Shown piece after piece: positions 1 through 64,000 of a stretch of DNA of 64,000 bases. This DNA comes from Dehalococcoidia bacterium (GTDB lineage Bacteria > Chloroflexota > Dehalococcoidia > SHYB01), in NCBI GenBank assembly GCA_965219875.1, contig CBDCOW010000001.1:1036468-1100467 (forward strand), written 5' to 3'. The position numbers were made by a program, and so were the translations under genes. Under the pieces are notes generated by a model. It saw only the letters and a list, made by a program, of their open reading frames with translations. It was not told the DNA's origin and did no database searches. How positions within the stretch are numbered: the stretch's first letter is position 1; the number at the start of each line of letters is the position of its first letter.

Positions 1-65
1 GCGACCTCGCCGGCCTAAGCGCGGGCGAGCTCGCGGCCCTGGGAGACGAGGGCGTGTTCCACTAG
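1..65 (+). CDS. 3' end of a gene running in from the left edge, probably a class III CoA-transferase
   Basis: Frame from nt 3 reads DLAGLSAGELAALGDEGVFH*, resembling CaiB/BaiF C-termini (compare ...GLDRAEISELERERVIH* at 40396). Confidence 0.5.
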   Translation, partial: DLAGLSAGELAALGDEGVFH

Positions 66-79
66 CCAAGCGGCCCCTT

Positions 80-170
80 TTGCTCTCGAACCGTGTCTAC
101 GCCGGGCACGACGTGCAGGAGGGCAGCCGCGCCTTCAAGGAGAAGCGACCGGCCAGCTTCCGGGGTATGT
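80..170 (+). pseudogene. Orphan C-terminal fragment of an enoyl-CoA hydratase/crotonase
   Basis: Reads ...GHDVQEGSRAFKEKRPASFRG, the typical crotonase C-terminal motif (D..EG..AF.EKR.P.F.G); no N-terminal part or RBS. Confidence 0.55.
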
Positions 171-246
171 GGAGTAGGGGTTGGTGGGGCTTCGAGCTCC
201 CTCGGTGGTTGTGGCGGGGCCCCTCACCTCAATCCTCTTCCGCTGG

Positions 247-413
247 GAGACGTTTGCGTAACCGGGGTGACTGACCGCGAGGGTGGCGGACTTCGATAAC
301 CCGCGGTGGTTGCGAGGCGGCCCCTCATCTCAATCTTCTCCCGTTGGGAGAAGAGGCAAGACTTCCCGGCCCCACCCATGCTTGAGCCCGCGCGCGGGTT
401 GCGCAAAGGTCTC
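247..413. mobile_element. MITE-like element with IS5-type terminal inverted repeats
   Basis: Left GAGACGTTTGCGTAAC, right GTTGCGCAAAGGTCTC, matching the IS ends at 45518/46732; internal sequence near-identical to 45417-45517 plus 46738-46804. Confidence 0.75.
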
Positions 414-503
414 GGCTAGGAGAGGAGGTAAGACCTCCCGCCGACGCGCCTGTGGCGCGTGCCCTCTCTCAGTCTCTCCCAGGGGGAGAGAGGCGAAAGG
501 GGA

Positions 504-527
504 GGGCGATTCGCGAATCGCCCCTAC
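504..527 (-). repeat. GTAG-type REP palindrome
   Basis: Minus strand GTAGGGGCGATTCGCGAATCGCCC; identical copy at 9435-9458. Confidence 0.75.
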
Positions 528-564
528 GGGAGGAAGCGGCGCAGCTAGGCAAAGGGAGCGTTCT

Positions 565-1599
565 CTAAGAAGGCGCGCCAGTGCGCGCGGGGGCGAGGCG
601 GCCGGCTGCGAGGTCGATGGCGGTCTCGATGGAGCGGGTGAGGCTGGTGTGGTTGGCGATGCCCTTTCCCGCGATGTCGTAGGCGGTGCCGTGGTCTACC
701 GAGGTGCGGACGAAGGGGACGCCCATGGTGACGGTCACGCTGTCCTCGAAGCCGTGGACTTTTATGGCGATGTGGCCCTGGTCGTGGTAGAGGGCGAGCA
801 CGGCGTCGAATTCGCCGGCGATGGCTCGGTAGAAGATGGAGTCCGCCGGGTAGGGCCCGCGGGCATCGATGCCCCGCGCCCGCGCGTCCTCGACAGCGGG
901 AGCGATCTCCTCGATCTCCTCGCGGCCCAGCAGGCCGCCCTCGCCTCCGTGGGGGTTGAGCGCGGAAACGGCGATCACCGGGTTTTCGAGACCCCACTTC
1001 CGCAGGCTGTCGCGGGTGAGCTCTAGCTTGGCGAGGATGTTCTCCCGCGTGACGTAGCGAGCGGCCTCGATGAGCGGCTTGTGCGTGCTGAGGTGGGCGA
1101 CGCGCAGGCCCTTCGTCATGAGCAGGGTCGCGGTCAGCTTCGAACCGGCCATCCGGCCCAGGATCTCCTGATGGCCGATGTCGCCGTGGTTGCCGGCGGC
1201 CTGGACGGCTTCCTTGTTGATCGGCGCGGTGACCATGGCGTCGATGCGGCCTGCCAGCGCGAGCCGGGCCGCCTCCTCGATGTACTCCACCGAGGCGCGT
1301 CCCGCCGCCGCCGTCACCGCGCCGGTTACGACGTCGTCCGCGGCGAGGTTGTCGAGGTCGAGTACGTCGATGACGCCGGGCGCGGGATCCGCGTCCTCGA
1401 CGCGCTCGATGGGCCGCGCCCGCAGGTCGGCTCCGACGAGCGTTGCCGCTTCGTCGATGGCCCAGGCGGCCCCGATCACGACGGGGCGGCAGGTGTCGCG
1501 CAGGCCGGGCTCGGCCAGCGCCTTAGCGACGATCTCGGGGCCGATCCCCGCCGCGTCGCCCATCGTCACCGCGATCAGCGGCCGTGACGCCGTGCTCAT
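565..1599 (-). CDS. pdxA: 4-hydroxythreonine-4-phosphate dehydrogenase family (PdxA/PdxA2)
   Basis: Motifs IAVTMGDAAGIGPEI, TAPINKEA, LNPHGGEGG, GPYPADS, YHDQGHI, RTSVDHGTAYDIAGKG. Confidence 0.92.
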   Translation of the reverse strand: MSTASRPLIAVTMGDAAGIGPEIVAKALAEPGLRDTCRPVVIGAAWAIDEAATLVGADLRARPIERVEDADPAPGVIDVLDLDNLAADDVVTGAVTAAAGRASVEYIEEAARLALAGRIDAMVTAPINKEAVQAAGNHGDIGHQEILGRMAGSKLTATLLMTKGLRVAHLSTHKPLIEAARYVTRENILAKLELTRDSLRKWGLENPVIAVSALNPHGGEGGLLGREEIEEIAPAVEDARARGIDARGPYPADSIFYRAIAGEFDAVLALYHDQGHIAIKVHGFEDSVTVTMGVPFVRTSVDHGTAYDIAGKGIANHTSLTRSIETAIDLAAGRLAPARTGAPS

Positions 1600-1633
1600 G
1601 TCGGGAGTATACGCCCCGCGGGTTAAGGCGTGG

Positions 1634-2611
1634 TTAACGCCGCCTCGACCCCGCCTCGGGGTTCACGCAGTGGGGCGGGGTCTTGCCTTCTAGCGCGGCT
1701 ACGATGTTGCGGGCCGCCATCTCGGCCATCTTCAGCCGTGTGGCGCGGCTCGCGCTGGCGATATGCGGGGTCACGAGGACGTTGTCGAGGGAGAGGAGGG
1801 GGTCGTTGGCGGGGACCGGCTCGGGCTCGGTGACGTCGAGAGCGGCGCCGGCGATGCTCCCCGACTTGGCCGCCTCGTAGAGCGCCTTGGGGTCCACGAC
1901 CTCTCCGCGCGAGGTGTTGATCAGGTAGGCGGTGGACTTCATGAGCCGCAGCTCTCGTTCGCCGATCATGTGACGGGTCTCGTCCGAGAGCGGAACGTGC
2001 AGCGAGACGAAGTCCGACTCGCGGAGCAGCGTGTCGAGGTCGGTCGGCAATGCGTCGGCGGCATCCGGCTTGGGCGTCTGGGACGTGTAGCGCACGCGCA
2101 TGCCGAATCCGGCGGCGCGCCGGGCCACCGCGGAGCCGATGCGCCCCATGCCGACGATGCCGAGGGCGGCGCCGTGGACGTCGGCCCCCAGGAAGTCCAT
2201 GGGGCCCCAGGTCTTCCAGTCGCCGCGGCGCACGAAGCGCTCCGACTCGGAGACGCGGCGCGTCAAGGCGAGCAGCAGGGCGAAGGTGAAGTCGGCGGTG
2301 GTCTCGGTGAGGACGCCTGGGGTGTTGCCCACGTAGACGCCGCGGCGGGTGGCCGCGGGCACGTCGATATTGTTATAGCCCACCGCCATGTTACTGACGA
2401 CGCGCAGGCGCGGAGATGCGTCGAGCAGGGGCGCGTCGATGCGGTCGGTTATTAGCGAGAACAGGCCGTCGCAGCGCGCCGCCCGCTCGTGCAGTGCCTC
2501 GTAGGGCGGCGGCTCGTGGCGGGGCCAGACCTCGACGTCGGCGGCGGCGCGAATCAGGCCGAGCGCCTCCTCGAAGACGGGGCGCGTGACGAATACGAAG
2601 GGCCGGCCCAT
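1634..2611 (-). CDS. D-2-hydroxyacid dehydrogenase (glyoxylate reductase/D-glycerate dehydrogenase type)
   Basis: AVGYNNID, NTPGVLTETTAD, GIVGMGRIG, INTSRG, LDVTEPEP, TPHIASA. Confidence 0.9.
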   Translation of the reverse strand: MGRPFVFVTRPVFEEALGLIRAAADVEVWPRHEPPPYEALHERAARCDGLFSLITDRIDAPLLDASPRLRVVSNMAVGYNNIDVPAATRRGVYVGNTPGVLTETTADFTFALLLALTRRVSESERFVRRGDWKTWGPMDFLGADVHGAALGIVGMGRIGSAVARRAAGFGMRVRYTSQTPKPDAADALPTDLDTLLRESDFVSLHVPLSDETRHMIGERELRLMKSTAYLINTSRGEVVDPKALYEAAKSGSIAGAALDVTEPEPVPANDPLLSLDNVLVTPHIASASRATRLKMAEMAARNIVAALEGKTPPHCVNPEAGSRRR

Positions 2612-2624
2612 CGCCCGCGCCGGC

Positions 2625-3020
2625 TTAGAGCGAGCCCGCGGTCGCGGCGATGGCCTCGCGGACGCGGTCCGGGGCCTCGCCGCGTAGGGCGTCCCGGTCC
2701 ACCGTCTTCGCCAAGTCGATGAAACCGGCGGTCTGGATCATCTCGGGCAAGTGCTCGCCGATCTGCCGCATCGACCAGTCCAGCGCGTCGCCGATCTCCT
2801 TGGGGTCGAGGTCCAGTTGCCCAGAGGCGCTGGGCGGCATGTGATAGTGCGGCTCCTTGCGGAAGCAATCGAAGCGCAGCACCTGGGTGCGCTCGCCGGC
2901 GACGTCGCCGTAGACCTCGATGCTCACGCCACCATCCTTTTCGCCAAGCTCGCGGTGGAGCACCGTGAAGCTCAGCCCGCCGACGTCGAACGTTTCCTTT
3001 TCGCTAACCCGCATCTCCAT
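2625..3020 (-). CDS. Hypothetical protein (start MEMRVSEK)
   Basis: GAGGAGG RBS before ATG at 3020; globular composition with LRFDCF..EPHYH motif. Confidence 0.7.
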   Translation of the reverse strand: MEMRVSEKETFDVGGLSFTVLHRELGEKDGGVSIEVYGDVAGERTQVLRFDCFRKEPHYHMPPSASGQLDLDPKEIGDALDWSMRQIGEHLPEMIQTAGFIDLAKTVDRDALRGEAPDRVREAIAATAGSL

Positions 3021-3105
3021 GGCAGCCTCCTCGTCTGGCGCTATTTTACCCGACGCAGGGCACCGTGTCGGGGTGGGGACCGACCAAACGTTGACGAGGC
3101 ACCCG

Positions 3106-3390
3106 CTAAGCCGAGAATTGGAGCTTGACGCCGCAAGCGGCGGATACCTTCGCGAGGGTGTCGAGCCGTGGGTTCCGTTGGCCGGCCAACGTTCGGGAGA
3201 GTGCCACGCGGTCCAGGTTGGCCCGGCGCGCAAGTTCGGATATGCCGCCCCGCGCCTCGGCGACGTTGCGAAACGCCTTCATCAGCAGGCGCGGGTCGTC
3301 GCCCATTTCGTCAACCGCCGCGTTCAGGTAGGCGGCGATTTCCTCAGGAGTCTTGAAGTAGTCGCTGGCTTTATGGGCTCTCACTGGCAT
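3106..3390 (-). CDS. Addiction-module antidote (HTH antitoxin, HI1420-like)
   Basis: SDYFKTPEEIAAYL, VAEARGGISELARRANL, NPRLDTLAKV; overlaps toxin 3' end. Confidence 0.88.
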   Translation of the reverse strand: MPVRAHKASDYFKTPEEIAAYLNAAVDEMGDDPRLLMKAFRNVAEARGGISELARRANLDRVALSRTLAGQRNPRLDTLAKVSAACGVKLQFSA

Positions 3391-3715
3391 GGTGCTTCTC
3401 CTGCTTGTACTCCTCCCAGTAGCTCCGGGCCGTTTCGATGTCGCGGGCTTGCCGTTCCTTCGTCCCGCCACCGAGTAGGACCACAAGGTCAATACCGTCA
3501 CGCCCGAAGTAGATCCGGTAACCTGGACCGAAGTCGATCCGAAGCTCGGAGACACCCCCACCGACGGTCTTGCAATCGCCGAAGTTGCCAAGCTCCACTC
3601 GGTCGATCCGTGTTTGAACGCGTGCGCGAGTCTGGATGCTTTGCCTGCGGAACCATGCGTCAAAGGAGTCCCTACCGTCATTGGTGACGTAGTGGACAAT
3701 TTTTAGTATGCTCAA
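3371..3715 (-). CDS. RelE/ParE-superfamily toxin (addiction module killer, toxin-first order)
   Basis: GNFGDCKTVGGGVSELRIDFGPGYRIYF, LLGGGTKERQARDI. Confidence 0.92.
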   Translation of the reverse strand: MSILKIVHYVTNDGRDSFDAWFRRQSIQTRARVQTRIDRVELGNFGDCKTVGGGVSELRIDFGPGYRIYFGRDGIDLVVLLGGGTKERQARDIETARSYWEEYKQEKHHASESP

Positions 3716-3791
3716 GTTGTAGCCTATTAGCTACACCAAGTCAAGCGTCGCTGTCGTCGTAAACGATTGGCCGGCGGTGAGGCACCGTCTC

Positions 3792-4712
3792 CTAGCCCCC
3801 CGGCGCGAGGGCGGCGCAGGTGTTCTCGAAGGCGTCGGGAATGCGGTCGGAGGCGGCGCGAGTCGAGAGGATGAGCAGCTCCGCGCCTTGGTCGAAGAAG
3901 TCGTTCATGCTGGCCTTGATTTGGGCCGCCGTTCCGTAGAGGGAGAGTTCGTCCACCATCTCGTCGCTGACCGCGGCGATGGCGGCCTGGTTGTCGCCGC
4001 GGGCCAACGCCGCGCCGCAGGCCTCCGCCTCCACGCCGTAGCCCGCCTCCGCCATCAGCGCCTGATAGAAGGGGAGGCGCTGGTAGAAGGCCACGCCGGC
4101 GCGGGCGACCTCGCGGGCCTCCTCGACGTTCTCGGACAGCGCGCAGCCGAGGAAGAGGCAGGTCTTGGCCGTGGTCTTGCCGTCCGTCCGCCGCTCCGCG
4201 CCGTCCTGGAGCGCCCGCACCCATTGGGGCAGCAGCTTCTTGGGGATCATGTTCAGGATCGCGCCGTCGGAGAGCTCGCCCGCCGTCGCCGTCATCTTCT
4301 GGCGCAGGGCGCCGATGTACAGGCTGGGATCGCCCCACGTCTCGCCCTTCATAGCCGCGACGTAGTTGCGCAGGGCGGTGAGGGGCTTGGACATGTCGAT
4401 CCCGCGCGGCTCGTTCGTGGGTTGGTGGGCCGTCCCGAGGCCGAGGTCCATCCGCCCGCCGGAGACCTCATTGATGTAGGAAGTCTCCTGGGCGCAGATC
4501 GCGGGATGGCGCAGGTAGAAGTTGGTGATCGCCGAGCCGACGCGCACCCGCTCGGTGGCGAGCGCCATGTGCAGGCAGAGCGCCAGGCTCCCGACACCGG
4601 ATTCGGTGGAGTAGACGCCGTGGTAGCCGGCGCGCTCGACCATCCTCGCCTGCTCGGCGACTTTGGCCAGCTCTCCTTTGCCGCCCGAAACGACCAGCCC
4701 GATCTCTCGCAT
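3792..4712 (-). CDS. LLM-class (luciferase-like) flavin/F420-dependent oxidoreductase
   Basis: ATERVRVGSAITNFYLRHP, SGGRMDLGLG, ELSDGAIL; GGAGG RBS. Confidence 0.85.
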   Translation of the reverse strand: MREIGLVVSGGKGELAKVAEQARMVERAGYHGVYSTESGVGSLALCLHMALATERVRVGSAITNFYLRHPAICAQETSYINEVSGGRMDLGLGTAHQPTNEPRGIDMSKPLTALRNYVAAMKGETWGDPSLYIGALRQKMTATAGELSDGAILNMIPKKLLPQWVRALQDGAERRTDGKTTAKTCLFLGCALSENVEEAREVARAGVAFYQRLPFYQALMAEAGYGVEAEACGAALARGDNQAAIAAVSDEMVDELSLYGTAAQIKASMNDFFDQGAELLILSTRAASDRIPDAFENTCAALAPGG

Positions 4713-4888
4713 GTGGAACCTCCCAGAAGGAAATCGGGCGCATCATACACCGGCTGGTGCCTCTGAGCCGCGGGAGTAGGGGTAGTCCCTTCCTCAACGG
4801 AGGCTCTAGGGTAGGCGGCGCTGGCGGTTGCGGGGTTGAAGCGCTTCGATGGCCTTCGGTGGTTGTCGGGGGGGGGGCGTCCCCTTCC

Positions 4889-5764
4889 CTAATCCACGGT
4901 GAGGCTGATGTCGAGGGCGGGGGCGGAGTGGGTCAGCGCGCCGACGGAGATGAAGTCGACACCGGCCTCGGCGGCTTGGCGGGCGGTCTCGAGGGTGACA
5001 CCGCCGGAGGCTTCCGTCTTCGACCGCCCGGCGACGGCGCGGACCGCGTCGGCGAGCCGGGCCGGCATCATGTTGTCGAGCAGGATGAGGTCGGGAGCCG
5101 CCGCCGCCGCCTCGTCCGCCTCTTCAGGCGTCGTGACTTCGATCTCGATGGTCATGCCGGGGGGCGCCTTGGCCCGGGCCCGCTCGACGATCTCGGCAAG
5201 GCCCAGCCCCCCGCGGCGCAGCGTTGCGATGTGGTTGTCCTTGATCAGTACGGCGTCGGCGAGTCCGAGTCGGTGGTTGTAGCCGCCGCCGGCGCGCACG
5301 GCATATTTTTCGAGGAGCCGCAGCCCCGGCGTCGTCTTGCGGGTGTCGAGGATGCGCGCGCCCGTTCCGTCGACGGCGGCGGCGAAGCGCGCCGTCAGGG
5401 TCGCGATGCCGCTGAGGCGCTGCAACAGGTTCAGGGCCAGGCGTTCCCCCGCGAGTATCGACCCCAGTGCTCCCTCGACGACGGCCAGCGTCTGACCGGC
5501 CTCCACTGCGGCCCCGTCGCGTGTCTCGGAGGAGAAGCGCAGGCCCTGGTCGAGCTGGTGAAAGACCTCGGACGCGGCGGGCAGGCCGGCCACGATCCCC
5601 GGCTCCTTGGCCACGAAGCGGCCGGAGCCGAGCTCCTTGGCGTCGATGAGGACCCGCGTGGTGACGTCGTCGTCGGCGCCGTCCTCGCCGAGACCGAAGC
5701 GCGCGATATCCTCCACGGCCTCGTGGAGCAGCTCGGCGGGGACCTCTCTGGGGAAATCAGCCAC
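4889..5764 (-). CDS. nadC: Nicotinate-nucleotide pyrophosphorylase (carboxylating)
   Basis: ERLALNLLQRLSGIAT, DTRKTTPGLR, NHRLGLADAVLIKDNH, EASGGV, ISVGALTHSA. Confidence 0.95.
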   Translation of the reverse strand: MADFPREVPAELLHEAVEDIARFGLGEDGADDDVTTRVLIDAKELGSGRFVAKEPGIVAGLPAASEVFHQLDQGLRFSSETRDGAAVEAGQTLAVVEGALGSILAGERLALNLLQRLSGIATLTARFAAAVDGTGARILDTRKTTPGLRLLEKYAVRAGGGYNHRLGLADAVLIKDNHIATLRRGGLGLAEIVERARAKAPPGMTIEIEVTTPEEADEAAAAAPDLILLDNMMPARLADAVRAVAGRSKTEASGGVTLETARQAAEAGVDFISVGALTHSAPALDISLTVD

Positions 5765-6056
5765 GGCTACGCTCCGCGAGCCGTTTCTGCTCCGCGATGT
5801 GCGCTTCGGTGAGCCGGCGGTTCGTCTCGAGGTTCACCCACACGTGGGCGGGGACGCCAAGGACCCGTTCGATCCGCAACGCCGTATCCAGGGTGACCTG
5901 GGTGGTCCCCTTGATGAGCTCGTTGACCTCTGACATCGGCCGTCCCATGCGCCGAGCCAACTCCCGCGGGCTCATGCCGATCTCCTCCAGTTCTTCGAGA
6001 AGGATTTCGCCAGGGGTAGTCGGAGTGTCGGAAAAGATGACTTTGTCGTCAGCCAT
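5757..6056 (-). CDS. higA: HigA-family antitoxin (XRE HTH), orphan
   Basis: PGEILLEEL..GMSPRELARRMG, TALRIERVLGVPAHVWVNLE; stop overlaps nadC start. Confidence 0.8.
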   Translation of the reverse strand: MADDKVIFSDTPTTPGEILLEELEEIGMSPRELARRMGRPMSEVNELIKGTTQVTLDTALRIERVLGVPAHVWVNLETNRRLTEAHIAEQKRLAERSRG

Positions 6057-6080
6057 GATGGTCAAGCGCGCAGAAAGGCG

Positions 6081-7295
6081 CTACAGGATCGCTCCCTCGG
6101 CCTTCATCTCCTGGAGGTCGTCCCAGGTGTAGCCGTACTCTTGGAGGACTTCTTCGGTGTGCTCGCCGAGCTCGGGGGCGGCGAGCCGGAGGGTCTGCGG
6201 CGTCTCGCTGAACTGGACGGGGAAGCCGGGGACCTTCGTCTTGCCGAACCGGGGATGGTCCCATTCGGTGATGTAGTCGTTGGCGATGACCTGGGGGTCA
6301 TCCTCCAAGTCGGCGATGTTGTTGATGCGGGTGTAGATGAGGTCGCCGGCGGCTTGGAACTTGCCGTCCCACTCCTCGTAGGTGCGCTCGGCGAACTTCA
6401 TGTCGAAGATGTCGACGAGCTCCTTGTTGTGACGCTCGCGGTCGAGGAGGGTGGCGAAGCGAGGGTCGTGTTCGAGCTCGGGTAAGTCAAGCGCCTTGCA
6501 CAGTGTAGGCCAGTAGCGGTCGCCCTGGACGAGGGCGAGGACGATCCACCGCCCGCCCTTGCAACGGTACCAGTTGGCAAGAGGATTCCTGGCGTCGGCG
6601 CGGTCCTGGTAGCCTGGGCCCTGGCCGGTTGCGGTGCGGGAGAGCACGGCGATGGACTGGAGGTTGATCATTGCGCCGAGCCCGGAGGAGAAGACCTCTT
6701 GGCCGAAGCCGTGGCGCTCGCGGGCGAGCAGGGCGGCGATGGCCCCGAAGGCGAGCCACACCGCGCCCATCTGGTCGGCCATGCCGGAGTTGTTCACCGG
6801 CGGCGCGTCGGGGCCGCCCGCGAGCGTCATGTTGCCGCTCGCGGCAAGCGTCACCGTGTCGAGGTTGGGGCGGTTGACGTGCGGCCCCTTGTGGCCGTAG
6901 CCGGTCGAGGAGGCGTAGACGAGCTTGGGGTTGATCTTGCGAAGGGTCTCGTAGTCCATGCCGAGGCGGGCCGCCGCTCCGGCGCGGTAGTTCTGGATGA
7001 GCGCGTCGGCCTTCTCGACGATCCGGTACATCGCCTCTAGGCCCTTCGGCGTCTTGAGGTTCAAGGCGATGCCGCGCGCGTTGCGGTTGTTCTTCTCCCA
7101 GATGAGGCTGCTGCCCGTCGGCATGGCGAGGTTTACGCCCTGGGCGCGGTTCAGGGTGCGCGCCATGTCGCCGACGCGGGGGTCCTCGACCTTGATGACC
7201 TCGGCGCCCATGTCGCCGAGGATCGTCGCCGCCATCGGGCCGGTCGCCCCGACCGTCCAGCTGATGACGCGCATGCCTTCGAGAATGGAACGCAC
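6081..7295 (-). CDS. Class III CoA-transferase (CaiB/BaiF)
   Basis: LGDMGAEVIKVE, NRNARGIALNLK, catalytic Asp in GMADQMG, APELGEHT; GTG start after GGAGGAG. Confidence 0.92.
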   Translation of the reverse strand: MRSILEGMRVISWTVGATGPMAATILGDMGAEVIKVEDPRVGDMARTLNRAQGVNLAMPTGSSLIWEKNNRNARGIALNLKTPKGLEAMYRIVEKADALIQNYRAGAAARLGMDYETLRKINPKLVYASSTGYGHKGPHVNRPNLDTVTLAASGNMTLAGGPDAPPVNNSGMADQMGAVWLAFGAIAALLARERHGFGQEVFSSGLGAMINLQSIAVLSRTATGQGPGYQDRADARNPLANWYRCKGGRWIVLALVQGDRYWPTLCKALDLPELEHDPRFATLLDRERHNKELVDIFDMKFAERTYEEWDGKFQAAGDLIYTRINNIADLEDDPQVIANDYITEWDHPRFGKTKVPGFPVQFSETPQTLRLAAPELGEHTEEVLQEYGYTWDDLQEMKAEGAIL

Positions 7296-7360
7296 CCGGC
7301 TCTCCTCCCGCGCCCACTGTGCCGCGCACGGGCTCGGCGAGCGTAGCAAGCGGCGATTTC

Positions 7361-7408
7361 CCGGTCAACTAAGTAAGGGGCCGGTCAACTAAGCGAGGGC
7401 GGGTCAAC
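7361..7408. promoter_or_regulatory. Phased direct repeats (GGTCAAC x3, 20-bp period) in a divergent promoter region
   Basis: CCGGTCAACTAAG at 7361 and 7381, GGGTCAAC at 7401; extended -10-like TGCTATAGT at 7439-7447. Confidence 0.5.
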
Positions 7409-7476
7409 CGGACGCGTTGCGCGGTGCCCGAAACCCCGTGCTATAGTTCGCCCTACCCTTACAAGAGGAGGCCGCA

Positions 7477-8400
7477 GTGCCGCTTCACCCCCAAGCGCAA
7501 CGAGTCGTCGACGCGATGGCCGCCCTCAACCGGCCGCCGATGCAGACCCTGAACCCGCGCGACGCACGGGCCTTCTCCGCGGCGGCTCCGCGGCCCGCCA
7601 CGCCCGGCGTCGGCAAGATCCTCAACGACGTCATCCCCGGCCCCGGGGGCGACATACCCGTCCGCATCTACTGGCCCATCGAGCAGACCGGCTCCGGAAT
7701 CATCGTTTACTACCACGGAGGCGGATGGGTAATCGGCGATTTGTGGATGGTGGACGGGGTCTGCCGCCAGCTCGCCAACAAGTCGGGCTGCATCGTCGTC
7801 TCCGTCGATTACCGTTTGGCCCCGGAGCACAAGTTCCCCGCCGCCGCCGAGGACGCCTACGCCGCGGTGGTGTGGGCGCGCGACCATGGCGCGGAGCTTG
7901 GCGGCGACGGCTCGCGGATTGGCGTCACCGGCGATAGCGCCGGCGGCAATCTCACCGCCTGCGCCGCGGTTATGGCCGCCGAACGCGGCGGCCCCAAGAT
8001 CGCGCTCCAGGCCCCCCTCTACCCCGTGATCGCCGCCGACTTCGGGAACCAGTCGTACGGCGACCGCGCCGATGGGCCGATCCTGACCCGTGCGGCGATG
8101 GAGTGGTTCTGGGAGCTGTACCTCAACGACCCGTCGGAGGCGAAGCACCCCCACGTGGCGCCGATCTACTCCGAGCATCTCGCCAAGGCGGCGCCCGCGC
8201 TGGTGATCACCGCCGAGTATGACCCGCTGCGCGACGAGGGCGCCGCCTACGCCCGCGCCTTGCAGGAGGCCGGCGTCTCGGTCGTCCATCACGACTACCC
8301 CGGCGTACCCCATGGGTTCGTCACGATGTGGCACGCCATCGACCTGGGCATGGACGCGCTCAACGAGATCGCGTCGGCGATGAAGAAGGCGCTCGCCTAG
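7477..8400 (+). CDS. Alpha/beta hydrolase, hormone-sensitive-lipase family esterase
   Basis: HGGGW, YRLAPEHKFP, GDSAGG, EYDPLRDEG, HGF. Confidence 0.93.
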   Translation: MPLHPQAQRVVDAMAALNRPPMQTLNPRDARAFSAAAPRPATPGVGKILNDVIPGPGGDIPVRIYWPIEQTGSGIIVYYHGGGWVIGDLWMVDGVCRQLANKSGCIVVSVDYRLAPEHKFPAAAEDAYAAVVWARDHGAELGGDGSRIGVTGDSAGGNLTACAAVMAAERGGPKIALQAPLYPVIAADFGNQSYGDRADGPILTRAAMEWFWELYLNDPSEAKHPHVAPIYSEHLAKAAPALVITAEYDPLRDEGAAYARALQEAGVSVVHHDYPGVPHGFVTMWHAIDLGMDALNEIASAMKKALA

Positions 8401-8449
8401 GATTTGATCGCGCCGCGCCGATGAAGAAGCCGTGGTCTAGGAGTTAATC

Positions 8450-9379
8450 GTGCCGCTCGACCCGCAAGTCACTGCCCTGTTCGAATTGATGGGGCGCGCC
8501 GACGCGCCCTCGTATGAGGAGCAGACCCCCGTCGAGGCGCGGGGACGGGGCGACGCCGCGCCGACGCCGCCCGCTCCCGCCGTCGCCCGCATCGAAATGT
8601 TCGAGGCGCCCGGTCCCAACGGCGGGGTCCCCGTCCGCGTCTACACTCCCGAGGGCTCGGGGCCGTTTCCCGCGCTCGTCCTCATCCACGGCGGCGGGTG
8701 GGTCGTGGGCAGCATCTGGGGGTACGAGGCGACGGCACGGCTGCTCGCCAACGCGGCGGAATGTGTCGTCGTCTCGGTCGAGTACCGGCTGGCGCCGGAG
8801 CACAAGTTCCCCGCCGCGCCGGAGGACTGCTACGCCGCGACCAAGTGGACCTATGATCAGGCCGACCTGATCGGCGCCGACCCATCGCGCATCGCCGTCG
8901 CGGGAGCCAGCGCGGGGGGCAACCTCGCCGCCGTCGTAGCCCTCATGGCCCGCGACCGCGGGGGGCCGGACTTCGCGCTCCAGGTCCCGATCTACCCGGT
9001 CATCGAGCGCGACTTCACCCGGCCTTCCTACGTCGAAAACGGGCAGGGGCCGGGCCTCACCCAGCCTGCCATGGCGTGGTTCTGGGACCACTATCTCGCC
9101 GACGACGCGGACGCCGACCATCCCTACGTCTGCCCACTGCGCGCCGAAGCCCTCGCGGGCGTCGCTCCCGCGCTGGTCATCACCGCCGAGTACGACCCTC
9201 TCCGCGACGAGGGGCGCGCCTATGCCGACGCTCTCCGCGACGTCGGTGTCGCCGTGACCTACAGCGAGTACCCCGGCATGGCGCACGGCTTCTTCGGGTG
9301 GCACACCGCCGTCGACAAGGCCAAGGAGGCCGTGGCCGAAGTCGCTGCCGCTTTAAGGGCCGCGTTCGGGACGGGGTAG
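8450..9379 (+). CDS. Alpha/beta hydrolase, HSL-family esterase (tandem paralogue)
   Basis: HGGGW, YRLAPEHKFP, GASAGG, EYDPLRDEG, HGFF. Confidence 0.93.
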   Translation: MPLDPQVTALFELMGRADAPSYEEQTPVEARGRGDAAPTPPAPAVARIEMFEAPGPNGGVPVRVYTPEGSGPFPALVLIHGGGWVVGSIWGYEATARLLANAAECVVVSVEYRLAPEHKFPAAPEDCYAATKWTYDQADLIGADPSRIAVAGASAGGNLAAVVALMARDRGGPDFALQVPIYPVIERDFTRPSYVENGQGPGLTQPAMAWFWDHYLADDADADHPYVCPLRAEALAGVAPALVITAEYDPLRDEGRAYADALRDVGVAVTYSEYPGMAHGFFGWHTAVDKAKEAVAEVAAALRAAFGTG

Positions 9380-9434
9380 GGGCGCTCTACGCGACCCCTT
9401 CCCCTTCCAGAGAGAGGGCCGGAGCGGAGGGGGA

Positions 9435-9458
9435 GGGCGATTCGCGAATCGCCCCTAC
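9435..9458 (-). repeat. GTAG-type REP palindrome
   Basis: Identical to 504-527; lies between convergent genes. Confidence 0.75.
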
Positions 9459-9478
9459 GGGAGTAGTTGACCGCGCCG

Positions 9479-9691
9479 TTACGCGGTGATGTCGCTCTCG
9501 AAGTTGGTGCTGGCGTGCGTTCCGTCGCAGAAGGGCTTCGTCGCGGACTGGCCGCAGCGGCAGAGAAAGACCGTGCCGCTGTCGTCGGCGATGCCTTCTA
9601 GGGAAAGGGCGTTCTTCCCCGACGAGTCGGTGACTTTCTCCACGCCGGTAACCATGTAGGGGCCGTGTTTGATCGGTCGGACTTGGGCCAT
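9479..9691 (-). CDS. CDGSH iron-sulfur domain protein
   Basis: GPY and LCRCGQSATKPFCDGTH; GGAGGAG RBS before ATG 9691. Confidence 0.92.
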   Translation of the reverse strand: MAQVRPIKHGPYMVTGVEKVTDSSGKNALSLEGIADDSGTVFLCRCGQSATKPFCDGTHASTNFESDITA

Positions 9692-9797
9692 CGTTAGACT
9701 CCTCCGGATTCGCGCCCTGCCGGCCCTTGCCGCGGGGCCGGAGTCGCGGCGGCGCTCATGGTACACGATGCGGGCGCGCGGCGGGAGGCGCGGCGCG

Positions 9798-10688
9798 CTA
9801 GAACAGGCTCGTGGCGAGCTTGGGGTCGAGCCAGTCGTAGTCGGGGTCGTTGGGGTCGGGCCGGGGCATGAGGAGGAGGCGCGAGCCGAGGCCGGAGCGG
9901 GGATGGACGGTGTAGCGCAGGGCCTTGTCGTGGAGCAGGCCGATGCCCTTGGAGCGGAGGTAGCGCCCGGCTTCTTCGAGGTCGCGGACGACAATGGCGA
10001 GGGTGTGCAGCCCCTGGCCGCCCTGGCGGTTGATCACGGACGATAGGACGTTGTTGTCCCGCCGCGGCTTCAGGACGGAGATGCGTGCCCGTTCGTACAC
10101 GAAGAAGTGCGAGGCGGTGGCGTAGATCCCGTTGGTGCGCCCGCCGATGAACACGCCGCCGAGGACGCCGCCGAAGAAGTCGTCCACCGCGTCAAGATCG
10201 TCGGCGAGCAGGGTGATCGACCAGAGGCGCTGTGCTCCCATCGCCCCGTCGGCCTCAAGGGACCGCTCGTAGAACCCCGGCTCCCGGCGCGGGTCGTTCG
10301 GCAGGTCGGCGTCGCTGAACTCGATGATTGTGCCGAAGGTGCGTTCGGGGTCGGCGGTGCAGTGGCCGGGAGACTCCTCGACGACGCCGACACCGGCGGT
10401 GCGGAGGTGAGCGGCGGCTTCCGCGGCGTCGTCCACCTTGAATGTGAAGGAGCGGAGGAAGCCGCCGTAGCGTTCGAGGTAGGACCGCGGCCCTTCGCCT
10501 AGGTCGAAGGGATCGACGAGCTCGACGCAGGCGTCGGCGAGGGTGAGGAGGGTGACGTTGCCCGCGCGGGGTCCGAGGGGGCCTTCGTAGAAGACCCTGG
10601 CCCCGAAGACGTCGCGGTAGAGGGCGAGGGCGGCCTCGCGGTCGGCGACCACGTGGGTCACGCGGGATACGTCGCGGATGCGGATCAT
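9798..10688 (-). CDS. VOC-family (glyoxalase/methylmalonyl-CoA epimerase-like) two-domain protein
   Basis: VVADREAALALYRDVFG, VELVDP, GQGLHTLAIVVRDLEEA. Confidence 0.75.
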   Translation of the reverse strand: MIRIRDVSRVTHVVADREAALALYRDVFGARVFYEGPLGPRAGNVTLLTLADACVELVDPFDLGEGPRSYLERYGGFLRSFTFKVDDAAEAAAHLRTAGVGVVEESPGHCTADPERTFGTIIEFSDADLPNDPRREPGFYERSLEADGAMGAQRLWSITLLADDLDAVDDFFGGVLGGVFIGGRTNGIYATASHFFVYERARISVLKPRRDNNVLSSVINRQGGQGLHTLAIVVRDLEEAGRYLRSKGIGLLHDKALRYTVHPRSGLGSRLLLMPRPDPNDPDYDWLDPKLATSLF

Positions 10689-10754
10689 CGAAGGCGCTGC
10701 CTTCCGTTTCGGCCCGCGCCCACCGGGATCAAGGAAGCGGGAGTCCGTCCAAGG

Positions 10755-12902
10755 TTACCGCGCGGCGGCGCCGGCGAAGGGCTGGATGAGGAGCCGGAGC
10801 GTGCCGTCGCCGTCCTTGCGCTGGGTGACGATGCGGTGCCCCGCCTCCTCGGCCCAGGTGATCACGTCGTAGATGTTCAGCGCGTCGGCCATGATCGCCT
10901 CGACGAGGGAGGCGCCATCGGCTTGGGTCTGGCGGGTGAGGGCGGCGATGACGCCGGCGCAGTTCTTGCCGCGCCCGTCGACGATCACCCAACCGCTTGC
11001 GGCGGGCGCTTCGCCGGCGCGGACGTCGACCTCGCCGGTCTTCCGCGCATCGAGTTGCCGTTTGAACTCGGCGACGGACTCCCAGGCGACGGCGCGGCCG
11101 CGGTCGCCGCTGGAGCAGACGGCCCCGCGCACGCCGACGATGTCGGGGTTGATGCGGGCGAGCTCGTCGATGTCGCTCATGCGGAGATGCCCGGAGAGGG
11201 CGGTGCTCATGCCGACCTTCTTCCCAGCGAAGACGATCTCGCGGAGCTTGGGCTCAGGGATGAAGTCGAAGAGGTTGCGCCCGTCCTTGGTCAGGGTGTC
11301 GATGAGCCAGCCGTCGCAGCCGGTCTCCTCGGCGAGCCGGGGCATGAGGAGGGGGTCGAGCCCGCCGTAGAGGTGGTTGTCGGCGAAGAGGGAGCCGATG
11401 AGCTTGGTCTCGCTGCCTTCGAGGGCGCGCTTGGATTCGCGCAGCACGTCGACCGCCATGTCGTAGTCGGAGCGCACGAAGCCGACCTTCACCGAGGTCG
11501 CTTGCAGCTTGGCCGCGGAGTAGACCGCCATGGCCACGGTGCCGGCCTGGTTGGGCACGACGCCGAGGGTGACGCTGACATGCTTCTCCTCGGGGATGCG
11601 CGCCCGCACCTGCTCGACGAGCAGCGGATGGCCGGAGCCGACCATCGCCTCCTGCAGGTTCTTGATGTCGATGATATCTGCGCCGCCGCGGTCGGCCTCC
11701 AGGGCCTCGGGCATGTCCTGGACGCTGACCATCAGCATCATGCCGGACTCCGAGGTGATGCCGCTGGGGCGCGGCTGGGCCTGGGGGGCGCCGTTGCGGG
11801 CGCTGCCGTTCGTGGGGGCCTGCTCGGTGACGTAGATCCTGGAGAGCGCCTCTTGCTGGTGGCTCAGCCCCGGGTTCGCCGAGGCCGTCTTGATGGGGGC
11901 GGGCGGCGCCGGCGCGGGCTCGGGGGCGCGCGCGGGGGCGGGGCGCAGGGCGCGAAGCTCGCGCAGGAGCTCGTCTTTCTCGGCGTCGTCGAGGTCGCGT
12001 AGCGGCAGGCGGACGTGGCCCGTCTGGAGGCCCATGAGCTGGCCCCAATACTTCACCATGCTGACGGGGAGGGCGCCGCCGAACTTCTGCACGGTGCGGC
12101 CCCACCACTTGTCGTTCAACTGCTTGATCGCCTTCAGGTGCGTCTCATAGAGCGCTTGGTCGAGATCGCCCTTGGTGGCGCGCTCGATGTACTGCACGTA
12201 GTGGTTCGCGCCGGGCATGTCGAACCGCCAGTCGGAGGTGTTGGCGAAGATGACCTGCTGGCGGAAGCCGAGTTGCTGGGCCTTGGGGAAGATCCACTCG
12301 TCGGGGGTGCTGATGATCGCCTGCTTGCCGATGAGCAGGTGGGTCTCAATCGATATCTGCTGGCTGAAGCTGGCTTCCTTGACGCCGACCACGTTGGGGA
12401 CGGCGCAGAGGCGCTTCAGTCCCTGGGGGCTCACGACGATGCCGAACTGCGGCGAGTTGTAGAACATGATCGCCAGCGAGGTGCGCTCGGCGAGGGCGGT
12501 GATGAATTCGACGACCTGGTTTTCGGTCTTCGTGACCATGTAGGGGGCCGCCGCGATCAGGAGGTCGTAGCCGGTGGACTCGGCGAGGGCGGCGAGACCG
12601 GCGGCTTCCTTGAGGGAGGTGTGGGTGACGTGCGCGGCAATGGGCCACTCGCCCGCGGCCTCGTCGGCGACGGTCTCGATGACCTTGCGGCGCTCGTCGC
12701 CGGTGAGGCTCCAGAACTCGCCCATGCCCCAACTCGACCCCGCGCCCCGCGTGCCCAGGCTGCGGATGTAGCGGATGTTGTGGCGGATGGCCGCCTCGTC
12801 GATTTCGTCGTCGGGGGTGAACGGCGTGGGGAGCGTGGTCCACTCGCCGGTCAGATTTTCCCAAGCCCAGTCTTGGGCCTCGTGTTTGGCATACCCCGCC
12901 AT
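10755..12902 (-). CDS. Fusion: DapA-like class I aldolase + MfnB-like (5-formylfuran-3-yl)methyl phosphate synthase + TusA-like domain
   Basis: aa1-320 TPF, GEFWSLT, FYN, VVGVKEAS; from aa388 LMVSV, GGADIIDIKN, VKVG, IDTLTKDG, DIVGVRGAVC; from aa638 VDGRGKNC...WAEEAGHRIV. Confidence 0.82.
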   Translation of the reverse strand: MAGYAKHEAQDWAWENLTGEWTTLPTPFTPDDEIDEAAIRHNIRYIRSLGTRGAGSSWGMGEFWSLTGDERRKVIETVADEAAGEWPIAAHVTHTSLKEAAGLAALAESTGYDLLIAAAPYMVTKTENQVVEFITALAERTSLAIMFYNSPQFGIVVSPQGLKRLCAVPNVVGVKEASFSQQISIETHLLIGKQAIISTPDEWIFPKAQQLGFRQQVIFANTSDWRFDMPGANHYVQYIERATKGDLDQALYETHLKAIKQLNDKWWGRTVQKFGGALPVSMVKYWGQLMGLQTGHVRLPLRDLDDAEKDELLRELRALRPAPARAPEPAPAPPAPIKTASANPGLSHQQEALSRIYVTEQAPTNGSARNGAPQAQPRPSGITSESGMMLMVSVQDMPEALEADRGGADIIDIKNLQEAMVGSGHPLLVEQVRARIPEEKHVSVTLGVVPNQAGTVAMAVYSAAKLQATSVKVGFVRSDYDMAVDVLRESKRALEGSETKLIGSLFADNHLYGGLDPLLMPRLAEETGCDGWLIDTLTKDGRNLFDFIPEPKLREIVFAGKKVGMSTALSGHLRMSDIDELARINPDIVGVRGAVCSSGDRGRAVAWESVAEFKRQLDARKTGEVDVRAGEAPAASGWVIVDGRGKNCAGVIAALTRQTQADGASLVEAIMADALNIYDVITWAEEAGHRIVTQRKDGDGTLRLLIQPFAGAAAR

Positions 12903-13097
12903 TGCTGTCCCTTCCTTACTACGCCCTAGCCTTGGCGCGCCGGTGGGATGGCCGTCGAAAACGGCCTCTCTCCAGAAGTAACGCGGCTTCGAGTCTAGGC
13001 GCTTCCCCCCATAGGGTCAAGCCTGCCGTGAAGGGAGCGGCGACCCTTTAGGCGCCCGCGCCTGTGGCGCGCGCCCTCTCTCAGTCTCCCCCATAGG

Positions 13098-13272
13098 GAG
13101 ACCTTTGCGTAACTCGGCGGGCGGGCTTCAGCAAGGTCGCGCGGCCCCCGCCGCCCCCCGCCCTCACCCCAACCCTCTCCCAGCGGGAGAGGGGGCAAGA
13201 CCCCGCGCCGCCTCCCTGTCCCAAGGCCAGCGGGCGGCGTTCTTCGCCTCGACGGAGTTTTGCAGAGGTCTC
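13098..13272. mobile_element. MITE with IS5-type TIRs and target-site duplication
   Basis: GAGACCTTTGCGTAAC...GTTTTGCAGAGGTCTC, flanked by CATAGG on both sides; internal CCCTCTCCC-AGC-GGGAGAGGG hairpin. Confidence 0.85.
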
Positions 13273-13300
13273 CATAGGGGACAGGTCGGGGCAGAGAGGA

Positions 13301-13325
13301 GGGCGCCCACAAGGGAGGCCCCTAC
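13301..13325 (-). repeat. GTAG-type REP variant
   Basis: Minus strand GTAGGGGCCTCCCTTGTGGGCGCCC; similar to 56147-56171. Confidence 0.6.
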
Positions 13326-13344
13326 GGGACGGGACCCCGGCCCC

Positions 13345-14955
13345 TCAATGTGCGGGGGCGCTTCCCTGCATGATCAGGCTCAGGATGTCTTGGCTGGTGA
13401 CCGAGCCGAGGAACCGGCCCGACTCCCGGTCCATCACCGGTATCACCGACAGTGCGTGGTCGGTCATGCGCTCCAGCACGTCGTCGATCATCTCGTCGGG
13501 CCAGGCCGTCGGCACACGGCGGCGCATGAGGGAGCGAATCTTGGCCCTGGACCACGTGCGCTTGGGGAGGAAGCGCAGCCGCGTCAGCGACACGATCCCC
13601 GAGACCTCCCCGTCGTCGATGACGACGTAGTCGTGCTGATGGGGGACGAGCCACCGCTCGGTGAAGCTGAGCACGGAGAGGTCGGAAGCAGGGTAGCTCC
13701 GCGACGTGTCGAGGATGTCGTTGACCGTGATGGTGTCCAGGGCGTAGCGGGCGTAGGAGGGCGTCGCTGCCTCGGGCATGACGGGGTCGTTGGAGGCCTT
13801 GGCCCTGTTGACCGCGAAGCTGAGCGCCGGCGGCGTCAAGAGGATGAAACCGAACATAATGAGGACGAGCAGGGAGAAGATGGCCTGCGAGATCGCACCG
13901 GACTCGAAGAGGACGAGCAACAGGGCGATCTCGGCGACGCCCTTCGCCATAAGGCCCATCGCTAAGGGGAAGGGCATATCGAGCCGGGCGGCGAAGGGCC
14001 CGGCGAAGGCGCCGGCGAGCTTGCCCAGCACGGCGACGCTCACGACCGCCGCGATGGTCCACGCCGACAGCTCGGTGAAGGAGAGGTCGACGTGGAGGCC
14101 AGCGGAGGCGAAGAAGAGCGGGACGAAGAGGCCCTCCGTCGTGCTCCGCAGGCCGGGCATGATGTCGAGTCGTACGCGGTGGGGCATGCCCGAGAGCGCC
14201 GCGCCGAAGAGCAGTGCGCCGATGGAGCCGTGGAGCCCGATCTCCTCGGCGGCCACGACCATGAGGAACAGCCCGCCCAAGAGCAGACCGAAGGGAAGCT
14301 GGGGGGCGCTGAGGAAGCGCTGGAGGAGGATGATCAAGGGAGGAAGCACCTGCGCCGACAGCACCCACGCGACGACCGCGAAGGCGATGATCTGTCCCAG
14401 CAGGATGGGTAGTTGGCTGATGCCGGGCGGCTCGTCGTGGCCGGCCTCGCTGATGGTGAACCCCACGATGAGCAAGGCGATCAGCTCCGCGATGATCACG
14501 GTGGTGAATATTTCGAGGCCGAGCGGTTCCTTCAGGTGCCCTTCGTCGGCGAGCACCTTGGCCACGATGCCGAGGCTCGACAGCGCTAAGACGCCGGACA
14601 GCGCCAGCGCCGAGGTGAAGGGAAGGTCGAGGACGAAGTGGGTGACGCCAAGCGCGGCAAGGAGGGGGACCATCACCGACACCGTCGCGGCGACGAAGAA
14701 CCGCCCCCGTATCGTCGCCACGAAGCCCGAGATGTCGACCTCGTCGAGGCCGATAAGGAAGAAGAAGACAAAGACGCCGACGCTGAAGAAGAGGGCCGAC
14801 TCCTCGGTTGGCTCGACGACGCCGAGGACGGGGCCGAGGAGGACGCCGGTGGCGGTGTAGGCGATGATCGAGTTCAGCCCGAGGCGGCCAAAGACACCCT
14901 CGGCGATCTTGGCGACGACGAGGAGCAGGCCGATGGAGAGGACCGCGTCGATCAT
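13345..14955 (-). CDS. Cation:proton antiporter (CPA2) with C-terminal CBS pair
   Basis: About 12 hydrophobic helices, GVLLGP, LFVPLFFASAG, KGVAE; CBS-type C-terminus (IPVMD..GRFLGSVTSQDIL). Confidence 0.88.
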   Translation of the reverse strand: MIDAVLSIGLLLVVAKIAEGVFGRLGLNSIIAYTATGVLLGPVLGVVEPTEESALFFSVGVFVFFFLIGLDEVDISGFVATIRGRFFVAATVSVMVPLLAALGVTHFVLDLPFTSALALSGVLALSSLGIVAKVLADEGHLKEPLGLEIFTTVIIAELIALLIVGFTISEAGHDEPPGISQLPILLGQIIAFAVVAWVLSAQVLPPLIILLQRFLSAPQLPFGLLLGGLFLMVVAAEEIGLHGSIGALLFGAALSGMPHRVRLDIMPGLRSTTEGLFVPLFFASAGLHVDLSFTELSAWTIAAVVSVAVLGKLAGAFAGPFAARLDMPFPLAMGLMAKGVAEIALLLVLFESGAISQAIFSLLVLIMFGFILLTPPALSFAVNRAKASNDPVMPEAATPSYARYALDTITVNDILDTSRSYPASDLSVLSFTERWLVPHQHDYVVIDDGEVSGIVSLTRLRFLPKRTWSRAKIRSLMRRRVPTAWPDEMIDDVLERMTDHALSVIPVMDRESGRFLGSVTSQDILSLIMQGSAPAH

Positions 14956-14986
14956 TCTGTCACGCGCCCGCGGCGAATTTGACCTA

Positions 14987-15346
14987 TTCTAGCGCCTCCC
15001 GGCCTACGGCCCCCGGCCGTCGACGCACCCCCTCTCTCAGTCTTCCCAGAGGAGATACTTGTGTAACTGGGGGTTGGCGGCTGCGCGAGGGTGGTCGGCC
15101 CCCGCCTCCCCCCGCCCTCACCCCAACCCTCTCCCAGCGGGAGAGGGAGCTAAGACCCCTTGTCCCCGCCCTCTTCTAGCGCCTCCCGGCCTACCGCCCG
15201 GGGCGCCGGCGCGCCCCCTCTCTCAGTCTTCCCGGAGGAGATACTTGCGTAACTGGGGGTTGGCGGCTCCGCGAGGGTGGTCGGCCCCCGCCTCCCCCCG
15301 CCCTCACCCCAACCCTCTCCCGGCGGGAGAGGGAGTTAAGACCTCT
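14987..15346. repeat. Tandem ~187-bp duplication of composite palindromic repeat with degenerate MITE left ends
   Basis: Units start 14987 and 15174; each has CCCTCTCTCAGTCTTCCC..., GAGATACTTG(T/C)GTAAC and CCCTCACCCCAACCCTCTCCC...GGGAGAGGG. Confidence 0.85.
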
Positions 15347-15397
15347 CGCCCCTACGGGATTGGTGCCGTTGCGCGGGTGGGTGGGTGTCCCGCCGGG

Positions 15398-16309
15398 TTA
15401 GGCCGGGGCGGCGGCCTTGGAGGGTTCGAGGCGCATGATCTGCCGCGCCTCGGCGGGTGTGGCTACGTCGCGGCCCAGGGAGCGCGACGCTTCGGCGACC
15501 CGCCGCACCTGCTCGGCGGTGCTCATCGGCTTGCCTTCGTAGAGGAGGTTGTCGCCGATGCCGGTGCGGATGTGCCCGCCCATCAGAATGGCGGAGTTGT
15601 TGACGATGTGGTGGCTCGCGCCTTGGCTCTGGGTGAACCACTCGTAGTCGAGGCCGGCGGGCAGCCAGTCGAGGAACGCCTGTATCGAGCGGGGCTCGGG
15701 CGGTAGGTTGTACAGCAGGTCGTCGTTGAACCCGAACTTCAGCAGCAGCGGCTCTTCGATTAGCCCCATATCCATGAAGGCTTCGAGGTGGCGGATATGG
15801 CCCAACTCCCGCATCCCGAACCGGGGCTTGAGTCCGAGCTCCTGCATCTTCCGCAGCGTCTCGATGGTCTCGCCGTGCGTGTTCACGTACATGTGATCGG
15901 GGTTGATGAAGCGCTTCGCCTCGCGGTCGTACTTGCCGCGCAGCATGGCCCCGGTGTCCACGTCCATGAAGGGGAGGGCGACGTCGGGGTCCTCGGCCAG
16001 GGCGACGACGTGGGCGAACCGGGCGAGGCCGAAAAGTGTGTCGGACTGCGGCGGCCAGGTGGGGTAGCAGATCGCGTCGCTGTGCTCGGCGATCAACTGG
16101 AAGGTCTCCTTGTAGATCTCGACATCTTGGAAGCGCTGCGCGCCCGTCTTGGGGTCGCGGGCGTGGATGTGAATGATGGAGGCGCCGGCCTCGACGCATT
16201 CGAGGGTGTTCTCCATGATCTGGCGCGGCGTCAGCGGCACCGCGGGGTAAGCCTCAATGGGGACGACCTCGTTGACCGTGACCTCGATGCAAAGCTTGGG
16301 ATGCGCCAT
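15398..16309 (-). CDS. Beta-keto acid cleavage enzyme family (DUF849/Kce-like)
   Basis: VPLTP, EAGASIIHIHARD, GGHIRTGIGDN, GRDVATPAEAR. Confidence 0.88.
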   Translation of the reverse strand: MAHPKLCIEVTVNEVVPIEAYPAVPLTPRQIMENTLECVEAGASIIHIHARDPKTGAQRFQDVEIYKETFQLIAEHSDAICYPTWPPQSDTLFGLARFAHVVALAEDPDVALPFMDVDTGAMLRGKYDREAKRFINPDHMYVNTHGETIETLRKMQELGLKPRFGMRELGHIRHLEAFMDMGLIEEPLLLKFGFNDDLLYNLPPEPRSIQAFLDWLPAGLDYEWFTQSQGASHHIVNNSAILMGGHIRTGIGDNLLYEGKPMSTAEQVRRVAEASRSLGRDVATPAEARQIMRLEPSKAAAPA

Positions 16310-16327
16310 CGTCTCCCCCTTGGCCGG

Positions 16328-17455
16328 CTAGGCCATCAGCTTCTCAGGGTCGCCCATGTTGTAGAAGCGAATCGCTCCCTCGGCCAGAATGCGGCGTTTC
16401 GTCTCGGCGGAGAGCCCGTCCATGCGGCGGATCATGTCGGGCGCGCCGGGGAAGCCGTCGGCGTGCGGGTAGTCGGTGGCCCACAGGATTTTGTGCGGGC
16501 CGATGTAGTCGGCGAGGTAGGGGAGGTTGCCTTCGATGGGCTCGAAGGATATCCAGGCCTGCCGCTCGAAGATTTCGCTGGGCTTCCGCGAGATCAGACC
16601 GTCGTTCCACGATTCTTGCTCGTAGTGACGGTCCATGCGGTCAAGCCAGCCCGCGATCCAGCCGCCGCCCGACTCCATGAAGGCGAAGCGGAGCTTGGGG
16701 AACCGCTCGCAGATGCCGCACATGAGGAGTCCGGCGCAGGCGGCCATCATCTCCAGGGTGTGCGACACGACGTGGGCCACGCCGGCCGTCTTGAAGCGGT
16801 CGGCCCCAAGGCCGGGAACGCCGCCGCCGACGTGGATCGCCATCGACACGTCCATCTCCTGCGCCGCCGCCCAAATCGCGTCGTTCGCGGGGTCGTGGAT
16901 GTAGCGCCCGTCGACGGGGTTTGCCCGGATGAAGGCGGCGCCGAAGCCGAGCTCGCGGCGGGCGTATTCGAGCTCGGCCACGGCCACTTCGACGGATTGC
17001 AGGGGCAGCATGGCGAGGCCGAAGAGGCGGTCGGGGTGGGCGGCGCAGTAGTCGGCGAGCCACCGGTTGTAGGCCCGGCAGACCGCCGCGCCGAGGCCGG
17101 GGTCTTGGATGCGGCCCGAGAGGAAGAGTCCGAGTGTGGGGAAGGAGAAGGAGGCGTCGACGCCCTCGGCGTCCATGTCGATGATGCGGGCGTCGGGATT
17201 GAAGCCGCCGCGCCGCCCGCTGGCGTAGGGGAGCGGGCCTTCGGTACGCGGCGCGCCGTAGCTCCCCGTCCCGCCGAACCCCTGGGGCAGCGACCAGACC
17301 GCGGTCTCGACCCGCAGGTGTTCCGCGCCGCCGTCCTCCGTAGTGAACACCGGCGCACGCTCCCGGTAGGCGGGGTCGATGTACCGCTCCCACAAATCAG
17401 GAGGCTCGAGGACGTGCCCGTCGGAATCGATGACGTGGTAGCTGCGGCTGCTCAT
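16328..17455 (-). CDS. Amidohydrolase (Amidohydro_2)
   Basis: IDSDGHVLEPPDLW, AYNRWLADYC, ERFPKLRFAFMESG, WATDYPHAD. Confidence 0.92.
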   Translation of the reverse strand: MSSRSYHVIDSDGHVLEPPDLWERYIDPAYRERAPVFTTEDGGAEHLRVETAVWSLPQGFGGTGSYGAPRTEGPLPYASGRRGGFNPDARIIDMDAEGVDASFSFPTLGLFLSGRIQDPGLGAAVCRAYNRWLADYCAAHPDRLFGLAMLPLQSVEVAVAELEYARRELGFGAAFIRANPVDGRYIHDPANDAIWAAAQEMDVSMAIHVGGGVPGLGADRFKTAGVAHVVSHTLEMMAACAGLLMCGICERFPKLRFAFMESGGGWIAGWLDRMDRHYEQESWNDGLISRKPSEIFERQAWISFEPIEGNLPYLADYIGPHKILWATDYPHADGFPGAPDMIRRMDGLSAETKRRILAEGAIRFYNMGDPEKLMA

Positions 17456-17548
17456 AGCGCCGCCAGACTACCCCGCTCGCCGCCCGTGGGCAACCGCCGG
17501 GCCGTTCCGTGCCCCATGTGAGACCATTGCTCCGTCAGGGTCGCGCAG

Positions 17549-17601
17549 CCCCCGCCTCACCCGCCCTCACCCCAACCCTCTCCCAGCGGGAGAGGGGGTA
17601 A
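17549..17601. repeat. CCCTCACCCCAACCCTCTCCC-GGGAGAGGG palindromic repeat
   Basis: Same hairpin as at ~13161-13195, ~15115-15147 and ~15301-15333. Confidence 0.75.
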
Positions 17602-17609
17602 GAGCGCTG

Positions 17610-18419
17610 TCAAAGCGACTCGCCGCCGTCGACGACGATTACCTGGCCGGTGACGAAGCTAGCGGCGTCGCTTGCCAGGTAGACGGCGAGCGCGCCGATC
17701 TCTCTCGCGTCTCCGGTGCGCCGCATCGGGATGCGCTTCAGCATCTGGTCCCGCGCCTTGGGGTCATCGTGCATCGCCGCCGAGGCCGACGTGTAGAACT
17801 GGCCGGGCGCGATGGAGTTGACGGTAACGCCGTAGCGAGCCCATTCCTTAGCCATGCTTCGGGTGAACGAAATGAGTCCGCCTTTCGCGGCGTCGTAGGC
17901 CGAGTTGAATCGGTTGAGGCGTATGGGTGTGACGGAACTGACGTTGATGACGCGCCCGTTGCGGCGCTCCAGCATTTGCGGGCCCAACGCCCGTAAGAGA
18001 TAGAAAGGCCCGGATAGGTTGGTTGCCAGCGTCTTCTCCCACGCCTCGTCCGTGGTCGGGGCGTGAAAGCCGGGAAGCTCGCTTGGCGGGTCGTAGCCGG
18101 GAAGGGGGACCAACGGCTGAAAGAACGAAGCTGCGGCGTTGTTCACCACGATGTCGATTCGTTCGAAACGTTGCCGCGCCTGCCGCGACATCGCCTCTAC
18201 GTCGTTCGGGTCGGAGATATCGGCTTCGATGGCCTCGACGCGGCGTCCCAGCGCCCGCGCCTCCTGCGCCGTCGCTTCGATTTCGCTCCCGGTGCGGGCG
18301 ACGGCGACGACGTCGGCGCCGGCTTCCGCAAGCGCGAGGGCGATGGCCTTCCCGATTCCCCTGCCGGCGCCCGTGACCAAGCCAACTTTTCCATGCAGGC
18401 TGAATGTGGGGCTGGTCAT
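17610..18419 (-). CDS. SDR family oxidoreductase
   Basis: TGAGRGIG, VNNAA, YDAAKGG, VNSIAPG, VTGQVIVVDGG. Confidence 0.92.
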   Translation of the reverse strand: MTSPTFSLHGKVGLVTGAGRGIGKAIALALAEAGADVVAVARTGSEIEATAQEARALGRRVEAIEADISDPNDVEAMSRQARQRFERIDIVVNNAAASFFQPLVPLPGYDPPSELPGFHAPTTDEAWEKTLATNLSGPFYLLRALGPQMLERRNGRVINVSSVTPIRLNRFNSAYDAAKGGLISFTRSMAKEWARYGVTVNSIAPGQFYTSASAAMHDDPKARDQMLKRIPMRRTGDAREIGALAVYLASDAASFVTGQVIVVDGGESL

Positions 18420-18471
18420 GGCGAAAGACTCCGGTAGCGGGTGCGAATAGGCGCTATGGTACACTCCCGCC

Positions 18472-19623
18472 ATGCCCGGTCAACGCGACGCAGACAGGCC
18501 CATTTTGCGCACGCCTCTCTGCGACCTGCTCGGCGTTGAATACCCCGTTTGTCTTGCCGGTATGGGGTCGCACGGCCGGGCCACGCCGCCCGCGCTGGTG
18601 GCGGCCGTCTCGAACGCCGGAGGCCTTGGGGTCGCGGGAGGCGCGAACCTTACCCCTGGCGAGATCCGAAGTCGCATCCGCGAGATCAAGACGCTCACGG
18701 ACAAGCCCTTCGCGGTCAACCTGCTTTTCCCCGCGAGTTTGAGCCAGGCGGAGAACTCCAGGTCGCAAATCCGCGACCTCTTGCAACGCGACTATCCCCA
18801 ACACGTCGCGTTCGTGAAAGACCTCTTGCGGAAGTTCAGCCTGGACGATGCGCCAGTCGAGCAGGAGAGCGTGCTCGCTACCGGCGATATCCAGGAGCAG
18901 TTCCGAGTCGTCCTGGAAGAAGGAGTTCCCATTCTCTCGGCTGGACTTGGAGACCCTTCGTGGGCGGTCCCGATGGCGAGGGAACAGGGGATGAAAGTCA
19001 TCGGGCTGGCGGGCTCGGTCCGAAACGCCATGCGTCAAGTGGAGGCGGGCGTCGACGCTGTCGTGGCGCAAGGGTACGAGGCGGGCGGCCATACGGGCCG
19101 GGTTGCGACGTTGCCCCTGGTCCCGCAGGTCGTGGACGCGGTGGCGCCGACGCCCGTTCTGGCGGCGGGAGGCATCGGCGATGGCCGGGGCCTTGCCGCC
19201 GCGCTGTCCCTCGGGGCCGTGGGGGCCTGGGTCGGCACCGCATTTCTTACTTCGGTCGAAAGCGGGGTCTGGGAGGTCCAGAAGCAGGAGATCCTGGGTG
19301 CACGGTCGGAGGACTTTCCGGTCACCCGGGCGTATACGGGGAAGACGGCCCGCGATTACAAGAACATCGTTATCGACGCCTGGGAGTCGTCCGGCCTGGA
19401 GCCGCTCCCTATGCCCCTGCAGCAGGTGCTGATGGAGGACTTCTCCTCCGCGGCCATGAACGCGGGGCGCTACGACCTGGTCAACAGCCCGGCGGGCCAG
19501 ATAGGCGGCATGGCCACCGAGCTGAAGCCGGCGGAGCGCATTCTTCGAGAAATGGTCGAAGGCGCGATTTCCGTCATCGCGGAGCAGCAGGGCTTCGTCG
19601 TTTCGCCGCCGGCCCTGGCCTGA
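18472..19623 (+). CDS. Nitronate monooxygenase / FabK-like flavoprotein
   Basis: AAVSNAGGLG, KPFAVNL, QGYEAGGHTG, AAGGIGDGRG, GTAFL. Confidence 0.9.
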   Translation: MPGQRDADRPILRTPLCDLLGVEYPVCLAGMGSHGRATPPALVAAVSNAGGLGVAGGANLTPGEIRSRIREIKTLTDKPFAVNLLFPASLSQAENSRSQIRDLLQRDYPQHVAFVKDLLRKFSLDDAPVEQESVLATGDIQEQFRVVLEEGVPILSAGLGDPSWAVPMAREQGMKVIGLAGSVRNAMRQVEAGVDAVVAQGYEAGGHTGRVATLPLVPQVVDAVAPTPVLAAGGIGDGRGLAAALSLGAVGAWVGTAFLTSVESGVWEVQKQEILGARSEDFPVTRAYTGKTARDYKNIVIDAWESSGLEPLPMPLQQVLMEDFSSAAMNAGRYDLVNSPAGQIGGMATELKPAERILREMVEGAISVIAEQQGFVVSPPALA

Positions 19624-19637
19624 GGCTCCGTTTTTGC

Positions 19638-19666
19638 TTGACAACGATTCCCTGTTCCGTTACACC
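19638..19666 (+). promoter_or_regulatory. Sigma70-type promoter candidate
   Basis: TTGACA-17 nt-TACACC upstream of the ATG at 19703. Confidence 0.5.
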
Positions 19667-19702
19667 TGTACGGTTAGACCTGTGCGACCGAGGTGAGGGG
19701 CG

Positions 19703-20833
19703 ATGGCGAAGGGCGGCTATAAGGTCATGGACTCGGACATGCACGTGTTCGAGCCTCCCGACCTGTGGCAACGCTACACCGCCCCCGAATTCCGAGACAT
19801 CGCTCCCCGCTGTATGTCGGACGAACCCCGCGACTTCGCGATGGAGTTCGTGGGCGAGGTTATTCCCGTTCCGTCCCTGCATGAGGACGCGGTCAGCATC
19901 GAAGCGCGCCGCCAGACCGAGGAAAACCAGGCCCGCCAATACGCCCACGCCATCGATCGGATGTGGGACGCGGAGTCCCAAATCCAGGCAATGGACTCGG
20001 AAGGGATCGACGTGGCGGCCATGTATCCAAGCAGGGGGCTCATGCCGCTCGCCATCGACGGCCTCGATCCCCCGCTGGGGGCCGCCGTTGCCGCGGCGTA
20101 CAACGACTGGCTCCACGAGTTCTGTCAACGGGACCCCGACCGGATGTTCGGCGTCGCCATGGTGTCCCTCCACGACGTGCCTTCAGCCGTCGAAGAGGCG
20201 CGGCGGGCGGTACGGGAGTATGGGTTCAGAGGCGTCTTCTTGCGGCCGAACTTCCTCAACAAACGGCCCTGGCACGACTCCTACTACGATCCGTTTTGGG
20301 CCGCGGTCGAGGAGCTTCAGATAGGGATCGGCTTCCACGAAGGGGGAGCAGTGCCCGCGATGCAAGTGGGCAAAGAACTCGAAAGCGAAGCGCTCCACCA
20401 TATCGTTTCCCACCCCCTGGAGATGATGCTGGCCGCGGTGAGCCTGATCGGCGGAGGGGTCTTCGAGCGATTTCCGGGCCTACGCGTCGCGTTCCTGGAG
20501 GCGAACTGTTCCTGGGTCCCGTGGATGCTCTGGAGAATGAACGACGTGCTGGAGCCTACGACGTGGGCGGGCCTGCAACACCTCGACTTGAAGCTCAAGC
20601 CCAGCGAATACTTCGAGCGCCATTGCTACGTGTCAATCGAGCCTGATGAAGAGCCGGCGAAGAACGTCTTGGACCTGATCGGGCAGAAGAACGTCGTCTT
20701 CTCCACCGACTATCCCCATCTCGACTCGAAATTCCCCAAGGCCATCGACTATTTTCTCGAACAACCTATAACGCAGGACGAAAAGCGGCGGTTCCTGTGG
20801 GACAACTGCGCCCGCTTTTATGGTTTTGCCTGA
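19703..20833 (+). CDS. Amidohydrolase (Amidohydro_2)
   Basis: DSDMHVFEPPDLW, AYNDWL, FHEG, FSTDYPH. Confidence 0.92.
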   Translation: MAKGGYKVMDSDMHVFEPPDLWQRYTAPEFRDIAPRCMSDEPRDFAMEFVGEVIPVPSLHEDAVSIEARRQTEENQARQYAHAIDRMWDAESQIQAMDSEGIDVAAMYPSRGLMPLAIDGLDPPLGAAVAAAYNDWLHEFCQRDPDRMFGVAMVSLHDVPSAVEEARRAVREYGFRGVFLRPNFLNKRPWHDSYYDPFWAAVEELQIGIGFHEGGAVPAMQVGKELESEALHHIVSHPLEMMLAAVSLIGGGVFERFPGLRVAFLEANCSWVPWMLWRMNDVLEPTTWAGLQHLDLKLKPSEYFERHCYVSIEPDEEPAKNVLDLIGQKNVVFSTDYPHLDSKFPKAIDYFLEQPITQDEKRRFLWDNCARFYGFA

Positions 20834-20916
20834 GCAGTCCTCCGGCTGCCGCTTGGATACGGCCCGCAAGTCTTCCCGGGCGGGGCTACCGCATCCGAAT
20901 CTCGCGATTGGAGAGT

Positions 20917-22059
20917 ATGGCGATAGGTAACGGCGCTTCGGTTATGGGACGGGTGGCGGTCCTGAAGGACGCGGGGCAGGGCTTCGAGCTTCAACAGTAC
21001 GAGGTGCCCGAACCCGAACCCGGCGCAATGGTGATCAAGGTCTCGATGGCCGGCGTGTGCGGCTCCGACCTGCACGCGTGGCGCGGCGACATCGAGGACA
21101 GTGCTCCCTGGGGCGCCGTGCAGAGCGTTGGCGTGACGCAGGGCCACGAGATGGTCGGCTCCGTCTACAGCCTAGGGAAGGGCGTCACGTCCGACGCCTT
21201 GGGCCGACCGCTGCAAGAGGGCGACCGAATCTGCCACATGCTGAGTCTGGGCTGCTTCCATTGCCACGCGTGCGCCCGCGGCCTCTACAACCTCTGCCAA
21301 AACCTTCGGGGTCTGTTCCGGCCCGCCGGCGAATGGCCTTATTTCACGGGGACGTTCTCCGACTACTACTATCTGCCTCCCGTCCATTTCGTTTACCGCG
21401 TCCCCGATGAGCTTCCCGATAATCTCGTCGCTTCCGTCAACTGCGCCATGTCGGCGGTTATGCAAGGGCTGACTACCGTCGGCGTGCTGGAAGAAGAGGC
21501 TGTGGTCATTCAGGGCGCGGGCGGGCTGGGGCTCTCGGCGACGGCCATCGCCAAAGACATGGGCGCACATCCCATCATCGTGCTGGACCGCCTCGAACCC
21601 AGGCTGCAGTTGGCGGCGGAGTTCGGCGCCGACTACACCATCAACGTGCAAGACCTGGCTACGCCGGAGGAGCGCATCGAGCGAGTCCGCGAGCTCACCG
21701 AAGGCGTGGGCGCCAACGTCGTGGTCGAGCTCGTGGGCTTGGCGGAGCTACTGCCCGAGGGCGTGGCTATGCTCCGCGCCGGCGGGACGTTCCTCGAGAT
21801 CGGCAACATGGTCTGGGGCAAGACCGTGCCTTTCGACCCCTCGACGATGCTCTCCGGAAAACGGATCATCGGGTCCGCCGGCTCTCAGCCGTGGGTGATC
21901 CCCAAAGTGCTCCGGTTCTTGGGCAAGAACCGCGACCGCTTCCCTTTCGAGAAGCTCGCGTCCCATACGTTCCCGCTGGAGAAGATCAACGACGCATTTC
22001 AAGAGGCTGAGTGGGCCGGCCGGCACACCAACGTGGTGCGAGCGTACCTGACGCCATGA
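20917..22059 (+). CDS. Zinc-binding alcohol dehydrogenase (MDR)
   Basis: GVCGSDLH, GHE, CFHCHAC..C, QGAGGLG; start could be 20944. Confidence 0.9.
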   Translation: MAIGNGASVMGRVAVLKDAGQGFELQQYEVPEPEPGAMVIKVSMAGVCGSDLHAWRGDIEDSAPWGAVQSVGVTQGHEMVGSVYSLGKGVTSDALGRPLQEGDRICHMLSLGCFHCHACARGLYNLCQNLRGLFRPAGEWPYFTGTFSDYYYLPPVHFVYRVPDELPDNLVASVNCAMSAVMQGLTTVGVLEEEAVVIQGAGGLGLSATAIAKDMGAHPIIVLDRLEPRLQLAAEFGADYTINVQDLATPEERIERVRELTEGVGANVVVELVGLAELLPEGVAMLRAGGTFLEIGNMVWGKTVPFDPSTMLSGKRIIGSAGSQPWVIPKVLRFLGKNRDRFPFEKLASHTFPLEKINDAFQEAEWAGRHTNVVRAYLTP

Positions 22060-22069
22060 GGTCACCGGC

Positions 22070-23170
22070 ATGAAGTTCGGCCTGTTCATGATGCCGCTGC
22101 ATCATCCCACGGAGAATCCGACGCTCGCGTTCCAACGCGATCTCCAACTGATCGAGTACGTCGAGGATCTCGGGTTCGACGAGATTTGGGTCGGCGAGCA
22201 TCACACAGGCGGATGGGAGACCATCCCCTCACCAGACATCTTCATCAGCGCCGCGGCGCAGAGGACGAAACGGATCCGCATCGGCACGGGAGTCGTCAGC
22301 CTGCCGTTCCAGCATCCGTTCGTCGTGGCGGAGCGGATGGCCTTCCTCGACCATCTCACCTACGGCCGCACTATGTTGGGAGTCGGCCCCGGCGTCCTGC
22401 CGTCGGACGCAAAGCTGTTCGGCCTTGAAGCTGCGCAGCTTCGCCCCATGCTGAACGAAGCGCTGGAAATCATTCTCAAGCTCTATCAGGAACCGGGCCC
22501 CGTCACGTACGAGGGCGAATTTTGGACCCTCAGGGAGATGGCCCTCCAGCTACGGCCGTATCAGAAGCCGCACTTGCCCTTGGCCGTGGCGAGCGCGGGC
22601 GGCTCGAACAGCTTGGAGTTAGCCGGCAAGTACGGACTGTTGATCCTGTCGGCGCTGTTCTCGGTGGGCCAAAGCCCCCAAGGGCTGGCGCAGGCGTGGG
22701 AGAAAGTCGAAGAGTCGGCAGAGGCCAATGGCCGGACGGCCAGGCGCGAGGACTGGCGGGTCGCCAGCTACGTGTACGTGGGCGACACGACCCAGGGCGC
22801 GCTCGACGACGTCCGGCGCGGGTCCAGCCGCGAGGACGAGGAGTACCTTGCCCATACGGGGTACCCTTGGCCTGGACGGATATGGATGGTGGGGGACCCC
22901 GACCACGTGGCGAGACAGATCAAGAGCCTCGAAGAGGAGACTGGCGGCTTCGGCGGCCTTTTGCTAGTCTCGCCTGAGTGGACGTCGACCGAGAAGTGGA
23001 ACCACAGCCTCGACCTCTTCGCCCGATACGTGATGCCGCAGTTCCAGGGCAGCTTGGTGCCGGTAAGGGGCGCCTACGAACGCATGATGCACGACAATAA
23101 GGCCGGGCTGCTCGGCAACCCGGCAAGCCAACCGGTTTCTAATCCGTCACAGAAGACGTTTGTCGATTGA
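22070..23170 (+). CDS. LLM-class flavin-dependent monooxygenase
   Basis: MKFGLFMMPLH, WVGEHH, IRIGTGVVSLP, LDHLTYGR, LFARYVMPQFQG. Confidence 0.9.
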   Translation: MKFGLFMMPLHHPTENPTLAFQRDLQLIEYVEDLGFDEIWVGEHHTGGWETIPSPDIFISAAAQRTKRIRIGTGVVSLPFQHPFVVAERMAFLDHLTYGRTMLGVGPGVLPSDAKLFGLEAAQLRPMLNEALEIILKLYQEPGPVTYEGEFWTLREMALQLRPYQKPHLPLAVASAGGSNSLELAGKYGLLILSALFSVGQSPQGLAQAWEKVEESAEANGRTARREDWRVASYVYVGDTTQGALDDVRRGSSREDEEYLAHTGYPWPGRIWMVGDPDHVARQIKSLEEETGGFGGLLLVSPEWTSTEKWNHSLDLFARYVMPQFQGSLVPVRGAYERMMHDNKAGLLGNPASQPVSNPSQKTFVD

Positions 23171-23227
23171 TCGAAGTAGCCCGATGGACCGTTGAGACGC
23201 AACGGTAAGAAAAGGAGTGGGCCTATC

Positions 23228-24967
23228 ATGAGGATACCGAAACGGATAGTAGCCTTAGTGTCGCTGCTCGCCGCGGTGGCGCTACTGGTGGGGGCCTGCG
23301 GGGAGGGCGATCCCACATCCGCCCCCGCGCCGACGAACACGCCGGTGCCGCCGGCGCCGACATCCCCGCCGCAACCGGAGCCAACGGAGGCCATGCCCGA
23401 ACCCACAGCGACGGCCGCGCCGCTACCCACGGCCACGCCGATACCCACGGCGACCCCCGTGCCGCAGCCGACGGCTGACGCGAGACGAGGCGGCGAGTTC
23501 ATCGGCGTGCAGTTCGCCAGCCCAGCGGACTTCGATCCCATCGCGGCCCGCTCCGTGGAGTTCTTCCACGGCATCGGCCAGGCATATAACCAACTCGTCC
23601 AGTACAACTTCGAGGAGCCGGTCGACGCGATCATCCCCGACCTTGCCGAGAGTTGGGAGGTCGAGGGCGGATCGGTCTACACGTTCACGCTTCGCCCAGG
23701 GCTGGCCTGGCATGACGGCACTCCACTCGTGGCCGAGGATGTCGCGTGGGCGGTGGAGAAGCTGAAAGAGGTGCCGGGTCAGCGCCGCGGCGAATTCGAA
23801 TCGCTTGAAAGCGTCGAGGCCGTGGACGAGCAGACCGTACGCATGACGCTGGTCAAGCCGCGCACCTCTTGGCTGGCGGTGCTGGGCCTGTACACGGGCC
23901 CGATCGCGCCGAAGCACATCTACGACCAGCTCGACGGCGACCTCACCGTCGGCCCGATCATCGGGACCGGCCCCTTCATCTTCCGGGACTTCGAACAGGA
24001 CCAATTCATTGAGATGGTCCGCAACGACAGGTACTACGACCCCTCGCTCCCGTACCTGGATAGCCTTCGAGTTCTGATCATCGCCGACGAGGCCACGCGC
24101 CTGGCCGCCTTCCGCGCCGGCAGAGTTCACACGCTCTGGATCGGCGCGACGTGGGTAGACAAGCCGCAGGTGGAAGACCTGCAGCGCAGCGTGCCCGACC
24201 TCTCACCCAACGAGCACGAGGCGATGCAGGCCAAGATCATCCTGGTCAACAGCAACACACCGCCCTTCGATGACGTACGAGTGCGGCGGGCGATGTTCCT
24301 CGCCGTGGACCGCTGGGCCGCGCTGCAAGTCCTGCCCGACACCGTGAGACCCGCCGGCCCCGTGGTGCCGCCGAACTGGGCGATACCGGACGACGAGCTG
24401 TTCCAGCTTCCGGGCTACCGTCAGGGGGCCGACAAGGAACAGGACCGTGAGGAAGCCAGACGATTGCTTGCGGAGGCGGGCTATCCGGACGGCTTCGACA
24501 CGCAGCTCTTCACCATCGCTGACCTCCAGCGGCACGTGAACCTCTCGGTGTTTATTGTCGACCAGCTCAAGACCGTCGGCATCAACGTCGAGAACAAGCT
24601 GTTGCCGGTTGGGGAGTGGTTCGAGCCCTTCGCGGTGACCTTCGACTTCCCGCTCATCACGGTCGAGGCCAACGTCCAATACCCGGACCCCGACTCGGCG
24701 GCGGGCAACATCATGCCGGGCATCTGGACCCACCTGGAAGACCAGCAGATGTTCGACCTGTTCAACGAACAGAGCAACGAGACCGATCCCGAGCGCCGGC
24801 GCGAGATCGTCAAGGACCTGCAGCTTCGGATGATCGAGGTCGTAAACATGGTCCCGATTGCATGGTTCAACGACTTCTATCCGACCCAGCCCGAGGTCGA
24901 GGGGTTCGTGGCGCCGCTCGGGGTCTGGAGCCGCCATCGGCTGGACCGCGTCTGGTTGGAGGGATAG
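23228..24967 (+). CDS. ABC transporter substrate-binding lipoprotein (family 5) with Pro/Thr linker
   Basis: Lipobox LVGAC, PT-rich linker, PDLAESW, WHDG, GTGPF, PFDDVRVRRA, LLAEAGYPDG. Confidence 0.92.
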   Translation: MRIPKRIVALVSLLAAVALLVGACGEGDPTSAPAPTNTPVPPAPTSPPQPEPTEAMPEPTATAAPLPTATPIPTATPVPQPTADARRGGEFIGVQFASPADFDPIAARSVEFFHGIGQAYNQLVQYNFEEPVDAIIPDLAESWEVEGGSVYTFTLRPGLAWHDGTPLVAEDVAWAVEKLKEVPGQRRGEFESLESVEAVDEQTVRMTLVKPRTSWLAVLGLYTGPIAPKHIYDQLDGDLTVGPIIGTGPFIFRDFEQDQFIEMVRNDRYYDPSLPYLDSLRVLIIADEATRLAAFRAGRVHTLWIGATWVDKPQVEDLQRSVPDLSPNEHEAMQAKIILVNSNTPPFDDVRVRRAMFLAVDRWAALQVLPDTVRPAGPVVPPNWAIPDDELFQLPGYRQGADKEQDREEARRLLAEAGYPDGFDTQLFTIADLQRHVNLSVFIVDQLKTVGINVENKLLPVGEWFEPFAVTFDFPLITVEANVQYPDPDSAAGNIMPGIWTHLEDQQMFDLFNEQSNETDPERRREIVKDLQLRMIEVVNMVPIAWFNDFYPTQPEVEGFVAPLGVWSRHRLDRVWLEG

Positions 24968-25077
24968 CGTTTCCTAAAGAGTGAGGAATCTGGACTCCGC
25001 GGGGCGGCTCGCGCTTGGGCCGCCCCGTGGAGTACCATTCCTCCCGAACTTCTGTCGACCATGGGGGAAAGCAATCG

Positions 25078-26211
25078 ATGACCACGGAGAGGGACGAAAT
25101 TCTGGCGCTTTATGAAGGGCAGGCCCGCGACGAAGTCGAGGACTTGCTCTCCAAAGTGGGCGTCATCCAGCAATCCACCTACACCTACAATCAGTACGCA
25201 ACGACGGATTCGATACGGCACTACGCCGAGGGCATCGGCGACGATAACCCCCTATGGATCGATGAAGACTACGCGGCGAAGACGCAGGGGGGATCGGTCG
25301 TCGCTCCCCCCAGCTTCATCTGGAGCTGCAACCCGGACGGCGGGTACTACCTCGACCACTTCACCGGTCTGATGATCGGATCGGTCTACAAGTTCTACAA
25401 GCCCATAAAGGCCGGGGACCGAGTCAACGTGACCTGGACGATCCCCGAAGTGAAGGTGCAACACACTCGTCACGCCAAGCCGGCTCTCCGAGAGCCTCAT
25501 CAGTACTTCTATCGGGACAATGACGGCGACCTCTTCTCCGAACTGATCCAGATCGAGTACCGGTTCCTCCGCAAAGACATCAACCACGAGCAGTACCTCG
25601 CCGAGGAGGTCACGCGGCCTACCTATACCGACGAGGAGCTTCAGGCGATTGACGACGCCTACGCCGCCGAACAGCGGCGTGGAGCCGAGCCCCGCTACTG
25701 GGAAGACGTCAACGTCGGCGACGAACTGCCCACGATCGTCAAAGGCCCATGGAGCATCCGCGACGCGGTCTCCTACTACATGGGCATCGGCTCCGAGCCG
25801 CACGGCGCCTTCCGCAACTTCTGGAAATACAAGGCAAACGCGCGCCCGTACTACATCTTAGTCGATCCCGTATCGGGCCTGCCGGAAGTCATGCGGATGC
25901 ATCACGTCGGGACGGCCCATGCGCGCGCCAGGGGATTCCCCTTCGCGTTCGAAGTCGGCCCGAGCCGCGTCGCCAGCCAGATGCACTGCCTCACGAACTG
26001 GATGGGCGACGACGGGTTCCTGGTCGACATCGAGTCGCGTCTGCGGCGGCCCGTGTGTGAAGGAGACACTTACTGGCTGAGCGGTGCGGTCACGAAAAAG
26101 CTCGAAGATGAGCGCGGCCACCTGGTCAAAGTAGAGATCACCGCGGTAAACCAACGCGGCGAGGAGACCGCGCCCGCCTGGGCCACCATAGCGCTGCCGA
26201 GCCGCGGTTGA
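25078..26211 (+). CDS. Double hot-dog MaoC/FAS1-like dehydratase
   Basis: IRHYAEGIGDDNPLW..VAPP; PRYWEDVNVGDELP; LTNWMGDDG. Confidence 0.82.
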   Translation: MTTERDEILALYEGQARDEVEDLLSKVGVIQQSTYTYNQYATTDSIRHYAEGIGDDNPLWIDEDYAAKTQGGSVVAPPSFIWSCNPDGGYYLDHFTGLMIGSVYKFYKPIKAGDRVNVTWTIPEVKVQHTRHAKPALREPHQYFYRDNDGDLFSELIQIEYRFLRKDINHEQYLAEEVTRPTYTDEELQAIDDAYAAEQRRGAEPRYWEDVNVGDELPTIVKGPWSIRDAVSYYMGIGSEPHGAFRNFWKYKANARPYYILVDPVSGLPEVMRMHHVGTAHARARGFPFAFEVGPSRVASQMHCLTNWMGDDGFLVDIESRLRRPVCEGDTYWLSGAVTKKLEDERGHLVKVEITAVNQRGEETAPAWATIALPSRG

Positions 26212-26245
26212 AGACACCCGACGGCTCGATCGCCGTGGAGGCCCT

Positions 26246-28735
26246 ATGCCATCGGACCTGGGGACGCAAGCGGTCTCGGCTTCCGGTTTGGGGGATGCCC
26301 CCGACCTAGCCCTTGTCGGCACGACAGTCTTGGAGTTAGGCGAGGACAACGTCGCTTCCTCCTTCGGCGCGCGGCTCCTCGGGGGGTACGGGGCTCGCGT
26401 CATCAAGGTCGAGCCTCCCGGCGGCGACCCCTTGCGTCATGCGCCGCCGTTGGTCTCGTTGGGCGACGGACGTTGGAGCGCGCTCTTCGCCCATCTCTCC
26501 GAGGCGAAAGAGAGCGTCGTCTTAGACCTTGCGGTGTCCCCGGAGCGTGTGCGATTCGGCGAGCTTCTCCAGACCGCCGACATTGTCATCGACGGCCTGG
26601 GCCGGGAGGCCAGAGCGCGGGCCGGGATCGATTGGGCGGACGCGGGACGCAACAACCCCGGCGCCGTCGTCGCCGTGATCGAGCCCTACGGCAGCATAGG
26701 GCCCAACCGGGACCGCGCGGCGACGGAGCTCACGATCTTGGCGGAGAGCGGCTACCTCGACTTGTGCGGCGACCCTGAACGGCTGCCCGTCAAGCCCTAT
26801 GGCTACCAGGCCCACCGCCTGGCCGGGCTGCATGCTGCGCTGGCGTCGTTGAGCGCGCGGCGCATGGCGCGACGCACCGGCCGGGGCCGGATGATCGACA
26901 TTTCCATTCAGGAGAGCCTGCTCTTCTGCCTCGGCGGCGCCGCGGCGTGGTTCCAGCACACCGGCGAGCCGTACCGCCGCGCGAAGTCGCGCGTGGCCCA
27001 CTCCCTGGCCAGGGCCCGCTATCCGGGCAACATCTTGCGCTGCGGCGACGGACTCCTGTTCATGAACACCGGGCACAACCAGGAGTCGGTCGCGGTGTTG
27101 CTCGGCGAGCCGTCGGTGGGCTCGCAGGAGCTGTGGGACACCGCCGCCGCCAGGGGCGATGAGTTGGACGCCTTGTGCGAGCGCTGGACGATGACCTGCA
27201 CCCGGGCCGAGGCGTCGGACTTGGGACAAGAGCTCCGGGTTGGCATCGCGCCCGTACTCTCGCCGCAGGAGGTCCTGGACAACGAACACTTGGCTGAGCG
27301 GCGGTTCTTCGTGGCGGCGCCCGATGACGGCGAGGGAAACCCCGTCCCCGGCGCGCCGGTCCGCATGTCGCAGAGCGCCTGGGTGACGAAACGTCCGCCG
27401 GGGTTGGGGGAGCAGACCGCGGCGATCCTGGGAAGCCTCAAGACGGGCGGTGCAGCCGTCGAGCATCCCGCAGGGGAGCCCACCGCCCCGGACGGAAGGT
27501 TGCCGCTCGAAGGGGTGCGGGTCCTCGACGTCACCGAGTATGTTGCCGGCCCGATCGCGACGCAGGCCCTGATCTCTCTTGGCGCGGAGGTCATCAAGAT
27601 TGAGCGCCCCTACCTCTCGGACCACCGTCAGCAGCTGTACGGACCCATACCCGACGGCCTGCCCGGCGCGCCGGACGAACCATGGAACCGCGTGCTTTGG
27701 TTCAACGAGCTCAACCGGGGCAAGACCGGCATCGCGCTGGACCTCAGCCAGCCCGACGGCGCGGACATCTTTCGACGGTTGGCCGCCATATCGGACGTCG
27801 TCATCGACAACTTCAGCGCCCGCGTGATGCCAAACTTGGGCCTCGACTACGAACGCCTCCGCTCGGTCAACCCTTCGATCATAAGCTTGAGTATCTCGGG
27901 CTACGGCGCCACGGGCCCGTGGGCGAACTGGATCGCCAGCGGCCCGTCCATCGACTCCGCGTCCGGCATGGCGTGGCTTACCGGATATCCGGACGGAAGT
28001 CCCATGCGGCCGGGCAACTTCAACCCGGATATCATCGCGGGGCTCATGGCCCCCTACGCGATCGTGGTCGCTATGGAGCACCGCGACCGTACCGGCGTGG
28101 GACAAAAGATCGACCTGTCTATGGTGGAGAGCGTGGCGCACTTCCTGGGTGAGGCCTTGATCGCAACGGCCGCCGGAGGAGCGGTGGATGAGCGCCAGGG
28201 CAACCGCGAACCGGAGGGGGCTCCCTCCGGCGTCTACCGCACGGGCGACGGCCGCGCCGTGGCGCTGTCCGTGACGTCGGACGCCGCTTGGCGCGCTCTG
28301 GCCGGCGCCCTGGGTGAGGGCGCGCTCCGGCCCCTCGTCGAGGCAACCGCGGAGGAGCGCCGGGCGCGTCACGCGGAGCTGGACCGGGCCGTCGAGACTT
28401 GGACGAGGTCGCAAACACTGCCGGACATCGTCGCTACGCTCGATGCGTGCAACGTGGCGTATGGCGTTGTGAACACGTCGTCCGATCTCCACGCCGACGT
28501 GCACCTGACCGCGCGCGGCGCATTCTTGAAGGTGCCCGAGCTGCAGATCGCCGAGACGCTCTATCCCCGTTTCGCGTGGCTGATCGAGGAGGTCGAGGAT
28601 CCGGCCTGGGCGCCCGCGCACCTCTACGGACAGCACAGCGTCGAAGTGTTCAGAGACATGATCGGCCTCAGCGAGCAAGACATACAGAGCCTCTATGACA
28701 ACGGGGTGAGCACGGACGCCCCCACGCTGTTCTAG
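26246..28735 (+). CDS. Two-domain class III CoA-transferase
   Basis: Two CaiB repeats (VIKVEPPGGD; LEGVRVLD...LNRGKTGIALDL); Asp motif only in domain 2 (NPDIIAG). Confidence 0.9.
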   Translation: MPSDLGTQAVSASGLGDAPDLALVGTTVLELGEDNVASSFGARLLGGYGARVIKVEPPGGDPLRHAPPLVSLGDGRWSALFAHLSEAKESVVLDLAVSPERVRFGELLQTADIVIDGLGREARARAGIDWADAGRNNPGAVVAVIEPYGSIGPNRDRAATELTILAESGYLDLCGDPERLPVKPYGYQAHRLAGLHAALASLSARRMARRTGRGRMIDISIQESLLFCLGGAAAWFQHTGEPYRRAKSRVAHSLARARYPGNILRCGDGLLFMNTGHNQESVAVLLGEPSVGSQELWDTAAARGDELDALCERWTMTCTRAEASDLGQELRVGIAPVLSPQEVLDNEHLAERRFFVAAPDDGEGNPVPGAPVRMSQSAWVTKRPPGLGEQTAAILGSLKTGGAAVEHPAGEPTAPDGRLPLEGVRVLDVTEYVAGPIATQALISLGAEVIKIERPYLSDHRQQLYGPIPDGLPGAPDEPWNRVLWFNELNRGKTGIALDLSQPDGADIFRRLAAISDVVIDNFSARVMPNLGLDYERLRSVNPSIISLSISGYGATGPWANWIASGPSIDSASGMAWLTGYPDGSPMRPGNFNPDIIAGLMAPYAIVVAMEHRDRTGVGQKIDLSMVESVAHFLGEALIATAAGGAVDERQGNREPEGAPSGVYRTGDGRAVALSVTSDAAWRALAGALGEGALRPLVEATAEERRARHAELDRAVETWTRSQTLPDIVATLDACNVAYGVVNTSSDLHADVHLTARGAFLKVPELQIAETLYPRFAWLIEEVEDPAWAPAHLYGQHSVEVFRDMIGLSEQDIQSLYDNGVSTDAPTLF

Positions 28736-28751
28736 GCGCCCGGATTGAGCG

Positions 28752-29708
28752 ATGGCTAGATACATAGTCCGCCGGCTGCTGCTCATAATTCCGACGCTGT
28801 TTGTCATTTCGGTCGTCATCTTTGCCATGATACGGATCGCCCCCGGCGACCCGGCCGTTGTCTATTTGTCCCGCGGCGGGCCAACGGAGATCGACGCGGA
28901 GGAGCTTGCCGACTTTCGGGAAAAGCACGGGCTCAATCGGCCGCTCGTCACGCAGTACGGCAGTTGGCTCTGGGGCCTTGCAAGATTCGAGGGCGGCATC
29001 TCCCTCTGGTCGAACAAGCCGGTCTTTGAGGAAATCTCCACCGCGCTGCCGGCAACCGTCGAGCTCGCGATTCTCTCCACGCTCATCGCCCTGGTCATTG
29101 CCGTGCCCGCGGGACTCATCAGCGCCATCAGGCGCGACTCGGCCTGGGACTATGGGTTTCGGGCGTTTGGCCTGTCAGGCCTTGCCATGCCCGATTTCTT
29201 CACGGGCTCGATGCTCCTCTTGATTCTCGTGATCTTCTTCCAGTGGATTCCGCCACTCGAGTATCACGGCTTCTTTGAGGACCCGATCGCCAACCTTGGG
29301 CAAATGATATGGCCCGCCCTGATCCTCGGGCACATTCAGGCCGCGCTCATCAGCAGAATGATTCGCTCGACGACGCTGGAGGTCCTTCAGCAGGACTACG
29401 TGCGCACGGCGACAGCCAAGGGCCTGCGGAACAGCGTCGTCTATCTTCGCCACGCCTTTCGGAACGCCCTCCTACCGGTGGTGACGGTCGCCGGCGTGCA
29501 GTTTGGGCAGGTCCTCGGCGGGGCCGTGATTGTCGAGAACATCTTTGCCATACCGGGCATCGGCTTCAAACTCCTCGATGCGGTACAGCACCGGGACTTT
29601 GTGTTGCTCCAGACGATCGTGGTGCTGTTCGCGCTCGCGATCATGCTCGTTAACTTGCTTGTCGACCTCTTATACGGCCTCTTGGACCCGCGCATTCGCA
29701 TCTCATGA
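28752..29708 (+). CDS. ABC permease (DppB/OppB type)
   Basis: YIVRRLL, PGDP, QDYVRTATAKGL, HAFRNALLPV, LDPRI. Confidence 0.93.
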   Translation: MARYIVRRLLLIIPTLFVISVVIFAMIRIAPGDPAVVYLSRGGPTEIDAEELADFREKHGLNRPLVTQYGSWLWGLARFEGGISLWSNKPVFEEISTALPATVELAILSTLIALVIAVPAGLISAIRRDSAWDYGFRAFGLSGLAMPDFFTGSMLLLILVIFFQWIPPLEYHGFFEDPIANLGQMIWPALILGHIQAALISRMIRSTTLEVLQQDYVRTATAKGLRNSVVYLRHAFRNALLPVVTVAGVQFGQVLGGAVIVENIFAIPGIGFKLLDAVQHRDFVLLQTIVVLFALAIMLVNLLVDLLYGLLDPRIRIS

Positions 29709-29733
29709 ACCTCCAGCTCAACAGAGTGAGCCC

Positions 29734-30573
29734 ATGGCCTCGATTCTTGCGCGGTTCGTCCGCGAACGGCCCCTCGGCGCGGCTGCGGGCGCCGTCATCC
29801 TCATCACGGCCTTCTTGGCGGCCTTCGGCCCATGGGTGCGGCCGTTCGACCCGGTGGAGATCCACTATGACGACACGTTCCAGAAGCCAAACTGGACGTA
29901 CCTCATGGGCACGGACAACTTTGGACGCGACGTCTTCAGCCGTCTTATCACGGCGGCCCGGCCGGTCTTCGTCGTCGCGTTGAGCTCGGTGGCGCTCGGG
30001 TCGGTCGTCGGGGGCTTGATTGGCATAGCGAGCGCCTACCGCGGGGGGTGGCTGGACTCGATTGTCCAGCGCGTCATGGACGGCGTCATGGCCATTCCGA
30101 TTCTGGTGCTGGCGCTCACCATTGCGGCCATGTTCGGTCCGGAGGATAGAAACGTCGTCGCCGCCCTGGCACTGATCAACGTGCCTATCGCGAACCGTAT
30201 CCTCCGGTCCGCCGCTTTAAGCGTCACCGCGGAGCAGTACATCGAGGCCGCAAGGGCGGTCGGTGCGAGCGACCGGCGCTTGATTCTCCGTCACATCACG
30301 CCAAACGTGGTTGCGCCGTTCTTGGTCTTTGCGACCGGCCAGGTCGGCTGGGCCATCATCGTCTTGTCCGCCTTGGCGTTCCTTGGCGTCGCGTCGCCGC
30401 CGCCGGAGCCGTCGTGGGGTGGGATGCTCTCGGAGGGCTCCCGTCAGTATGCGGAGCGGGCCCCGTGGCTCGCCGTCGCCCCGGGCTTCTTCATCGTCGT
30501 CACCGTGTTTGGGTTCAACATCCTCGGCGACGTGCTCCGTGATGTCTTCGACCCGCGCCTGCGCGCAAGGTAG
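29734..30573 (+). CDS. ABC permease (DppC/OppC type)
   Basis: GTDNFGRDVFSR, YIEAARAVGA, HITPN, PSWGGML, DPRLR. Confidence 0.93.
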   Translation: MASILARFVRERPLGAAAGAVILITAFLAAFGPWVRPFDPVEIHYDDTFQKPNWTYLMGTDNFGRDVFSRLITAARPVFVVALSSVALGSVVGGLIGIASAYRGGWLDSIVQRVMDGVMAIPILVLALTIAAMFGPEDRNVVAALALINVPIANRILRSAALSVTAEQYIEAARAVGASDRRLILRHITPNVVAPFLVFATGQVGWAIIVLSALAFLGVASPPPEPSWGGMLSEGSRQYAERAPWLAVAPGFFIVVTVFGFNILGDVLRDVFDPRLRAR

Positions 30574-30600
30574 CCCGTCCGCGAAAGCAGGACCGGGTCG

Positions 30601-31527
30601 CTACGCGGCGTCCGGACCGCCCTGCTGCGCGGCGCACCACTCGACGATCTCCCGGCCGGTGGCCTTCCAGAGCTTGGCCCGCTTGGTGATGTGGGCCAGT
30701 GCCAGGTCGAGGTACTTGATCCTGAAGGGCTGGCCGATGAACCATGGGTGGAGACTCAGCACCAGGACGCGCCCGCTCTCGGCCCCGTCGCGGTAGAGGC
30801 CGTTGAAGGCCTCCTTCACCAGGCCGCTCCACGTCCCTAACGCCATGCTGCGGGTCCAACCCGCCATCACGTCGTCGAGGTCGATGAGCATGGGGAGGGA
30901 GTACAGGCCCTGGGCCTCGCCGGTCATGGGGTAGGGCTGTTCGTCGTTGGGCCAATCGCAAACATAGCGGACGCCCTCTTCCCGCAGGAGGCCCAGGGTG
31001 CGGGTCGACTCGCCGAATTCGGGCCCAAACCATCCCGCGGGGCGGCTTCCGGTCGCCGTCGCGACCGCATCGATCGACCGGCGAATGTAGCCGCGCTCGT
31101 CGTCCTCGGTCATGTTGGACGTGATCGCCTGGGTAATGGCGAGGCCGTGGGCGATGAATTCCCAGCCCCTGCGCTTCCCCTGTTCGACGATGTAGGGATA
31201 GTTCTCGGCGACCGCCGCGTCGATGGCCGCAGTCGCGCGGATGCCGTACTTGTCGAGGACGCGCATGACTCGGAAGACGCCGACACGGTTGCCGTACTCG
31301 CGGTGCGAGAAGTTGCAGAAGTCGGGGAAGGGCATCCGCCCCACGCCGCCGGGCAGGGTCGCGGGCATGAAGGCGCCTTCGGGGGGCGCCAGCTCGTAGT
31401 GTTCGAGGTTGACCACGACGCACAGCGCGACGCGGGCGCCATCAGGCCAACGGAGCGGCGGCCGGTCGGGGAGAGCGGACCACTCGTACAAGGAATGGTC
31501 CATGCCTGGCTTGCGGCCGCCGGGCAT
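30601..31527 (-). CDS. Polysaccharide-deacetylase family (PuuE/allantoinase-like)
   Basis: WPDGARVA..NLEHY, REYGNRVG, DWPNDEQP, LHPWFIGQPFRI. Confidence 0.85.
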   Translation of the reverse strand: MPGGRKPGMDHSLYEWSALPDRPPLRWPDGARVALCVVVNLEHYELAPPEGAFMPATLPGGVGRMPFPDFCNFSHREYGNRVGVFRVMRVLDKYGIRATAAIDAAVAENYPYIVEQGKRRGWEFIAHGLAITQAITSNMTEDDERGYIRRSIDAVATATGSRPAGWFGPEFGESTRTLGLLREEGVRYVCDWPNDEQPYPMTGEAQGLYSLPMLIDLDDVMAGWTRSMALGTWSGLVKEAFNGLYRDGAESGRVLVLSLHPWFIGQPFRIKYLDLALAHITKRAKLWKATGREIVEWCAAQQGGPDAA

Positions 31528-32438
31528 CAGGACGCCCCCGGCGCAAAGCGGGCGGCGTGCGCCACCGCGTCGTCGTAGTAGTGGGCCAGGTAGTATTCGG
31601 CGATCTCGGCCCCGGTAGCCTTCCAAACGCCGGGGTGGGAGAGGATGTAGTCGAAGGCTTGGTCGAGGTATTTCACCCTGTGCGGCTGCCCGATCCAGTA
31701 CGGGTGCAACGAGATGCACAGCACCATGCCGCTCTCCGCGCCTTCCTCGTACAGCACGTCGAACTGGTCTTTGATCATTTCGAGGAAGTGCGGGGCGTCC
31801 CGTCCCTGAAGGCGGACCATGACGTCGTTGAGCTCGATGCTATACGGGACCGATACAAGCCTGCCCTGCCTGACCTTGATAGGAAACGGCTGGTCGTCGT
31901 GGTACCAGTCGGCGTGGTAGATCAAGCCCGCCTCCGCCATCAGGTCGGGGGTCCATTGGTTGTTGGTGAGGGAGGGGCCCAGCATCCCTTTGATCTGCTT
32001 GCCCGTATGCCGCTCGACGGTCTCCATAGTGTCTTTGTAGAAGGCCCGCTCCTCCGCCTCAGTCATGCCGGTGAGGAACCGGGTGTTGTAGATGCCGTGC
32101 GACAGGAACTCCCAGTCGCGGGCGACCATCGCGTCGCGGATCTCCGGGTAGTGTTCGAGCACGGCGACGTTGAGCGAGACCGTCCCCGGCATCTGGTGCT
32201 TGTCGAAGACGTCGAGCATCCGCCAGAACCCCACCCGGTTCCCGTAGTCGCGATAGCCATAGTTCATCACGTCGGGGTGCGGCGTCCTCGGCCACGGGTT
32301 GCGGTGCAGGTTGGGCGGCGGCAGTAGCTCGTAGTGCTCGACGTTGGGCGCGGCCCAGAACGCGATGCGCGCGCCGCCCGGCCACCTGATGGCGGGCCGG
32401 TCGGTGATCGGTGTGTAATCGAACCTGTTTGGATTCAC
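31527..32438 (-). CDS. Polysaccharide-deacetylase family (PuuE/allantoinase-like)
   Basis: WPGGARIA..NVEHY, RDYGNRVG, DWYHDDQP, PYSIELND, LHPYWIGQPHR. Confidence 0.88.
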   Translation of the reverse strand: MNPNRFDYTPITDRPAIRWPGGARIAFWAAPNVEHYELLPPPNLHRNPWPRTPHPDVMNYGYRDYGNRVGFWRMLDVFDKHQMPGTVSLNVAVLEHYPEIRDAMVARDWEFLSHGIYNTRFLTGMTEAEERAFYKDTMETVERHTGKQIKGMLGPSLTNNQWTPDLMAEAGLIYHADWYHDDQPFPIKVRQGRLVSVPYSIELNDVMVRLQGRDAPHFLEMIKDQFDVLYEEGAESGMVLCISLHPYWIGQPHRVKYLDQAFDYILSHPGVWKATGAEIAEYYLAHYYDDAVAHAARFAPGAS

Positions 32439-33127
32439 TTTGGCCGTCGTTGGGCTACGTTGTCGAAATACTCAAAGGCCTGGGCCGCGGGGATCACGTC
32501 ACAATACTTGAACTGTAGGTCGAAGAGCGCCGCCCGGTGAGACAACTCGAAGCGGTCGAAGACGCACTCCTCGATGACGAACGTCTTGAACTCGTAACCC
32601 ACCGCGTCGATCGCCGACGCCCGGACGCACCCGCTGGTGCTGTTCCCGATGAGCAATAGCGTGTCGATCCCTCGGTGGAGGAGGAGGTAGATAAGGTTCG
32701 TTTGAAAGAAGACGCTCGCCCGTTGCTTCTCGACCAGCAAGTCCCCCGGCGCCATGGGTATCTCGGGCGTGAGCTCGGAGAGGGGGCTCAGCTCGCTGTA
32801 CATCCACGTTGGATCGTCGGCTCGCGGAAGGCCCTGACTCGCCCGCGCGATGTTTCTGCTGTACACCACCGGTGCGCCGGCGGACCTGGCCGCGGCGATG
32901 AGCGGCTGCATCCGCCGGAGCGCGGCCCAGCCGGACTCCCCGCAGGCGCCTGGGTATTGCTCCTGCTGCTCGTAGGCCGGCCGGTCATCTCCGAGCGCCC
33001 CACGGTTCATGTCGATGACGAGCAGCGCCGGGCGCTGGCCGAACGGGATCCCTCGCGGTTTCGGAGGCCGCGCCTCGAGGACCTTGACGTCATGCTCGGT
33101 CAGGGACTCGTCCCATGCCGGGGTCAC
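32435..33127 (-). CDS. Isochorismatase-family cysteine hydrolase (maleamate/N-carbamoylsarcosine amidase-like)
   Basis: PALLVIDM, KQRASVF, GNSTSGCVRASAIDA, LFDLQFKYCDV; GTG start after GGAGGAGG. Confidence 0.88.
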   Translation of the reverse strand: MTPAWDESLTEHDVKVLEARPPKPRGIPFGQRPALLVIDMNRGALGDDRPAYEQQEQYPGACGESGWAALRRMQPLIAAARSAGAPVVYSRNIARASQGLPRADDPTWMYSELSPLSELTPEIPMAPGDLLVEKQRASVFFQTNLIYLLLHRGIDTLLLIGNSTSGCVRASAIDAVGYEFKTFVIEECVFDRFELSHRAALFDLQFKYCDVIPAAQAFEYFDNVAQRRPK

Positions 33128-33167
33128 GGATGCCTCCTCCCAGGATTGACTCGAAGGTTGGGTTGGG

Positions 33168-33196
33168 TTGTTACACAACACACCTCTTGCTGTCAA
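33168..33196 (-). promoter_or_regulatory. Sigma70-type promoter candidate for the minus-strand hydrolase operon
   Basis: Minus strand TTGACA-17 nt-TAACAA. Confidence 0.4.
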
Positions 33197-33284
33197 GGAA
33201 TCCGGCTCCTGGCGCGAAGCCGTCGAGTATACTTGCGCCCAACCAAGCGCCTTGGAATTGACGAACGCCGTGACCGGGAGCGCG

Positions 33285-34709
33285 ATGCCCAACGAACTCG
33301 ACGCACTCTTTCAGCCGCGGTCTATCGCCGTGGCCGGCGCGTCGCCGGACACGGCCAAGTGGGGATTCCGGTATTTTCAGGCCCTCGTGGACCACGGCTT
33401 TTCCGGCGACCTCCATCCGGTCAACCCCAAGGCCCAAGACGTCCTAGGCCGCAAAGCGTACGCGAGCGTGGCCGATATACCCGGCACAGTCGACTTTGTC
33501 ATTTCAACGGTGCCGACCCATGCGGCGCTTCAGCTGATGGACGACTGCGTGTCCAAGGGGGTGCGCGCCGTCCATTTCTTCACCGCCAGGTTCAGCGAGA
33601 CGGGCCACGCCGACCGTGCCGGCTTGGAGCAAGACATCCTGCGCCGGGCCCGAGAGGGCGGCGTCCGCATCCTGGGCCCAAACGGCATGGGGGTCTACTG
33701 TCCCGCGCAAGGCATTTCGTTCAAACACCTGCCGGTGGAACCGGGGCCAACCGCCTTCATTTCGCAAAGTGGCGCCTACGCCGGAGAGTTGGTCTACACC
33801 ACCAGCCTCCGAGGGCTCCGCTATAGCAAAGTCGTCAGCTACGGCAACGCCATCGACATCGACGAAAGCGAGCTTCTGGACTACCTCGCCGACGACCCCG
33901 ATACGTCCGTCATCGGCGCCTATCTCGAAGGAGTCCGTGACGGCCCACGGTTCGTCCAGGTCCTGAAGCGCGCGGCCGCCAAGAAGCCCGTGGCGCTGCT
34001 CAAGGGCGGCGCGTCGGCCGCCGGCGCTAAGGCGGTGGCCTCGCACACGGCGTCGCTGGCCGGATCGCGGGAGGTCTGGGAAGCGTTGGCGCGGCAGACC
34101 GGCGCCGTACTCGCGCAGCACTTGGAGGAGTTGTCCGACCTTCTGATCGCCTTCCGTTTCTGCCCGCCGGCGACGGGGATGCGGGTGGGGGTCGTCGGCG
34201 CCGGAGGCGGGCGCAGCGTCGAGTCGGCGGACGCGTGCGAGGCCGCAGGCCTCGTCGTTGAGCCGATTCCCGAAGAGATCCAGGCCGCGTTCCGGTCGAG
34301 AGACCCGGAGCTGTGGGACTGGATCGGCAATCCGGTCGATGGCTCTATCCTGGCGGGCGCAGGCTTCGGGGAAGGCGAGATTCTGGAGCGCATGGCAGCG
34401 AGCCCCAGTTACGACGTGCTTATCGGCAACATCGCCGAGTTTTGGGCCATGGAGCGCCCCGGCGGCGATGACCTCTTCGACTTTGCGGTGGACGATTTTC
34501 TCAAGGCCGCGAAGTCGATCGACAAACCCCTCGTGCTCGTGATGGGCGATGCGGTCGGAGAATATGCGTGGCAGAGCGAGATTCTCAGCAACGCCCGACG
34601 GCGTATCGTCGAGGCCGGCCTGGCGTGCTTCCCCACCGTCCGGAGGGCCGCCGTTGCGCTGCGGGGGATCACGGACTACTACCGGCGGCGGGCCGAGGTC
34701 TCGGCGTGA
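33285..34709 (+). CDS. Acyl-CoA synthetase (ADP-forming), CoA-binding alpha subunit
   Basis: PRSIAVAGAS, PVNP, ILGPNGMG, ISQSG, YGNAIDI, phospho-His motif ASHTASLAG. Confidence 0.9.
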   Translation: MPNELDALFQPRSIAVAGASPDTAKWGFRYFQALVDHGFSGDLHPVNPKAQDVLGRKAYASVADIPGTVDFVISTVPTHAALQLMDDCVSKGVRAVHFFTARFSETGHADRAGLEQDILRRAREGGVRILGPNGMGVYCPAQGISFKHLPVEPGPTAFISQSGAYAGELVYTTSLRGLRYSKVVSYGNAIDIDESELLDYLADDPDTSVIGAYLEGVRDGPRFVQVLKRAAAKKPVALLKGGASAAGAKAVASHTASLAGSREVWEALARQTGAVLAQHLEELSDLLIAFRFCPPATGMRVGVVGAGGGRSVESADACEAAGLVVEPIPEEIQAAFRSRDPELWDWIGNPVDGSILAGAGFGEGEILERMAASPSYDVLIGNIAEFWAMERPGGDDLFDFAVDDFLKAAKSIDKPLVLVMGDAVGEYAWQSEILSNARRRIVEAGLACFPTVRRAAVALRGITDYYRRRAEVSA

Positions 34710-37009
34710 CCGTTGCGGAACAGTCTGGTCTACTGGCGCATGTGCTGGCCGTAGACATCTCTCGAGGGCTTGCCGGCTCGTACGCGGCGACGCTGCTCGA
34801 GACCGTCGGCGCGCGGATCCTGCGGTTCGACCCGCAAGCGCCTGATGGCCGGACTCGAGAGGCGCGTGAACCCTTCCACGGTGGGGAGCGGCGCGCCGTT
34901 CGCCCGCCCGACGACGACGTGATGCTGACCCGAGCGTTCGCGGCGGCGGACGTTCTCGTTCACGACCGCGGCGTGGCGGCGGTCTTGCCTGGGTGGGACG
35001 ACGAGCGGCTGCGCGCGGTGAACCCGCGCCTGATTCGCGCCTCGTTCCCGAACTTTCCTTCGGGGAGCGCCTTGGCGGGCATTCCCGCCGACGAGACCGT
35101 CGTCGCCGCCTACGCGGGGATCTACGGCGATCAGGGAGGGCGTGGGGCGGCGCCCGTCTTCTTGTCGTTGCCCATTTGCAGCTATGCGGCGGCCGTCCTG
35201 GGCTGCTGCGGAGTCACGGCGGCGCTCCTGGCCCGCGGACCGGAAGATGGCGGCCAAGAGGTCGAGGTCTCGCTGTTCTCGGCCGCGTTGGCGATGCAGG
35301 CCGGGCAGGCGGTGGCCGGGGCCAAGATAGCGCCGATGTCGGGAGGGAAACGCCTGCCGCAGGGTACGAACCCTCTGTTTCGCCTGTACCGAGCGTCCGA
35401 CGGGCAATGGTTCTTGCTGGCCTGCGGCAACAACGTGTTCTTTAACAAGCTTTGCGTCGCCGTCGACCGCCTCGATCTGCTCGAAGACCCGCGTTGGAAC
35501 GACGCGCCGTGGGGCATAGCGCCGGTGCACTTCGGGGAAATGACGGGAATCCTCGCCCGCCACTTCGCCGCCAAGCCGGTTAGTCATTGGTTGTCGGTGC
35601 TCGACGCCGGCGATCTTCCCGTCGCTCCCGTCCTTACACGCAGCCAATTTCTCGATCACCCGCAGGTCGTTCATAGCCGCATCGCGCTTGCCGGTGACGA
35701 CCCGCACACCGGTGCATGGCGGCGCATGGGCGCCCCTATCGACTTCTCCGGCAGCCCCGCCGCGTCCTCGGCACCGGTGTCGGACCCGGAATCCGTGCTC
35801 GCCGACTTAGGCGACCGGAACGCCGCCGTGCATCCGCCGCCGGCCGGAGCGAAGCCAAAGCGCCGCGCCGCGCCGCTCGAGGGAATGACGGTTGTGAGCT
35901 TCGCGATGTATATCGCAGGGTCCGGCGCCGCGTCGCTTCTCGCCGACCTTGGGGCGCGGGTCGTCAAGATCGAGCCGCCGCACGGCGACCCTTTTCGTAC
36001 CATCGGGGGCGGGTTCCAGGCCTGGAACCGCGGCGTGCGGTCCATCGGCCTCGACCTTTCCAACGGCGCAAGCCGCGGCATCGTCGACCGGCTCGTGGGG
36101 CAGGCCGACGTCGTCATCGAGAACTTCCGCGTCGGCATGGCCAAGAAGCTGGCGGTGGACTATGAGACGCTCTCGAAGGTCAAGCCGGACTTGGTGTATT
36201 GCTCGTTGACGGGGTACGGTGAAGATGGGCCGTATGCCGAGCGGCCGGCGTTCGATCCGTTGTTCCAAGCCCAGAGCGGACTGATGCAGGCCGAGGGCGG
36301 GCAAGACCGGCCCCCCATCATGTTGCGGATGTCCGTCAGCGATCACATGGCCGGAATGCTCGCCGCTTGGGGCGTCATGACCGCGCTGCTGCACCGGCGG
36401 CGCACCGGACTCGGCCAGCGCGTCAGCACCAACCTGCTCAACGCGATCATCGCCGCCCAGGCCGCGGAGTTTTTCGGAGACGCGGTAGACCAAGATTGGC
36501 TCCCGCAGATTGGCATGTCTCCGCTGCGCCGCATCTTCGAGGCGTCGGATGGCTGGTTGTTCGTGTCCGCGGAAGAGGAATGGCCCGCGCTGTGCCGAGC
36601 GTTGGACGCTCCCGGCCTCGCGGAGGACGCCAGGTTTGCCGGCCCTCGAAGCCGTTGCGCCCAGCAAGAGCTCTCCGACCTCTTGGAGTCGCGTTTCCGG
36701 CGCGAGGGAGTCGTGCACTGGCTTGGTACACTGCGCGCCGAGGGTGTGAAGTGCGCCCGGGCCGACTCAATCGCCGCCGACCTCATGTCCAACGCCGAGG
36801 CGATTGAGGCAGGCGTTGTCGCCGTCCACCAATCTCTGGAGCTAGGAGAAGTGCGACAGCCCGGCCTGTCCATCCGCTTCTCGGAAACTCCCGGCAAGCT
36901 GTGGGGGGCGGCCCCAAGCTTGGGGCAAGATACGGACGAGACGCTCGGCGGTCTTGGGTTCGGTACCGGTGAAATAGCGGAGCTACGGCAAGAGAAAGTG
37001 GTGGTGTAG
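34706..37009 (+). CDS. Two-domain class III CoA-transferase
   Basis: Degenerate N-domain; C-domain LADLGARVVKIEPP, WNRGVRSIGLDL, SVSDHMAG; GTGA overlap with the upstream gene. Confidence 0.88.
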   Translation: MTVAEQSGLLAHVLAVDISRGLAGSYAATLLETVGARILRFDPQAPDGRTREAREPFHGGERRAVRPPDDDVMLTRAFAAADVLVHDRGVAAVLPGWDDERLRAVNPRLIRASFPNFPSGSALAGIPADETVVAAYAGIYGDQGGRGAAPVFLSLPICSYAAAVLGCCGVTAALLARGPEDGGQEVEVSLFSAALAMQAGQAVAGAKIAPMSGGKRLPQGTNPLFRLYRASDGQWFLLACGNNVFFNKLCVAVDRLDLLEDPRWNDAPWGIAPVHFGEMTGILARHFAAKPVSHWLSVLDAGDLPVAPVLTRSQFLDHPQVVHSRIALAGDDPHTGAWRRMGAPIDFSGSPAASSAPVSDPESVLADLGDRNAAVHPPPAGAKPKRRAAPLEGMTVVSFAMYIAGSGAASLLADLGARVVKIEPPHGDPFRTIGGGFQAWNRGVRSIGLDLSNGASRGIVDRLVGQADVVIENFRVGMAKKLAVDYETLSKVKPDLVYCSLTGYGEDGPYAERPAFDPLFQAQSGLMQAEGGQDRPPIMLRMSVSDHMAGMLAAWGVMTALLHRRRTGLGQRVSTNLLNAIIAAQAAEFFGDAVDQDWLPQIGMSPLRRIFEASDGWLFVSAEEEWPALCRALDAPGLAEDARFAGPRSRCAQQELSDLLESRFRREGVVHWLGTLRAEGVKCARADSIAADLMSNAEAIEAGVVAVHQSLELGEVRQPGLSIRFSETPGKLWGAAPSLGQDTDETLGGLGFGTGEIAELRQEKVVV

Positions 37010-37015
37010 GGAACG

Positions 37016-37936
37016 ATGAAAAAGTCGACACAATTGCGTCAACTGTTGGAGCGGAACGAGGTCCTGGCTTGCCCCGGCGTCTACGACGCCTTCACCGCCA
37101 AGATCGTCGAGAAGGCGGGGTTCAGCGCCGCCTACATGACGGGGTACGGGGTCTCGGTGGCCTCGCTGGGCATGCCGGACGTCGGCCTGGCCACGATGAC
37201 GGAAATGCACGACGTGGCCCGCCGAATCGTCAACGCGACCGCCATTCCTATCATCGCCGACTCGGACACCGGCTACGGCAACGCCGTCAACGTCATCCGG
37301 GCGGTCCGCGGCTATATTCAGACCGGCGTCGCGGCGATTCACCTCGAAGACCAGGTCATGCCGAAGCGGTGCGGCCACGTCGAGGGGAAGATGGTCGTGC
37401 CGTTGGAGGAGGCCGCCGGCAAGATTCGGGCCGCGCACGAGACGCGTCTTGAAGAGGACCCGGACTTTGTCCTGATAGCCCGGACCGACGCGTTGGGCGC
37501 GGCGGGCGGCAGCATCGACGAAGCCATTCTCCGGTGCAACGCTTTCGCGGACGCCGGCGCCGACTTGGTGTTCGTCGACGGCGTCAGGACGAGGGAGCAG
37601 CTTGAGCGCATAGCCCAGGAAACATCCCGTCCTCTGCTCTACAACAACGGGGGGATTTCCCCCATCGTCGAGCTTGATGAGCTCGATCGTCTCGGCGTCG
37701 CGGTCTCCATTTTCCCCGGCCTAGCCCTGCGCACGATCGGCGAGGCGTGGTGGAACTTCCTCATCGACTTCAGGGAGCACGGCGTCCAGGCGCAACACGA
37801 TCAATTGTTGCGGATGGAAGACCACCCACTGCGCGACCTGCACGCCTTCTCCGGCATACGAGACATGCGCGAGTTGGAGGAGCGATACCTCCCGGCCGAG
37901 GAAATCGCGCTGCGTTACGAGAGCGGCCCGAAATAG
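37016..37936 (+). CDS. Isocitrate lyase/PEP mutase family C-C lyase (PrpB/2,3-dimethylmalate lyase-like)
   Basis: GMPDVG, ADSDTGYG, HLEDQ..PKRCGH, IARTDA. Confidence 0.9.
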   Translation: MKKSTQLRQLLERNEVLACPGVYDAFTAKIVEKAGFSAAYMTGYGVSVASLGMPDVGLATMTEMHDVARRIVNATAIPIIADSDTGYGNAVNVIRAVRGYIQTGVAAIHLEDQVMPKRCGHVEGKMVVPLEEAAGKIRAAHETRLEEDPDFVLIARTDALGAAGGSIDEAILRCNAFADAGADLVFVDGVRTREQLERIAQETSRPLLYNNGGISPIVELDELDRLGVAVSIFPGLALRTIGEAWWNFLIDFREHGVQAQHDQLLRMEDHPLRDLHAFSGIRDMRELEERYLPAEEIALRYESGPK

Positions 37937-37959
37937 ATGCAGCGTCGCGTGGGGGCGGC

Positions 37960-39183
37960 ATGACGTCTGAACCGACACTGAGGTCACACTATCCTCTGAG
38001 CGGCCTGCGCGTCATCGAGATCGCCGAAGGCGTCGCGGGCTCCTACTGCGCGCGGCTCTTTGCCGACGGAGGAGCCGATGTCGTAAAGATAGAGCCGCCC
38101 CATGGCGACCCCGTTCGCCGCGAACCCCCATTCGCCGGGCCAGCGGGTCCGCCGAACGCGAGCGCGCTCTTCGCCTACCTCAACCGGGGGAAACGGTCGG
38201 TCGTGATGGACGTGGGAAGCGCTCAAGACCAAGCCGCCTTCCGGTCGTTGCTCCCGACGGCCGACGTTGTAGTCCATGACTCCCACGATCCTTCCGAGTC
38301 GCTCGCAGGCATGACCCCGGACCAGCTCTTGGAGGACTTCCCTGAGCTCGTGACCGTGTCGATCACGCCGTTCGGGGAGAGCGGGCCCTATGCCGACCTC
38401 CTGGCCGACGATCTCATTGCCGCGAGCATGGGCGGGCTCCTTGCCGCCAGCCCCGGCTTCCCCGATCACGTCGTTTCGGAAAACGAGCCGCCCCTTAGGG
38501 TCAACGCCCACATCTCCGAGCTGATCGGCGGGGCCTTCGGCGCCATTGGCGGCCTGACCGCACTCAGCGCCAGGGACGTCACCGGGACCGGCGATTACGT
38601 GGAAGTGACCATCCATGAATCGGTCGCGGCGCTTCTTGGCTGGAACCTGGCCGTTGCCGAATACGGGGGCGCCGTCGTGGGCCGGTATCGGGTCCCCGCC
38701 CGGCAGGCGCCCAATCACTATCTGCCCTGCGCCGACGGCTGGGTCGCGCTCGTCGCTTTCCTGGAGCGGCATTGGAACGGCCTCGTGGAGCTCATGGGGA
38801 GTCCCGAATGGGCCGCGCGTCCGGAATTCGCCACCGGCCCCGAGCGCGGCGCCAACTGGGACCTGCTGGAGCCGCTGATCCTAGACTGGCTCATTGAGCA
38901 GCCGGCGCAGTCGTTCTTCGAGGCGGCGCAACTGCGGGGGATTCCCTCGTGCCCCGCGCTCTCCCTTTCCGAGGCCATCGACAGCGATCAGGCCCGCGCC
39001 CGCGACGCCTTGGTTCCGATCGGCTTGCCGGACGCCGCGCGGGGCCTTCTGCCGGGAGACCCGTTCGTAATCGATGGGAAGCGCCGCAAGGCCGGTGGGG
39101 CCGTTCCGGCGCTGGGCGAACACAGCGCCGAGGTACTTGACGGAGCCGCCGAACGGCTGCCGGGCGGGCCGGCCTATGGCTAA
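37960..39183 (+). CDS. Class III CoA-transferase, BbsE-like subunit
   Basis: GADVVKIEPP, LNRGKRSV; Glu at the catalytic position (HISELIGG). Confidence 0.88.
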   Translation: MTSEPTLRSHYPLSGLRVIEIAEGVAGSYCARLFADGGADVVKIEPPHGDPVRREPPFAGPAGPPNASALFAYLNRGKRSVVMDVGSAQDQAAFRSLLPTADVVVHDSHDPSESLAGMTPDQLLEDFPELVTVSITPFGESGPYADLLADDLIAASMGGLLAASPGFPDHVVSENEPPLRVNAHISELIGGAFGAIGGLTALSARDVTGTGDYVEVTIHESVAALLGWNLAVAEYGGAVVGRYRVPARQAPNHYLPCADGWVALVAFLERHWNGLVELMGSPEWAARPEFATGPERGANWDLLEPLILDWLIEQPAQSFFEAAQLRGIPSCPALSLSEAIDSDQARARDALVPIGLPDAARGLLPGDPFVIDGKRRKAGGAVPALGEHSAEVLDGAAERLPGGPAYG

Positions 39184-40396
39184 CCCCGGCGCCCATGCGC
39201 CGCTTCGGGGCCTCCGCGTCGTCGACTTCGGTCAGATGATCGCCGTACCGGTGCTTGGGCAATGGCTGGGCCGCCTGGGGGCCGAGGTCATCCTGGTGGA
39301 GAGCCGCGTCAACCTGCCGTCCCGGGCGTTCGGCCCATTCGCGAACGAGCCGGGGCCCAATACGTCATCGATCTTCAACTACATGAACCGGAACAAACGC
39401 TCCTGCACGTTGAATCTTCGCGCCCCTCGCGGGGTGGAGCTAGCGAAGCGGCTCGTCTCGGTCAGCGACATCGTGCAGGAGAACTTCTCGCCGGGCGTCA
39501 TGGAACGCCTCGGGCTGGGCTACGAGGACCTCGCCGCGGTCAAGCCCGACGTCATCCTCCTCTCGCTGAGCGCATTCGGGGCGACCGGCCCGTGGAGCCG
39601 GTACGCCGCGCTCCACAGCGGCGTGACGCTCCTGAGCGGACTGGCCGCGGTGACCGGCTACGCCAACGATCGTCCCCGCATGGTGGGCAGCTCCCTCCCC
39701 GACCCGATCGCCGGGGTGTACGGCCTGCTCGCCCTAGCGCAGGCGTTGCGCCATCGCGCCGCCTCCGGCAGGGGCCAGCGCATCGACCTCGCCATGACCG
39801 AGGCGGTGCAGGCCCTGTTGCCCGACGCGATAGCGGAGTGTACGTTGTCGGTGCGAGAGCCGGAGCGCATCGGCAACCGCCATCGCCGGAAAGCGCCGCA
39901 CGGCGTCTACCGCGCCCGCGGCGACGACGAGTGGCTGGCCCTGTCCGTTGGCGGTGAGGCACAGTGGGAGGCCCTGAAAACGGCTATCGGGGAGGACCAG
40001 GCGACGAACGACCCGCGCTTCGCCACCGAAGCGGACCGCCGCGCGAATCATGACGCTTTAGACGGCGTTATCAAGGCGTGGACGAAAGAGCGCGACGCCC
40101 GGGAAGCGGCGCGGGTCCTTCAGGCGTCCGGGGTCCCCGCCGCCTACGCCGTTAACGAGCGGGAGCTCCTGGCCGACCCGCATCTGAACGATCGAGGGTT
40201 CGTCGTTCAGGACGATCACCCCGATGCCGGGACGCATCCGATGGCGGGGATACCGTGGCGGTTCCGCCGAGCCTCTCTGGAGGAGAGCCGTCCCGCCCCG
40301 ACGTTGGGCCAAGACAACGACTACGTCTTTCACGGCATACTGGGCCTGGACCGAGCCGAGATTTCTGAACTGGAACGCGAGCGAGTTATACACTGA
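39176..40396 (+). CDS. Class III CoA-transferase, BbsF-like subunit
   Basis: LRGLRVVDF, NRNKRSCTLNL, SLPDPIAG, APHGVY, APTLGQDN. Confidence 0.9.
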   Translation: MANPGAHAPLRGLRVVDFGQMIAVPVLGQWLGRLGAEVILVESRVNLPSRAFGPFANEPGPNTSSIFNYMNRNKRSCTLNLRAPRGVELAKRLVSVSDIVQENFSPGVMERLGLGYEDLAAVKPDVILLSLSAFGATGPWSRYAALHSGVTLLSGLAAVTGYANDRPRMVGSSLPDPIAGVYGLLALAQALRHRAASGRGQRIDLAMTEAVQALLPDAIAECTLSVREPERIGNRHRRKAPHGVYRARGDDEWLALSVGGEAQWEALKTAIGEDQATNDPRFATEADRRANHDALDGVIKAWTKERDAREAARVLQASGVPAAYAVNERELLADPHLNDRGFVVQDDHPDAGTHPMAGIPWRFRRASLEESRPAPTLGQDNDYVFHGILGLDRAEISELERERVIH

Positions 40397-40427
40397 GCGC
40401 CACCATGGGACGTGAGGAGAGGCCGAC

Positions 40428-41630
40428 ATGAAACAAGGCTACCGGTTTATAGATTGCGACATGCACGTGATGGAGCCCGACAACATTTTCGAGCGGTTCC
40501 TCGACCCCGCCTTCGCCTCCAGGGTCACGACGCCGATGCACCTCGACGGCGGGGGCAAGGCGTTCACGCAACGCTGGCTGATCGACGGAAAACCCAACGA
40601 CGCTGATCACGTGATGCTCCAGTATGACAAGTCATACGAACCCCTGGCCGCGGCGTTGGAGAACCCAGACGTCCTCTTCGCCCTCGACGCCGGCTACGAC
40701 GCCCCGTCCTTCATCAAGGGTATGGACATCGAGGGCGTCGACATCGCGGTGCTTTTCCCCAGCGCCGGGCTCAATTTCATCGCCCGCCCCGACCTGGACC
40801 CTCTGCTGTCCAACGCCATCGCGCGGGCGTACAACGATTGGCTCTACGACTTTTGCAGCCATAGCCCGGACCGGCTGAAGCCCGCATGCATGCTGCCAGT
40901 CCACGACGTGAATCTGGCCTGTCAGGAACTTGTGCGAGCCGTGCGGGAGCTTGGCGCCGTCGGAGCCTATGTCCGTCCGAACCCCTTGCCGGGCAAGTAC
41001 TGGCATTCGAAACACTGGGACCCGCTCTTCGCCCTCCTTGAGGAGCTGGACGTCCCCTTCTGCTTCCATGAGGGTACGGGGAGCCACCTCGCGGCGGTTG
41101 AGCAGCGGTTCGGCTCGAACCGCTTCATGCGCCACGTCGCCAGCCACCCGACGGAGATGCAGCTGGCCCTCATCGCCATGATGATCGGCGGCGTCTTCGA
41201 GTTTCACCCCAAGCTCAACGTGGCCTTTCTCGAAGCTCAGAGCTGGTGGGTCCCCGGCGTGCTCGACCGGATGACGTGGGACCTCCAGCATCACCGGGCG
41301 CACGTTCCATTCCTCAAGATGTCGTTCCTCGAGTACTGGCAGCGGAACTGCTATTCGTCCATCGAGGGTACCGAGCGCGACGTTGGGGCGGTCGTGGACC
41401 TTATCGGCGCGGACCACCTCTGCGTGACCACCGACTTCCCCCACTTCGATTCCAACTTCCCCAACGTCTCGAACGCCGTGCTCGCCAATTCCAGCATCAC
41501 GCCCGAAATAGGGGGGCGGATCCTCTCCGGCGGCGGCCGCCTCTACGGCTTCGGCGAAGAGCACTTCGGGAAGTCGGACGCCGCTCTGCCCGACTGGAGC
41601 AAGGTCAACGAGGTCCAGGGCGCCGGCTAG
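40428..41630 (+). CDS. Amidohydrolase (Amidohydro_2)
   Basis: IDCDMHVMEP, AYNDWL, FHEG, TTDFPHFD. Confidence 0.9.
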   Translation: MKQGYRFIDCDMHVMEPDNIFERFLDPAFASRVTTPMHLDGGGKAFTQRWLIDGKPNDADHVMLQYDKSYEPLAAALENPDVLFALDAGYDAPSFIKGMDIEGVDIAVLFPSAGLNFIARPDLDPLLSNAIARAYNDWLYDFCSHSPDRLKPACMLPVHDVNLACQELVRAVRELGAVGAYVRPNPLPGKYWHSKHWDPLFALLEELDVPFCFHEGTGSHLAAVEQRFGSNRFMRHVASHPTEMQLALIAMMIGGVFEFHPKLNVAFLEAQSWWVPGVLDRMTWDLQHHRAHVPFLKMSFLEYWQRNCYSSIEGTERDVGAVVDLIGADHLCVTTDFPHFDSNFPNVSNAVLANSSITPEIGGRILSGGGRLYGFGEEHFGKSDAALPDWSKVNEVQGAG

Positions 41631-41641
41631 GGCCGCCCTCG

Positions 41642-42910
41642 ATGGCCCTGGCCTCGCCCATCCGGCGGCTTCGCTCCATGCACCGGGCATGGTCGCTCCT
41701 CGCCGTGGCGTTCGCCGCCCTGTTCATCCTGGGGGGCGCCCGCAATTCCGTTGGGGTGCTCTACAAGCCGATGGTCGAGGACTTCGGCGGCGGGCGGTTC
41801 GGCCTGGCCGGCGCCCTAACCTTGGGTCAGGTCATGCTGGGCGTGGGCTACGTCGCCGCCGGGCTGGCGATGGACCGGTTCGGGCCCCGCCGCGTGATCC
41901 CCGTCTTCGCGCTGATGCACTTGGTGGGCAATCTGTTGGTCGCGAGAGCCGGGCATCTCTGGGAAGTCTACCTGGGGTGGGGCATTCTGAGCGCGCTGGC
42001 CTTTGGCGTCGGCGTCGGCCCGTTCCTGGCAATCGTGACCCGCTGGTTCAAACGGCACCAGGGGCTGGCGCTAGGCATCACCGCCTCGGCGGCGCAGCTG
42101 GGCGTCGTGACGTTCTCGCCGTTGGCCTCGCTCATGGCCGACGGGCCGGGCTGGCGGTGGGCGTTTGTCTTCTTGGCCACGGTGCCGTTCCTGGCGCTGC
42201 TGGTCGCGGCCGTCATGATCCGCGGCAAGCCCCAGGACGTCGGCCTGCAACCCTACGGCGCGGAGTCCCGCACGGAAGCGCCTCCGGCCCCCGCGGCGCC
42301 GTCCGTCACGTCATTCGGCGCCGTCGTCGGCATCGCATTGCGCCGGAGGCCCCTCCGGCTACTGCTTGCGGCCTACGTGGCCGTCAACGTGGGAACCGGA
42401 GTCGTCCTGTTCCACTTGGTCAACTTTGGGACCGACGAGGGCCTTTCCTCCGTGATGGCCGCCGGCCTCCTGTCCGCGATGAGCGGCGTCAGTATCGCCG
42501 GGCGCGTGGCGTTCGGCGTTCTGTCGGAACGCTTCCGCGTAGAGCGGCTGTTCACCATCGCTATCATCATGATGGGCGCCGGCTTGGCGATACTCCCGGC
42601 GCTTGGTGGAGCGCCTGGATACTATCTCTTCGCCTCGACGTTTGGCTTCTTCCTGGGAGGCACCGTCGTGTTCATGCCCATGATGGGACGAGCGTTGTTC
42701 GGGGAAGAGTTCCTCGCCTCGATGGTCGGAATCGTGTTGCTCGCCGTGAACGTTGGGTCGGCCTTGGGGGCGCTTCTGGGCGGCGCCGTGTTCGACGCGA
42801 CCGACTCGTACACCTTGGCCTTCCTCGTGGCCGCCGGCGTCGTGGGACTTGGCGCGCTGCTGACGCTTCCGGTGCGCTTGTCCGGTACCGGGGCCGAAGT
42901 CCGCCCATGA
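41642..42910 (+). CDS. MFS transporter (MCT/OFA-like)
   Basis: About 12 TM segments, GLAMDRFGPRR, WFKRHQGLALG, GGAVFDATDSY; start may be 41678. Confidence 0.88.
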   Translation: MALASPIRRLRSMHRAWSLLAVAFAALFILGGARNSVGVLYKPMVEDFGGGRFGLAGALTLGQVMLGVGYVAAGLAMDRFGPRRVIPVFALMHLVGNLLVARAGHLWEVYLGWGILSALAFGVGVGPFLAIVTRWFKRHQGLALGITASAAQLGVVTFSPLASLMADGPGWRWAFVFLATVPFLALLVAAVMIRGKPQDVGLQPYGAESRTEAPPAPAAPSVTSFGAVVGIALRRRPLRLLLAAYVAVNVGTGVVLFHLVNFGTDEGLSSVMAAGLLSAMSGVSIAGRVAFGVLSERFRVERLFTIAIIMMGAGLAILPALGGAPGYYLFASTFGFFLGGTVVFMPMMGRALFGEEFLASMVGIVLLAVNVGSALGALLGGAVFDATDSYTLAFLVAAGVVGLGALLTLPVRLSGTGAEVRP

Positions 42911-42973
42911 ACGTCGGGGAGCGCAATGCATGACTCGTGGCTGACCCTGGGCACGGCCTTCGGCGATAGCCGG

Positions 42974-43024
42974 TCACCGCGCCGCGTACTTGGTTAGCCA
43001 GTACTCCATGCTGTCGGCTAGGGC
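42974..43024 (-). pseudogene. Orphan C-terminus resembling citramalate synthase
   Basis: ALADSMEYWLTKYAAR*, like the CimA/LeuA-type AL.DS.EY.L end. Confidence 0.55.
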
Positions 43025-43139
43025 GCCGTGGTGGTGGTCGTCGCCGTCCCGCTCTTGACGCCCAAGCCTTCGGGTGAGGTCGTGGCGCTGTTCGACAAGG
43101 TCAACGGCGATAGCCGTCCTCGTTAGCCGCCCCGGTGAC

Positions 43140-43287
43140 TCACGTCCGCGCGGATGCGCCACCCCTGAGCGTCGGCAAGGCTCGAATGCGTTCGCCGGCC
43201 TTCTCCTCGGCGAGCCGCAGTTCGTAGATTTTCTGCAAGTTCAGCCAGAACTCTGGACTGGCGCCAAAGAAATGGCCCGCAGGGCCG
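43140..43287 (-). pseudogene. C-terminal fragment of a HigA antitoxin
   Basis: ALR / [28 protein letters not shown]...*, with a frameshift at the start. Confidence 0.75.
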
Positions 43288-43440
43288 ATTGGAGCCGGGC
43301 CAGCCGCCCTCGATGAAGTCCACGCCCAGCGCGTCGAGCTTGCGCGCGATCTGAATTTTGTCCTCGACGGAAAAGGAAATCCCCTCCGTCTACGATCCGT
43401 CGCGAAGCGTGGTGTCGTAGATTTCGATGTGTGTCGTCAT
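43288..43440 (-). pseudogene. cimA: 5' fragment of citramalate synthase with internal stop
   Basis: [50 protein letters not shown]; TAG replaces the conserved Gln. Confidence 0.85.
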
Positions 43441-43459
43441 GGCCGTGAGGGGCTGGCGG

Positions 43460-45304
<1,845 letters not shown>

Positions 45305-45517
45305 CGCCCCTCGATTATCGCACGCCGCCACTGTCTTAACCCGCTCTCTGCTGGGAGGATCGGGGGCGGCCACGGGCGACTGGATAGGGGGCGCCCTCTC
45401 TCAATCTCCCCCAGAGGGGACCTTTGTTTAACCGGGGTGACTGACCGCGAAGGTGGGCGAACTCCGATAACCCGTGGTGGTTGCGAGGCGGCCCCTCATC
45501 TCAATCTTCTCCCGTTG

Positions 45518-46732
45518 GAGACCTTTGCGTAACCGGGATGTGGTTGTGGTGGTGACGCGGGGGCCTGTTCGAGGCCATGAGGGTGGTGTTGTTTGCGGAC
45601 TCGGCGGCTTGAGGAGCCCCCTGCGAGGACCGATCGGGCCCTCAGCGGGCCCGATTTTGGCCCCGCCAGGCTGCTAGGGCGCACTCCGCCCTGGGACGGG
45701 TGCGTCGACAGCCAGGAGGCGCGCCGCCCGGCGCAGGTTGTAGGCCATGCACTTGAGCCACAGCTCCGTCGCGTTCCGCTCCAGTCCCATGTACCGCACC
45801 TGTCCATACCCGTAGCAGCGCTTCAGGGTTCCGAACACCTTCTCGACCGGCGCACGCACGCGGGAGATCAGCGCGTTCCGCCGCGTTTGCCAATGCGGCA
45901 GCTCCCGCTGGTGCTTGTGCGACCGATGCATGATCCGGTCTTTGATCCCCCGCGACTTCAGCCGGGCGCGCCGTTCCTTCGACTCGTAGGCCTTGTCCGC
46001 GTAGACCGCCGCCTCGTCCCCCGACACCAAGGCGTCCGCCGCCTCGGTATCGTTCACGTTCGCGCTCGTCAGCACCGCCTTCCGTATCAGTCCCGACTCC
46101 CCGTCCACTCCCAGGTGCGCTTTGTACCCAAAGTGGGCCGCGCCCCCTTTCCGCGTCCATCCCGCGTCGGGGTCGGTCGCGCTCCGCGCTCCAGGGCCTT
46201 CCTCCACCGACGGCCGCCGCGCCTGCGCCTTCACGATCGTCGCGTCGAGGAGCGTCCCCTGCTTCACCAGCAGCCGCTGTTCCTCCAACTGGCGGCTCAC
46301 CTCGGCGAACAGCCGCTCGGTGAGCCCCCGTTCGGTCAACGCTTTCCGGAAACGGCTGATCGTCGAGTGGTCCGGCGTCCCGTCCGTCCAGCCCAGGTTC
46401 ACGAATCGGCGGAAAGAGATCCGGTCTCGCAACGCCTCCTCCATCGCCGGGTCCGACGCCCGGTACCACTGCTGCAGCAGCGCGATCTTCACCATCGTCA
46501 GCGGCGGGTAGCCGGGCCTCCCCTCGGGCGAGGCGTGCACTTCCCCCACCACTTTCCCGATCCGTTCCCAGTCCAACATCGCCTCGATATGTTCTAGCGT
46601 CTTGTTCGTCCCAAGCCCTTCCGGCACAAAGGCGTCCACGAATGTTGGCAGACCGGTCTGCTGGTGCATGCTTCCCTCCATCCGAGCGCTGCCCTCTACT
46701 CTGCCCCGCCCGTCCAGTTTTGCAAAGGTCTC
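45518..46732 (-). mobile_element. IS5-family insertion sequence
   Basis: TIRs GAGACCTTTGCGTAAC / GTTTTGCAAAGGTCTC; flanking direct repeat CGTTG (45513-45517, 46733-46737); transposase inside. Confidence 0.93.
45674..46669 (-). CDS. IS5-family DDE transposase
   Basis: GRPGY, LLQQWY..SDPAMEEAL.DR.SFRRF, PDHSTISRFR, LDATI, GYKAH, YADKAY, RAPVEKVFG. Confidence 0.95.
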   Translation of the reverse strand: MHQQTGLPTFVDAFVPEGLGTNKTLEHIEAMLDWERIGKVVGEVHASPEGRPGYPPLTMVKIALLQQWYRASDPAMEEALRDRISFRRFVNLGWTDGTPDHSTISRFRKALTERGLTERLFAEVSRQLEEQRLLVKQGTLLDATIVKAQARRPSVEEGPGARSATDPDAGWTRKGGAAHFGYKAHLGVDGESGLIRKAVLTSANVNDTEAADALVSGDEAAVYADKAYESKERRARLKSRGIKDRIMHRSHKHQRELPHWQTRRNALISRVRAPVEKVFGTLKRCYGYGQVRYMGLERNATELWLKCMAYNLRRAARLLAVDAPVPGRSAP

Positions 46733-46828
46733 CGTTGAGAGAAGAGGCAAGACCTCCCGGCCCTACCCATGCTTGAGCCCGAGGGCGGGTTGCGCAAAGG
46801 TTTCCGGTGGGTGAGAGGGCGGCGGGGA

Positions 46829-46852
46829 GGGCGAGTCGCGACTCGCCCCTAG
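46829..46852 (-). repeat. REP palindrome variant
   Basis: GGGCGAGTCGCGACTCGCCCCTAG, with compensatory changes relative to 504-527. Confidence 0.65.
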
Positions 46853-47040
46853 GGGAGGGAGGCCCCGCTGCGCGGCGCGGCTACGCAGCGGCGCCTAAGG
46901 GGTTGCGATGCGCCAGAGGTTGATCTCGGTGTTGGCGGCGGCGCCGAAGACGTAGAGCGCGCCGGCGTGACTGAAGCGCGCCGGTGGACCCGCGCCGGGG
47001 CCGAGCATCGGGCCCCGGCTTGTGGTGAGCGGACGTGCCG

Positions 47041-47778
47041 CTAGCCCAGGTGCTTGGAGAACCACGCGAGGGTGCGCTCCCAAGCGTCGTCAGCGGACGC
47101 CTTGTGGTAGCTGGGGCGGTCGTCGCAGAAGAAGCCGTGATTCGCGCCGGGGTAGATCTTGAAGTCGTGCTCCTTGCCCATCTCCGTGAGCAGGGCGTCG
47201 ACCTCATTCACGTCCTCCGGCGGAGGGTTCTTGTCGAGCTCGCCGAAGCAGCCGAGGACGGGTGCCGTGAGCAGCTCGGAGTAACCGTGCGGCGACAGCG
47301 GCCGGCGGCTGTGCGTCTCGCGAGTTATCAGCCCGCCGGAGTAGTAGACCGCCGCCGCTTTGACGTCGCGGTTCAGGCAGGCGCAGAGCCAGGAGAGCGT
47401 TCCGCCCATGCAGTAGCCCGTGGTGGCGATCTTGGAGGCGTCGGCCTTGTCCAGCGTCTTGATGAAGTCGATCACGACGCGGAAGTCGGCGTTGGTCTGC
47501 ACGTCGTTCATCCCCTGCATCAATGGCATGATCTTGGGGATTTCTTCGTAGCCGACGACGATGCCGGGGCCGTTGCGGTAGTACATGTCGGGCGAGACGG
47601 CGACGTAGCCTTCTCGGGCGAAGCGATTGGTGACGTCCTTGATGTGGCCGTTTACGCCAAAGGCCTCTATGAAGACGATGACGACGGGGTAGCCGCCGCC
47701 CGACGCGGGCTCGGCGACGTAGATGGGCATGACGCCGCCATCGCCGGCGGCGTCGACGGTCCGGGTCGTGATTTCCAT
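47041..47778 (-). CDS. Dienelactone hydrolase family
   Basis: EAFGVN, GYCMGG, YPGANHGFFCD.R.SY, AWERTLAWF. Confidence 0.92.
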   Translation of the reverse strand: MEITTRTVDAAGDGGVMPIYVAEPASGGGYPVVIVFIEAFGVNGHIKDVTNRFAREGYVAVSPDMYYRNGPGIVVGYEEIPKIMPLMQGMNDVQTNADFRVVIDFIKTLDKADASKIATTGYCMGGTLSWLCACLNRDVKAAAVYYSGGLITRETHSRRPLSPHGYSELLTAPVLGCFGELDKNPPPEDVNEVDALLTEMGKEHDFKIYPGANHGFFCDDRPSYHKASADDAWERTLAWFSKHLG

Positions 47779-47885
47779 GCTTGTGTCTCCTTGTTGCTTG
47801 CGGTAGGGCCGCGGCCTCGCGCCGCGGGCGGCGTCATCGTACACCACGCCGCCCCAGCCGTCCTATTCGCTTGGGGTGCGATTTA

Positions 47886-48344
47886 TTAGGACAGGTTGAA
47901 GAGGGCGCCCACCATGCCCCCAAAGACGAGGTGGCGGACGAGCGAGGCTGCGGCGTACTCCGCGCCGAGGTTGCTCATGAAGAGGCCGGGGGGCTTCATG
48001 CGCCCCGCTTGGATCTCGCGGTGAACGTCGCCGAACGGGTCCATCGCGAGCATGACGAGCGCCCAGTGGACGACGCCGGCGAGCAGGCCGATCCACCAGT
48101 TCGGGCGCACGTCGAGGATGAGGAAGGCGAAGGCGTAGAGAAAGGCGAAGACGACGCCCATGCCGAAGTGCATGAGCGCCCCGTAGTAGGGAGCACGGTT
48201 GCGCGGCAGGCGCAGCATGCTCCCCAAGATGAGGGTGACGTCGGTGCGGGGCAGGCCCACCACGGGCAGGGCGTACATCACGACCGTCATGACGCCGGTG
48301 GCGGCGAGCCCGACCCAGACCGAGTCTCCAAGGTTCAGGTCCAT
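47886..48344 (-). CDS. Hypothetical integral membrane protein
   Basis: About four hydrophobic helices, H..MG.VFA and HLVFG motifs. Confidence 0.75.
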   Translation of the reverse strand: MDLNLGDSVWVGLAATGVMTVVMYALPVVGLPRTDVTLILGSMLRLPRNRAPYYGALMHFGMGVVFAFLYAFAFLILDVRPNWWIGLLAGVVHWALVMLAMDPFGDVHREIQAGRMKPPGLFMSNLGAEYAAASLVRHLVFGGMVGALFNLS

Positions 48345-48617
48345 GCCTCTCTCCGTGGGGGCCGGAGTCCCGCTACTCTAGCACGCGAGGGCTGGGGTGT
48401 GGCACGCGGCTTCGTCCTGGATTTCGGCTCCGCCAGAACCGGCAGATCCAACGCCGTATTCCCGCGCGTAGTACCGTTTGGACGCCGGGCTGGAAGCTGC
48501 GTGGATGGGGAGAATCCATGCTGAGATGTGGAGATAGCGGGGATAAGAGGGTAGTTGACGCGGCGTAGCCGAGGTTAGAGTATTGAGAGGCGCCCGTCGA
48601 CGCCAAGGGCCCACGCG

Positions 48618-49382
48618 ATGATGAAGAGACTTTCGCCACGTTTTGCCGCTCTCTTCGCCGCGATTGTCGCGGCGGCCCTCGTCATCTCGGCGTGTGGAAG
48701 CGACGACCCCGCGCCCGCGCCCACCCAACCCCCGGCGCAGCCGACGACGGCTCCCTCGCAACCGTCGCCGACGCCGCAGCCCCCTGCCACGGACCCGCCG
48801 CCCGCGGCCACCGCCACGGCCACGGAGGCTGCGATGGCGAAGACGCCCGAGGCCACCTCCGCGCCAGAGGCGACGGTTGCCGCGACCGCTAGGCCAATAC
48901 CCACCGCGACGCGGGCTACCGAAGCCCCCAGCGAGCCGCCCGCCGACTTGGCGACCGACTTCACCCTGCTGAGCGCCAGCGGCGAGACTGTGTCCCTCTC
49001 CTCCTACCGAGGGCAGCAGGCGGTCATCCTCGTCTTCTCCCGAGGCTTGTGGTGAACCATCTGCCGTCAGCAGCTCGTGGAGCTGCAAGGTGAGTACGAA
49101 TCGCTCCAGGCCGAAGGCATCGAGGTGCTGTCGGTCAGTACCGACGACGAGAGTTCCGCCGGCCTCGCGGACCGCTTGGGCTTCGAATACCCCATACTGT
49201 TCAACCCCGAGCACGACGTGATCGAGCAGTACGGGGTCTTTAACCTCCACGGCGACGGCTTTGCCGCGCACGCGGTCTTCGTCGTTGATCGGGACGGGGC
49301 GATTCGGTGGAAGCACATCAGTAGGACCACCTACGACACGCCGTCCACGGGGGATGTGATCGAGAGGGCGAGAGCGCTCTAG
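48618..49382 (+). CDS. Predicted selenoprotein: AhpC/TSA peroxiredoxin-like lipoprotein, copy 1 (UGA 49053-49055 = Sec)
   Basis: Lipobox ISAC, PAT linker, DFTL..GETVSLS, VFSRGLW-UGA-TICRQQL continuing in frame into ORF 49077-49382 (FVVDRDGAIRW). Confidence 0.85.
49070..49086 (+). promoter_or_regulatory. Bacterial SECIS-like hairpin
   Basis: GCAGCTC-GTG-GAGCTGC, a 7-bp stem whose G-containing loop begins 21 nt after the UGA. Confidence 0.65.
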
Positions 49383-49400
49383 ACGCCGCATGGGCCAGGG

Positions 49401-49460
49401 CTAGTTCGAGTCGAAGCCCTGGTCGATCTCCTTAAGGAAGCGCTCGATCTCGGGTGCCAG
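49401..49460 (-). pseudogene. Duplicated 3' end of the PAC2 gene
   Basis: Near-identical to 50518-50577; encodes LAPEIERFLKEIDQGFDSN*. Confidence 0.85.
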
Positions 49461-49506
49461 AAGGTTGGAGTATGGAGACTGCGCGTCGACACCGACGGCA
49501 ATTAAG

Positions 49507-50496
49507 ATGATCAAGAGACTTTCGCCACGTTTCGCCGCCCTTGCGGCAGCCGCTCTTTCGCTGGCGCTGATTGTCGCGGCGTGTGGAAGCGACGATCCTG
49601 CGCCCGCGCCCACCGAGCGCCCTGCCGCGCCGACGACGGCCCCGGCGACGCCGCAGCCCCCCGCAACCGACCCGCCGCCCGGGGCTACCGCTACGGCCAC
49701 GGAGGCTGCGGTGGCGAAGACGCCCGAGGCAACCTCCGCGCCGGAGGCGACGGCGGCCGCAACGGCCAGGCCAATACCAACCGCGACACGGGCCGCAGCG
49801 CCAGAGGCGACGGCGGCGCCCGACACCCCCGAGCCTACTGCGGTGCCTACCACCGAGGCCCCCACAGCGACTGAACCGCCCGCGGCTACCGCCACGGCCA
49901 CGGCGCCAGCGATGGAGAAGCCGACCGAGGCCGCCACGTCAGTTCCGGAGGCGACTGAGGTTCCGGCTCCGACCGCGGTGCCGGAGGCGACGGCTACGCC
50001 GGCCCCAACCGCACCGCCCACGGCGACTGAACCGCCCGCCGCCGAGCCGCCGCAGGACTTGGCGATCGACTTCTCCCTACCGAGTGCGAGCGGCGAGACG
50101 GTGACCCTCGCCTCCTACCGAGGGCAGCAGACGGTCATCCTCGTCTTCTCCCGAGGCTTGTGGTGAACTATCTGCCGTCAGCAGCTCGTGGAGCTGCAAG
50201 GTGAGTACGAATCGCTTCAGGCCGAAGGCATTGAGGTGCTGTCGGTCAGCACCGACGACGAGAGTTCCGCGGGCCTCGCGGACCGCTTGGGCTTCGAATA
50301 CCCCATACTGTTCAACCCCGAGCATGACGTGATCGAGCAGTACGGGGTCTTTAACCTCCACGGCGACGGCTTTGCCGCGCACGCGGTCTTCCTCGTCGAT
50401 CGCGATGGGGCGATTCGGTGGAAGCACATCAGTAGGACCACCTACGACACGCCGTCCACGGCGGATGTGATCGAGAGGGCGAAGGCGCTCTCGTAG
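49507..50496 (+). CDS. Predicted selenoprotein: AhpC/TSA peroxiredoxin-like lipoprotein, copy 2 (UGA 50164-50166 = Sec)
   Basis: Lipobox VAAC, longer PAT linker, RGLW-UGA-TICRQQL in frame with ORF 50188-50496. Confidence 0.85.
50181..50197 (+). promoter_or_regulatory. Bacterial SECIS-like hairpin
   Basis: Identical GCAGCTC-GTG-GAGCTGC at the same spacing from the UGA. Confidence 0.65.
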
Positions 50497-50517
50497 GCGC
50501 GCGGCGCGCGTCCGGGG

Positions 50518-51399
50518 CTAGTTCGAGTCGAAGCCCTGGTCGATCTCTTTGAGGAAGCGCTCGATTTCCGGTGCCAGCGGGGCCTGCTCCGTTGTCTGCC
50601 GCGCCGCGGGCCTCGCGTCATAGTTCCGTTCGAGCTGCTGCACCACTTCCTTGAGGCGCGGGTTTGACTCCAACGCCTGGGAGACCTCGTCGTACTGGGT
50701 CTTGCCGCGCCGGTCGTCGATGAGCCGCTCGGGGAGGTCGTAGAGGAGGCGTAGCGATTCAAGGAGCCGCGCGGCGCCGCTGAAGTCCTCGTCCAACTGC
50801 ACGTATTGGGGGAGGTGGACGATCATGCTCGCGGTCTCCATACCGTGGTCGGTGGCGAAGCGGTTGGCCACGTACATGATGGTGGTCGGGCCCTCGTAGG
50901 TGCTCTCTTCCACCTTGGCCTCCCGCGCCTGCCGCTGCGATTCCGGTCCCTGCACCGAGCCGGTCACCATGAGCGGGCGGGTATGGGGCACCGCGTCGTA
51001 CATTGCTCCTACCAGGGAGTAGCGCGCCACGTTCATCGCCTGGAGGACCTCGGTTACGCCCTCGGCGAAGTCCTCGCCGAACGCATGGGGCTCCAGAAGG
51101 TGGAAGAGCAGGAGGTCGCGGGCGCCTTCCCGGCGGCAGGCGTAGATGAAGCTGTTGGGAATGGTGACGTCGCGGATGCCCTCGCGCATGGCGATCACGG
51201 GGCGGTAGCGGGTGAAGTCGTAGAAGTTCCCCGGCCGGGCCAGCTTCCCGACCTCGGCGGCGTCCAAGTGGCGCTCGAGCCGGGACAAGACGATGGTCCC
51301 GACACTGCCCACATCCACCCAGGGGCGGAGCATCACGAGGGCGTGGGGCGCCTCCAACTCGGGCAGCGGCTCCACCATTTCGAACGGTCCGATTCGCAT
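50518..51399 (-). CDS. PAC2 (proteasome assembly chaperone-like) family protein
   Basis: PWVDVG, FYDFTRYRP, VPHTRP, YEGPT, HLPQY, EIERFL. Confidence 0.85.
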   Translation of the reverse strand: MRIGPFEMVEPLPELEAPHALVMLRPWVDVGSVGTIVLSRLERHLDAAEVGKLARPGNFYDFTRYRPVIAMREGIRDVTIPNSFIYACRREGARDLLLFHLLEPHAFGEDFAEGVTEVLQAMNVARYSLVGAMYDAVPHTRPLMVTGSVQGPESQRQAREAKVEESTYEGPTTIMYVANRFATDHGMETASMIVHLPQYVQLDEDFSGAARLLESLRLLYDLPERLIDDRRGKTQYDEVSQALESNPRLKEVVQQLERNYDARPAARQTTEQAPLAPEIERFLKEIDQGFDSN

Positions 51400-51483
51400 C
51401 GGCCCATCTTGTCAGCCGCCGATGTGTATTGCAAGTTCGCCGGTATAATGCGCCCGCCGGCTCGCCGGCGGAGGAGGCGACGC

Positions 51484-52242
51484 ATGGAAGTTAAGGGCAT
51501 GGCCGTGGGGTTCATCGACGTGCCGCAAGAGCACACCGAGGCCTACAACTACTGGTACGACTTCGACCACTTGGCTGAGAATCTGGCGCTGCCGGAGATC
51601 TGCGGTGCGCGGCGCTACGTCGCCACCCCCGATTGCAAAGCGGTGCGCGACTGCCGCTTCCCGCCCCTCGATGGCGGGCAGGGGACGTACTTCACAAGCT
51701 ACCTGATCAACACCGACGACCTCGATGCGGCGGGCGAGAGCTGGCATCGGCTTGGGGCCGACCTTCGGAAAAAGAGGCGCTTCTTCCGGTACGGCAACGT
51801 CCCCTACGGCGGCATCTACCGGCTGAAGAAGACGTTGCTCAGCCCGAGCGTGCCGCCCGTCGTCACGGAGGCGGGCCCCTGGCTGGGGCATCAGGGCGTC
51901 CTCGTCGTGCTCTCGCAGGTGCGCGACCCATCGATGCAGGACGCCGTCGAGGAGTGGTTCGAGCAGGTCCACGCCCCCGACGTGCTGGAGATTCCGGGCA
52001 TGGCGTCGGGGATGCGCTTCTGGCGCTATGCTCCGGGGAAGGACGAGCCCGACGAGGGCTGGGCGCTCAACCTCTACCTGCTCGACGGCGATCCCGTCGA
52101 AGTGAAGAAGGAGATCAACCGCCGCATCCCTGGCTGGCTTGAACAGGGCCGCATGCCGAGCCCCGGCGGGGCCTCCGACGCGCAATTCCTCAGCGTCTAT
52201 CGCTCCGTCGTTCCCACCAAGTACGACTTTCGGGTGGAGTAG
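51484..52242 (+). CDS. Hypothetical protein with two EthD-like alpha-beta barrel repeats
   Basis: YNYWYDFDHLAE..ARRY and EWFEQVHAPDVLEIPG repeats; GGAGGAGG RBS. Confidence 0.7.
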   Translation: MEVKGMAVGFIDVPQEHTEAYNYWYDFDHLAENLALPEICGARRYVATPDCKAVRDCRFPPLDGGQGTYFTSYLINTDDLDAAGESWHRLGADLRKKRRFFRYGNVPYGGIYRLKKTLLSPSVPPVVTEAGPWLGHQGVLVVLSQVRDPSMQDAVEEWFEQVHAPDVLEIPGMASGMRFWRYAPGKDEPDEGWALNLYLLDGDPVEVKKEINRRIPGWLEQGRMPSPGGASDAQFLSVYRSVVPTKYDFRVE

Positions 52243-52320
52243 CGTCCAGAAGCCGGTGGCCTCGCTGGCGTCCCTGCGCTAAGATAGCCTCTAACCTGAG
52301 ATGGCGTGGGGGAGGGAGAG

Positions 52321-54006
52321 ATGCGCGAATATGATGTTGTAATCAGGGGCGGAACCGTCGTCGATGGGACCAACGTGCCGCGGTTTCAGGCGGACGTTGG
52401 GATCAAGGACGGCCGCATCGTCCAGATCAGCGGACGGATCGGCGCCGGCGCGGCGCGGGAGATCGACGCGAGCGGGTGCATCGTCGCCCCCGGCGCTATC
52501 GACCTGCATACCCACTACGACGCACAACTGAACTGGGACCCCTACGCCACGCTCGACGGCTGGTTCGGGGTCACCACGGTCACCATCGGCCAGTGCGGCT
52601 TCGGCTTCGCGCCGGTGCGCCCCGACGACCGCGAGCTCTCGATGCGGATGATGAACCGCATCGAGGCGATCCCGCTCGAATCGATGCGATTGGGGCTGCG
52701 CTGGGACTGGGAGACGTACCCCGAGTATCTCGACAGCCTCGACCGGCAGGGGCTCGGCGTCAACGTCGCCTCGCTGTTCCCCTTCTCGCCCCTACGGGCT
52801 TACGTGATGGGGATGATGGAGTCGCGGCGGGCCACGTCGGCGACGCCGGAACAGGTGGCCCAGATCAAGCAACTCTTTCGCGAGGGGATGGAGGCGGGGT
52901 CGTTCGGCTTCGCGGTGGACAAGAACGAAGAGGACCGCAACGAGGACGGCGGCGCGATTCCGAGTCACAACATCTCGGACGAAGAGGCGCTGGCGCTGGC
53001 GGAGGTGCTGGGAGAGTTCGGCGTCGGCTTCTCGGGTTGGACGATCGGCATCTCGGATGAGCCGGAGCGGCAGCAAGACCTGCTCACGCGGATGCTCAAG
53101 CTCACCGGCCGGCCGATGCACATCGCGCTCGGCGTGAATGAGGACGCTGAGGACTGGGCGCGCGCCCGCCGAGCCGAGGGGCTCCCCGTGGTCCCCGAGC
53201 GGATGGGCATCTACGCTGAGTCGCGGTTCAGCCTGGCCGAGTTCAACCAGTTCGACTATATGCCGGCGTGGGCGCACGCCCTGGTGGGAACGCCCGAGGA
53301 ACGGGCGGCGAAGCTGCGGGAGCCGCAGGTGCGCGAGGCGATGAAGGAGGCCGCGGCCATCCCCCTGCACGCGCGGACGAAGTGGGAGAACACCACGGTC
53401 CTCCAAGTGGAGCATGAGCGCAACTACAAGTACGAGGGACGCCGCATCCACGAGGTCGCCGCGGAGGAGGGCAAGCACCCCGTCGACTTCCTCGTCGACC
53501 TGGCGCTCGACGAGGGGCTGCTCACCGAGTTCAGCTTCAAGAATGATGGGCCGGAGAACAAGAAGCGCATTGACGCCGGTATCCGCGACCCGTACACCCA
53601 CATCTCGGTGTCCGACGGCGGGGCGCACACCCGGTTCTCGACCCTCAGCCGCTGGCCGGTGGATTTCCTGTCGCATTGGATACGAGACCGGGAGGTCGTC
53701 TCGCTCGAGCGGGCGCACTACAAGATCAGCGCCTATCCCGCGTGGGTCGCCGGCTACAACAACCGCGGGGTCCTGCGCCCGGGCAAGGCCGCCGACATCA
53801 TGATCTACGACCTCGACGAGCTGGGGCTGCTCTACGACGCCCCGGTCTACTCGAACGACTTCCCCGGCGGCGAGCGCCGTCTGGTCCAGATGCCGAAGGG
53901 CATCCGGTTCATCCTGGTGAGCGGCGCGGTGACGTTCGAGGAGAACGTCTGCACGAACGCGCTCCCCGGCAAGCTGCTGCGCAGCTACGAGGAGTGCCTG
54001 GGCTAG
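52321..54006 (+). CDS. N-acyl-D-amino-acid deacylase family amidohydrolase
   Basis: GGTVVDGT, APGAIDLHTHYD, SDGGAH, RGVLRPGKAAD, DFPGGERRL. Confidence 0.9.
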   Translation: MREYDVVIRGGTVVDGTNVPRFQADVGIKDGRIVQISGRIGAGAAREIDASGCIVAPGAIDLHTHYDAQLNWDPYATLDGWFGVTTVTIGQCGFGFAPVRPDDRELSMRMMNRIEAIPLESMRLGLRWDWETYPEYLDSLDRQGLGVNVASLFPFSPLRAYVMGMMESRRATSATPEQVAQIKQLFREGMEAGSFGFAVDKNEEDRNEDGGAIPSHNISDEEALALAEVLGEFGVGFSGWTIGISDEPERQQDLLTRMLKLTGRPMHIALGVNEDAEDWARARRAEGLPVVPERMGIYAESRFSLAEFNQFDYMPAWAHALVGTPEERAAKLREPQVREAMKEAAAIPLHARTKWENTTVLQVEHERNYKYEGRRIHEVAAEEGKHPVDFLVDLALDEGLLTEFSFKNDGPENKKRIDAGIRDPYTHISVSDGGAHTRFSTLSRWPVDFLSHWIRDREVVSLERAHYKISAYPAWVAGYNNRGVLRPGKAADIMIYDLDELGLLYDAPVYSNDFPGGERRLVQMPKGIRFILVSGAVTFEENVCTNALPGKLLRSYEECLG

Positions 54007-54209
54007 GAGCGACGGGGCCCGTCTTGGAGTCGGAAGCGCCCTCCTCGTTGCGGAGGGCGCAATCTCCCTTTACAATGGCCGATGGTGTTGAACGGGCTAG
54101 GGCATGGCGGCGCCGCGACGGCTAGGTATGCAGTCGTGGTTTTCTGCGCCCCGCGTAATCGCTCACACTGGAAAGAATTGTCTCAGACAGGATTGAGGGA
54201 GGAACGAAG

Positions 54210-56051
54210 ATGAGATATATCTTAAGAAGGCTGGGCGCGGTCCTCGCCTTAGCGATGGTCGTGGCGCTGGTGGCCTCGGCTTGCAGCGGGGCGGAAGGAC
54301 CGGCGGGGCCGGCGGGACCGGCGGGCCCAGCAGGACCGGCGGGCGCTCAGGGACCGGCGGGATCAGACGGATCAGACGGATCGGCAGGAGCTCAAGGGCC
54401 TCAAGGAGCTCAAGGGCCTCAAGGGCCGGCAGCGGGCGAGACTCCGATTCCCACGGCGACAGCCGTGCCGCCGACAGCCATGCCGGAGCCGACGGCGACG
54501 GCTATGCCGGCGCCGACCGCGACGCCCGTGCCGGAGCCCACGGAGGCGCCGGCGATGATGATGGAGGGTGAATACGGCGGCACGCTGACCTTCCCGCTGC
54601 TGTTCGACGCGGGCGACCTGAACCCGAAACTTTCGGGATACTTCTTCAACTACTCGTTCGGCGCCAACGTCTACAGCTCCATCGTCCGCTACAACTGGGA
54701 GCCGCCCCGTGACAAGGTGATCGGCAACCTGGCGGAGAGCTGGGACATCAACGCCGACGCCACGCAGTACACCTTCAACTTCCGCGAAGGCATCACGTGG
54801 CACGACGGCGAGCCGTTCCACGCGTCGGACGCGGCCTTCTCGCTGCAGCAGAACGCGGGCCGGTTCGCGGCGCAGCTCGAGAAGGTCTCCAGCTACGAGA
54901 CGCCCGACGCGACGACACTGATCCTCAACCTAAGCAGGCCGAGCAGCTCCGTTCCCAGCCTGCTGGCGCACATGCGCTTCCCGGTATTCGCGGAGCGGCT
55001 CTTCCCCGGCGACGAAGGGGAGTTTACGGCAGAGATCAGCATTGGGACCGGCCCCTTCGTGCTGGCGGAGATCGACCGGGACGTCGAGTACGTGCTCGAG
55101 CGGAACCCGAACTACTTCCTTCCCGAGCTGCCCTTCTTGGACTCCGTTCGAGCGGTCGTCCAAGGCGACCACGCCACGCGGCTGGCGCTGTTCCGCGGCG
55201 GCCAGCTCGACGTGCTGGGCCCCTCGGCGACCATGGTCGACATAGAGACGGCCGACGACGTGGTGGCTTCGGTGGATGGCGCGGTGGCCACTGGCCATCC
55301 GTCCCTCGACCAGGTCGTAATCGTGGTGAACTCGGCGAAGCCCCCGTGGGACAACCTGCAACTGCGCCAGGCGCTGTTCCTCTCCATCAACCGCTGGGAG
55401 ATCGCGGATGGCCTCCCGTTCATCTCGAAGCCTTCCGGCCCCCTCGTAGGGCCGCCGGGCTGGGGCCTCTCGGATGAGGAGTTGGCTAACTTCGTGCCCG
55501 GCTATAAGCGGGGCGACGGCTACGAAGCCGACCTCGAAATGGCGCGGGGACTCCTCGCTGCCGCTGGTTTCCCTGACGGCTTCGAGACGGAAGTGATCGG
55601 GTCGCAGACGGCGGCGTTGGAGACGAGCCTTGAGGTCATCGTCGACCACATGAGCCGCATCGGCATCACGGCCAGCCCGAGCAGCGGCGGCGTCCCGAGC
55701 GCGGACGACGTTGCGCGCAGGTCGGAGGGCGACTTCGAGCTCAACGTCCAGAGCGTGACCTTGAGCTTCCCCGACCCGGACGGCGCCGATCAGGCGGTCA
55801 TACCCGGCTTGTTCACCAAGCTGGAGGACGCGGAGATCCAGCGGCTGTTCCAGGCGCAGGGCGCCGAAAGCAACCCCGGCAGGCGCGCCGATCTCGTGCG
55901 GCAGCTACAGATTCGGATGCTTGAGCAGGTGTCGATCATTCCGATCGGCTGGCAGGAGCTCTTCTGGCTGACGCAGGAGAACGTGCACAACCTCTACCCG
56001 CCGATGGCATGGTCGGACGCGACCTTCGACCACGTCTGGAAGGACGCCTAA
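54210..56051 (+). CDS. ABC substrate-binding lipoprotein (family 5) with collagen-like and Pro/Thr stalk
   Basis: Lipobox ASAC, 16 Gly-X-Y triplets, PT repeats, NLAESW, WHDG, GTGPF. Confidence 0.9.
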   Translation: MRYILRRLGAVLALAMVVALVASACSGAEGPAGPAGPAGPAGPAGAQGPAGSDGSDGSAGAQGPQGAQGPQGPAAGETPIPTATAVPPTAMPEPTATAMPAPTATPVPEPTEAPAMMMEGEYGGTLTFPLLFDAGDLNPKLSGYFFNYSFGANVYSSIVRYNWEPPRDKVIGNLAESWDINADATQYTFNFREGITWHDGEPFHASDAAFSLQQNAGRFAAQLEKVSSYETPDATTLILNLSRPSSSVPSLLAHMRFPVFAERLFPGDEGEFTAEISIGTGPFVLAEIDRDVEYVLERNPNYFLPELPFLDSVRAVVQGDHATRLALFRGGQLDVLGPSATMVDIETADDVVASVDGAVATGHPSLDQVVIVVNSAKPPWDNLQLRQALFLSINRWEIADGLPFISKPSGPLVGPPGWGLSDEELANFVPGYKRGDGYEADLEMARGLLAAAGFPDGFETEVIGSQTAALETSLEVIVDHMSRIGITASPSSGGVPSADDVARRSEGDFELNVQSVTLSFPDPDGADQAVIPGLFTKLEDAEIQRLFQAQGAESNPGRRADLVRQLQIRMLEQVSIIPIGWQELFWLTQENVHNLYPPMAWSDATFDHVWKDA

Positions 56052-56073
56052 GTCCTAAAGACAGAGGCGAATT

Positions 56074-56115
56074 ATCCGGGCTGCAGGGGATTCCCCTGCA
56101 GCCCGGATCTCTTTT
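56074..56115 (+). terminator. Strong hairpin with short U tract after the SBP gene
   Basis: ATCCGGGCTGCAGGGG / CCCCTGCAGCCCGGAT followed by CTCTTTT. Confidence 0.65.
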
Positions 56116-56146
56116 CGGGGCTCTCATAACCCTGGTGCGAGGGAGC

Positions 56147-56171
56147 GGGCGCCCACAAGGGGCGCCCCTAC
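56147..56171 (-). repeat. GTAG-type REP variant
   Basis: Minus strand GTAGGGGCGCCCCTTGTGGGCGCCC. Confidence 0.65.
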
Positions 56172-56336
56172 GGCAGGGCAGGCGACTGGCGCGCTTGGCT
56201 GTCCTGCCCGTTTTACCGCTTTGGGCCTATCTGCTACACTCCCGGCCCGCAGGCGGGCGGCCGACGGGGATCGTAGGGTCCAGCCCCCGCTTCCGAGGTC
56301 TTCCCAACCGGGTCCGGGACGCCCGGCTGACATGAT

Positions 56337-57293
56337 ATGAGAATCTACATCATCCGCCGCTTGCTCCTCGCGATACCGACCATCTTCGTTGTGTCGGTGG
56401 TCGTCTTCCTGCTGGTGCGCTACCTGCCCGGCGACGCGGCTCTGGTGAAGCTGAGCGAGGGCGGCCGCTCGGCCTATAGCCCCGAGCAGTATCAACGCGC
56501 TCGAGCGGAGTTGGGGCTGGACAAGAACCCATTCCAGCAGTATGGGGAATGGGTGGGCGGACTGCTGCAAGGGGACGGTGGCAACTCCCTCATCAGCAAC
56601 GAGCCGGTCTTCAGCGAGATGAAGCGGACAATCCCGGTGACCGCTGAACTGGCGATCATCGCGATGATTCTCGGGCTGGCGATGTCGGTGCCGATCGGGG
56701 TGCTGAGCGCGGTGCGGCAGGACTCGGTCTGGGACTACGGAGGGCGGCTCTTTGCGACGGTCGGACTGGCCTCGCCGGAATTCCTGGCGGGCTCGATGCT
56801 GCTGCTGTCACTCTCTCTGGTATGGCAATGGGCGCCGCCGCTCGTCTACACGCCGTTCTTTGAAAACCCGGCGAGCAACTTGGCCCAATTCGCGTTCCCC
56901 GCGGTGATTCTCGCCTTCCACCAGTCGGCGATTCTGGTCCGGATGACGCGGTCGGCCATGCTGGAAGTGCTCCGGCAGGACTACATGCGCACCGCGTACG
57001 CAAAGGGGCTGCGGCCGGCGGTGTCGATCATGCGGCATGCGCTGCGCAACGCCCTCTTGCCCGTCATCACCATCGCGGGGATTCAGGCGGCGAACATGCT
57101 CGGCGGGTCGGTGATCGCGGAGTCGATCTTCAGCCTGCCGGGGATCGGCAAGCAGCTCGTGGACAGCCTCGAGGCCAGGGACTGGACGGTGGTGCAGACG
57201 GTGGTACTCCTGATCACCATCGTCATTCTGCTCCTGAATATCGTGCTCGACGTGCTCTATGCTTGGTTCGACCCCAGGATCCGGTACCAGTAG
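56337..57293 (+). CDS. ABC permease (DppB type)
   Basis: YIIRRLL, LPGD, QDYMRTAYAKGL, HALRNALLPV, DPRIRY. Confidence 0.93.
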   Translation: MRIYIIRRLLLAIPTIFVVSVVVFLLVRYLPGDAALVKLSEGGRSAYSPEQYQRARAELGLDKNPFQQYGEWVGGLLQGDGGNSLISNEPVFSEMKRTIPVTAELAIIAMILGLAMSVPIGVLSAVRQDSVWDYGGRLFATVGLASPEFLAGSMLLLSLSLVWQWAPPLVYTPFFENPASNLAQFAFPAVILAFHQSAILVRMTRSAMLEVLRQDYMRTAYAKGLRPAVSIMRHALRNALLPVITIAGIQAANMLGGSVIAESIFSLPGIGKQLVDSLEARDWTVVQTVVLLITIVILLLNIVLDVLYAWFDPRIRYQ

Positions 57294-57315
57294 AGCGGCG
57301 AGGACTCGAAGGCCA

Positions 57316-58248
57316 GTGAACGAACAGGCAGCGGTAAACGCGAGGGGGCCGGCCCAGTTCGTGGTCCGGTTCGCCAAAGGTACCGTCAGATTCGCCCGCC
57401 AGAAACCGTTGGGGGCGATGGGATCGGCTGTCGTCGTCGGCCTGCTGGTGATCGCGATCTTCGACCCGTGGATAGCTACCTTCCCCACGCTGGAGACACA
57501 CCTGACCGACCGGAACCAGGGGCCGAGCGCTACCTACTTCTTCGGCACCGACAACCTGGGGCGCGACGTGTTCAGCCGCTTGGTCTCGGCGACGAAGTCG
57601 GCGCTGTTCGTCTCCATCTTGTCGGTGGTGATCGGTGTGTCGCTGGGGAGTGTGTTTGGGCTGGTGAGCGCCTTCTTCGGGGGCGCGGTCGACTTGTCCG
57701 TGCAACGTGTCATGGACGGCCTGCTGGCGCTCCCCGCGCTGATCATGGCGATGGCCTTGGCGGCCGCCCTCCATGGGCGTGCCGACGTGAACCTCGCGCT
57801 GGTCATCGCGATCGCCGTCATCAACGTGCCCGTCGCGAACCGGCTGGTTCGGGCGACGGTCCTCAGTATCAAGGAAGAGGTCTACATCGAGGCGGCCAAT
57901 GCGCTGGGCGCCTCGCCGCTGCGGATCATGGTGCGGCACATCACGCCGAACACGCTGGCGCCGATTCTCGTGTTGATGACGAACCAGTTCGCCTGGGCGA
58001 TCATCGTGGCGGCGTCGTTGGCCTTCCTCGGGCTCGGGCCCAGGGAACCGACACCGACGTGGGGCCTGATGCTGACCGACGGCATCGAGAACGCCGAGAG
58101 GAGCTTCTGGCCGCCCGTGGTCACCGGGCTGGTGATCTTCATCACCATTCTGAGCTTTATCATGATCGGCGACGCGATCCGCGACCTCATGGACCCCAGG
58201 CTACGAGGGGGCACCGCCGGCCCCGGCGGGCAGACGCAACAGCAGTAA
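57316..58248 (+). CDS. ABC permease (DppC type)
   Basis: GTDNLGRDVFSR, YIEAANALGA, HITPN, PTWGLML. Confidence 0.92.
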   Translation: MNEQAAVNARGPAQFVVRFAKGTVRFARQKPLGAMGSAVVVGLLVIAIFDPWIATFPTLETHLTDRNQGPSATYFFGTDNLGRDVFSRLVSATKSALFVSILSVVIGVSLGSVFGLVSAFFGGAVDLSVQRVMDGLLALPALIMAMALAAALHGRADVNLALVIAIAVINVPVANRLVRATVLSIKEEVYIEAANALGASPLRIMVRHITPNTLAPILVLMTNQFAWAIIVAASLAFLGLGPREPTPTWGLMLTDGIENAERSFWPPVVTGLVIFITILSFIMIGDAIRDLMDPRLRGGTAGPGGQTQQQ

Positions 58249-58257
58249 AGGGCTGTG

Positions 58258-58326
58258 GCGCGCCGGCCTAGCCGCTAGTCGAGGTTGAAGACCCGGACGC
58301 AGTTGGCGCCGGCGATCTTGGCCTTC
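58258..58326. repeat. 69-bp direct repeat (att-like), copy of the amidohydrolase 3' end
   Basis: Identical to 60441-60509. Confidence 0.92.
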
Positions 58327-60418
58327 AGTTCCACCAAGACGGTACCCCCTGAATAACTGAGCGTCGCTGGCGTGTCTCGACTACCATTCTGTCGCCGACC
58401 GAATAAACACGCCGAATGGGAGCTCTCGATACCACACTTCCCAGATAGCGGCCATTCTTCTGGAACCAGCGCAGGCGCTTCTTCTCAATCAATCCAAAGC
58501 CGGTCTGCGCAATGATCAAATCGCCCCCGTCGAAAGTATCAACTAGGGCATGGAGCGACTCATTGTGTAGCACGTAGAGTCTCGTATCCGTCAGAAGATA
58601 AAGATAATCTCCTGTGTCGACGATGCGCCGAGGTGGGCTGCCGATGTCATACGCTCGAACGCCGCGCCCGTTGTGATCGACCAACACAACACGACCAGAG
58701 TAGCCAGCAAGGTAGGCTGAGTTCGAGTTCGCCGCGAAGCTGGCGGCGTATATCCAATCGGCCGCATGGACCTCGCTTATTTCCATGGCCGTGGTCATGG
58801 AGAACTTGAGGCCTTTGACTTCGAACTCCGAACGCTTGATGTCGCCGACGTATCTTGTTTCCATATAGGCGGGGAGAGCACCCACGTCGATTCCGGTAAG
58901 TATTTCCGATGCGAGGTTAATCGACTTCATCTTTTCTTCTGACTGGGAATCTCCGGGATGGAGATCAGGGTGATACTGCTTGGCAAGTTCCCGGTAACGT
59001 CGCCGAACCTCTTCGGGTGTGACCGGTCGGGACAATCCCAAGGTGGCAAGCGCCTTTTCGACGTCGTCGCTCGTCCCAGTATTGCTGCTCGGAGATACAA
59101 CTCGGGTCCACCCCTCCTTGAGGGGCAGCTTGGCCCCCCAGATCCCCTCACCCTGCACGTCGACGCACCACGCCTCGTCCACGGCGGTGAAGAGATATCG
59201 TTCCGCCGTCGGTGACAGTGCAACACACCGGATATGGTTCTTGAGTTGGTCGTCTGGTATCTCGAACCGTTTTTGCATCGCTTGGACTTCGGGAGCCTTG
59301 TCCAGCGCAGTCTCGAAGAGAATCGCAAGAGCATCGTCGTAGGCATGGACGACGCAGTTCTTCGACATGGCGATCAAGCCCTTCCCTAAGGGGTGTATTC
59401 CTAGGCGATAGGCGCCATGGCGCAATGCTGCCTTGGCAGCCAAACTCCCCGTTCTGCCATAGCGCAAGGCGGATGCTGGAATACTACCCAGGCCTTCGGC
59501 CTTTCCTAGGTCGTCGATCATCCATAGACCCGAATCGTTGGGATAAAGCTGGCGGAAGGTAGGATCGGGGCGTGCTTCGGCCGGTATCGGCTCGATTGCC
59601 TCAATTCGCCAACCTGCGTCACGAACTTCGAAGTGATCGGCTGCTTCCGGAACCTTCGCCCGTTCACGGCTAGTTTGCTTCTCTTCCCACCGCAGCGGCG
59701 CGCGTGGTAAGGGCACGTAACTGAGAGACGAAATGTCTATCTCGATGGCCGTCGGTGGGTTCGTGTCAGTGCGATGTGACCTGACAGTCTCCGCCGGGGG
59801 CAGTATTGGAACGTCCGCCGATCCGATAGAGACGAGCCTGTATGTGCGGCCTTCCCTGACCCGCATAATCCGCCCAGCCTTTTCAAAAAAGGCGATCAGA
59901 TTCGCAACTCGATGTCCGTCACTTTCGCCAACGAGTCCCTTGACGTCAGTTTGCAAGCAGTGCGGATGCGACTCCACTGCCTCCTGAATCGCTTGGAACA
60001 GCCGCAAGTCGTACTGATGCTCTTCGACCTTCTCTGTCCATCGTTCAAGTTCTGGAATGCCCTTCACGATGTCATGCATGCGTGAGAGGCCATCGCCATC
60101 ACCGAGGAGGGCGAGAACCTTTCCACCCTGCTGCAGAGAAGGAATCGACGGGATATCGAAAGAGCCGTACTGCTGGCGAGTTTCCTTGACCCACTCGGGG
60201 ATGTAGGCAAGATTCTCGTGAATTAGGCGGGCGGCACTCTCGAAATCGCGCCGAGAAATAGCAGCCTGCATCCGAGACATCGAGTCAAAGTAGGAATCAC
60301 TGACCTCGGCTCTACGCAGGCGAGGCAGGGTGCCGGACTCGACTTGGGGGTCGTCGTCTCGTTGGCCCCGACCACCCTTGTCGCCGCTTCCGAAGAGATG
60401 CTTGATGAATTGACGCAT
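58325..60418 (-). CDS. J-domain (DnaJ) protein with beta-rich repeats, horizontally acquired
   Basis: TLGL..EEVRRRYRELAKQYHPDLHPGD..EEKMKSINLA; visibly more A/T-rich than its neighbours. Confidence 0.85.
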   Translation of the reverse strand: MRQFIKHLFGSGDKGGRGQRDDDPQVESGTLPRLRRAEVSDSYFDSMSRMQAAISRRDFESAARLIHENLAYIPEWVKETRQQYGSFDIPSIPSLQQGGKVLALLGDGDGLSRMHDIVKGIPELERWTEKVEEHQYDLRLFQAIQEAVESHPHCLQTDVKGLVGESDGHRVANLIAFFEKAGRIMRVREGRTYRLVSIGSADVPILPPAETVRSHRTDTNPPTAIEIDISSLSYVPLPRAPLRWEEKQTSRERAKVPEAADHFEVRDAGWRIEAIEPIPAEARPDPTFRQLYPNDSGLWMIDDLGKAEGLGSIPASALRYGRTGSLAAKAALRHGAYRLGIHPLGKGLIAMSKNCVVHAYDDALAILFETALDKAPEVQAMQKRFEIPDDQLKNHIRCVALSPTAERYLFTAVDEAWCVDVQGEGIWGAKLPLKEGWTRVVSPSSNTGTSDDVEKALATLGLSRPVTPEEVRRRYRELAKQYHPDLHPGDSQSEEKMKSINLASEILTGIDVGALPAYMETRYVGDIKRSEFEVKGLKFSMTTAMEISEVHAADWIYAASFAANSNSAYLAGYSGRVVLVDHNGRGVRAYDIGSPPRRIVDTGDYLYLLTDTRLYVLHNESLHALVDTFDGGDLIIAQTGFGLIEKKRLRWFQKNGRYLGSVVSRAPIRRVYSVGDRMVVETRQRRSVIQGVPSWWN

Positions 60419-60440
60419 CTCAACCTTTGGATTTTGCGGC

Positions 60441-60509
60441 GCGCGCCGGCCTAGCCGCTAGTCGAGGTTGAAGACCCGGACGCAGTTGGCGCCGGCGATC
60501 TTGGCCTTC
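60441..60509. repeat. 69-bp direct repeat (att-like)
   Basis: Identical to 58258-58326; spans the last codons and stop of the 60458-61561 gene. Confidence 0.92.
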
Positions 60510-61561
60510 TCTTCCTCGGTGCAGTCGGCGAGGATCTCTTCGAGGATTTCCTGACTGCGGGGGAAGGTGGCTTCCTGGTGGGGGTAGTCGGAGCCCCACA
60601 TCAGGTTGTCGACGCCGATGAGCCCGCGCAACTCGATGCCCCGGGCGTCTTCCTGGAAGCTCAGGAAGACGTTGCGGTGGAAGTAGTCGCTGGGCAGCAT
60701 GTCTTCGCCGAAGCGGTGCCACGACGCGCGCCGTGCCTTTTGGGTGTAGACGTAATCGAGGCGGTCGAGGAAGAAGGCGGCCCACTCGAGCTCGTGCTCG
60801 ACGGAGCCCACCTGGAGCTTGGGGAAGCGCTCGAAGACGCCGCTGTAGATCATGTCGCCGAGCGCGACGCGGACGTAGAAGTCGGCGTTGCAGAACAACG
60901 AAGCCTTGGTGTCGTCGCGGCGAGGCGCGTCGCGGTGAGAGGCGACGTGAAGCGAGAGCGGTATACCCAAGTCCTGCGCCGCGGCCCAAAACGGATCGTA
61001 GATGGGGGACTCGTAGGGCCGGTCGTCCGCCGGCGCCACGGGGATCATCACGCCGACAAGGCCGAGCTTGGCGCAGCGCTCCATCTCCGCGATCGACTCG
61101 TCGATGTCCTCCAAGAGGAGCATGCCGATGCCCTTCAGGCGGTCGGGAGCGGCGCCGCAGAAGTCGGCGGTCCAGTCGTTGTAGGCGCGGAAGAGGGCGG
61201 CGGTGAAGAGGGGGTCGGGCATCCGGTAGAGAAGGAGGCCCACCGTGGGGTAGAGCACGTTGACGTCGATGCCGTCGATGTCCATGTCCTTGACCTGCGC
61301 ATCGGGCAGGTAGGCGCCGGGAAGCACGTTCTCCCACACGTCCTCCATGGTCACACCGTCGGGATTATCGAAGCGGCGGCCGGGCTGCGTCCCGCCGCCA
61401 AGGCTGACCAGGTCCTCGCCGTCGCAGTGGAACCGGTCGCCGCTGGGGTCGCGCACCAAGTGCGGGGCGCGGTCGCGGTACTCCGGCTCGACGCGGTCGA
61501 CCCAGAGATCGGGCGGCTCGAAGACGTGGTTGTCCGACGAGATGATCCGGTAGCCGGGCAT
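60458..61561 (-). CDS. Amidohydrolase (Amidohydro_2)
   Basis: ISSDNHVFEPPDLW, AYNDW, GVFERFPKL, WGSDYPHQE. Confidence 0.92.
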   Translation of the reverse strand: MPGYRIISSDNHVFEPPDLWVDRVEPEYRDRAPHLVRDPSGDRFHCDGEDLVSLGGGTQPGRRFDNPDGVTMEDVWENVLPGAYLPDAQVKDMDIDGIDVNVLYPTVGLLLYRMPDPLFTAALFRAYNDWTADFCGAAPDRLKGIGMLLLEDIDESIAEMERCAKLGLVGVMIPVAPADDRPYESPIYDPFWAAAQDLGIPLSLHVASHRDAPRRDDTKASLFCNADFYVRVALGDMIYSGVFERFPKLQVGSVEHELEWAAFFLDRLDYVYTQKARRASWHRFGEDMLPSDYFHRNVFLSFQEDARGIELRGLIGVDNLMWGSDYPHQEATFPRSQEILEEILADCTEEEKAKIAGANCVRVFNLD

Positions 61562-61583
61562 GGCGTACTCCTCTGTGCCTCAG

Positions 61584-62747
61584 TTAGTTCTGGAAGCCGA
61601 AGAAGCGGGCGGTGTTGGCGAAGGTTATCTTGTGGATCTCTTCTTGGGAAGCGTCGGAGAAGATGTCTCTAATGACGCGCTGCGATTCGGGCCAGGTGCA
61701 CTCGGTGTGCGGGTAGTCCGAGCCCCAGACGAGGTTGTCGACGCCGATCAGGTTGCGCGTGGTGACCGCCGTCCGGTCGTCCTGGAAACTGACGACGATG
61801 TTGCGGTGGAAGAAGTCGCTGGGCGCCATGTCCGACTTGAACCGGCCCCATGAGGTCTTGCGGTCGTGGTAGCGCAGGTCCATGCGGAAGAGCCAGTGCC
61901 CCGCCCAGCCGGCCTGATTTTCCACGCTGGCTACTTTGAGGCGGGGGAAGCGCTCGAAGACGCCCGACATGATCATCGCGCTCAACGAGCGCCGGATCCA
62001 ATGGTCGCCGTTGGGATAGACGAGGTCGAGCGGCTCGTAGGGGTCGTCCGAGGTGTAGTGGTCCATGGGAATGCCGTCGCGCGTGGTGCGGTTCGACCCG
62101 GAATGCAGGCAGAGGGGGATGTCCATCTCTTGGGCCGCGGCCCAGAAGGGGTCGTAGTCGTGCATGAAGTACTGGCGCTCGTGCGCGGGGTGGACGGTGA
62201 TGATGGCGGCGCTGAGGCCGAGCTTCTTGGCGCGCGTCAATTCGGCCACGCCTTCGGCGATGTCATCGAGGTTGATCATGGCGGCGCCCTTGAGGGCATC
62301 GGGATAGGGCTTGCAGAACTCAGCGGCCCAATCGTTGTAGGTGTGGCAGATGGCGTTCAGGAGCTCGGGGTCGGGGGTCATCCAGATGCCGCCGACGCCC
62401 TTGGTGGGAAAGATCACCGCACCCTCGACGCCCTCGATGGCCATGTCCTCGATTGCCGCGTCGGGATCATAGGCGCCCTTGCGCACAGCCTCCCAGCGGT
62501 CGTCCACGCTGATCTCGTGGGGGCGCTCGGCGGTGTAGCGCTCGCCGGGATGCGTCGCGTTCCCCACGGAGCCCACGGAGAGGCCGTCGGCGACGACCCA
62601 ATAGTCGGCATCCTCACGCCGCTCGATCCGGGGCGCATGGTCGCGGAACTTCGGCTCTATTCGGGTTGTCCAGAGATCCGGCGGCTCGACGATATGGTTG
62701 TCGGCCGAGAGTAGTCTCAACATCGTCTGTGTCTGCGTCTGCGTCAT
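61584..62747 (-). CDS. Amidohydrolase (Amidohydro_2)
   Basis: LSADNHIVEPPDLW, GVFERFPRL, WGSDYPHTE; GAGGAGG RBS. Confidence 0.92.
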   Translation of the reverse strand: MTQTQTQTMLRLLSADNHIVEPPDLWTTRIEPKFRDHAPRIERREDADYWVVADGLSVGSVGNATHPGERYTAERPHEISVDDRWEAVRKGAYDPDAAIEDMAIEGVEGAVIFPTKGVGGIWMTPDPELLNAICHTYNDWAAEFCKPYPDALKGAAMINLDDIAEGVAELTRAKKLGLSAAIITVHPAHERQYFMHDYDPFWAAAQEMDIPLCLHSGSNRTTRDGIPMDHYTSDDPYEPLDLVYPNGDHWIRRSLSAMIMSGVFERFPRLKVASVENQAGWAGHWLFRMDLRYHDRKTSWGRFKSDMAPSDFFHRNIVVSFQDDRTAVTTRNLIGVDNLVWGSDYPHTECTWPESQRVIRDIFSDASQEEIHKITFANTARFFGFQN

Positions 62748-62917
62748 CCCTTGCCTCCTCCTCAGACCGCGCTGGGCGCAGTTCATCCGCATTCTAGCCT
62801 GAATCCGCATGGCGCGCCAAGGCAGCGCGCGTGGCCAGACCACACGCTGTGTTAGACTCGGCCCGTTCCGTCGGCGTCAGGCGCTTATATTGTGTGGGAG
62901 TGAGGGGGAGCGAGGAC

Positions 62918-63079
62918 ATGCCGAAATACCTGTTCCAAATGTCCTACACGGCGGGCGGAGCCGAGGGTCTGCGCAGGGAAGGCGGCGCCGTCACCATGAA
63001 GACGACGGTGCTGATCGACCCCGAGCCCGTGGACGCCGCGGTGAAGCGGACCGTCAACTACAGACCTCCGGGGGCCTAG
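62918..63079 (+). pseudogene. Internally deleted GYD-domain protein
   Basis: MPKYLFQMSYT..G..GL..EGG joined directly to AVTMKTTVL..VNYRPPGA; the central part is absent. Confidence 0.65.
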
Positions 63080-63185
63080 CGCCTGCCGAGGCTGCGTTCG
63101 TGTCCTTGGGCGGGGCCGCGTCTGCGGACCGCGCGCCCAGCGCGCCCGCGGCGCTCGGATTGGTATTGATGGAAGGGAATGACCG

Positions 63186-63827
63186 ATGGATTCCTTAACG
63201 GATTCCGGCCTTCAATCCGGCTTCGTGCTGGCCGTCGTTATCGGCGCCGTGCTGCTTGCCAGGTACTTGGGCGGCAGCGCAGGCTTGGCGGAAAGGGTTG
63301 CCCAGGTCGCGCTTGGGCTTGCCCTGATGATGCTCGTCTTTAGCGCGACGACGGCGTTCCACGGTCTGCCGGCTATCCCCGCCGGGGAGCTCGAGGCCGC
63401 GTTTGACTCGGAATCGCAGTTCTTTGATAGGGCCGCCGAGTCGAGCCAACGCTCTTCGGAAGTTGGCACGATACACATCGGGTTAGGCATCTTGTTCGTG
63501 GCGCTGGGCGTTGTCCTCGTCCGGAGGTTGAGTGTGATCACACCTCCGCTCCTGTTGGGTGGTGTCCTGCTCATCTTGTTTGGCGCCCCCACGGCGTCCG
63601 AAGGGGGGCTAGGCCAGGTCGAATCGCTGCTCGGCATGTTCGGCCCGGTCCTGGGAGCGGTAGGCGACGCCGGAGACGGACGCGAAATCGCCCGCTTCGT
63701 GGTGCTGCTGGTGGGCGTCCTTTTGTTGATGGGGCTCCTCTATTCACGCCGGGAGCGTGGGCCGTCTGACGGCGCCACCGAAGCGCCTGCCGCCGAGGAG
63801 CCCGGCGGCGCCGGAGAACCTGACTAA
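63186..63827 (+). CDS. Hypothetical membrane protein
   Basis: About five hydrophobic segments; no family recognised. Confidence 0.7.
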   Translation: MDSLTDSGLQSGFVLAVVIGAVLLARYLGGSAGLAERVAQVALGLALMMLVFSATTAFHGLPAIPAGELEAAFDSESQFFDRAAESSQRSSEVGTIHIGLGILFVALGVVLVRRLSVITPPLLLGGVLLILFGAPTASEGGLGQVESLLGMFGPVLGAVGDAGDGREIARFVVLLVGVLLLMGLLYSRRERGPSDGATEAPAAEEPGGAGEPD

Positions 63828-63848
63828 GGCCGAGCCGGGGGTGGGCTG

Positions 63849-64000
63849 ATGACTTCCGACGAGGGCCGGGACATGACGGAGATGTTCGTCGAGGCGGCCG
63901 CGACCCACGGGTTGTCCGACCTCGATTTCAGCGCGCCGGAGAGCAGGTACGCCGCGGTGGATGGCGTGCGGTTCCACTACGTGGACTGGCACGGCGAGGG
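63849..64000 (+). CDS. 5' part of a probable alpha/beta hydrolase (runs off the window)
   Basis: ...APESRYAAVDGVRFHYVDWHGE, a typical epoxide-hydrolase-like N-terminus; start 63849 or 63873. Confidence 0.65.
   Translation, partial: MTSDEGRDMTEMFVEAAATHGLSDLDFSAPESRYAAVDGVRFHYVDWHGE

Follow-up and report, generated by a model that had tools for sequence, protein, structure and literature searches.

A gene encoding DHDPS-like, MfnB-like and TusA-fold domains in one reading frame in a SAR202-type Chloroflexota bacterium

We identified a gene that carries a DHDPS-like class I aldolase, an MfnB-like barrel of the 4-HFC-P synthase family and a small domain of probable TusA type in a single reading frame. 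It is located in a 64,000-nucleotide stretch of DNA, here called the window, from a SAR202-type Chloroflexota bacterium whose genome is 94% complete, and it represents the fused, less common version of a pair of genes conserved among SAR202-type Dehalococcoidia. Judged from the residues that the three domains retain, we put the chances at about even that they would act together to make an uncharacterised furan-type, possibly sulfur-bearing metabolite or cofactor other than methanofuran.

An earlier note on this DNA had described one uninterrupted open reading frame of 715 amino acids, and no internal stop is present between positions 10755 and 12902. The strand, which was missing from that note, is minus. 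Features of the gene, with positions in the window, are as follows.

10755..12902, minus: 715-aa open reading frame, stop codon included; DHDPS-like, linker, MfnB-like and TusA-like parts
11952..12851, minus: DHDPS/NAL-family class I aldolase domain, residues 18-317 (Pfam PF00701)
12459-12461, minus: Tyr148, active-site Tyr of the Y-N-x-P motif, invariant in the family
12378-12380, minus: Lys175, Schiff-base-type Lys of GVKE, invariant in the family
11742..11951, minus: Pro/Ala-rich linker, residues 318-387 (conservation and occupancy profile; split loci)
11739..11751, minus: GGAG at 11748-11751, a 6-nt spacer and the ATG of Met388 at 11739-11741
11064..11735, minus: MfnB-like (4-HFC-P synthase family) TIM-barrel domain, residues 390-613 (Pfam PF04476)
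11661-11663, minus: Lys414, putative Schiff-base Lys of the MfnB-like barrel
10782..10982, minus: TusA-fold domain, residues 641-707 (fold match and invariant Cys)
10959-10961, minus: Cys648, at the start of helix 1

All of the motifs previously quoted can be found in the translation, namely FYN (Tyr148), GVKE (Lys175), DIIDIKN (Asp412 and Lys414), VKVG (Lys472), DTLTKDG (Asp535 and Lys539), GVRGAVC, VDGRGKNC (Cys648) and WAEEAGHRIV. The three-domain architecture is likewise real, with two domains recognised in a Pfam scan and the third by its fold and invariant cysteine. However, calling it a three-enzyme fusion was too strong, as the third part is a small carrier-type domain with a cysteine and not a demonstrated enzyme. 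The frame is not a chance one, given the contrast between GC3 (0.94) and GC2 (0.46) and the 493 proteins of 393-1252 aa that match it at E ≤ 0.001 (8000 candidates scored); among the matches listed, 120 in number, alignments span 97-100% of the query and identities range from 61 to 95%. The open reading frame is a genuine single gene.

Domains of the predicted protein

The C-terminal domain appears to be of TusA type, an assignment supported by its modelled fold and its invariant cysteine. TusA identity is not established by sequence because the match to PF01206 (E 0.002, 18.4 bits) falls below the cut-off of 28.6 bits, so the TusA-like module of the earlier note stands on fold and Cys648 and not on its Pfam score. 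Precomputed Pfam annotation assigns PF01206 to only a minority of the relatives, and when PDB sequences were searched with a profile built from the domain, none matched even at E 10. The AF2 model of the domain (pLDDT 87.6) has a two-layer beta-alpha-beta-alpha-beta-beta order, and among 48,161 chains its top three VIA-align matches are the SirA-like protein 3hz7 (Z 11.5), E. coli TusA 3lvj_C (Z 11.0) and YeeD 8j4c_B (Z 10.9), with rmsd values of 1.7-2.6 Å over 72-77 residues. Foldseek E-values for the domain are weak (6e-3 to 5e-2). The domain has an Asp-x-x-Gly-x-x-Cys motif with the cysteine at the N-terminus of helix 1, a putative counterpart of the active cysteine of TusA, SirA and YeeD (TsuB). 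It differs from these proteins in its sub-cut-off Pfam match and in having Cys-Ala where TusA has Cys-Pro, a replacement that the earlier note had pointed out and that is seen in the translation. In addition, unlike TusA, it is never free-standing in the sequences analysed and always lies C-terminal to an MfnB-like barrel.

The TusA-fold domain may instead be attached to the MfnB-like barrel for structural, oligomerisation or regulatory purposes, in an enzyme whose product lacks sulfur, a possibility that we regard as unlikely but deserving of weight. The low Pfam score and the Cys-Ala sequence are both in keeping with such a role, the fold itself is common to Smr, Alba and IF3-C domains (Z 7-8.7), and no sulfur-mobilising gene was found as a conserved neighbour. 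Against it, the stretch Asp-Gly-x-Gly-Lys-x-Cys, whose cysteine starts helix 1, is invariant (Asp642, Gly643, Gly645, Lys646 and Cys648). Cys648 is found in 71 of 71 sequences, and in a set of 241 its conservation is at least 98%. TusA, SirA and YeeD proteins account for the top three fold matches, which stand more than two Z units above the rest, the next match having a Z of 8.7. Moreover, in the alignment with E. coli TusA, residues 7-80 of the model pair with residues 7-80 of the chain, which places model Cys19 at TusA residue 19, presumably the active cysteine of that protein.

The N-terminal domain belongs to the DHDPS/NAL family, matching PF00701 with an E-value of 1.9e-34 (119.2 bits, cut-off 22.1). 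DHDPS structures in the PDB are matched by the family profile at E 3.9e-24, and Tyr148 and Lys175, which are invariant in 48 sequences, align with the YN and GVK motifs of these structures. The domain thus resembles DapA, NanA and KdgD in its PF00701 match, in the Tyr of YN..P and in the Lys of GVKE. In contrast to DapA, however, it has lost the partners of the DHDPS-type triad as read from the alignments, with Gly59 in place of Thr44 and Met122 in place of Tyr107, and Phe153 replaces the aspartate-semialdehyde-binding Arg138 (Thr44, Tyr107 and Arg138 in E. coli numbering). It scores 83.8 bits with the DapA equivalog TIGR00674, well below the cut-off of 206.15, and the window's genome holds a separate true DapA (298.9 bits) on contig C3. 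Among NCBIfam models this part matches the KdgD subfamily best (95 bits), and no equivalog cut-off is reached; its GEF[W/F]SL stretch is reminiscent of KdgD-type sequences.

One might suppose that this domain acts upstream of the barrel, as a KD(P)G-type aldolase that would split the phosphate of a 2-keto-3-deoxy sugar acid to yield pyruvate and glyceraldehyde-3-phosphate, the latter being fed to the MfnB-like part. We think this improbable. KD(P)G aldolases do occur within the DHDPS family, NF040954 (Arch_KDGaldase) gives a weak match (E 1.7e-09, 37.4 bits), and the fusion of a supplier to its consumer is presumably a common pattern. However, that match is much weaker than those to KdgD and DapA, and glyceraldehyde-3-phosphate, as an abundant central metabolite, would hardly need a dedicated supplier. 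The half of the domain expected to set specificity (residues ~200-300) is weak or unaligned in the three printed PDB alignments, which mainly cover residues 15-204, and therefore nothing there points to sugar acids. The same region is rich in residues invariant in the family, for example STPDEW and FANTSDWRFD.

The middle domain matches PF04476 (4HFCP_synth) over profile positions 1-227 of 228 (E 3.4e-56, 191 bits, cut-off 22.4), and PDB 4rc1 (MJ1099) over the whole barrel at E 2e-43; a search of the ESM Atlas returned MfnB-family clusters only. According to one report, two lysines and two aspartates are essential to MfnB, with Lys27 forming the Schiff base (PMC6604932), and another names Lys155 as catalytic (PMC11365854). 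All of these, including the counterpart of Lys155, are shared by the barrel with M. jannaschii MfnB, 4-(hydroxymethyl)-2-furancarboxaldehyde-phosphate synthase (MJ1099; PDB 4rc1/4u9p). Asp412, Lys414, Lys472, Asp535 and Lys539 are found in 100% of the clade to which the window's protein belongs and in 98-100% of 106 ordinary MfnB representatives, and of the 21 positions conserved to at least 90% in those representatives, the clade is identical at 17, this Lys/Asp set among them. The other four are changed, Leu to Met391, Gly to Ala419, Asp to Val448 and Ala to Ser570, of which Ala419, Val448 and Ser570 also distinguish the clade from MJ1099; the Asp replaced by Val448 is 93% conserved in ordinary MfnB. 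Because these near-invariant positions differ, the barrel may make something other than 4-HFC-P. The clade stands apart in other respects. Identity is at least 55% within it and at most 46% to ordinary MfnB, and scores with the MfnB equivalogs are below their cut-offs (NF002573, 193.6 bits against 341; NF002575, 177 bits against 304). Furthermore, ordinary MfnB representatives match about residues 3-264 of the query and not its tail, whereas the clade always has the TusA-fold tail and a paired or fused DHDPS-like aldolase. A two-domain AF2 model has a pTM of 0.69 and a low-confidence tether, so that it places the TusA-fold domain, and the cysteine relative to either active site, only with low confidence.

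Neighbouring genes and genome content

To our knowledge, MfnB, which forms 4-HFC-P from two molecules of glyceraldehyde-3-phosphate, has been described only from methanogens and methylotrophs, where it catalyses the first step towards methanofuran. It is very unlikely that the protein described here is an ordinary MfnB with added accessory domains, making the furan of a C1 cofactor of the methanofuran or methylofuran type. The PF04476 score far above the cut-off and the conserved catalytic residues would fit that role, and the unreached equivalog cut-offs and the separation of the clade from ordinary MfnB speak against it, as does the gene content of the hosts. Among the 41 open reading frames scanned in the window, no methanofuran or H4MPT family is represented, in agreement with the earlier note. 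Genome-wide, neither Ftr (PF01913) nor Mch (PF02289) gave a match in the window's 94%-complete genome, while control methanogen genomes were matched. Ftr was also found in 0 of 201 genomes of another SAR202-type order (that of G415), 126 of which hold the module. Together these results argue that the module does not serve methanofuran-dependent C1 metabolism.

The earlier note had linked the gene to downstream VOC and CDGSH genes. This link is not supported, since the two genes accompany it at loci of a single genus (L005-L008, L085 and L087-L091) and were not found at the other loci, including those of other genera of the same family (L092-L094). An operon with VOC and CDGSH is thus rejected. 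No conserved pathway neighbours were found; only housekeeping genes recur (IleRS, Fpg, ThiD, acetyl-CoA synthetase, SpeE/SpeD, SbcC, RecG, Trk and FakA), and the module stands alone among them. No Rfam match to a riboswitch or leader was present in window positions 9000-15500 at E ≤ 1, and eight loci of the split form yielded only a tRNA.

In 12 of 20 split loci a convergent gene for prephenate dehydratase lies downstream, which led us to consider whether the module replaces the entry into the shikimate pathway. This is ruled out by the presence of DAHP synthase and DHQ synthase in the window's genome; both are also encoded in another holder of the module (G410) and in three related genomes of the window's family without it (G402, G195 and G412). 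An alternative synthase for PLP, thiazole, quinolinate or DXP is similarly ruled out, as PdxS, ThiG, NadA and Dxs are all present in the window's genome and in G410. The module therefore replaces no known step among these. G195 has no strong ThiG match.

Proposed function

A tight, conserved sister clade of MfnB thus exists in bacteria lacking two methanofuran-dependent enzymes. Its members always come with a second Schiff-base aldolase and a TusA-type cysteine, which points to an uncharacterised small molecule of SAR202-type Chloroflexota, possibly a cofactor. The absence of the two enzymes that need methanofuran makes an uncharacterised metabolite the probable product. The idea of a furan or sulfur-containing metabolite put forward in the earlier note is still the best reading, apart from its connection to VOC and CDGSH, which is not supported.

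In the reading that we prefer, Lys414 of the MfnB-like barrel would form a Schiff base and, together with Asp412, Lys472, Asp535 and Lys539, act on triose phosphate. The result would be a C6 aldehyde, either 4-HFC-P or, given the change of Asp to Val448, a close variant. Lys175 of the DHDPS-like barrel could then activate pyruvate, or a different 2-oxo acid, as an enamine for addition to this aldehyde. Such an addition, in one possible order of events, would lengthen the side chain as in the pyruvate-dependent aldolases and hydratase-aldolases of the DHDPS family; the DHDPS/NAL family includes hydratase-aldolases such as NahE. Cys648 of the TusA-fold domain would either deliver persulfide sulfur into the intermediate or hold the reactive aldehyde.

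A more specific version, which we consider a long shot, is a sulfur-inserting furan synthase in which a C6 intermediate of the 1,4-dicarbonyl type, formed in the MfnB-like barrel, would be closed or decorated with sulfur from the tethered TusA-type cysteine and then extended with pyruvate by the DHDPS-like aldolase. With equally little confidence, this chemistry might be seen as a counterpart of Paal-Knorr thiophene formation or of the conversion of an aldehyde to a thiol. If the sulfur-inserting reading were true, the abundant SAR202 bacteria of the deep ocean and of sponges would be characterised by a sulfur heterocycle or cofactor new to science. SAR202 bacteria are very abundant in the dark ocean, and the SAR202-type Chloroflexota are uncultured. 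The module is self-contained in one or two genes and would broaden the range of reactions known for the MfnB fold.

Fused and split forms

The module is present in 10 of 16 genomes of the window's order and is fused in one frame in 8 of these 10, whereas about 105 of the 126 holders in the other SAR202-type order encode two genes. In all 20 split genomes examined, the gene for the DHDPS-like part directly precedes the MfnB-TusA gene in the same orientation, with a spacer of about 90 nt between them. The linker of the fused protein, which is poorly conserved and variable in length according to the conservation and occupancy profile, is the counterpart of the end of the upstream gene plus this spacer. 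Identity to the window's protein across orders is 52-76% within the clade. Three related genomes of the window's own family (G402, G195 and G412) do not have the module, and in a phylum-wide sample only 2 of 401 genomes gave a match, the window's own and one with an ordinary MfnB-like gene (38% identity). Its patchy distribution indicates that the module is dispensable.

In a quick tree, a single clade of 85 rows (SH-aLRT support 95) unites the fused forms, which make up 81 of its rows, and with midpoint rooting this clade lies inside the split forms. The earlier note had drawn attention to a GGAG located 6 nt before the ATG of the MfnB domain, and both are present. Stand-alone MfnB-TusA genes start at the position of Met388, their matches beginning at residues 1-3 of a query comprising residues 386-715. 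By this correspondence the GGAG and ATG are evidently the retained start of an ancestral stand-alone MfnB-TusA gene, and because the site is retained, internal initiation at Met388 is possible. A stop in the linker of relatives had been suggested as a sign of two genes; this applies to distant relatives, which are truly split, but not to most close relatives.

That the fusion arose from an error of assembly or a false frameshift, in an organism that really has two genes, would agree with the prevalence of the split form in the other order, with the start site at the domain boundary and with three loci where the halves are in different frames (L090, L034 and L095), but it can be set aside as extremely improbable, because both halves share one frame at 87 of the 110 loci examined, most holders in the window's order have the same clean frame, the fused forms group together, a contig of 1014 nt from sequencing run X1 spans positions 11289-12113 across the linker with 0 differences and no gaps, and no indels are listed in any of four sequencing runs.

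Run X1 may derive from the source sample of the window's DNA, and the matching runs are labelled as sponge metagenome. Contigs from RNA libraries (X15 and X17) overlap parts of the gene at 90-99% identity, a hint, though no proof of transcription, that metatranscriptomes contain relatives.

The earlier note knew of no description of this architecture. Among the open-access papers searched, none was found to deal with the fusion or the clade. The architecture is neither rare nor unrecorded, however: public databases contain it, with automatically assigned names such as 'dihydrodipicolinate synthase family protein' and 'UPF0264 family/dihydrodipicolinate synthase/.../TusA-related sulfurtransferase'.

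A three-domain gene and its relatives

We identified a single reading frame that joins a DHDPS-like aldolase (N-domain), a barrel resembling MfnB, the 4-HFC-P synthase of methanofuran biosynthesis (middle domain), and a TusA-like tail (C-terminal domain):

10755–12902, minus strand: fused gene, 715-aa ORF with no internal stop, by translation
residues 18–317, minus strand: DHDPS domain (Pfam E 1.9e-34)
residues 390–613, minus strand: 4HFCP_synth domain (Pfam E 3.4e-56)
residues 641–707, minus strand: TusA domain (Pfam E 0.002; 18.4 bits, below the 28.6-bit cut-off)

All motifs quoted in the earlier note occur in the translation, and the codon-position composition of the ORF (GC3 0.94, GC2 0.46) shows the codon bias of a real gene. 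Among NCBIfam models, the middle domain is nearest the MfnB equivalogs and the N-domain nearest KdgD and DapA, with scores far under the curated cut-offs.

The proposal that this is one gene is borne out by 87 fused loci among the 110 examined (23 are non-fused; the count includes some genomes fetched twice) and by contigs from X1, a public sequencing run that may be the sample of origin, which cover 11289–12113, across the linker, with zero differences. No insertions or deletions in the fused gene were found across four public runs. Within the window's order, 10 of 16 genomes hold the module, meaning the three parts either fused or as a gene pair. Eight of these ten encode both halves in one clean frame, and the halves lie in different frames at L090 (genome G405) and L095 (genome G401).

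Relatives are numerous. A search of 5.8 billion proteins, with 8000 candidates scored, returned 493 proteins of 393–1252 aa at E ≤ 0.001; among the 120 listed, query coverage is 97–100%, identity is 61–95%, and PF00701 and PF04476 are carried. When one genome per GTDB species was scanned, 286 genomes proved to encode a relative. Among the best 80 of these, nearly every label reads Dehalococcoidia, SAR202 or Chloroflexota MAG; the exceptions include one Bipolaricaulia MAG and one Actinomycetota MAG. The earlier note knew of no description of this architecture; the databases do hold it, under automatic names only, although our literature search found no published description.

Conserved residues of the three domains

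The middle domain matches the solved MfnB structure (MJ1099, 4rc1) across the whole barrel with an E-value of 2e-43. Ordinary MfnB, taken as 106 representatives, has 21 positions with at least 90% conservation. The clade is identical at 17 of them, including Asp412, Lys414, Lys472, Asp535 and Lys539, and differs at four, notably with Val448 in place of an Asp. According to one report, two lysines and two aspartates are essential in MfnB, where Lys27 forms the Schiff base (PMC6604932), and another names Lys155 as catalytic (PMC11365854). Among 1.84 billion library representatives, clade members share at least 55% identity with the query and ordinary MfnB proteins at most 46%; moreover, the former carry the C-terminal part, whereas the latter lack it. 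The clade is thus sharply separate from ordinary MfnB.

Across 48 sequences, the N-domain shows no variation at Tyr148 or Lys175, and these two residues line up with the YN and GVK motifs of DHDPS structures. Residues ~200–300 contain many family-invariant residues and align weakly or not at all with DHDPS structures in the three alignments printed. Identity with DapA itself was rejected: Thr44, Tyr107 and Arg138 of DapA (E. coli numbering) correspond to Gly59, Met122 and Phe153, and a separate true DapA (299 bits) is encoded elsewhere in the genome. Together with the retained Tyr148 and Lys175, these differences mark the domain as a Schiff-base 2-oxo-acid enzyme other than DapA.

Asp642, Gly643, Gly645, Lys646 and Cys648 of the C-terminal domain are invariant in 71 sequences. 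A sequence-profile search of the PDB found no match to this domain. Its AlphaFold model (pLDDT 87.6) has the order beta-alpha-beta-alpha-beta-beta, with Cys648 at the start of helix 1. Among 48,161 chains compared, the best fold matches are SirA-like 3hz7 (Z 11.5, rmsd 1.7 A over 72 residues), E. coli TusA (3lvj_C, Z 11.0) and YeeD/TsuB (8j4c_B, Z 10.9), followed by a fourth at Z 8.7; Foldseek E-values are weak (at least 6e-3).

Distribution and origin of the fusion

Same-family genomes without the module exist, and a phylum-wide sample gave matches in only 2 of 401 genomes at E ≤ 1e-20, one being the window's own genome and the other having an ordinary MfnB-like gene at 38% identity. The module is therefore dispensable. 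It replaces none of DAHP synthase, DHQ synthase, PdxS, ThiG, NadA or Dxs, since all six are present in the window's genome (G000) and in another holder (G410). Two genomes without the module (G402 and G412) also have all six, and a third (G195) has five, its ThiG match being weak and partial.

Stand-alone proteins of ~326 aa with the MfnB-like barrel and TusA-like tail are common (1097 matches of at most 392 aa, many from megabase contigs). In the order containing L048, a locus from a SAR202 MAG, 126 of 201 sampled genomes hold the module; by our count, the open frame reaches 640 aa or more in 21 of these and is shorter in the others. In all 20 short-frame loci fetched from this order, the MfnB-TusA gene is immediately preceded on its own strand by a DHDPS-like gene, which shares 52–68% identity with the N-domain of the window's protein and ends ~90 nt short of the MfnB-TusA gene.

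A quick maximum-likelihood tree was built from the MfnB-TusA part. One clade in it (SH-aLRT 95) holds 81 fused and 4 non-fused rows, and rooting, by midpoint only, sets it among split forms. The fused/split label requires five changes, at least three of them forced by well-supported branches. The split pairs and this placement suggest that a two-gene operon was likely ancestral and fused mainly once. The internal ATG (11739–11741) and the GGAG six bases 5' of it are confirmed; Met388 and this GGAG are likely the surviving start site of the old second gene.

Neither Ftr nor Mch was found in the window's genome (94% complete), in searches where methanogen controls matched, and Ftr was found in none of the 201 genomes in the order of L048, so the module is not tied to methanofuran-dependent C1 metabolism. 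The folds of all three domains are already known; the novelty lies in their being obligately combined, and in a setting other than methanofuran metabolism.

Candidate chemistry and neighbouring genes

From these sequences we infer two Schiff-base barrels coupled tightly enough to fuse, one of which retains the full MfnB catalytic set. In the simplest scheme, the MfnB-like barrel would convert triose phosphate to 4-HFC-P or a variant, the DHDPS-like barrel would add a pyruvate-type enamine to the resulting aldehyde, and the tethered TusA-type cysteine would serve in sulfur insertion or aldehyde handling. Alternatively, the order may be reversed, with the N-domain supplying GA3P, or the tail may have a non-sulfur role. 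We give the whole reading, parts and mechanism together, about an even chance; its observed parts are very probably correct, and the three-step chemistry is tentative and rather doubtful.

The module's neighbours vary among lineages and are housekeeping genes. The suggested link to the downstream VOC and CDGSH genes does not hold, as both accompany the fused gene only within the genus. No Rfam element was found ahead of the fused gene. The CDGSH ORF (9479–9994, minus strand, 171 aa) overlaps the VOC gene; its first ~100 residues are low-complexity and relatives match only residues 100–171, and its real start is probably Met102 (~70 aa). Directly upstream of the fused gene lies a 105-aa ORF (12995–13312, minus strand). 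Neither Pfam nor tblastn against the other fetched loci (E ≤ 1e-8) gave a match to it, and it is probably not a real gene.

In one Actinomycetota-labelled MAG (L012), the fused gene is followed on the same strand, after an 18-nt gap, by a NifU_N (IscU-type) gene (7876–8400, plus strand) and, after a further 39 nt, by a class III aminotransferase gene (8440–9777, plus strand); this single case may be an operon, with a hint of sulfur or Fe-S handling and of aldehyde amination. In one SAR202 MAG (L062), genes for a UbiA-type prenyltransferase (4383–5282, plus strand) and a UbiX-type flavoprotein (5290–5880, plus strand) lie directly upstream of the fused gene, both on its strand. Both cases are at most leads. 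Downstream of the MfnB-TusA gene, at ~1.8 kb, 12 of the 20 split loci (L096–L115) have a convergent prephenate dehydratase gene (PDT + ACT); other recurring genes are RecG and those for Trk potassium uptake.

Elsewhere, the window encodes four family III CoA-transferases (6081–7349, minus; 26246–28735, 34568–37009 and 39074–40396, plus), two of them double-length (829 and 813 aa), each with two CoA_transf_3 stretches, and five Amidohydro_2 paralogues (16328–17455, 60458–61561 and 61584–62843, minus; 19703–20833 and 40428–41630, plus). There are also luciferase-like monooxygenases (3792–4712, 22070–23170), a BKACE enzyme (15398–16309) and a nitronate monooxygenase (18472–19623). With the Amidohydro_2 paralogues, these form a paralogue-rich catabolic content that presumably resembles that reported for SAR202-type genomes. 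Two Abhydrolase_3 esterase paralogues stand in tandem (7477–8400, 307 aa, and 8450–9379, 309 aa, both plus). A DDE transposase gene (DDE_Tnp_1 + DUF772; 45674–46750, minus) adjoins lepA (43460–45373), and a collagen-like repeat (Pfam Collagen, E 1.6e-07) occurs close to the N-terminus of a family 5 solute-binding protein (54210–56051, plus). The window's nadC gene is at 4889–5764. In the ESM Atlas, an archaeal (mostly Promethearchaeota) MfnB-like cluster at rank 29 has a QRPTase_C Pfam match in 32% of members; these matches may reflect either cross-hits among barrels or a genuine connection.

Follow-up and report, generated by a model that had tools for sequence, protein, structure and literature searches.

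Two adjacent genes of a Dehalococcoidia bacterium, found in a stretch of 64,000 nucleotides analyzed here as a whole (hereafter the window), are each interrupted by a single in-frame TGA that is very probably read as selenocysteine (Sec). The products would be peroxiredoxin-like (Prx-like) selenoproteins that are exported as lipoproteins and held away from the membrane by a stalk. For this explanation as a whole, a probability of about 0.8 was estimated. Scavenging of peroxides or other oxidants at the cell surface is slightly favored as their function.

Gene organization

Inspection of the sequence together with the list of open reading frames showed that the ORFs at 48618-49055 and 49077-49382 belong to one frame with a TGA as its sole interruption, and that the same holds for the ORFs at 49465/49507-50166 and 50188-50496 (Table 1). 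Each gene contains exactly one TGA and no other stop or frameshift. Both read-through products contain the stretch FSRGLW-U-TICRQQLVELQ, and the Pfam domain AhpC-TSA (PF00578) spans the TGA in both genes (E 1.5e-27 and 6.1e-27; 96.4 and 94.5 bits, cut-off 26). A sequence-only reading of this DNA had already taken each ORF pair for a single frame split by one TGA at RGLW-TGA-TIC, and these data bear it out. For gene 2, a TTG at 49465 is an alternative upstream start, considered less likely than the one in Table 1. The 3' end of the PAC2 gene is also present as a duplicated copy, so that the repeat unit reaches beyond the redoxin gene.

Table 1. Features of the two putative selenoprotein genes, in positions of the window
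Feature	Position	Strand	Basis
Gene 1, predicted short-stalk Sec lipoprotein, 254 aa (U146)	48618..49382	+	read through TGA
Gene 1 predicted signal peptide (MMKRLSPRFAALFAAIVAAALVISA) and lipobox Cys26, codon TGT at 48693-48695	48618..48695	+	sequence inspection
Gene 1 Pro/Thr/Ala-rich stalk, 82 aa, 77% P/T/A/E	48696..48941	+	
Gene 1 peroxiredoxin-fold domain (AhpC-TSA), RxxxUxxC site	48942..49379	+	Pfam, AlphaFold model, fold match
Gene 1 putative Sec codon TGA	49053..49055	+	
Gene 1 putative bSECIS hairpin, 7-bp stem, GUG loop at 49077-49079	49070..49086	+	
PAC2 gene 3' end, duplicated copy	49398..49461	.	
Gene 2, predicted long-stalk Sec lipoprotein, 329 aa (U220)	49507..50496	+	read through TGA
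Gene 2 predicted signal peptide (MIKRLSPRFAALAAAALSLALIVAA) and lipobox Cys26 codon	49507..49584	+	sequence inspection
Gene 2 Pro/Thr/Ala-rich stalk, 156 aa, 86% P/T/A/E	49585..50052	+	
Gene 2 peroxiredoxin-fold domain, RxxxUxxC site	50053..50493	+	
Gene 2 putative Sec codon TGA	50164..50166	+	
Gene 2 putative bSECIS hairpin, same as that of gene 1, loop at 50188-50190	50181..50197	+	

Six genomes of the genus have an orthologue, and in five of them a short-stalk gene is paired with a long-stalk gene. In a domain tree of the 11 genus copies only the clade of G000 and G006 was resolved, and a reading of these copies in terms of gene conversion is only suggestive. Other neighbors in the window encode a dienelactone hydrolase, a DUF6789 membrane protein, the PAC2 protein and an amidohydrolase, with no evident functional link between these window neighbors and the redoxin genes.

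Probable recoding of the UGA codons

The genome encodes a tRNA-Sec (71.6 bits, cut-off 47), reported by ARAGORN as tRNA-SeC with anticodon tca, and gave profile matches to selA (542 bits), selB (330 bits) and selD (367 bits), the last carrying one in-frame TGA of its own. Scores for tRNA-Sec, SelA, SelB and SelD all exceed the curated cut-offs. The machinery is encoded on contigs other than that of the window, where the Rfam gathering scan gave 0 matches and ARAGORN 0 tRNAs.

Conservation of the TGA was assessed at several evolutionary distances. All 16 orthologues from 10 genomes have TGA at the same W-U-x-x-C column, and in a search of 41 related genomes each of the 29 rows with the highest scores contains exactly one TGA. 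A tblastn survey yielded 102 hits at 79 loci, kept out of 251 relatives and drawn from named Chloroflexota, Spirochaetia and Clostridia genomes; the column was TGA in 88 hits, TGT or TGC in 9 and another codon in 5. Of the Cys codons, six fall in a TlpA-like domain located upstream, and two or three of the nine represent true Cys orthologues, which are rare (L111 and L116). The cultured SAR202 bacterium Candidatus Lucifugimonas marina JH545 also has an orthologue (L089), in which the site reads FYRAYW-U-TFCR and the lipobox VVACG. Distant homologues have Cys at this position (WCxxC), and the column is aligned with the WCxxC of TlpA/ResA-type reductases. Both TGAs are also bridged unchanged by metagenome contigs of two further studies. 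In a metatranscriptome, one 226-nt contig from a relative with about 95% identity bridges the first TGA, its strand and translation not being readable from the contig, and the RNA runs X20 and X21 contain 9% and 7% of the words, as contigs only. Downstream of the TGA, the median dN/dS over 107 codons was 0.24 (11 genus copies, 55 pairs), and the two copies of the window differ there by a dS of 0.15 and a dN of 0.01. Such purifying selection past the UGA excludes an old nonsense mutation. The sequence-only reading had called for a search for the Sec machinery and for an alignment of homologues at the UGA column; the first found all four components, in the second almost every close homologue had TGA and the distant homologues had Cys, and every refutation test which that reading had named and that was run came out in its favor.

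The hairpin GCAGCUC-GUG-GAGCUGC is identical in both genes; it begins 14 nt past the UGA and places its loop 21 nt from it. The GTG at which each false downstream ORF starts (49077 and 50188) is this loop. According to the excerpts of PMC13188914, bacterial SECIS elements (bSECIS) have an apical loop of 3-9 nt with a G within its first two positions, a stem of 4-16 bp, a minimum free energy of -7.5 kcal/mol or lower and a distance of 16-37 nt from the UGA. The hairpin falls within all of these limits, with a GUG loop of 3 nt, a stem of 7 bp, a spacing of 21 nt and -11.6 kcal/mol. The latter value, obtained for the minimal 21-nt hairpin (z -3.14), was matched by 1 of 200 shuffles. Windows of 60-91 nt after the TGA folded no better than shuffles (z -0.33 to -1.31). 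As these wider windows are not unusually stable, folding energy by itself is no proof of the element, and the proof comes from comparison. Among 84 distinct sequences, which are related and hence not independent and were collected in part with a pattern (CR[QRE]QLVELQ, one of two) that overlaps the hairpin-coding peptide, stem positions were paired in 92.5% of cells, versus 84.5% in shuffles (0 of 500 attaining the observed value) and 14-47% for slid partners. Double changes occur in these sequences at four of the seven stem pairs. One of them, in which a change from L to I accompanies a change from E to D, converts C-G to A-U and is paired in 5 of 5 cases; at the base of the stem, G-C is replaced by U-A or C-G in relatives. 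The hairpin noted in the sequence-only reading thus proved to fit published constraints and to covary. The commonest double change, from CAG...CTG to CAA...TTG (30 cells), could partly be explained by genomic G+C, against which counts the asymmetry of the mixed forms (7 G.U versus only 1 non-pair).

Other readings of the TGA were weighed against these data. If the TGAs were nonsense mutations that predate the duplication, with both copies decaying as pseudogenes, it would be natural that standard gene calling splits both genes and that public collections hold only C-terminal fragments of 101-102 aa. However, a TGA at the same codon recurs in the genus, the family and many other Chloroflexota, exactly at the catalytic column, and the frames remain otherwise intact; conservation of the TGA, purifying selection and a complete Sec machinery effectively refute this reading. 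Termination at the TGA might instead generate two products, a lipoprotein consisting of the stalk alone and, in the cytosol, a fragment of 101 aa initiated at the GTG that opens an ORF of 101-102 aa 21 nt past each TGA. Yet this triplet is the hairpin loop, and in many relatives it is GGG, GGU, GUC or GUU, so that it is not a conserved start. Moreover, each fragment would lack half of one compact domain (modelled with a pLDDT of 95), and the active-site motif would be severed between W and TIC, which makes two products highly improbable. Read-through without selenium, with the UGA decoded as Cys, Trp or another residue by a near-cognate tRNA or with TGA serving as a sense codon in this organism, has nothing specific in its favor and is very unlikely. 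The frames of selA, selB, lgt and lspA are free of internal stops and each redoxin gene has a single TGA, indicating that TGA is not a general sense codon; the covarying hairpin at SECIS distance, the dedicated tRNA-Sec and SelB also argue against it. Decoding as selenocysteine is very probable, with recoding deduced from sequence and comparison, and from these we infer incorporation of selenium. SelB carrying Sec-tRNA(Sec) would bind the GUG-loop hairpin and the UGA would then be decoded as selenocysteine, giving one polypeptide rather than two fragments.

Predicted export and tethering

Lipoprotein signal peptides (SPII) have a positively charged n-region and a hydrophobic h-region followed by a lipobox of consensus [LVI][ASTVI][GAS]C. 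By eye and by regular expression, both proteins have a positive n-region, a hydrophobic h-region and a lipobox ending in Cys26, which is VISAC in gene 1 (MMKRLSPR-FAALFAAIVAAALV-ISAC) and IVAAC in gene 2. All 16 orthologues carry a lipobox, their linkers ranging from 50 to 202 aa, and a custom rule detected an SPII-like signal in 68 of the 88 TGA homologues; the other 20, judged by eye, either have a TM anchor or an SPI-like signal or lie inside exported fusions as one of their domains. The genome also contains lgt (158 bits, cut-off 118.9) and lspA (94.5 bits, cut-off 73.95). Signal peptide, lipobox and Pro/Ala/Thr stalk are thus present as claimed in the sequence-only reading, and its view of an exported, membrane-tethered lipoprotein is upheld as a prediction. 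The proteins are likely to be lipid-anchored outside the cytoplasmic membrane: a Sec-type signal peptide would carry the unfolded chain across, Lgt and LspA would lipidate it and cleave it at Cys26, and the disordered stalk would space the catalytic domain from the outer face of the membrane.

Catalytic domain

Both proteins contain the motif W-U-T-I-C, that is, UxxC and not TxxU, and the U and C of UxxC were invariant in 85 sequences. The active site is thioredoxin-like, RxxxUxxC, with an invariant Arg33 (domain numbering). Alignment to AhpE, a peroxiredoxin of Mycobacterium tuberculosis, did not reveal the canonical PxxxTxxC and catalytic Arg: Arg stands in place of Pro and Sec in place of Thr, Cys is retained, and the Arg column contains His, Pro, Gly or Ala. 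An AlphaFold model (pLDDT 95.1) placed U37 directly before a helix at 38-49, and the best compact PDB match of the model was AhpE (TM 0.87-0.89, rmsd 1.8-2.0 Å, 30-31% identity). With canonical peroxiredoxin residues missing, peroxidase activity would depend on Sec and the invariant Arg33. The description of the proteins as AhpC/TSA-like therefore stands as to domain membership and fails as to a canonical AhpC-type peroxiredoxin; judged by sequence, both belong to the known Prx-like UxxC type.

Possible function and redox partners

In the catalytic cycle envisaged, the selenolate of R-x-x-x-U-x-x-C, at a helix N-terminus on a peroxiredoxin fold, would attack the oxidant, and the Cys at +3 would resolve the adduct by forming an Se-S bond. 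The site could then be re-reduced by a TlpA-like thioredoxin domain that receives its electrons from a membrane conduit of CcdA/DsbD type. In six loci labelled Anaerolineae or Caldilineaceae, a single ORF joins the Sec domain to a TlpA-like domain with the motif WCPPC and to a TM anchor, and one lipoprotein among the relatives contains three Sec domains. Electrons reach proteins of Etrx, ResA and TlpA type via CcdA. In the genome under study, a TlpA-like WCGPC domain at G000:C1:1331359-1331703 shares an open frame with a DsbD_TM match of 35.9 bits, which the genome search placed slightly upstream of a CcdA-like 372-aa ORF (G000:C1:1331xxx) in the same frame; hmmscan of that ORF from its first start codon gave no DsbD_TM at E <= 0.001. 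A link between CcdA and the Sec lipoproteins is thus tentative. Among 781 flank ORFs of the 79 loci, the recurrent clusters, judged by eye, included no recognizable redox partner, nor did the genes of the window; the clusters comprised a putative aminotransferase (18 loci), a second ORF cluster (17 loci) and a Cys-less paralogue lipoprotein (9 loci).

The same exported Sec lipoproteins might serve in client-specific disulfide reduction instead of oxidant scavenging, as do ResA, TlpA, CcmG and Etrx, with apocytochrome c, copper-centre assembly factors or a surface methionine sulfoxide reductase as possible clients. The likeness of W-U-x-x-C to the WCxxC aligned with it in TlpA/ResA-type reductases points in this direction, as do the missing catalytic Thr, Pro and Arg of canonical peroxiredoxins and weak NCBIfam matches to StoA and, far under the cut-offs, to ResA (49 bits, cut-off 170), TlpA (25, cut-off 230) and DsbE (23, cut-off 123). 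Cys-based surface lipoproteins of thioredoxin fold that serve MsrAB are known, according to the excerpts of PMC3914529. Against this, sequence and fold are nearer to AhpE/BCP peroxiredoxins than to ResA, and no cytochrome-maturation, Sco or Msr gene was linked in the window or recognized by eye in the flank clusters of the 79 loci. A fusion that places the Sec domain after a TlpA-like one, moreover, resembles a relay from thioredoxin to peroxidase, and tandem copies, variable stalks and the string of three domains suggest bulk scavenging over service to a single partner. Disulfide reduction is consequently a possible but less probable role, and scavenging of peroxides or other oxidants by a protein tethered at the surface is preferred by a modest degree. 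In a more elaborate and rather unlikely version of this preferred function, the clade would serve marine and sediment Chloroflexota as an extracellular "brush" of dedicated seleno-peroxidases rather than as generic Prx-like redoxins. The Prx scaffold with RxxxUxxC may have Arg33 standing in for the canonical Arg, and a TlpA-like thioredoxin may recharge it, of which the fusions of TM anchor, TlpA and Sec domain give a hint. The conserved pair of short and long stalks may set two distances from the membrane, and the lipoproteins with up to three Sec domains in some lineages may, by analogy, be a bacterial counterpart of multi-Sec proteins, among them SelP.

The public protein entries found for the pair and its close relatives are all C-terminal fragments of 101-102 aa, in 15 clusters, and no protein of 139-445 aa was found at E <= 1e-10 among 660 candidates, a strict threshold that makes the search uninformative on Cys forms. 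Automated annotation would thus be hiding widespread, predicted exported selenoproteins in SAR202-type Dehalococcoidia, which are abundant in the ocean. According to the excerpt of BSepDB, two Dehalococcoidia MAGs are among the selenoprotein-richest bacteria. Selenocysteine chemistry outside the cytoplasmic membrane would bear on defense against external oxidants and on selenium demand.

Comparison with known systems

On the basis of PF00578 and UxxC as described, both genes are assigned to the family of "Prx-like thiol:disulfide oxidoreductases" (Prx-like 1), with which they share this domain and motif. According to the excerpts of PMC1088965, PMC2398784 and PMC13188914, Prx-like selenoproteins have been predicted since 2004-2005, and these papers together with PMC1794560 present them as AhpC/TSA-family domains of only distant peroxiredoxin homology, abundant in marine metagenomes. 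The architecture is accordingly less unusual than the sequence-only reading had claimed, and with a selenoprotein family known for some 20 years the gain is incremental. The terms "signal peptide", "lipoprotein" and "periplasm(ic)" have 0 occurrences in these four papers, which accordingly describe neither a lipobox nor a Pro/Thr/Ala stalk, and neither the pairing of a short with a long stalk nor fusions to TlpA. In the open-access literature searched, no paper on Sec-containing Prx-like lipoproteins was found, and the portions covered mention SAR202 together with selenocysteine only incidentally; a preprint by Haft deals with other Sec-linked lipoproteins, SaoX and SaoC. What is gained is a well-supported SECIS model for the clade, fusions that point to a TlpA-like reductant and the pairing of stalk lengths, the new details being the Sec domain behind a TlpA-like thioredoxin domain, the three-Sec lipoprotein and the short/long-stalk pair.

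The best NCBIfam match was NF040769, SelL-related redox protein, which likewise has a Prx-like redox domain and a Sec/Cys motif. Membership was rejected, as the scores of 61.1 and 60.5 bits are half of the curated cut-off of 120 and the match covers only residues 112-205. All 15 NCBIfam matches are under their curated cut-offs, hence no curated model covers the clade. By sequence, the best solved relative is AhpE (E 5e-13; PDB 1xxu, 1xvw, 4x0x), a 1-Cys peroxiredoxin whose peroxidatic Cys is aligned with the second Cys of UxxC. AhpE is cytoplasmic and has P-x-x-x-T-x-x-C with a conserved Arg, whereas the proteins encoded in the window have Arg for Pro and Sec for Thr. The excerpts of PMC3914529 describe Etrx1 and Etrx2 of Streptococcus pneumoniae as surface thioredoxin-fold lipoproteins that act against extracellular oxidative stress. 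With these and with ResA/TlpA the proteins studied here would share an extracytoplasmic, membrane-tethered location, a thioredoxin fold and a motif of W-C-x-x-C type; they differ in having Sec instead of Cys and a scaffold of Prx type instead of TlpA type.

Each gene is a single frame interrupted by one TGA

The sequence-only reading had joined two pairs of apparent ORFs into two genes, and this was borne out: the members of each pair share a frame, in which a TGA at RGLW-TGA-TIC is the sole break. The proteins obtained by reading through the TGA share the motif ...VFSRGLW-U-TICRQQLVELQ... (U, selenocysteine, Sec), and in both the Pfam AhpC/TSA match spans the TGA (gene 1, residues 110-231, E 1.5e-27; gene 2, residues 183-305, E 6.1e-27). 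The GTG at which each apparent downstream ORF would start forms a hairpin loop. Only C-terminal fragments of these genes were found in public protein collections.

Coordinates of the genes and features discussed (window coordinates unless prefixed; G000, genome carrying the window, with C3 and C6 two of its contigs; L numbers, fetched loci)
Feature	Position	Strand	Remarks
Gene 1, short stalk	48618-49382	+	ORFs 48618-49055 and 49077-49382; TGA 49053-49055; 254 aa, U146
Gene 2, long stalk	49507-50496	+	ORFs 49507-50166 and 50188-50496; TGA 50164-50166; 329 aa, U220
PAC2-family gene	50518-51399	-	
Repeat of PAC2 gene end	49398-49461 and 50515-50578		last ~64 nt of the gene
IS5/IS4-type DDE transposase	45674-46750	-	intact; DDE_Tnp_1 108 bits, DUF772 89 bits
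DUF6789 membrane protein	47886-48344	-	28.6 bits, slightly over cut-off
selD	G000:C3:1249996-1250919		L018; TGA at locus 1531
Short-linker lipoprotein, YRGFG-U-GIC	G000:C3:758100-758534		L023; one TGA
True TxxU-type Sec-peroxiredoxin (FTGG-U)	G000:C6:367018-367401		one TGA
RGTI-U-PNC type, no recognisable lipobox	G000:C3:559702-560124		one TGA
TlpA-Sec-domain fusion	L099:217-1938		Pfam redoxin domains 284-409 and 429-551
Three-domain lipoprotein, 603 aa	L079:127-1935	+	Dehalococcoidia MAG
Paralogues lacking both redox residues	L073:1145, L078:2196, L095:2209, L100:2335, L130:2497		SAR202-type loci

UGA is predicted to encode selenocysteine

The genome (3.76 Mb in 6 contigs, 94% complete) was found to encode all four components of the selenocysteine machinery sought: tRNA-Sec (71.6 bits, cut-off 47; called tRNA-SeC, anticodon tca, by ARAGORN), selA (542 bits), selB (330 bits) and selD (367 bits). 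The selD frame contains one TGA of its own, within AAGGG-U-AAKYGPGDL, implying that SelD is itself a selenoprotein. Internal stops are absent from selA, selB, lgt and lspA, so the organism does not read TGA as sense throughout. A single TGA also interrupts each of three further redoxin-fold genes in this genome.

In both genes the hairpin GCAGCUC-GUG-GAGCUGC begins 14 nt after the TGA, with a UGA-to-loop spacing of 21 nt, as had been noticed from the sequence. It fits the bacterial SECIS model set out in the Fig. 2 legend of PMC13188914 on all five counts: apical loop of 3-9 nt, stem of 4-16 bp, a G within the first two nucleotides of the loop, UGA-to-loop distance of 16-37 nt and MFE <= -7.5 kcal/mol. 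The hairpin belongs to the predicted minimum-free-energy fold and alone reaches -11.6 kcal/mol (z -3.14); the folding energy of longer windows after the TGA was not exceptional. Among 85 homologous sequences (84 distinct), which are related and hence not independent, 92.5% of stem cells were paired versus 84.5% in column shuffles (0 of 500 reached the observed value) and 14-47% with slid partners. Two-sided changes occurred in four of the seven stem pairs: 18-34 (G-C 61, U-A 9, C-G 2), 21-31 (G-C 46, A-U 30, G-U 7, non-pair 1), 22-30 (C-G 79, A-U 5, with Leu-to-Ile coupled to Glu-to-Asp) and 24-28 (C-G 50, G-C 3), the last being open in 30 sequences, which implies a 5-nt loop there. The peptide encoded by the hairpin overlaps one of the patterns used for collecting loci (CR[QRE]QLVELQ), and a CAG/CTG to CAA/TTG switch could partly track genomic G+C; a 7:1 excess of G.U over A.C nevertheless argues for pairing. 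The same-genome paralogue L023 has a hairpin of different sequence, CCAACUG-GAG-CAGUUGG, at identical position and with identical geometry.

Conservation of the TGA was analyzed at increasing distance. A match was present in 40 of 41 related genomes, and the 29 best rows of that search, from the genus and family, each contained exactly one TGA. Homologues had been expected to show Cys or Sec at the UGA column; among fetched loci from 10 genomes TGA occupied the identical W-U-x-x-C column in 16/16 orthologues, and in more distant homologues the column holds Cys, within the WCxxC of TlpA-like proteins, or the protein is an ordinary peroxiredoxin. Scanning species-representative genomes yielded 251 relatives, from which 79 loci were kept, titled as MAGs of Dehalococcoidia and other Chloroflexota, Anaerolineae and a few Spirochaetia and Clostridia, together with the cultured SAR202 bacterium Ca. 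Lucifugimonas marina JH545. Their 102 tblastn hits had TGA in 88 cases, TGT/TGC in nine and other codons in five. Six of the nine Cys codons fall in a distinct TlpA-like domain further upstream; L111 and L116 are genuine Cys orthologues, and the status of L114 is ambiguous. Cys-less paralogues account for the hits with other codons.

In several SAR202-type loci a diverged paralogue adjoins the Sec gene downstream; its U column is occupied by Asn, Asp or Gly and its C column by Asp. A lipobox-like motif was detected by regular expression in three of five frames upstream of such paralogues, which may be redox-dead partners.

Contigs from two other DNA studies bridge both TGAs with the codon unchanged, and the first is also spanned by a metatranscriptome contig of 226 nt from a relative (12 differences); these are contig records without strand information and thus weak evidence. 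The 107 codons that follow the TGA, compared among 11 copies from the genus, showed a median dN/dS of 0.24 (55 pairs) and pN/pS of 0.285, and the 36 domain codons before it a dN/dS of 0.12. Genes 1 and 2 differ after the TGA by 10 synonymous and 3 non-synonymous changes (dS 0.15, dN 0.01). Taken together, machinery, TGA conservation, SECIS, purifying selection and population contigs exclude that the pair are pseudogenes and leave selenocysteine as the only well-supported decoding, to which, from sequence, we assign a probability of roughly 0.93 in both genes. That the pair are real selenoprotein genes is well supported.

Probable export and membrane anchoring

Both proteins begin with a K/R-rich n-region, a 15-residue hydrophobic core and a lipobox (VISAC or IVAAC) with Cys26; neither N-terminus contains a twin-arginine motif. 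The stalks between lipobox and catalytic domain consist of Pro, Thr, Ala and Glu to 77% (gene 1) and 86% (gene 2), the lipobox is present in 16/16 orthologues from 10 genomes (linker 50-202 aa), and lgt and lspA scored above their cut-offs in the genome. Signal peptide, lipobox and stalk are as described earlier. Our own SPII rule was passed by 68 of 88 TGA-bearing homologues in named genomes; on visual inspection, the remaining 20 showed TM anchors or SPI-like signals, or formed internal domains of exported proteins with several domains. These features make it likely that the proteins are exported and lipid-anchored on a flexible tether, probably at the outer face of the cytoplasmic membrane in a Chloroflexota cell.

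Possible origin of the tandem pair

Genes 1 and 2 are 84% identical over the whole alignment, with about a dozen base differences across the Prx domain and stalk length as the main difference. The 3' end of the adjacent PAC2-family gene is duplicated behind gene 1, so the repeat unit extends past the redoxin gene; in other members of the genus this intergenic text also precedes the long-stalk copy. A short-stalk copy (55-94 aa) adjoins a long-stalk copy (165-171 aa) in four other genus genomes. Over the signal and the beginning of the stalk, gene 2 shares 87-91% identity with long-stalk copies elsewhere, versus 62-68% for gene 1, and the catalytic domains of both copies cluster with that of the closest related genome, G006 (100/100), the remaining branches being without resolution. 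This pattern suggests that the duplication is old and that the catalytic domains were homogenised afterwards. With the query used, G006 yielded one copy only (L031/L052), whose 107-aa stalk resembles gene 1 at its start and the middle of the gene 2 stalk thereafter, as if the pair had merged by unequal recombination. A transposase gene lies 1.9 kb upstream of the pair, and immediately upstream, divergently oriented, is a small DUF6789 gene with no evident link to redoxins.

Possible function

A catalytic-domain model (85-row alignment; pLDDT 95.1, pTM 0.91) adopted a thioredoxin/peroxiredoxin fold in which U37 (domain numbering) immediately precedes helix 38-49. F6, L8, F31, R33, U37, C40, Q43, L85 and Y96 are invariant in the 85 sequences. 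From its place at the helix N-terminus, Sec would be the attacking nucleophile, and the Cys at +3 the resolving residue, forming an Se-S bond.

Gene fusions suggest a TlpA-like thioredoxin as reductant: in six loci labelled Anaerolineae or Caldilineaceae (L093, L098, L099, L105, L125, L128) a TM anchor and a helical region lead, within a single ORF, to a TlpA-like WCPPC domain followed by the Sec domain, and Pfam confirmed two redoxin domains in L099. In the window's own genome, a TlpA-like WCGPC domain shares an open frame with a DsbD_TM match (35.9 bits, cut-off 27.1), which hmmscan did not list for that ORF taken from its first start codon. Another arrangement was observed in L079, where three Prx-like domains joined by Pro/Thr linkers (three AhpC-TSA stretches in Pfam) each have an in-frame TGA at the UxxC motif, predicting three Sec residues per chain.

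We lean towards a surface-tethered protein that reduces peroxides or other oxidants, for four reasons. The scaffold is that of a peroxiredoxin. In the fusions, the domain order is reminiscent of a relay from a thioredoxin to a peroxidase. No linked client-pathway genes were recognised in the window or, read by eye, in the recurrent flank clusters of the 79 loci. Finally, the number of copies, the range of stalks and the strings of several domains are suggestive of bulk scavenging. Less probable is a reductase dedicated to particular clients, comparable to ResA, TlpA or Etrx, with which the absence of canonical Prx residues from the Sec domain would agree.

Comparison with known families

The selenoproteome papers PMC1088965, PMC2398784, PMC13188914 and PMC1794560 make no mention of signal peptides or lipoproteins, and no description of Sec-containing Prx-like lipoproteins was found by targeted searches of an open-access library. 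No NCBIfam model reached its cut-off (best, SelL-related, 61 bits versus 120). The best solved relative is M. tuberculosis AhpE (phmmer E 5e-13; Foldseek TM 0.87-0.89, rmsd 1.8-2.0 A, 30-31% identity), with other peroxiredoxins also among the best and ResA-type proteins scoring lower. The peroxiredoxin-like identity proposed earlier is borne out by Pfam match and fold, but the canonical Pro, Thr and Arg are missing: against the P-x-x-x-T-x-x-C of AhpE, the second Cys of U-T-I-C aligns with the peroxidatic Cys, Sec occupies the conserved Thr position and the invariant Arg that of Pro, whereas the catalytic Arg column holds His, Pro, Gly or Ala. The Prx-like UxxC selenoprotein family has been in print since 2004-2005, and BSepDB places two Dehalococcoidia MAGs, each with 46-49 selenoproteins, among the bacteria richest in them. 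The domain matches the 'Prx-like 1, pfam00578, UxxC' selenoprotein, represented by 225 GOS sequences (PMC2398784), and the 'Prx-like thiol:disulfide oxidoreductase' (PF00578, UxxC/UxxU), a high-confidence prediction (PMC13188914).
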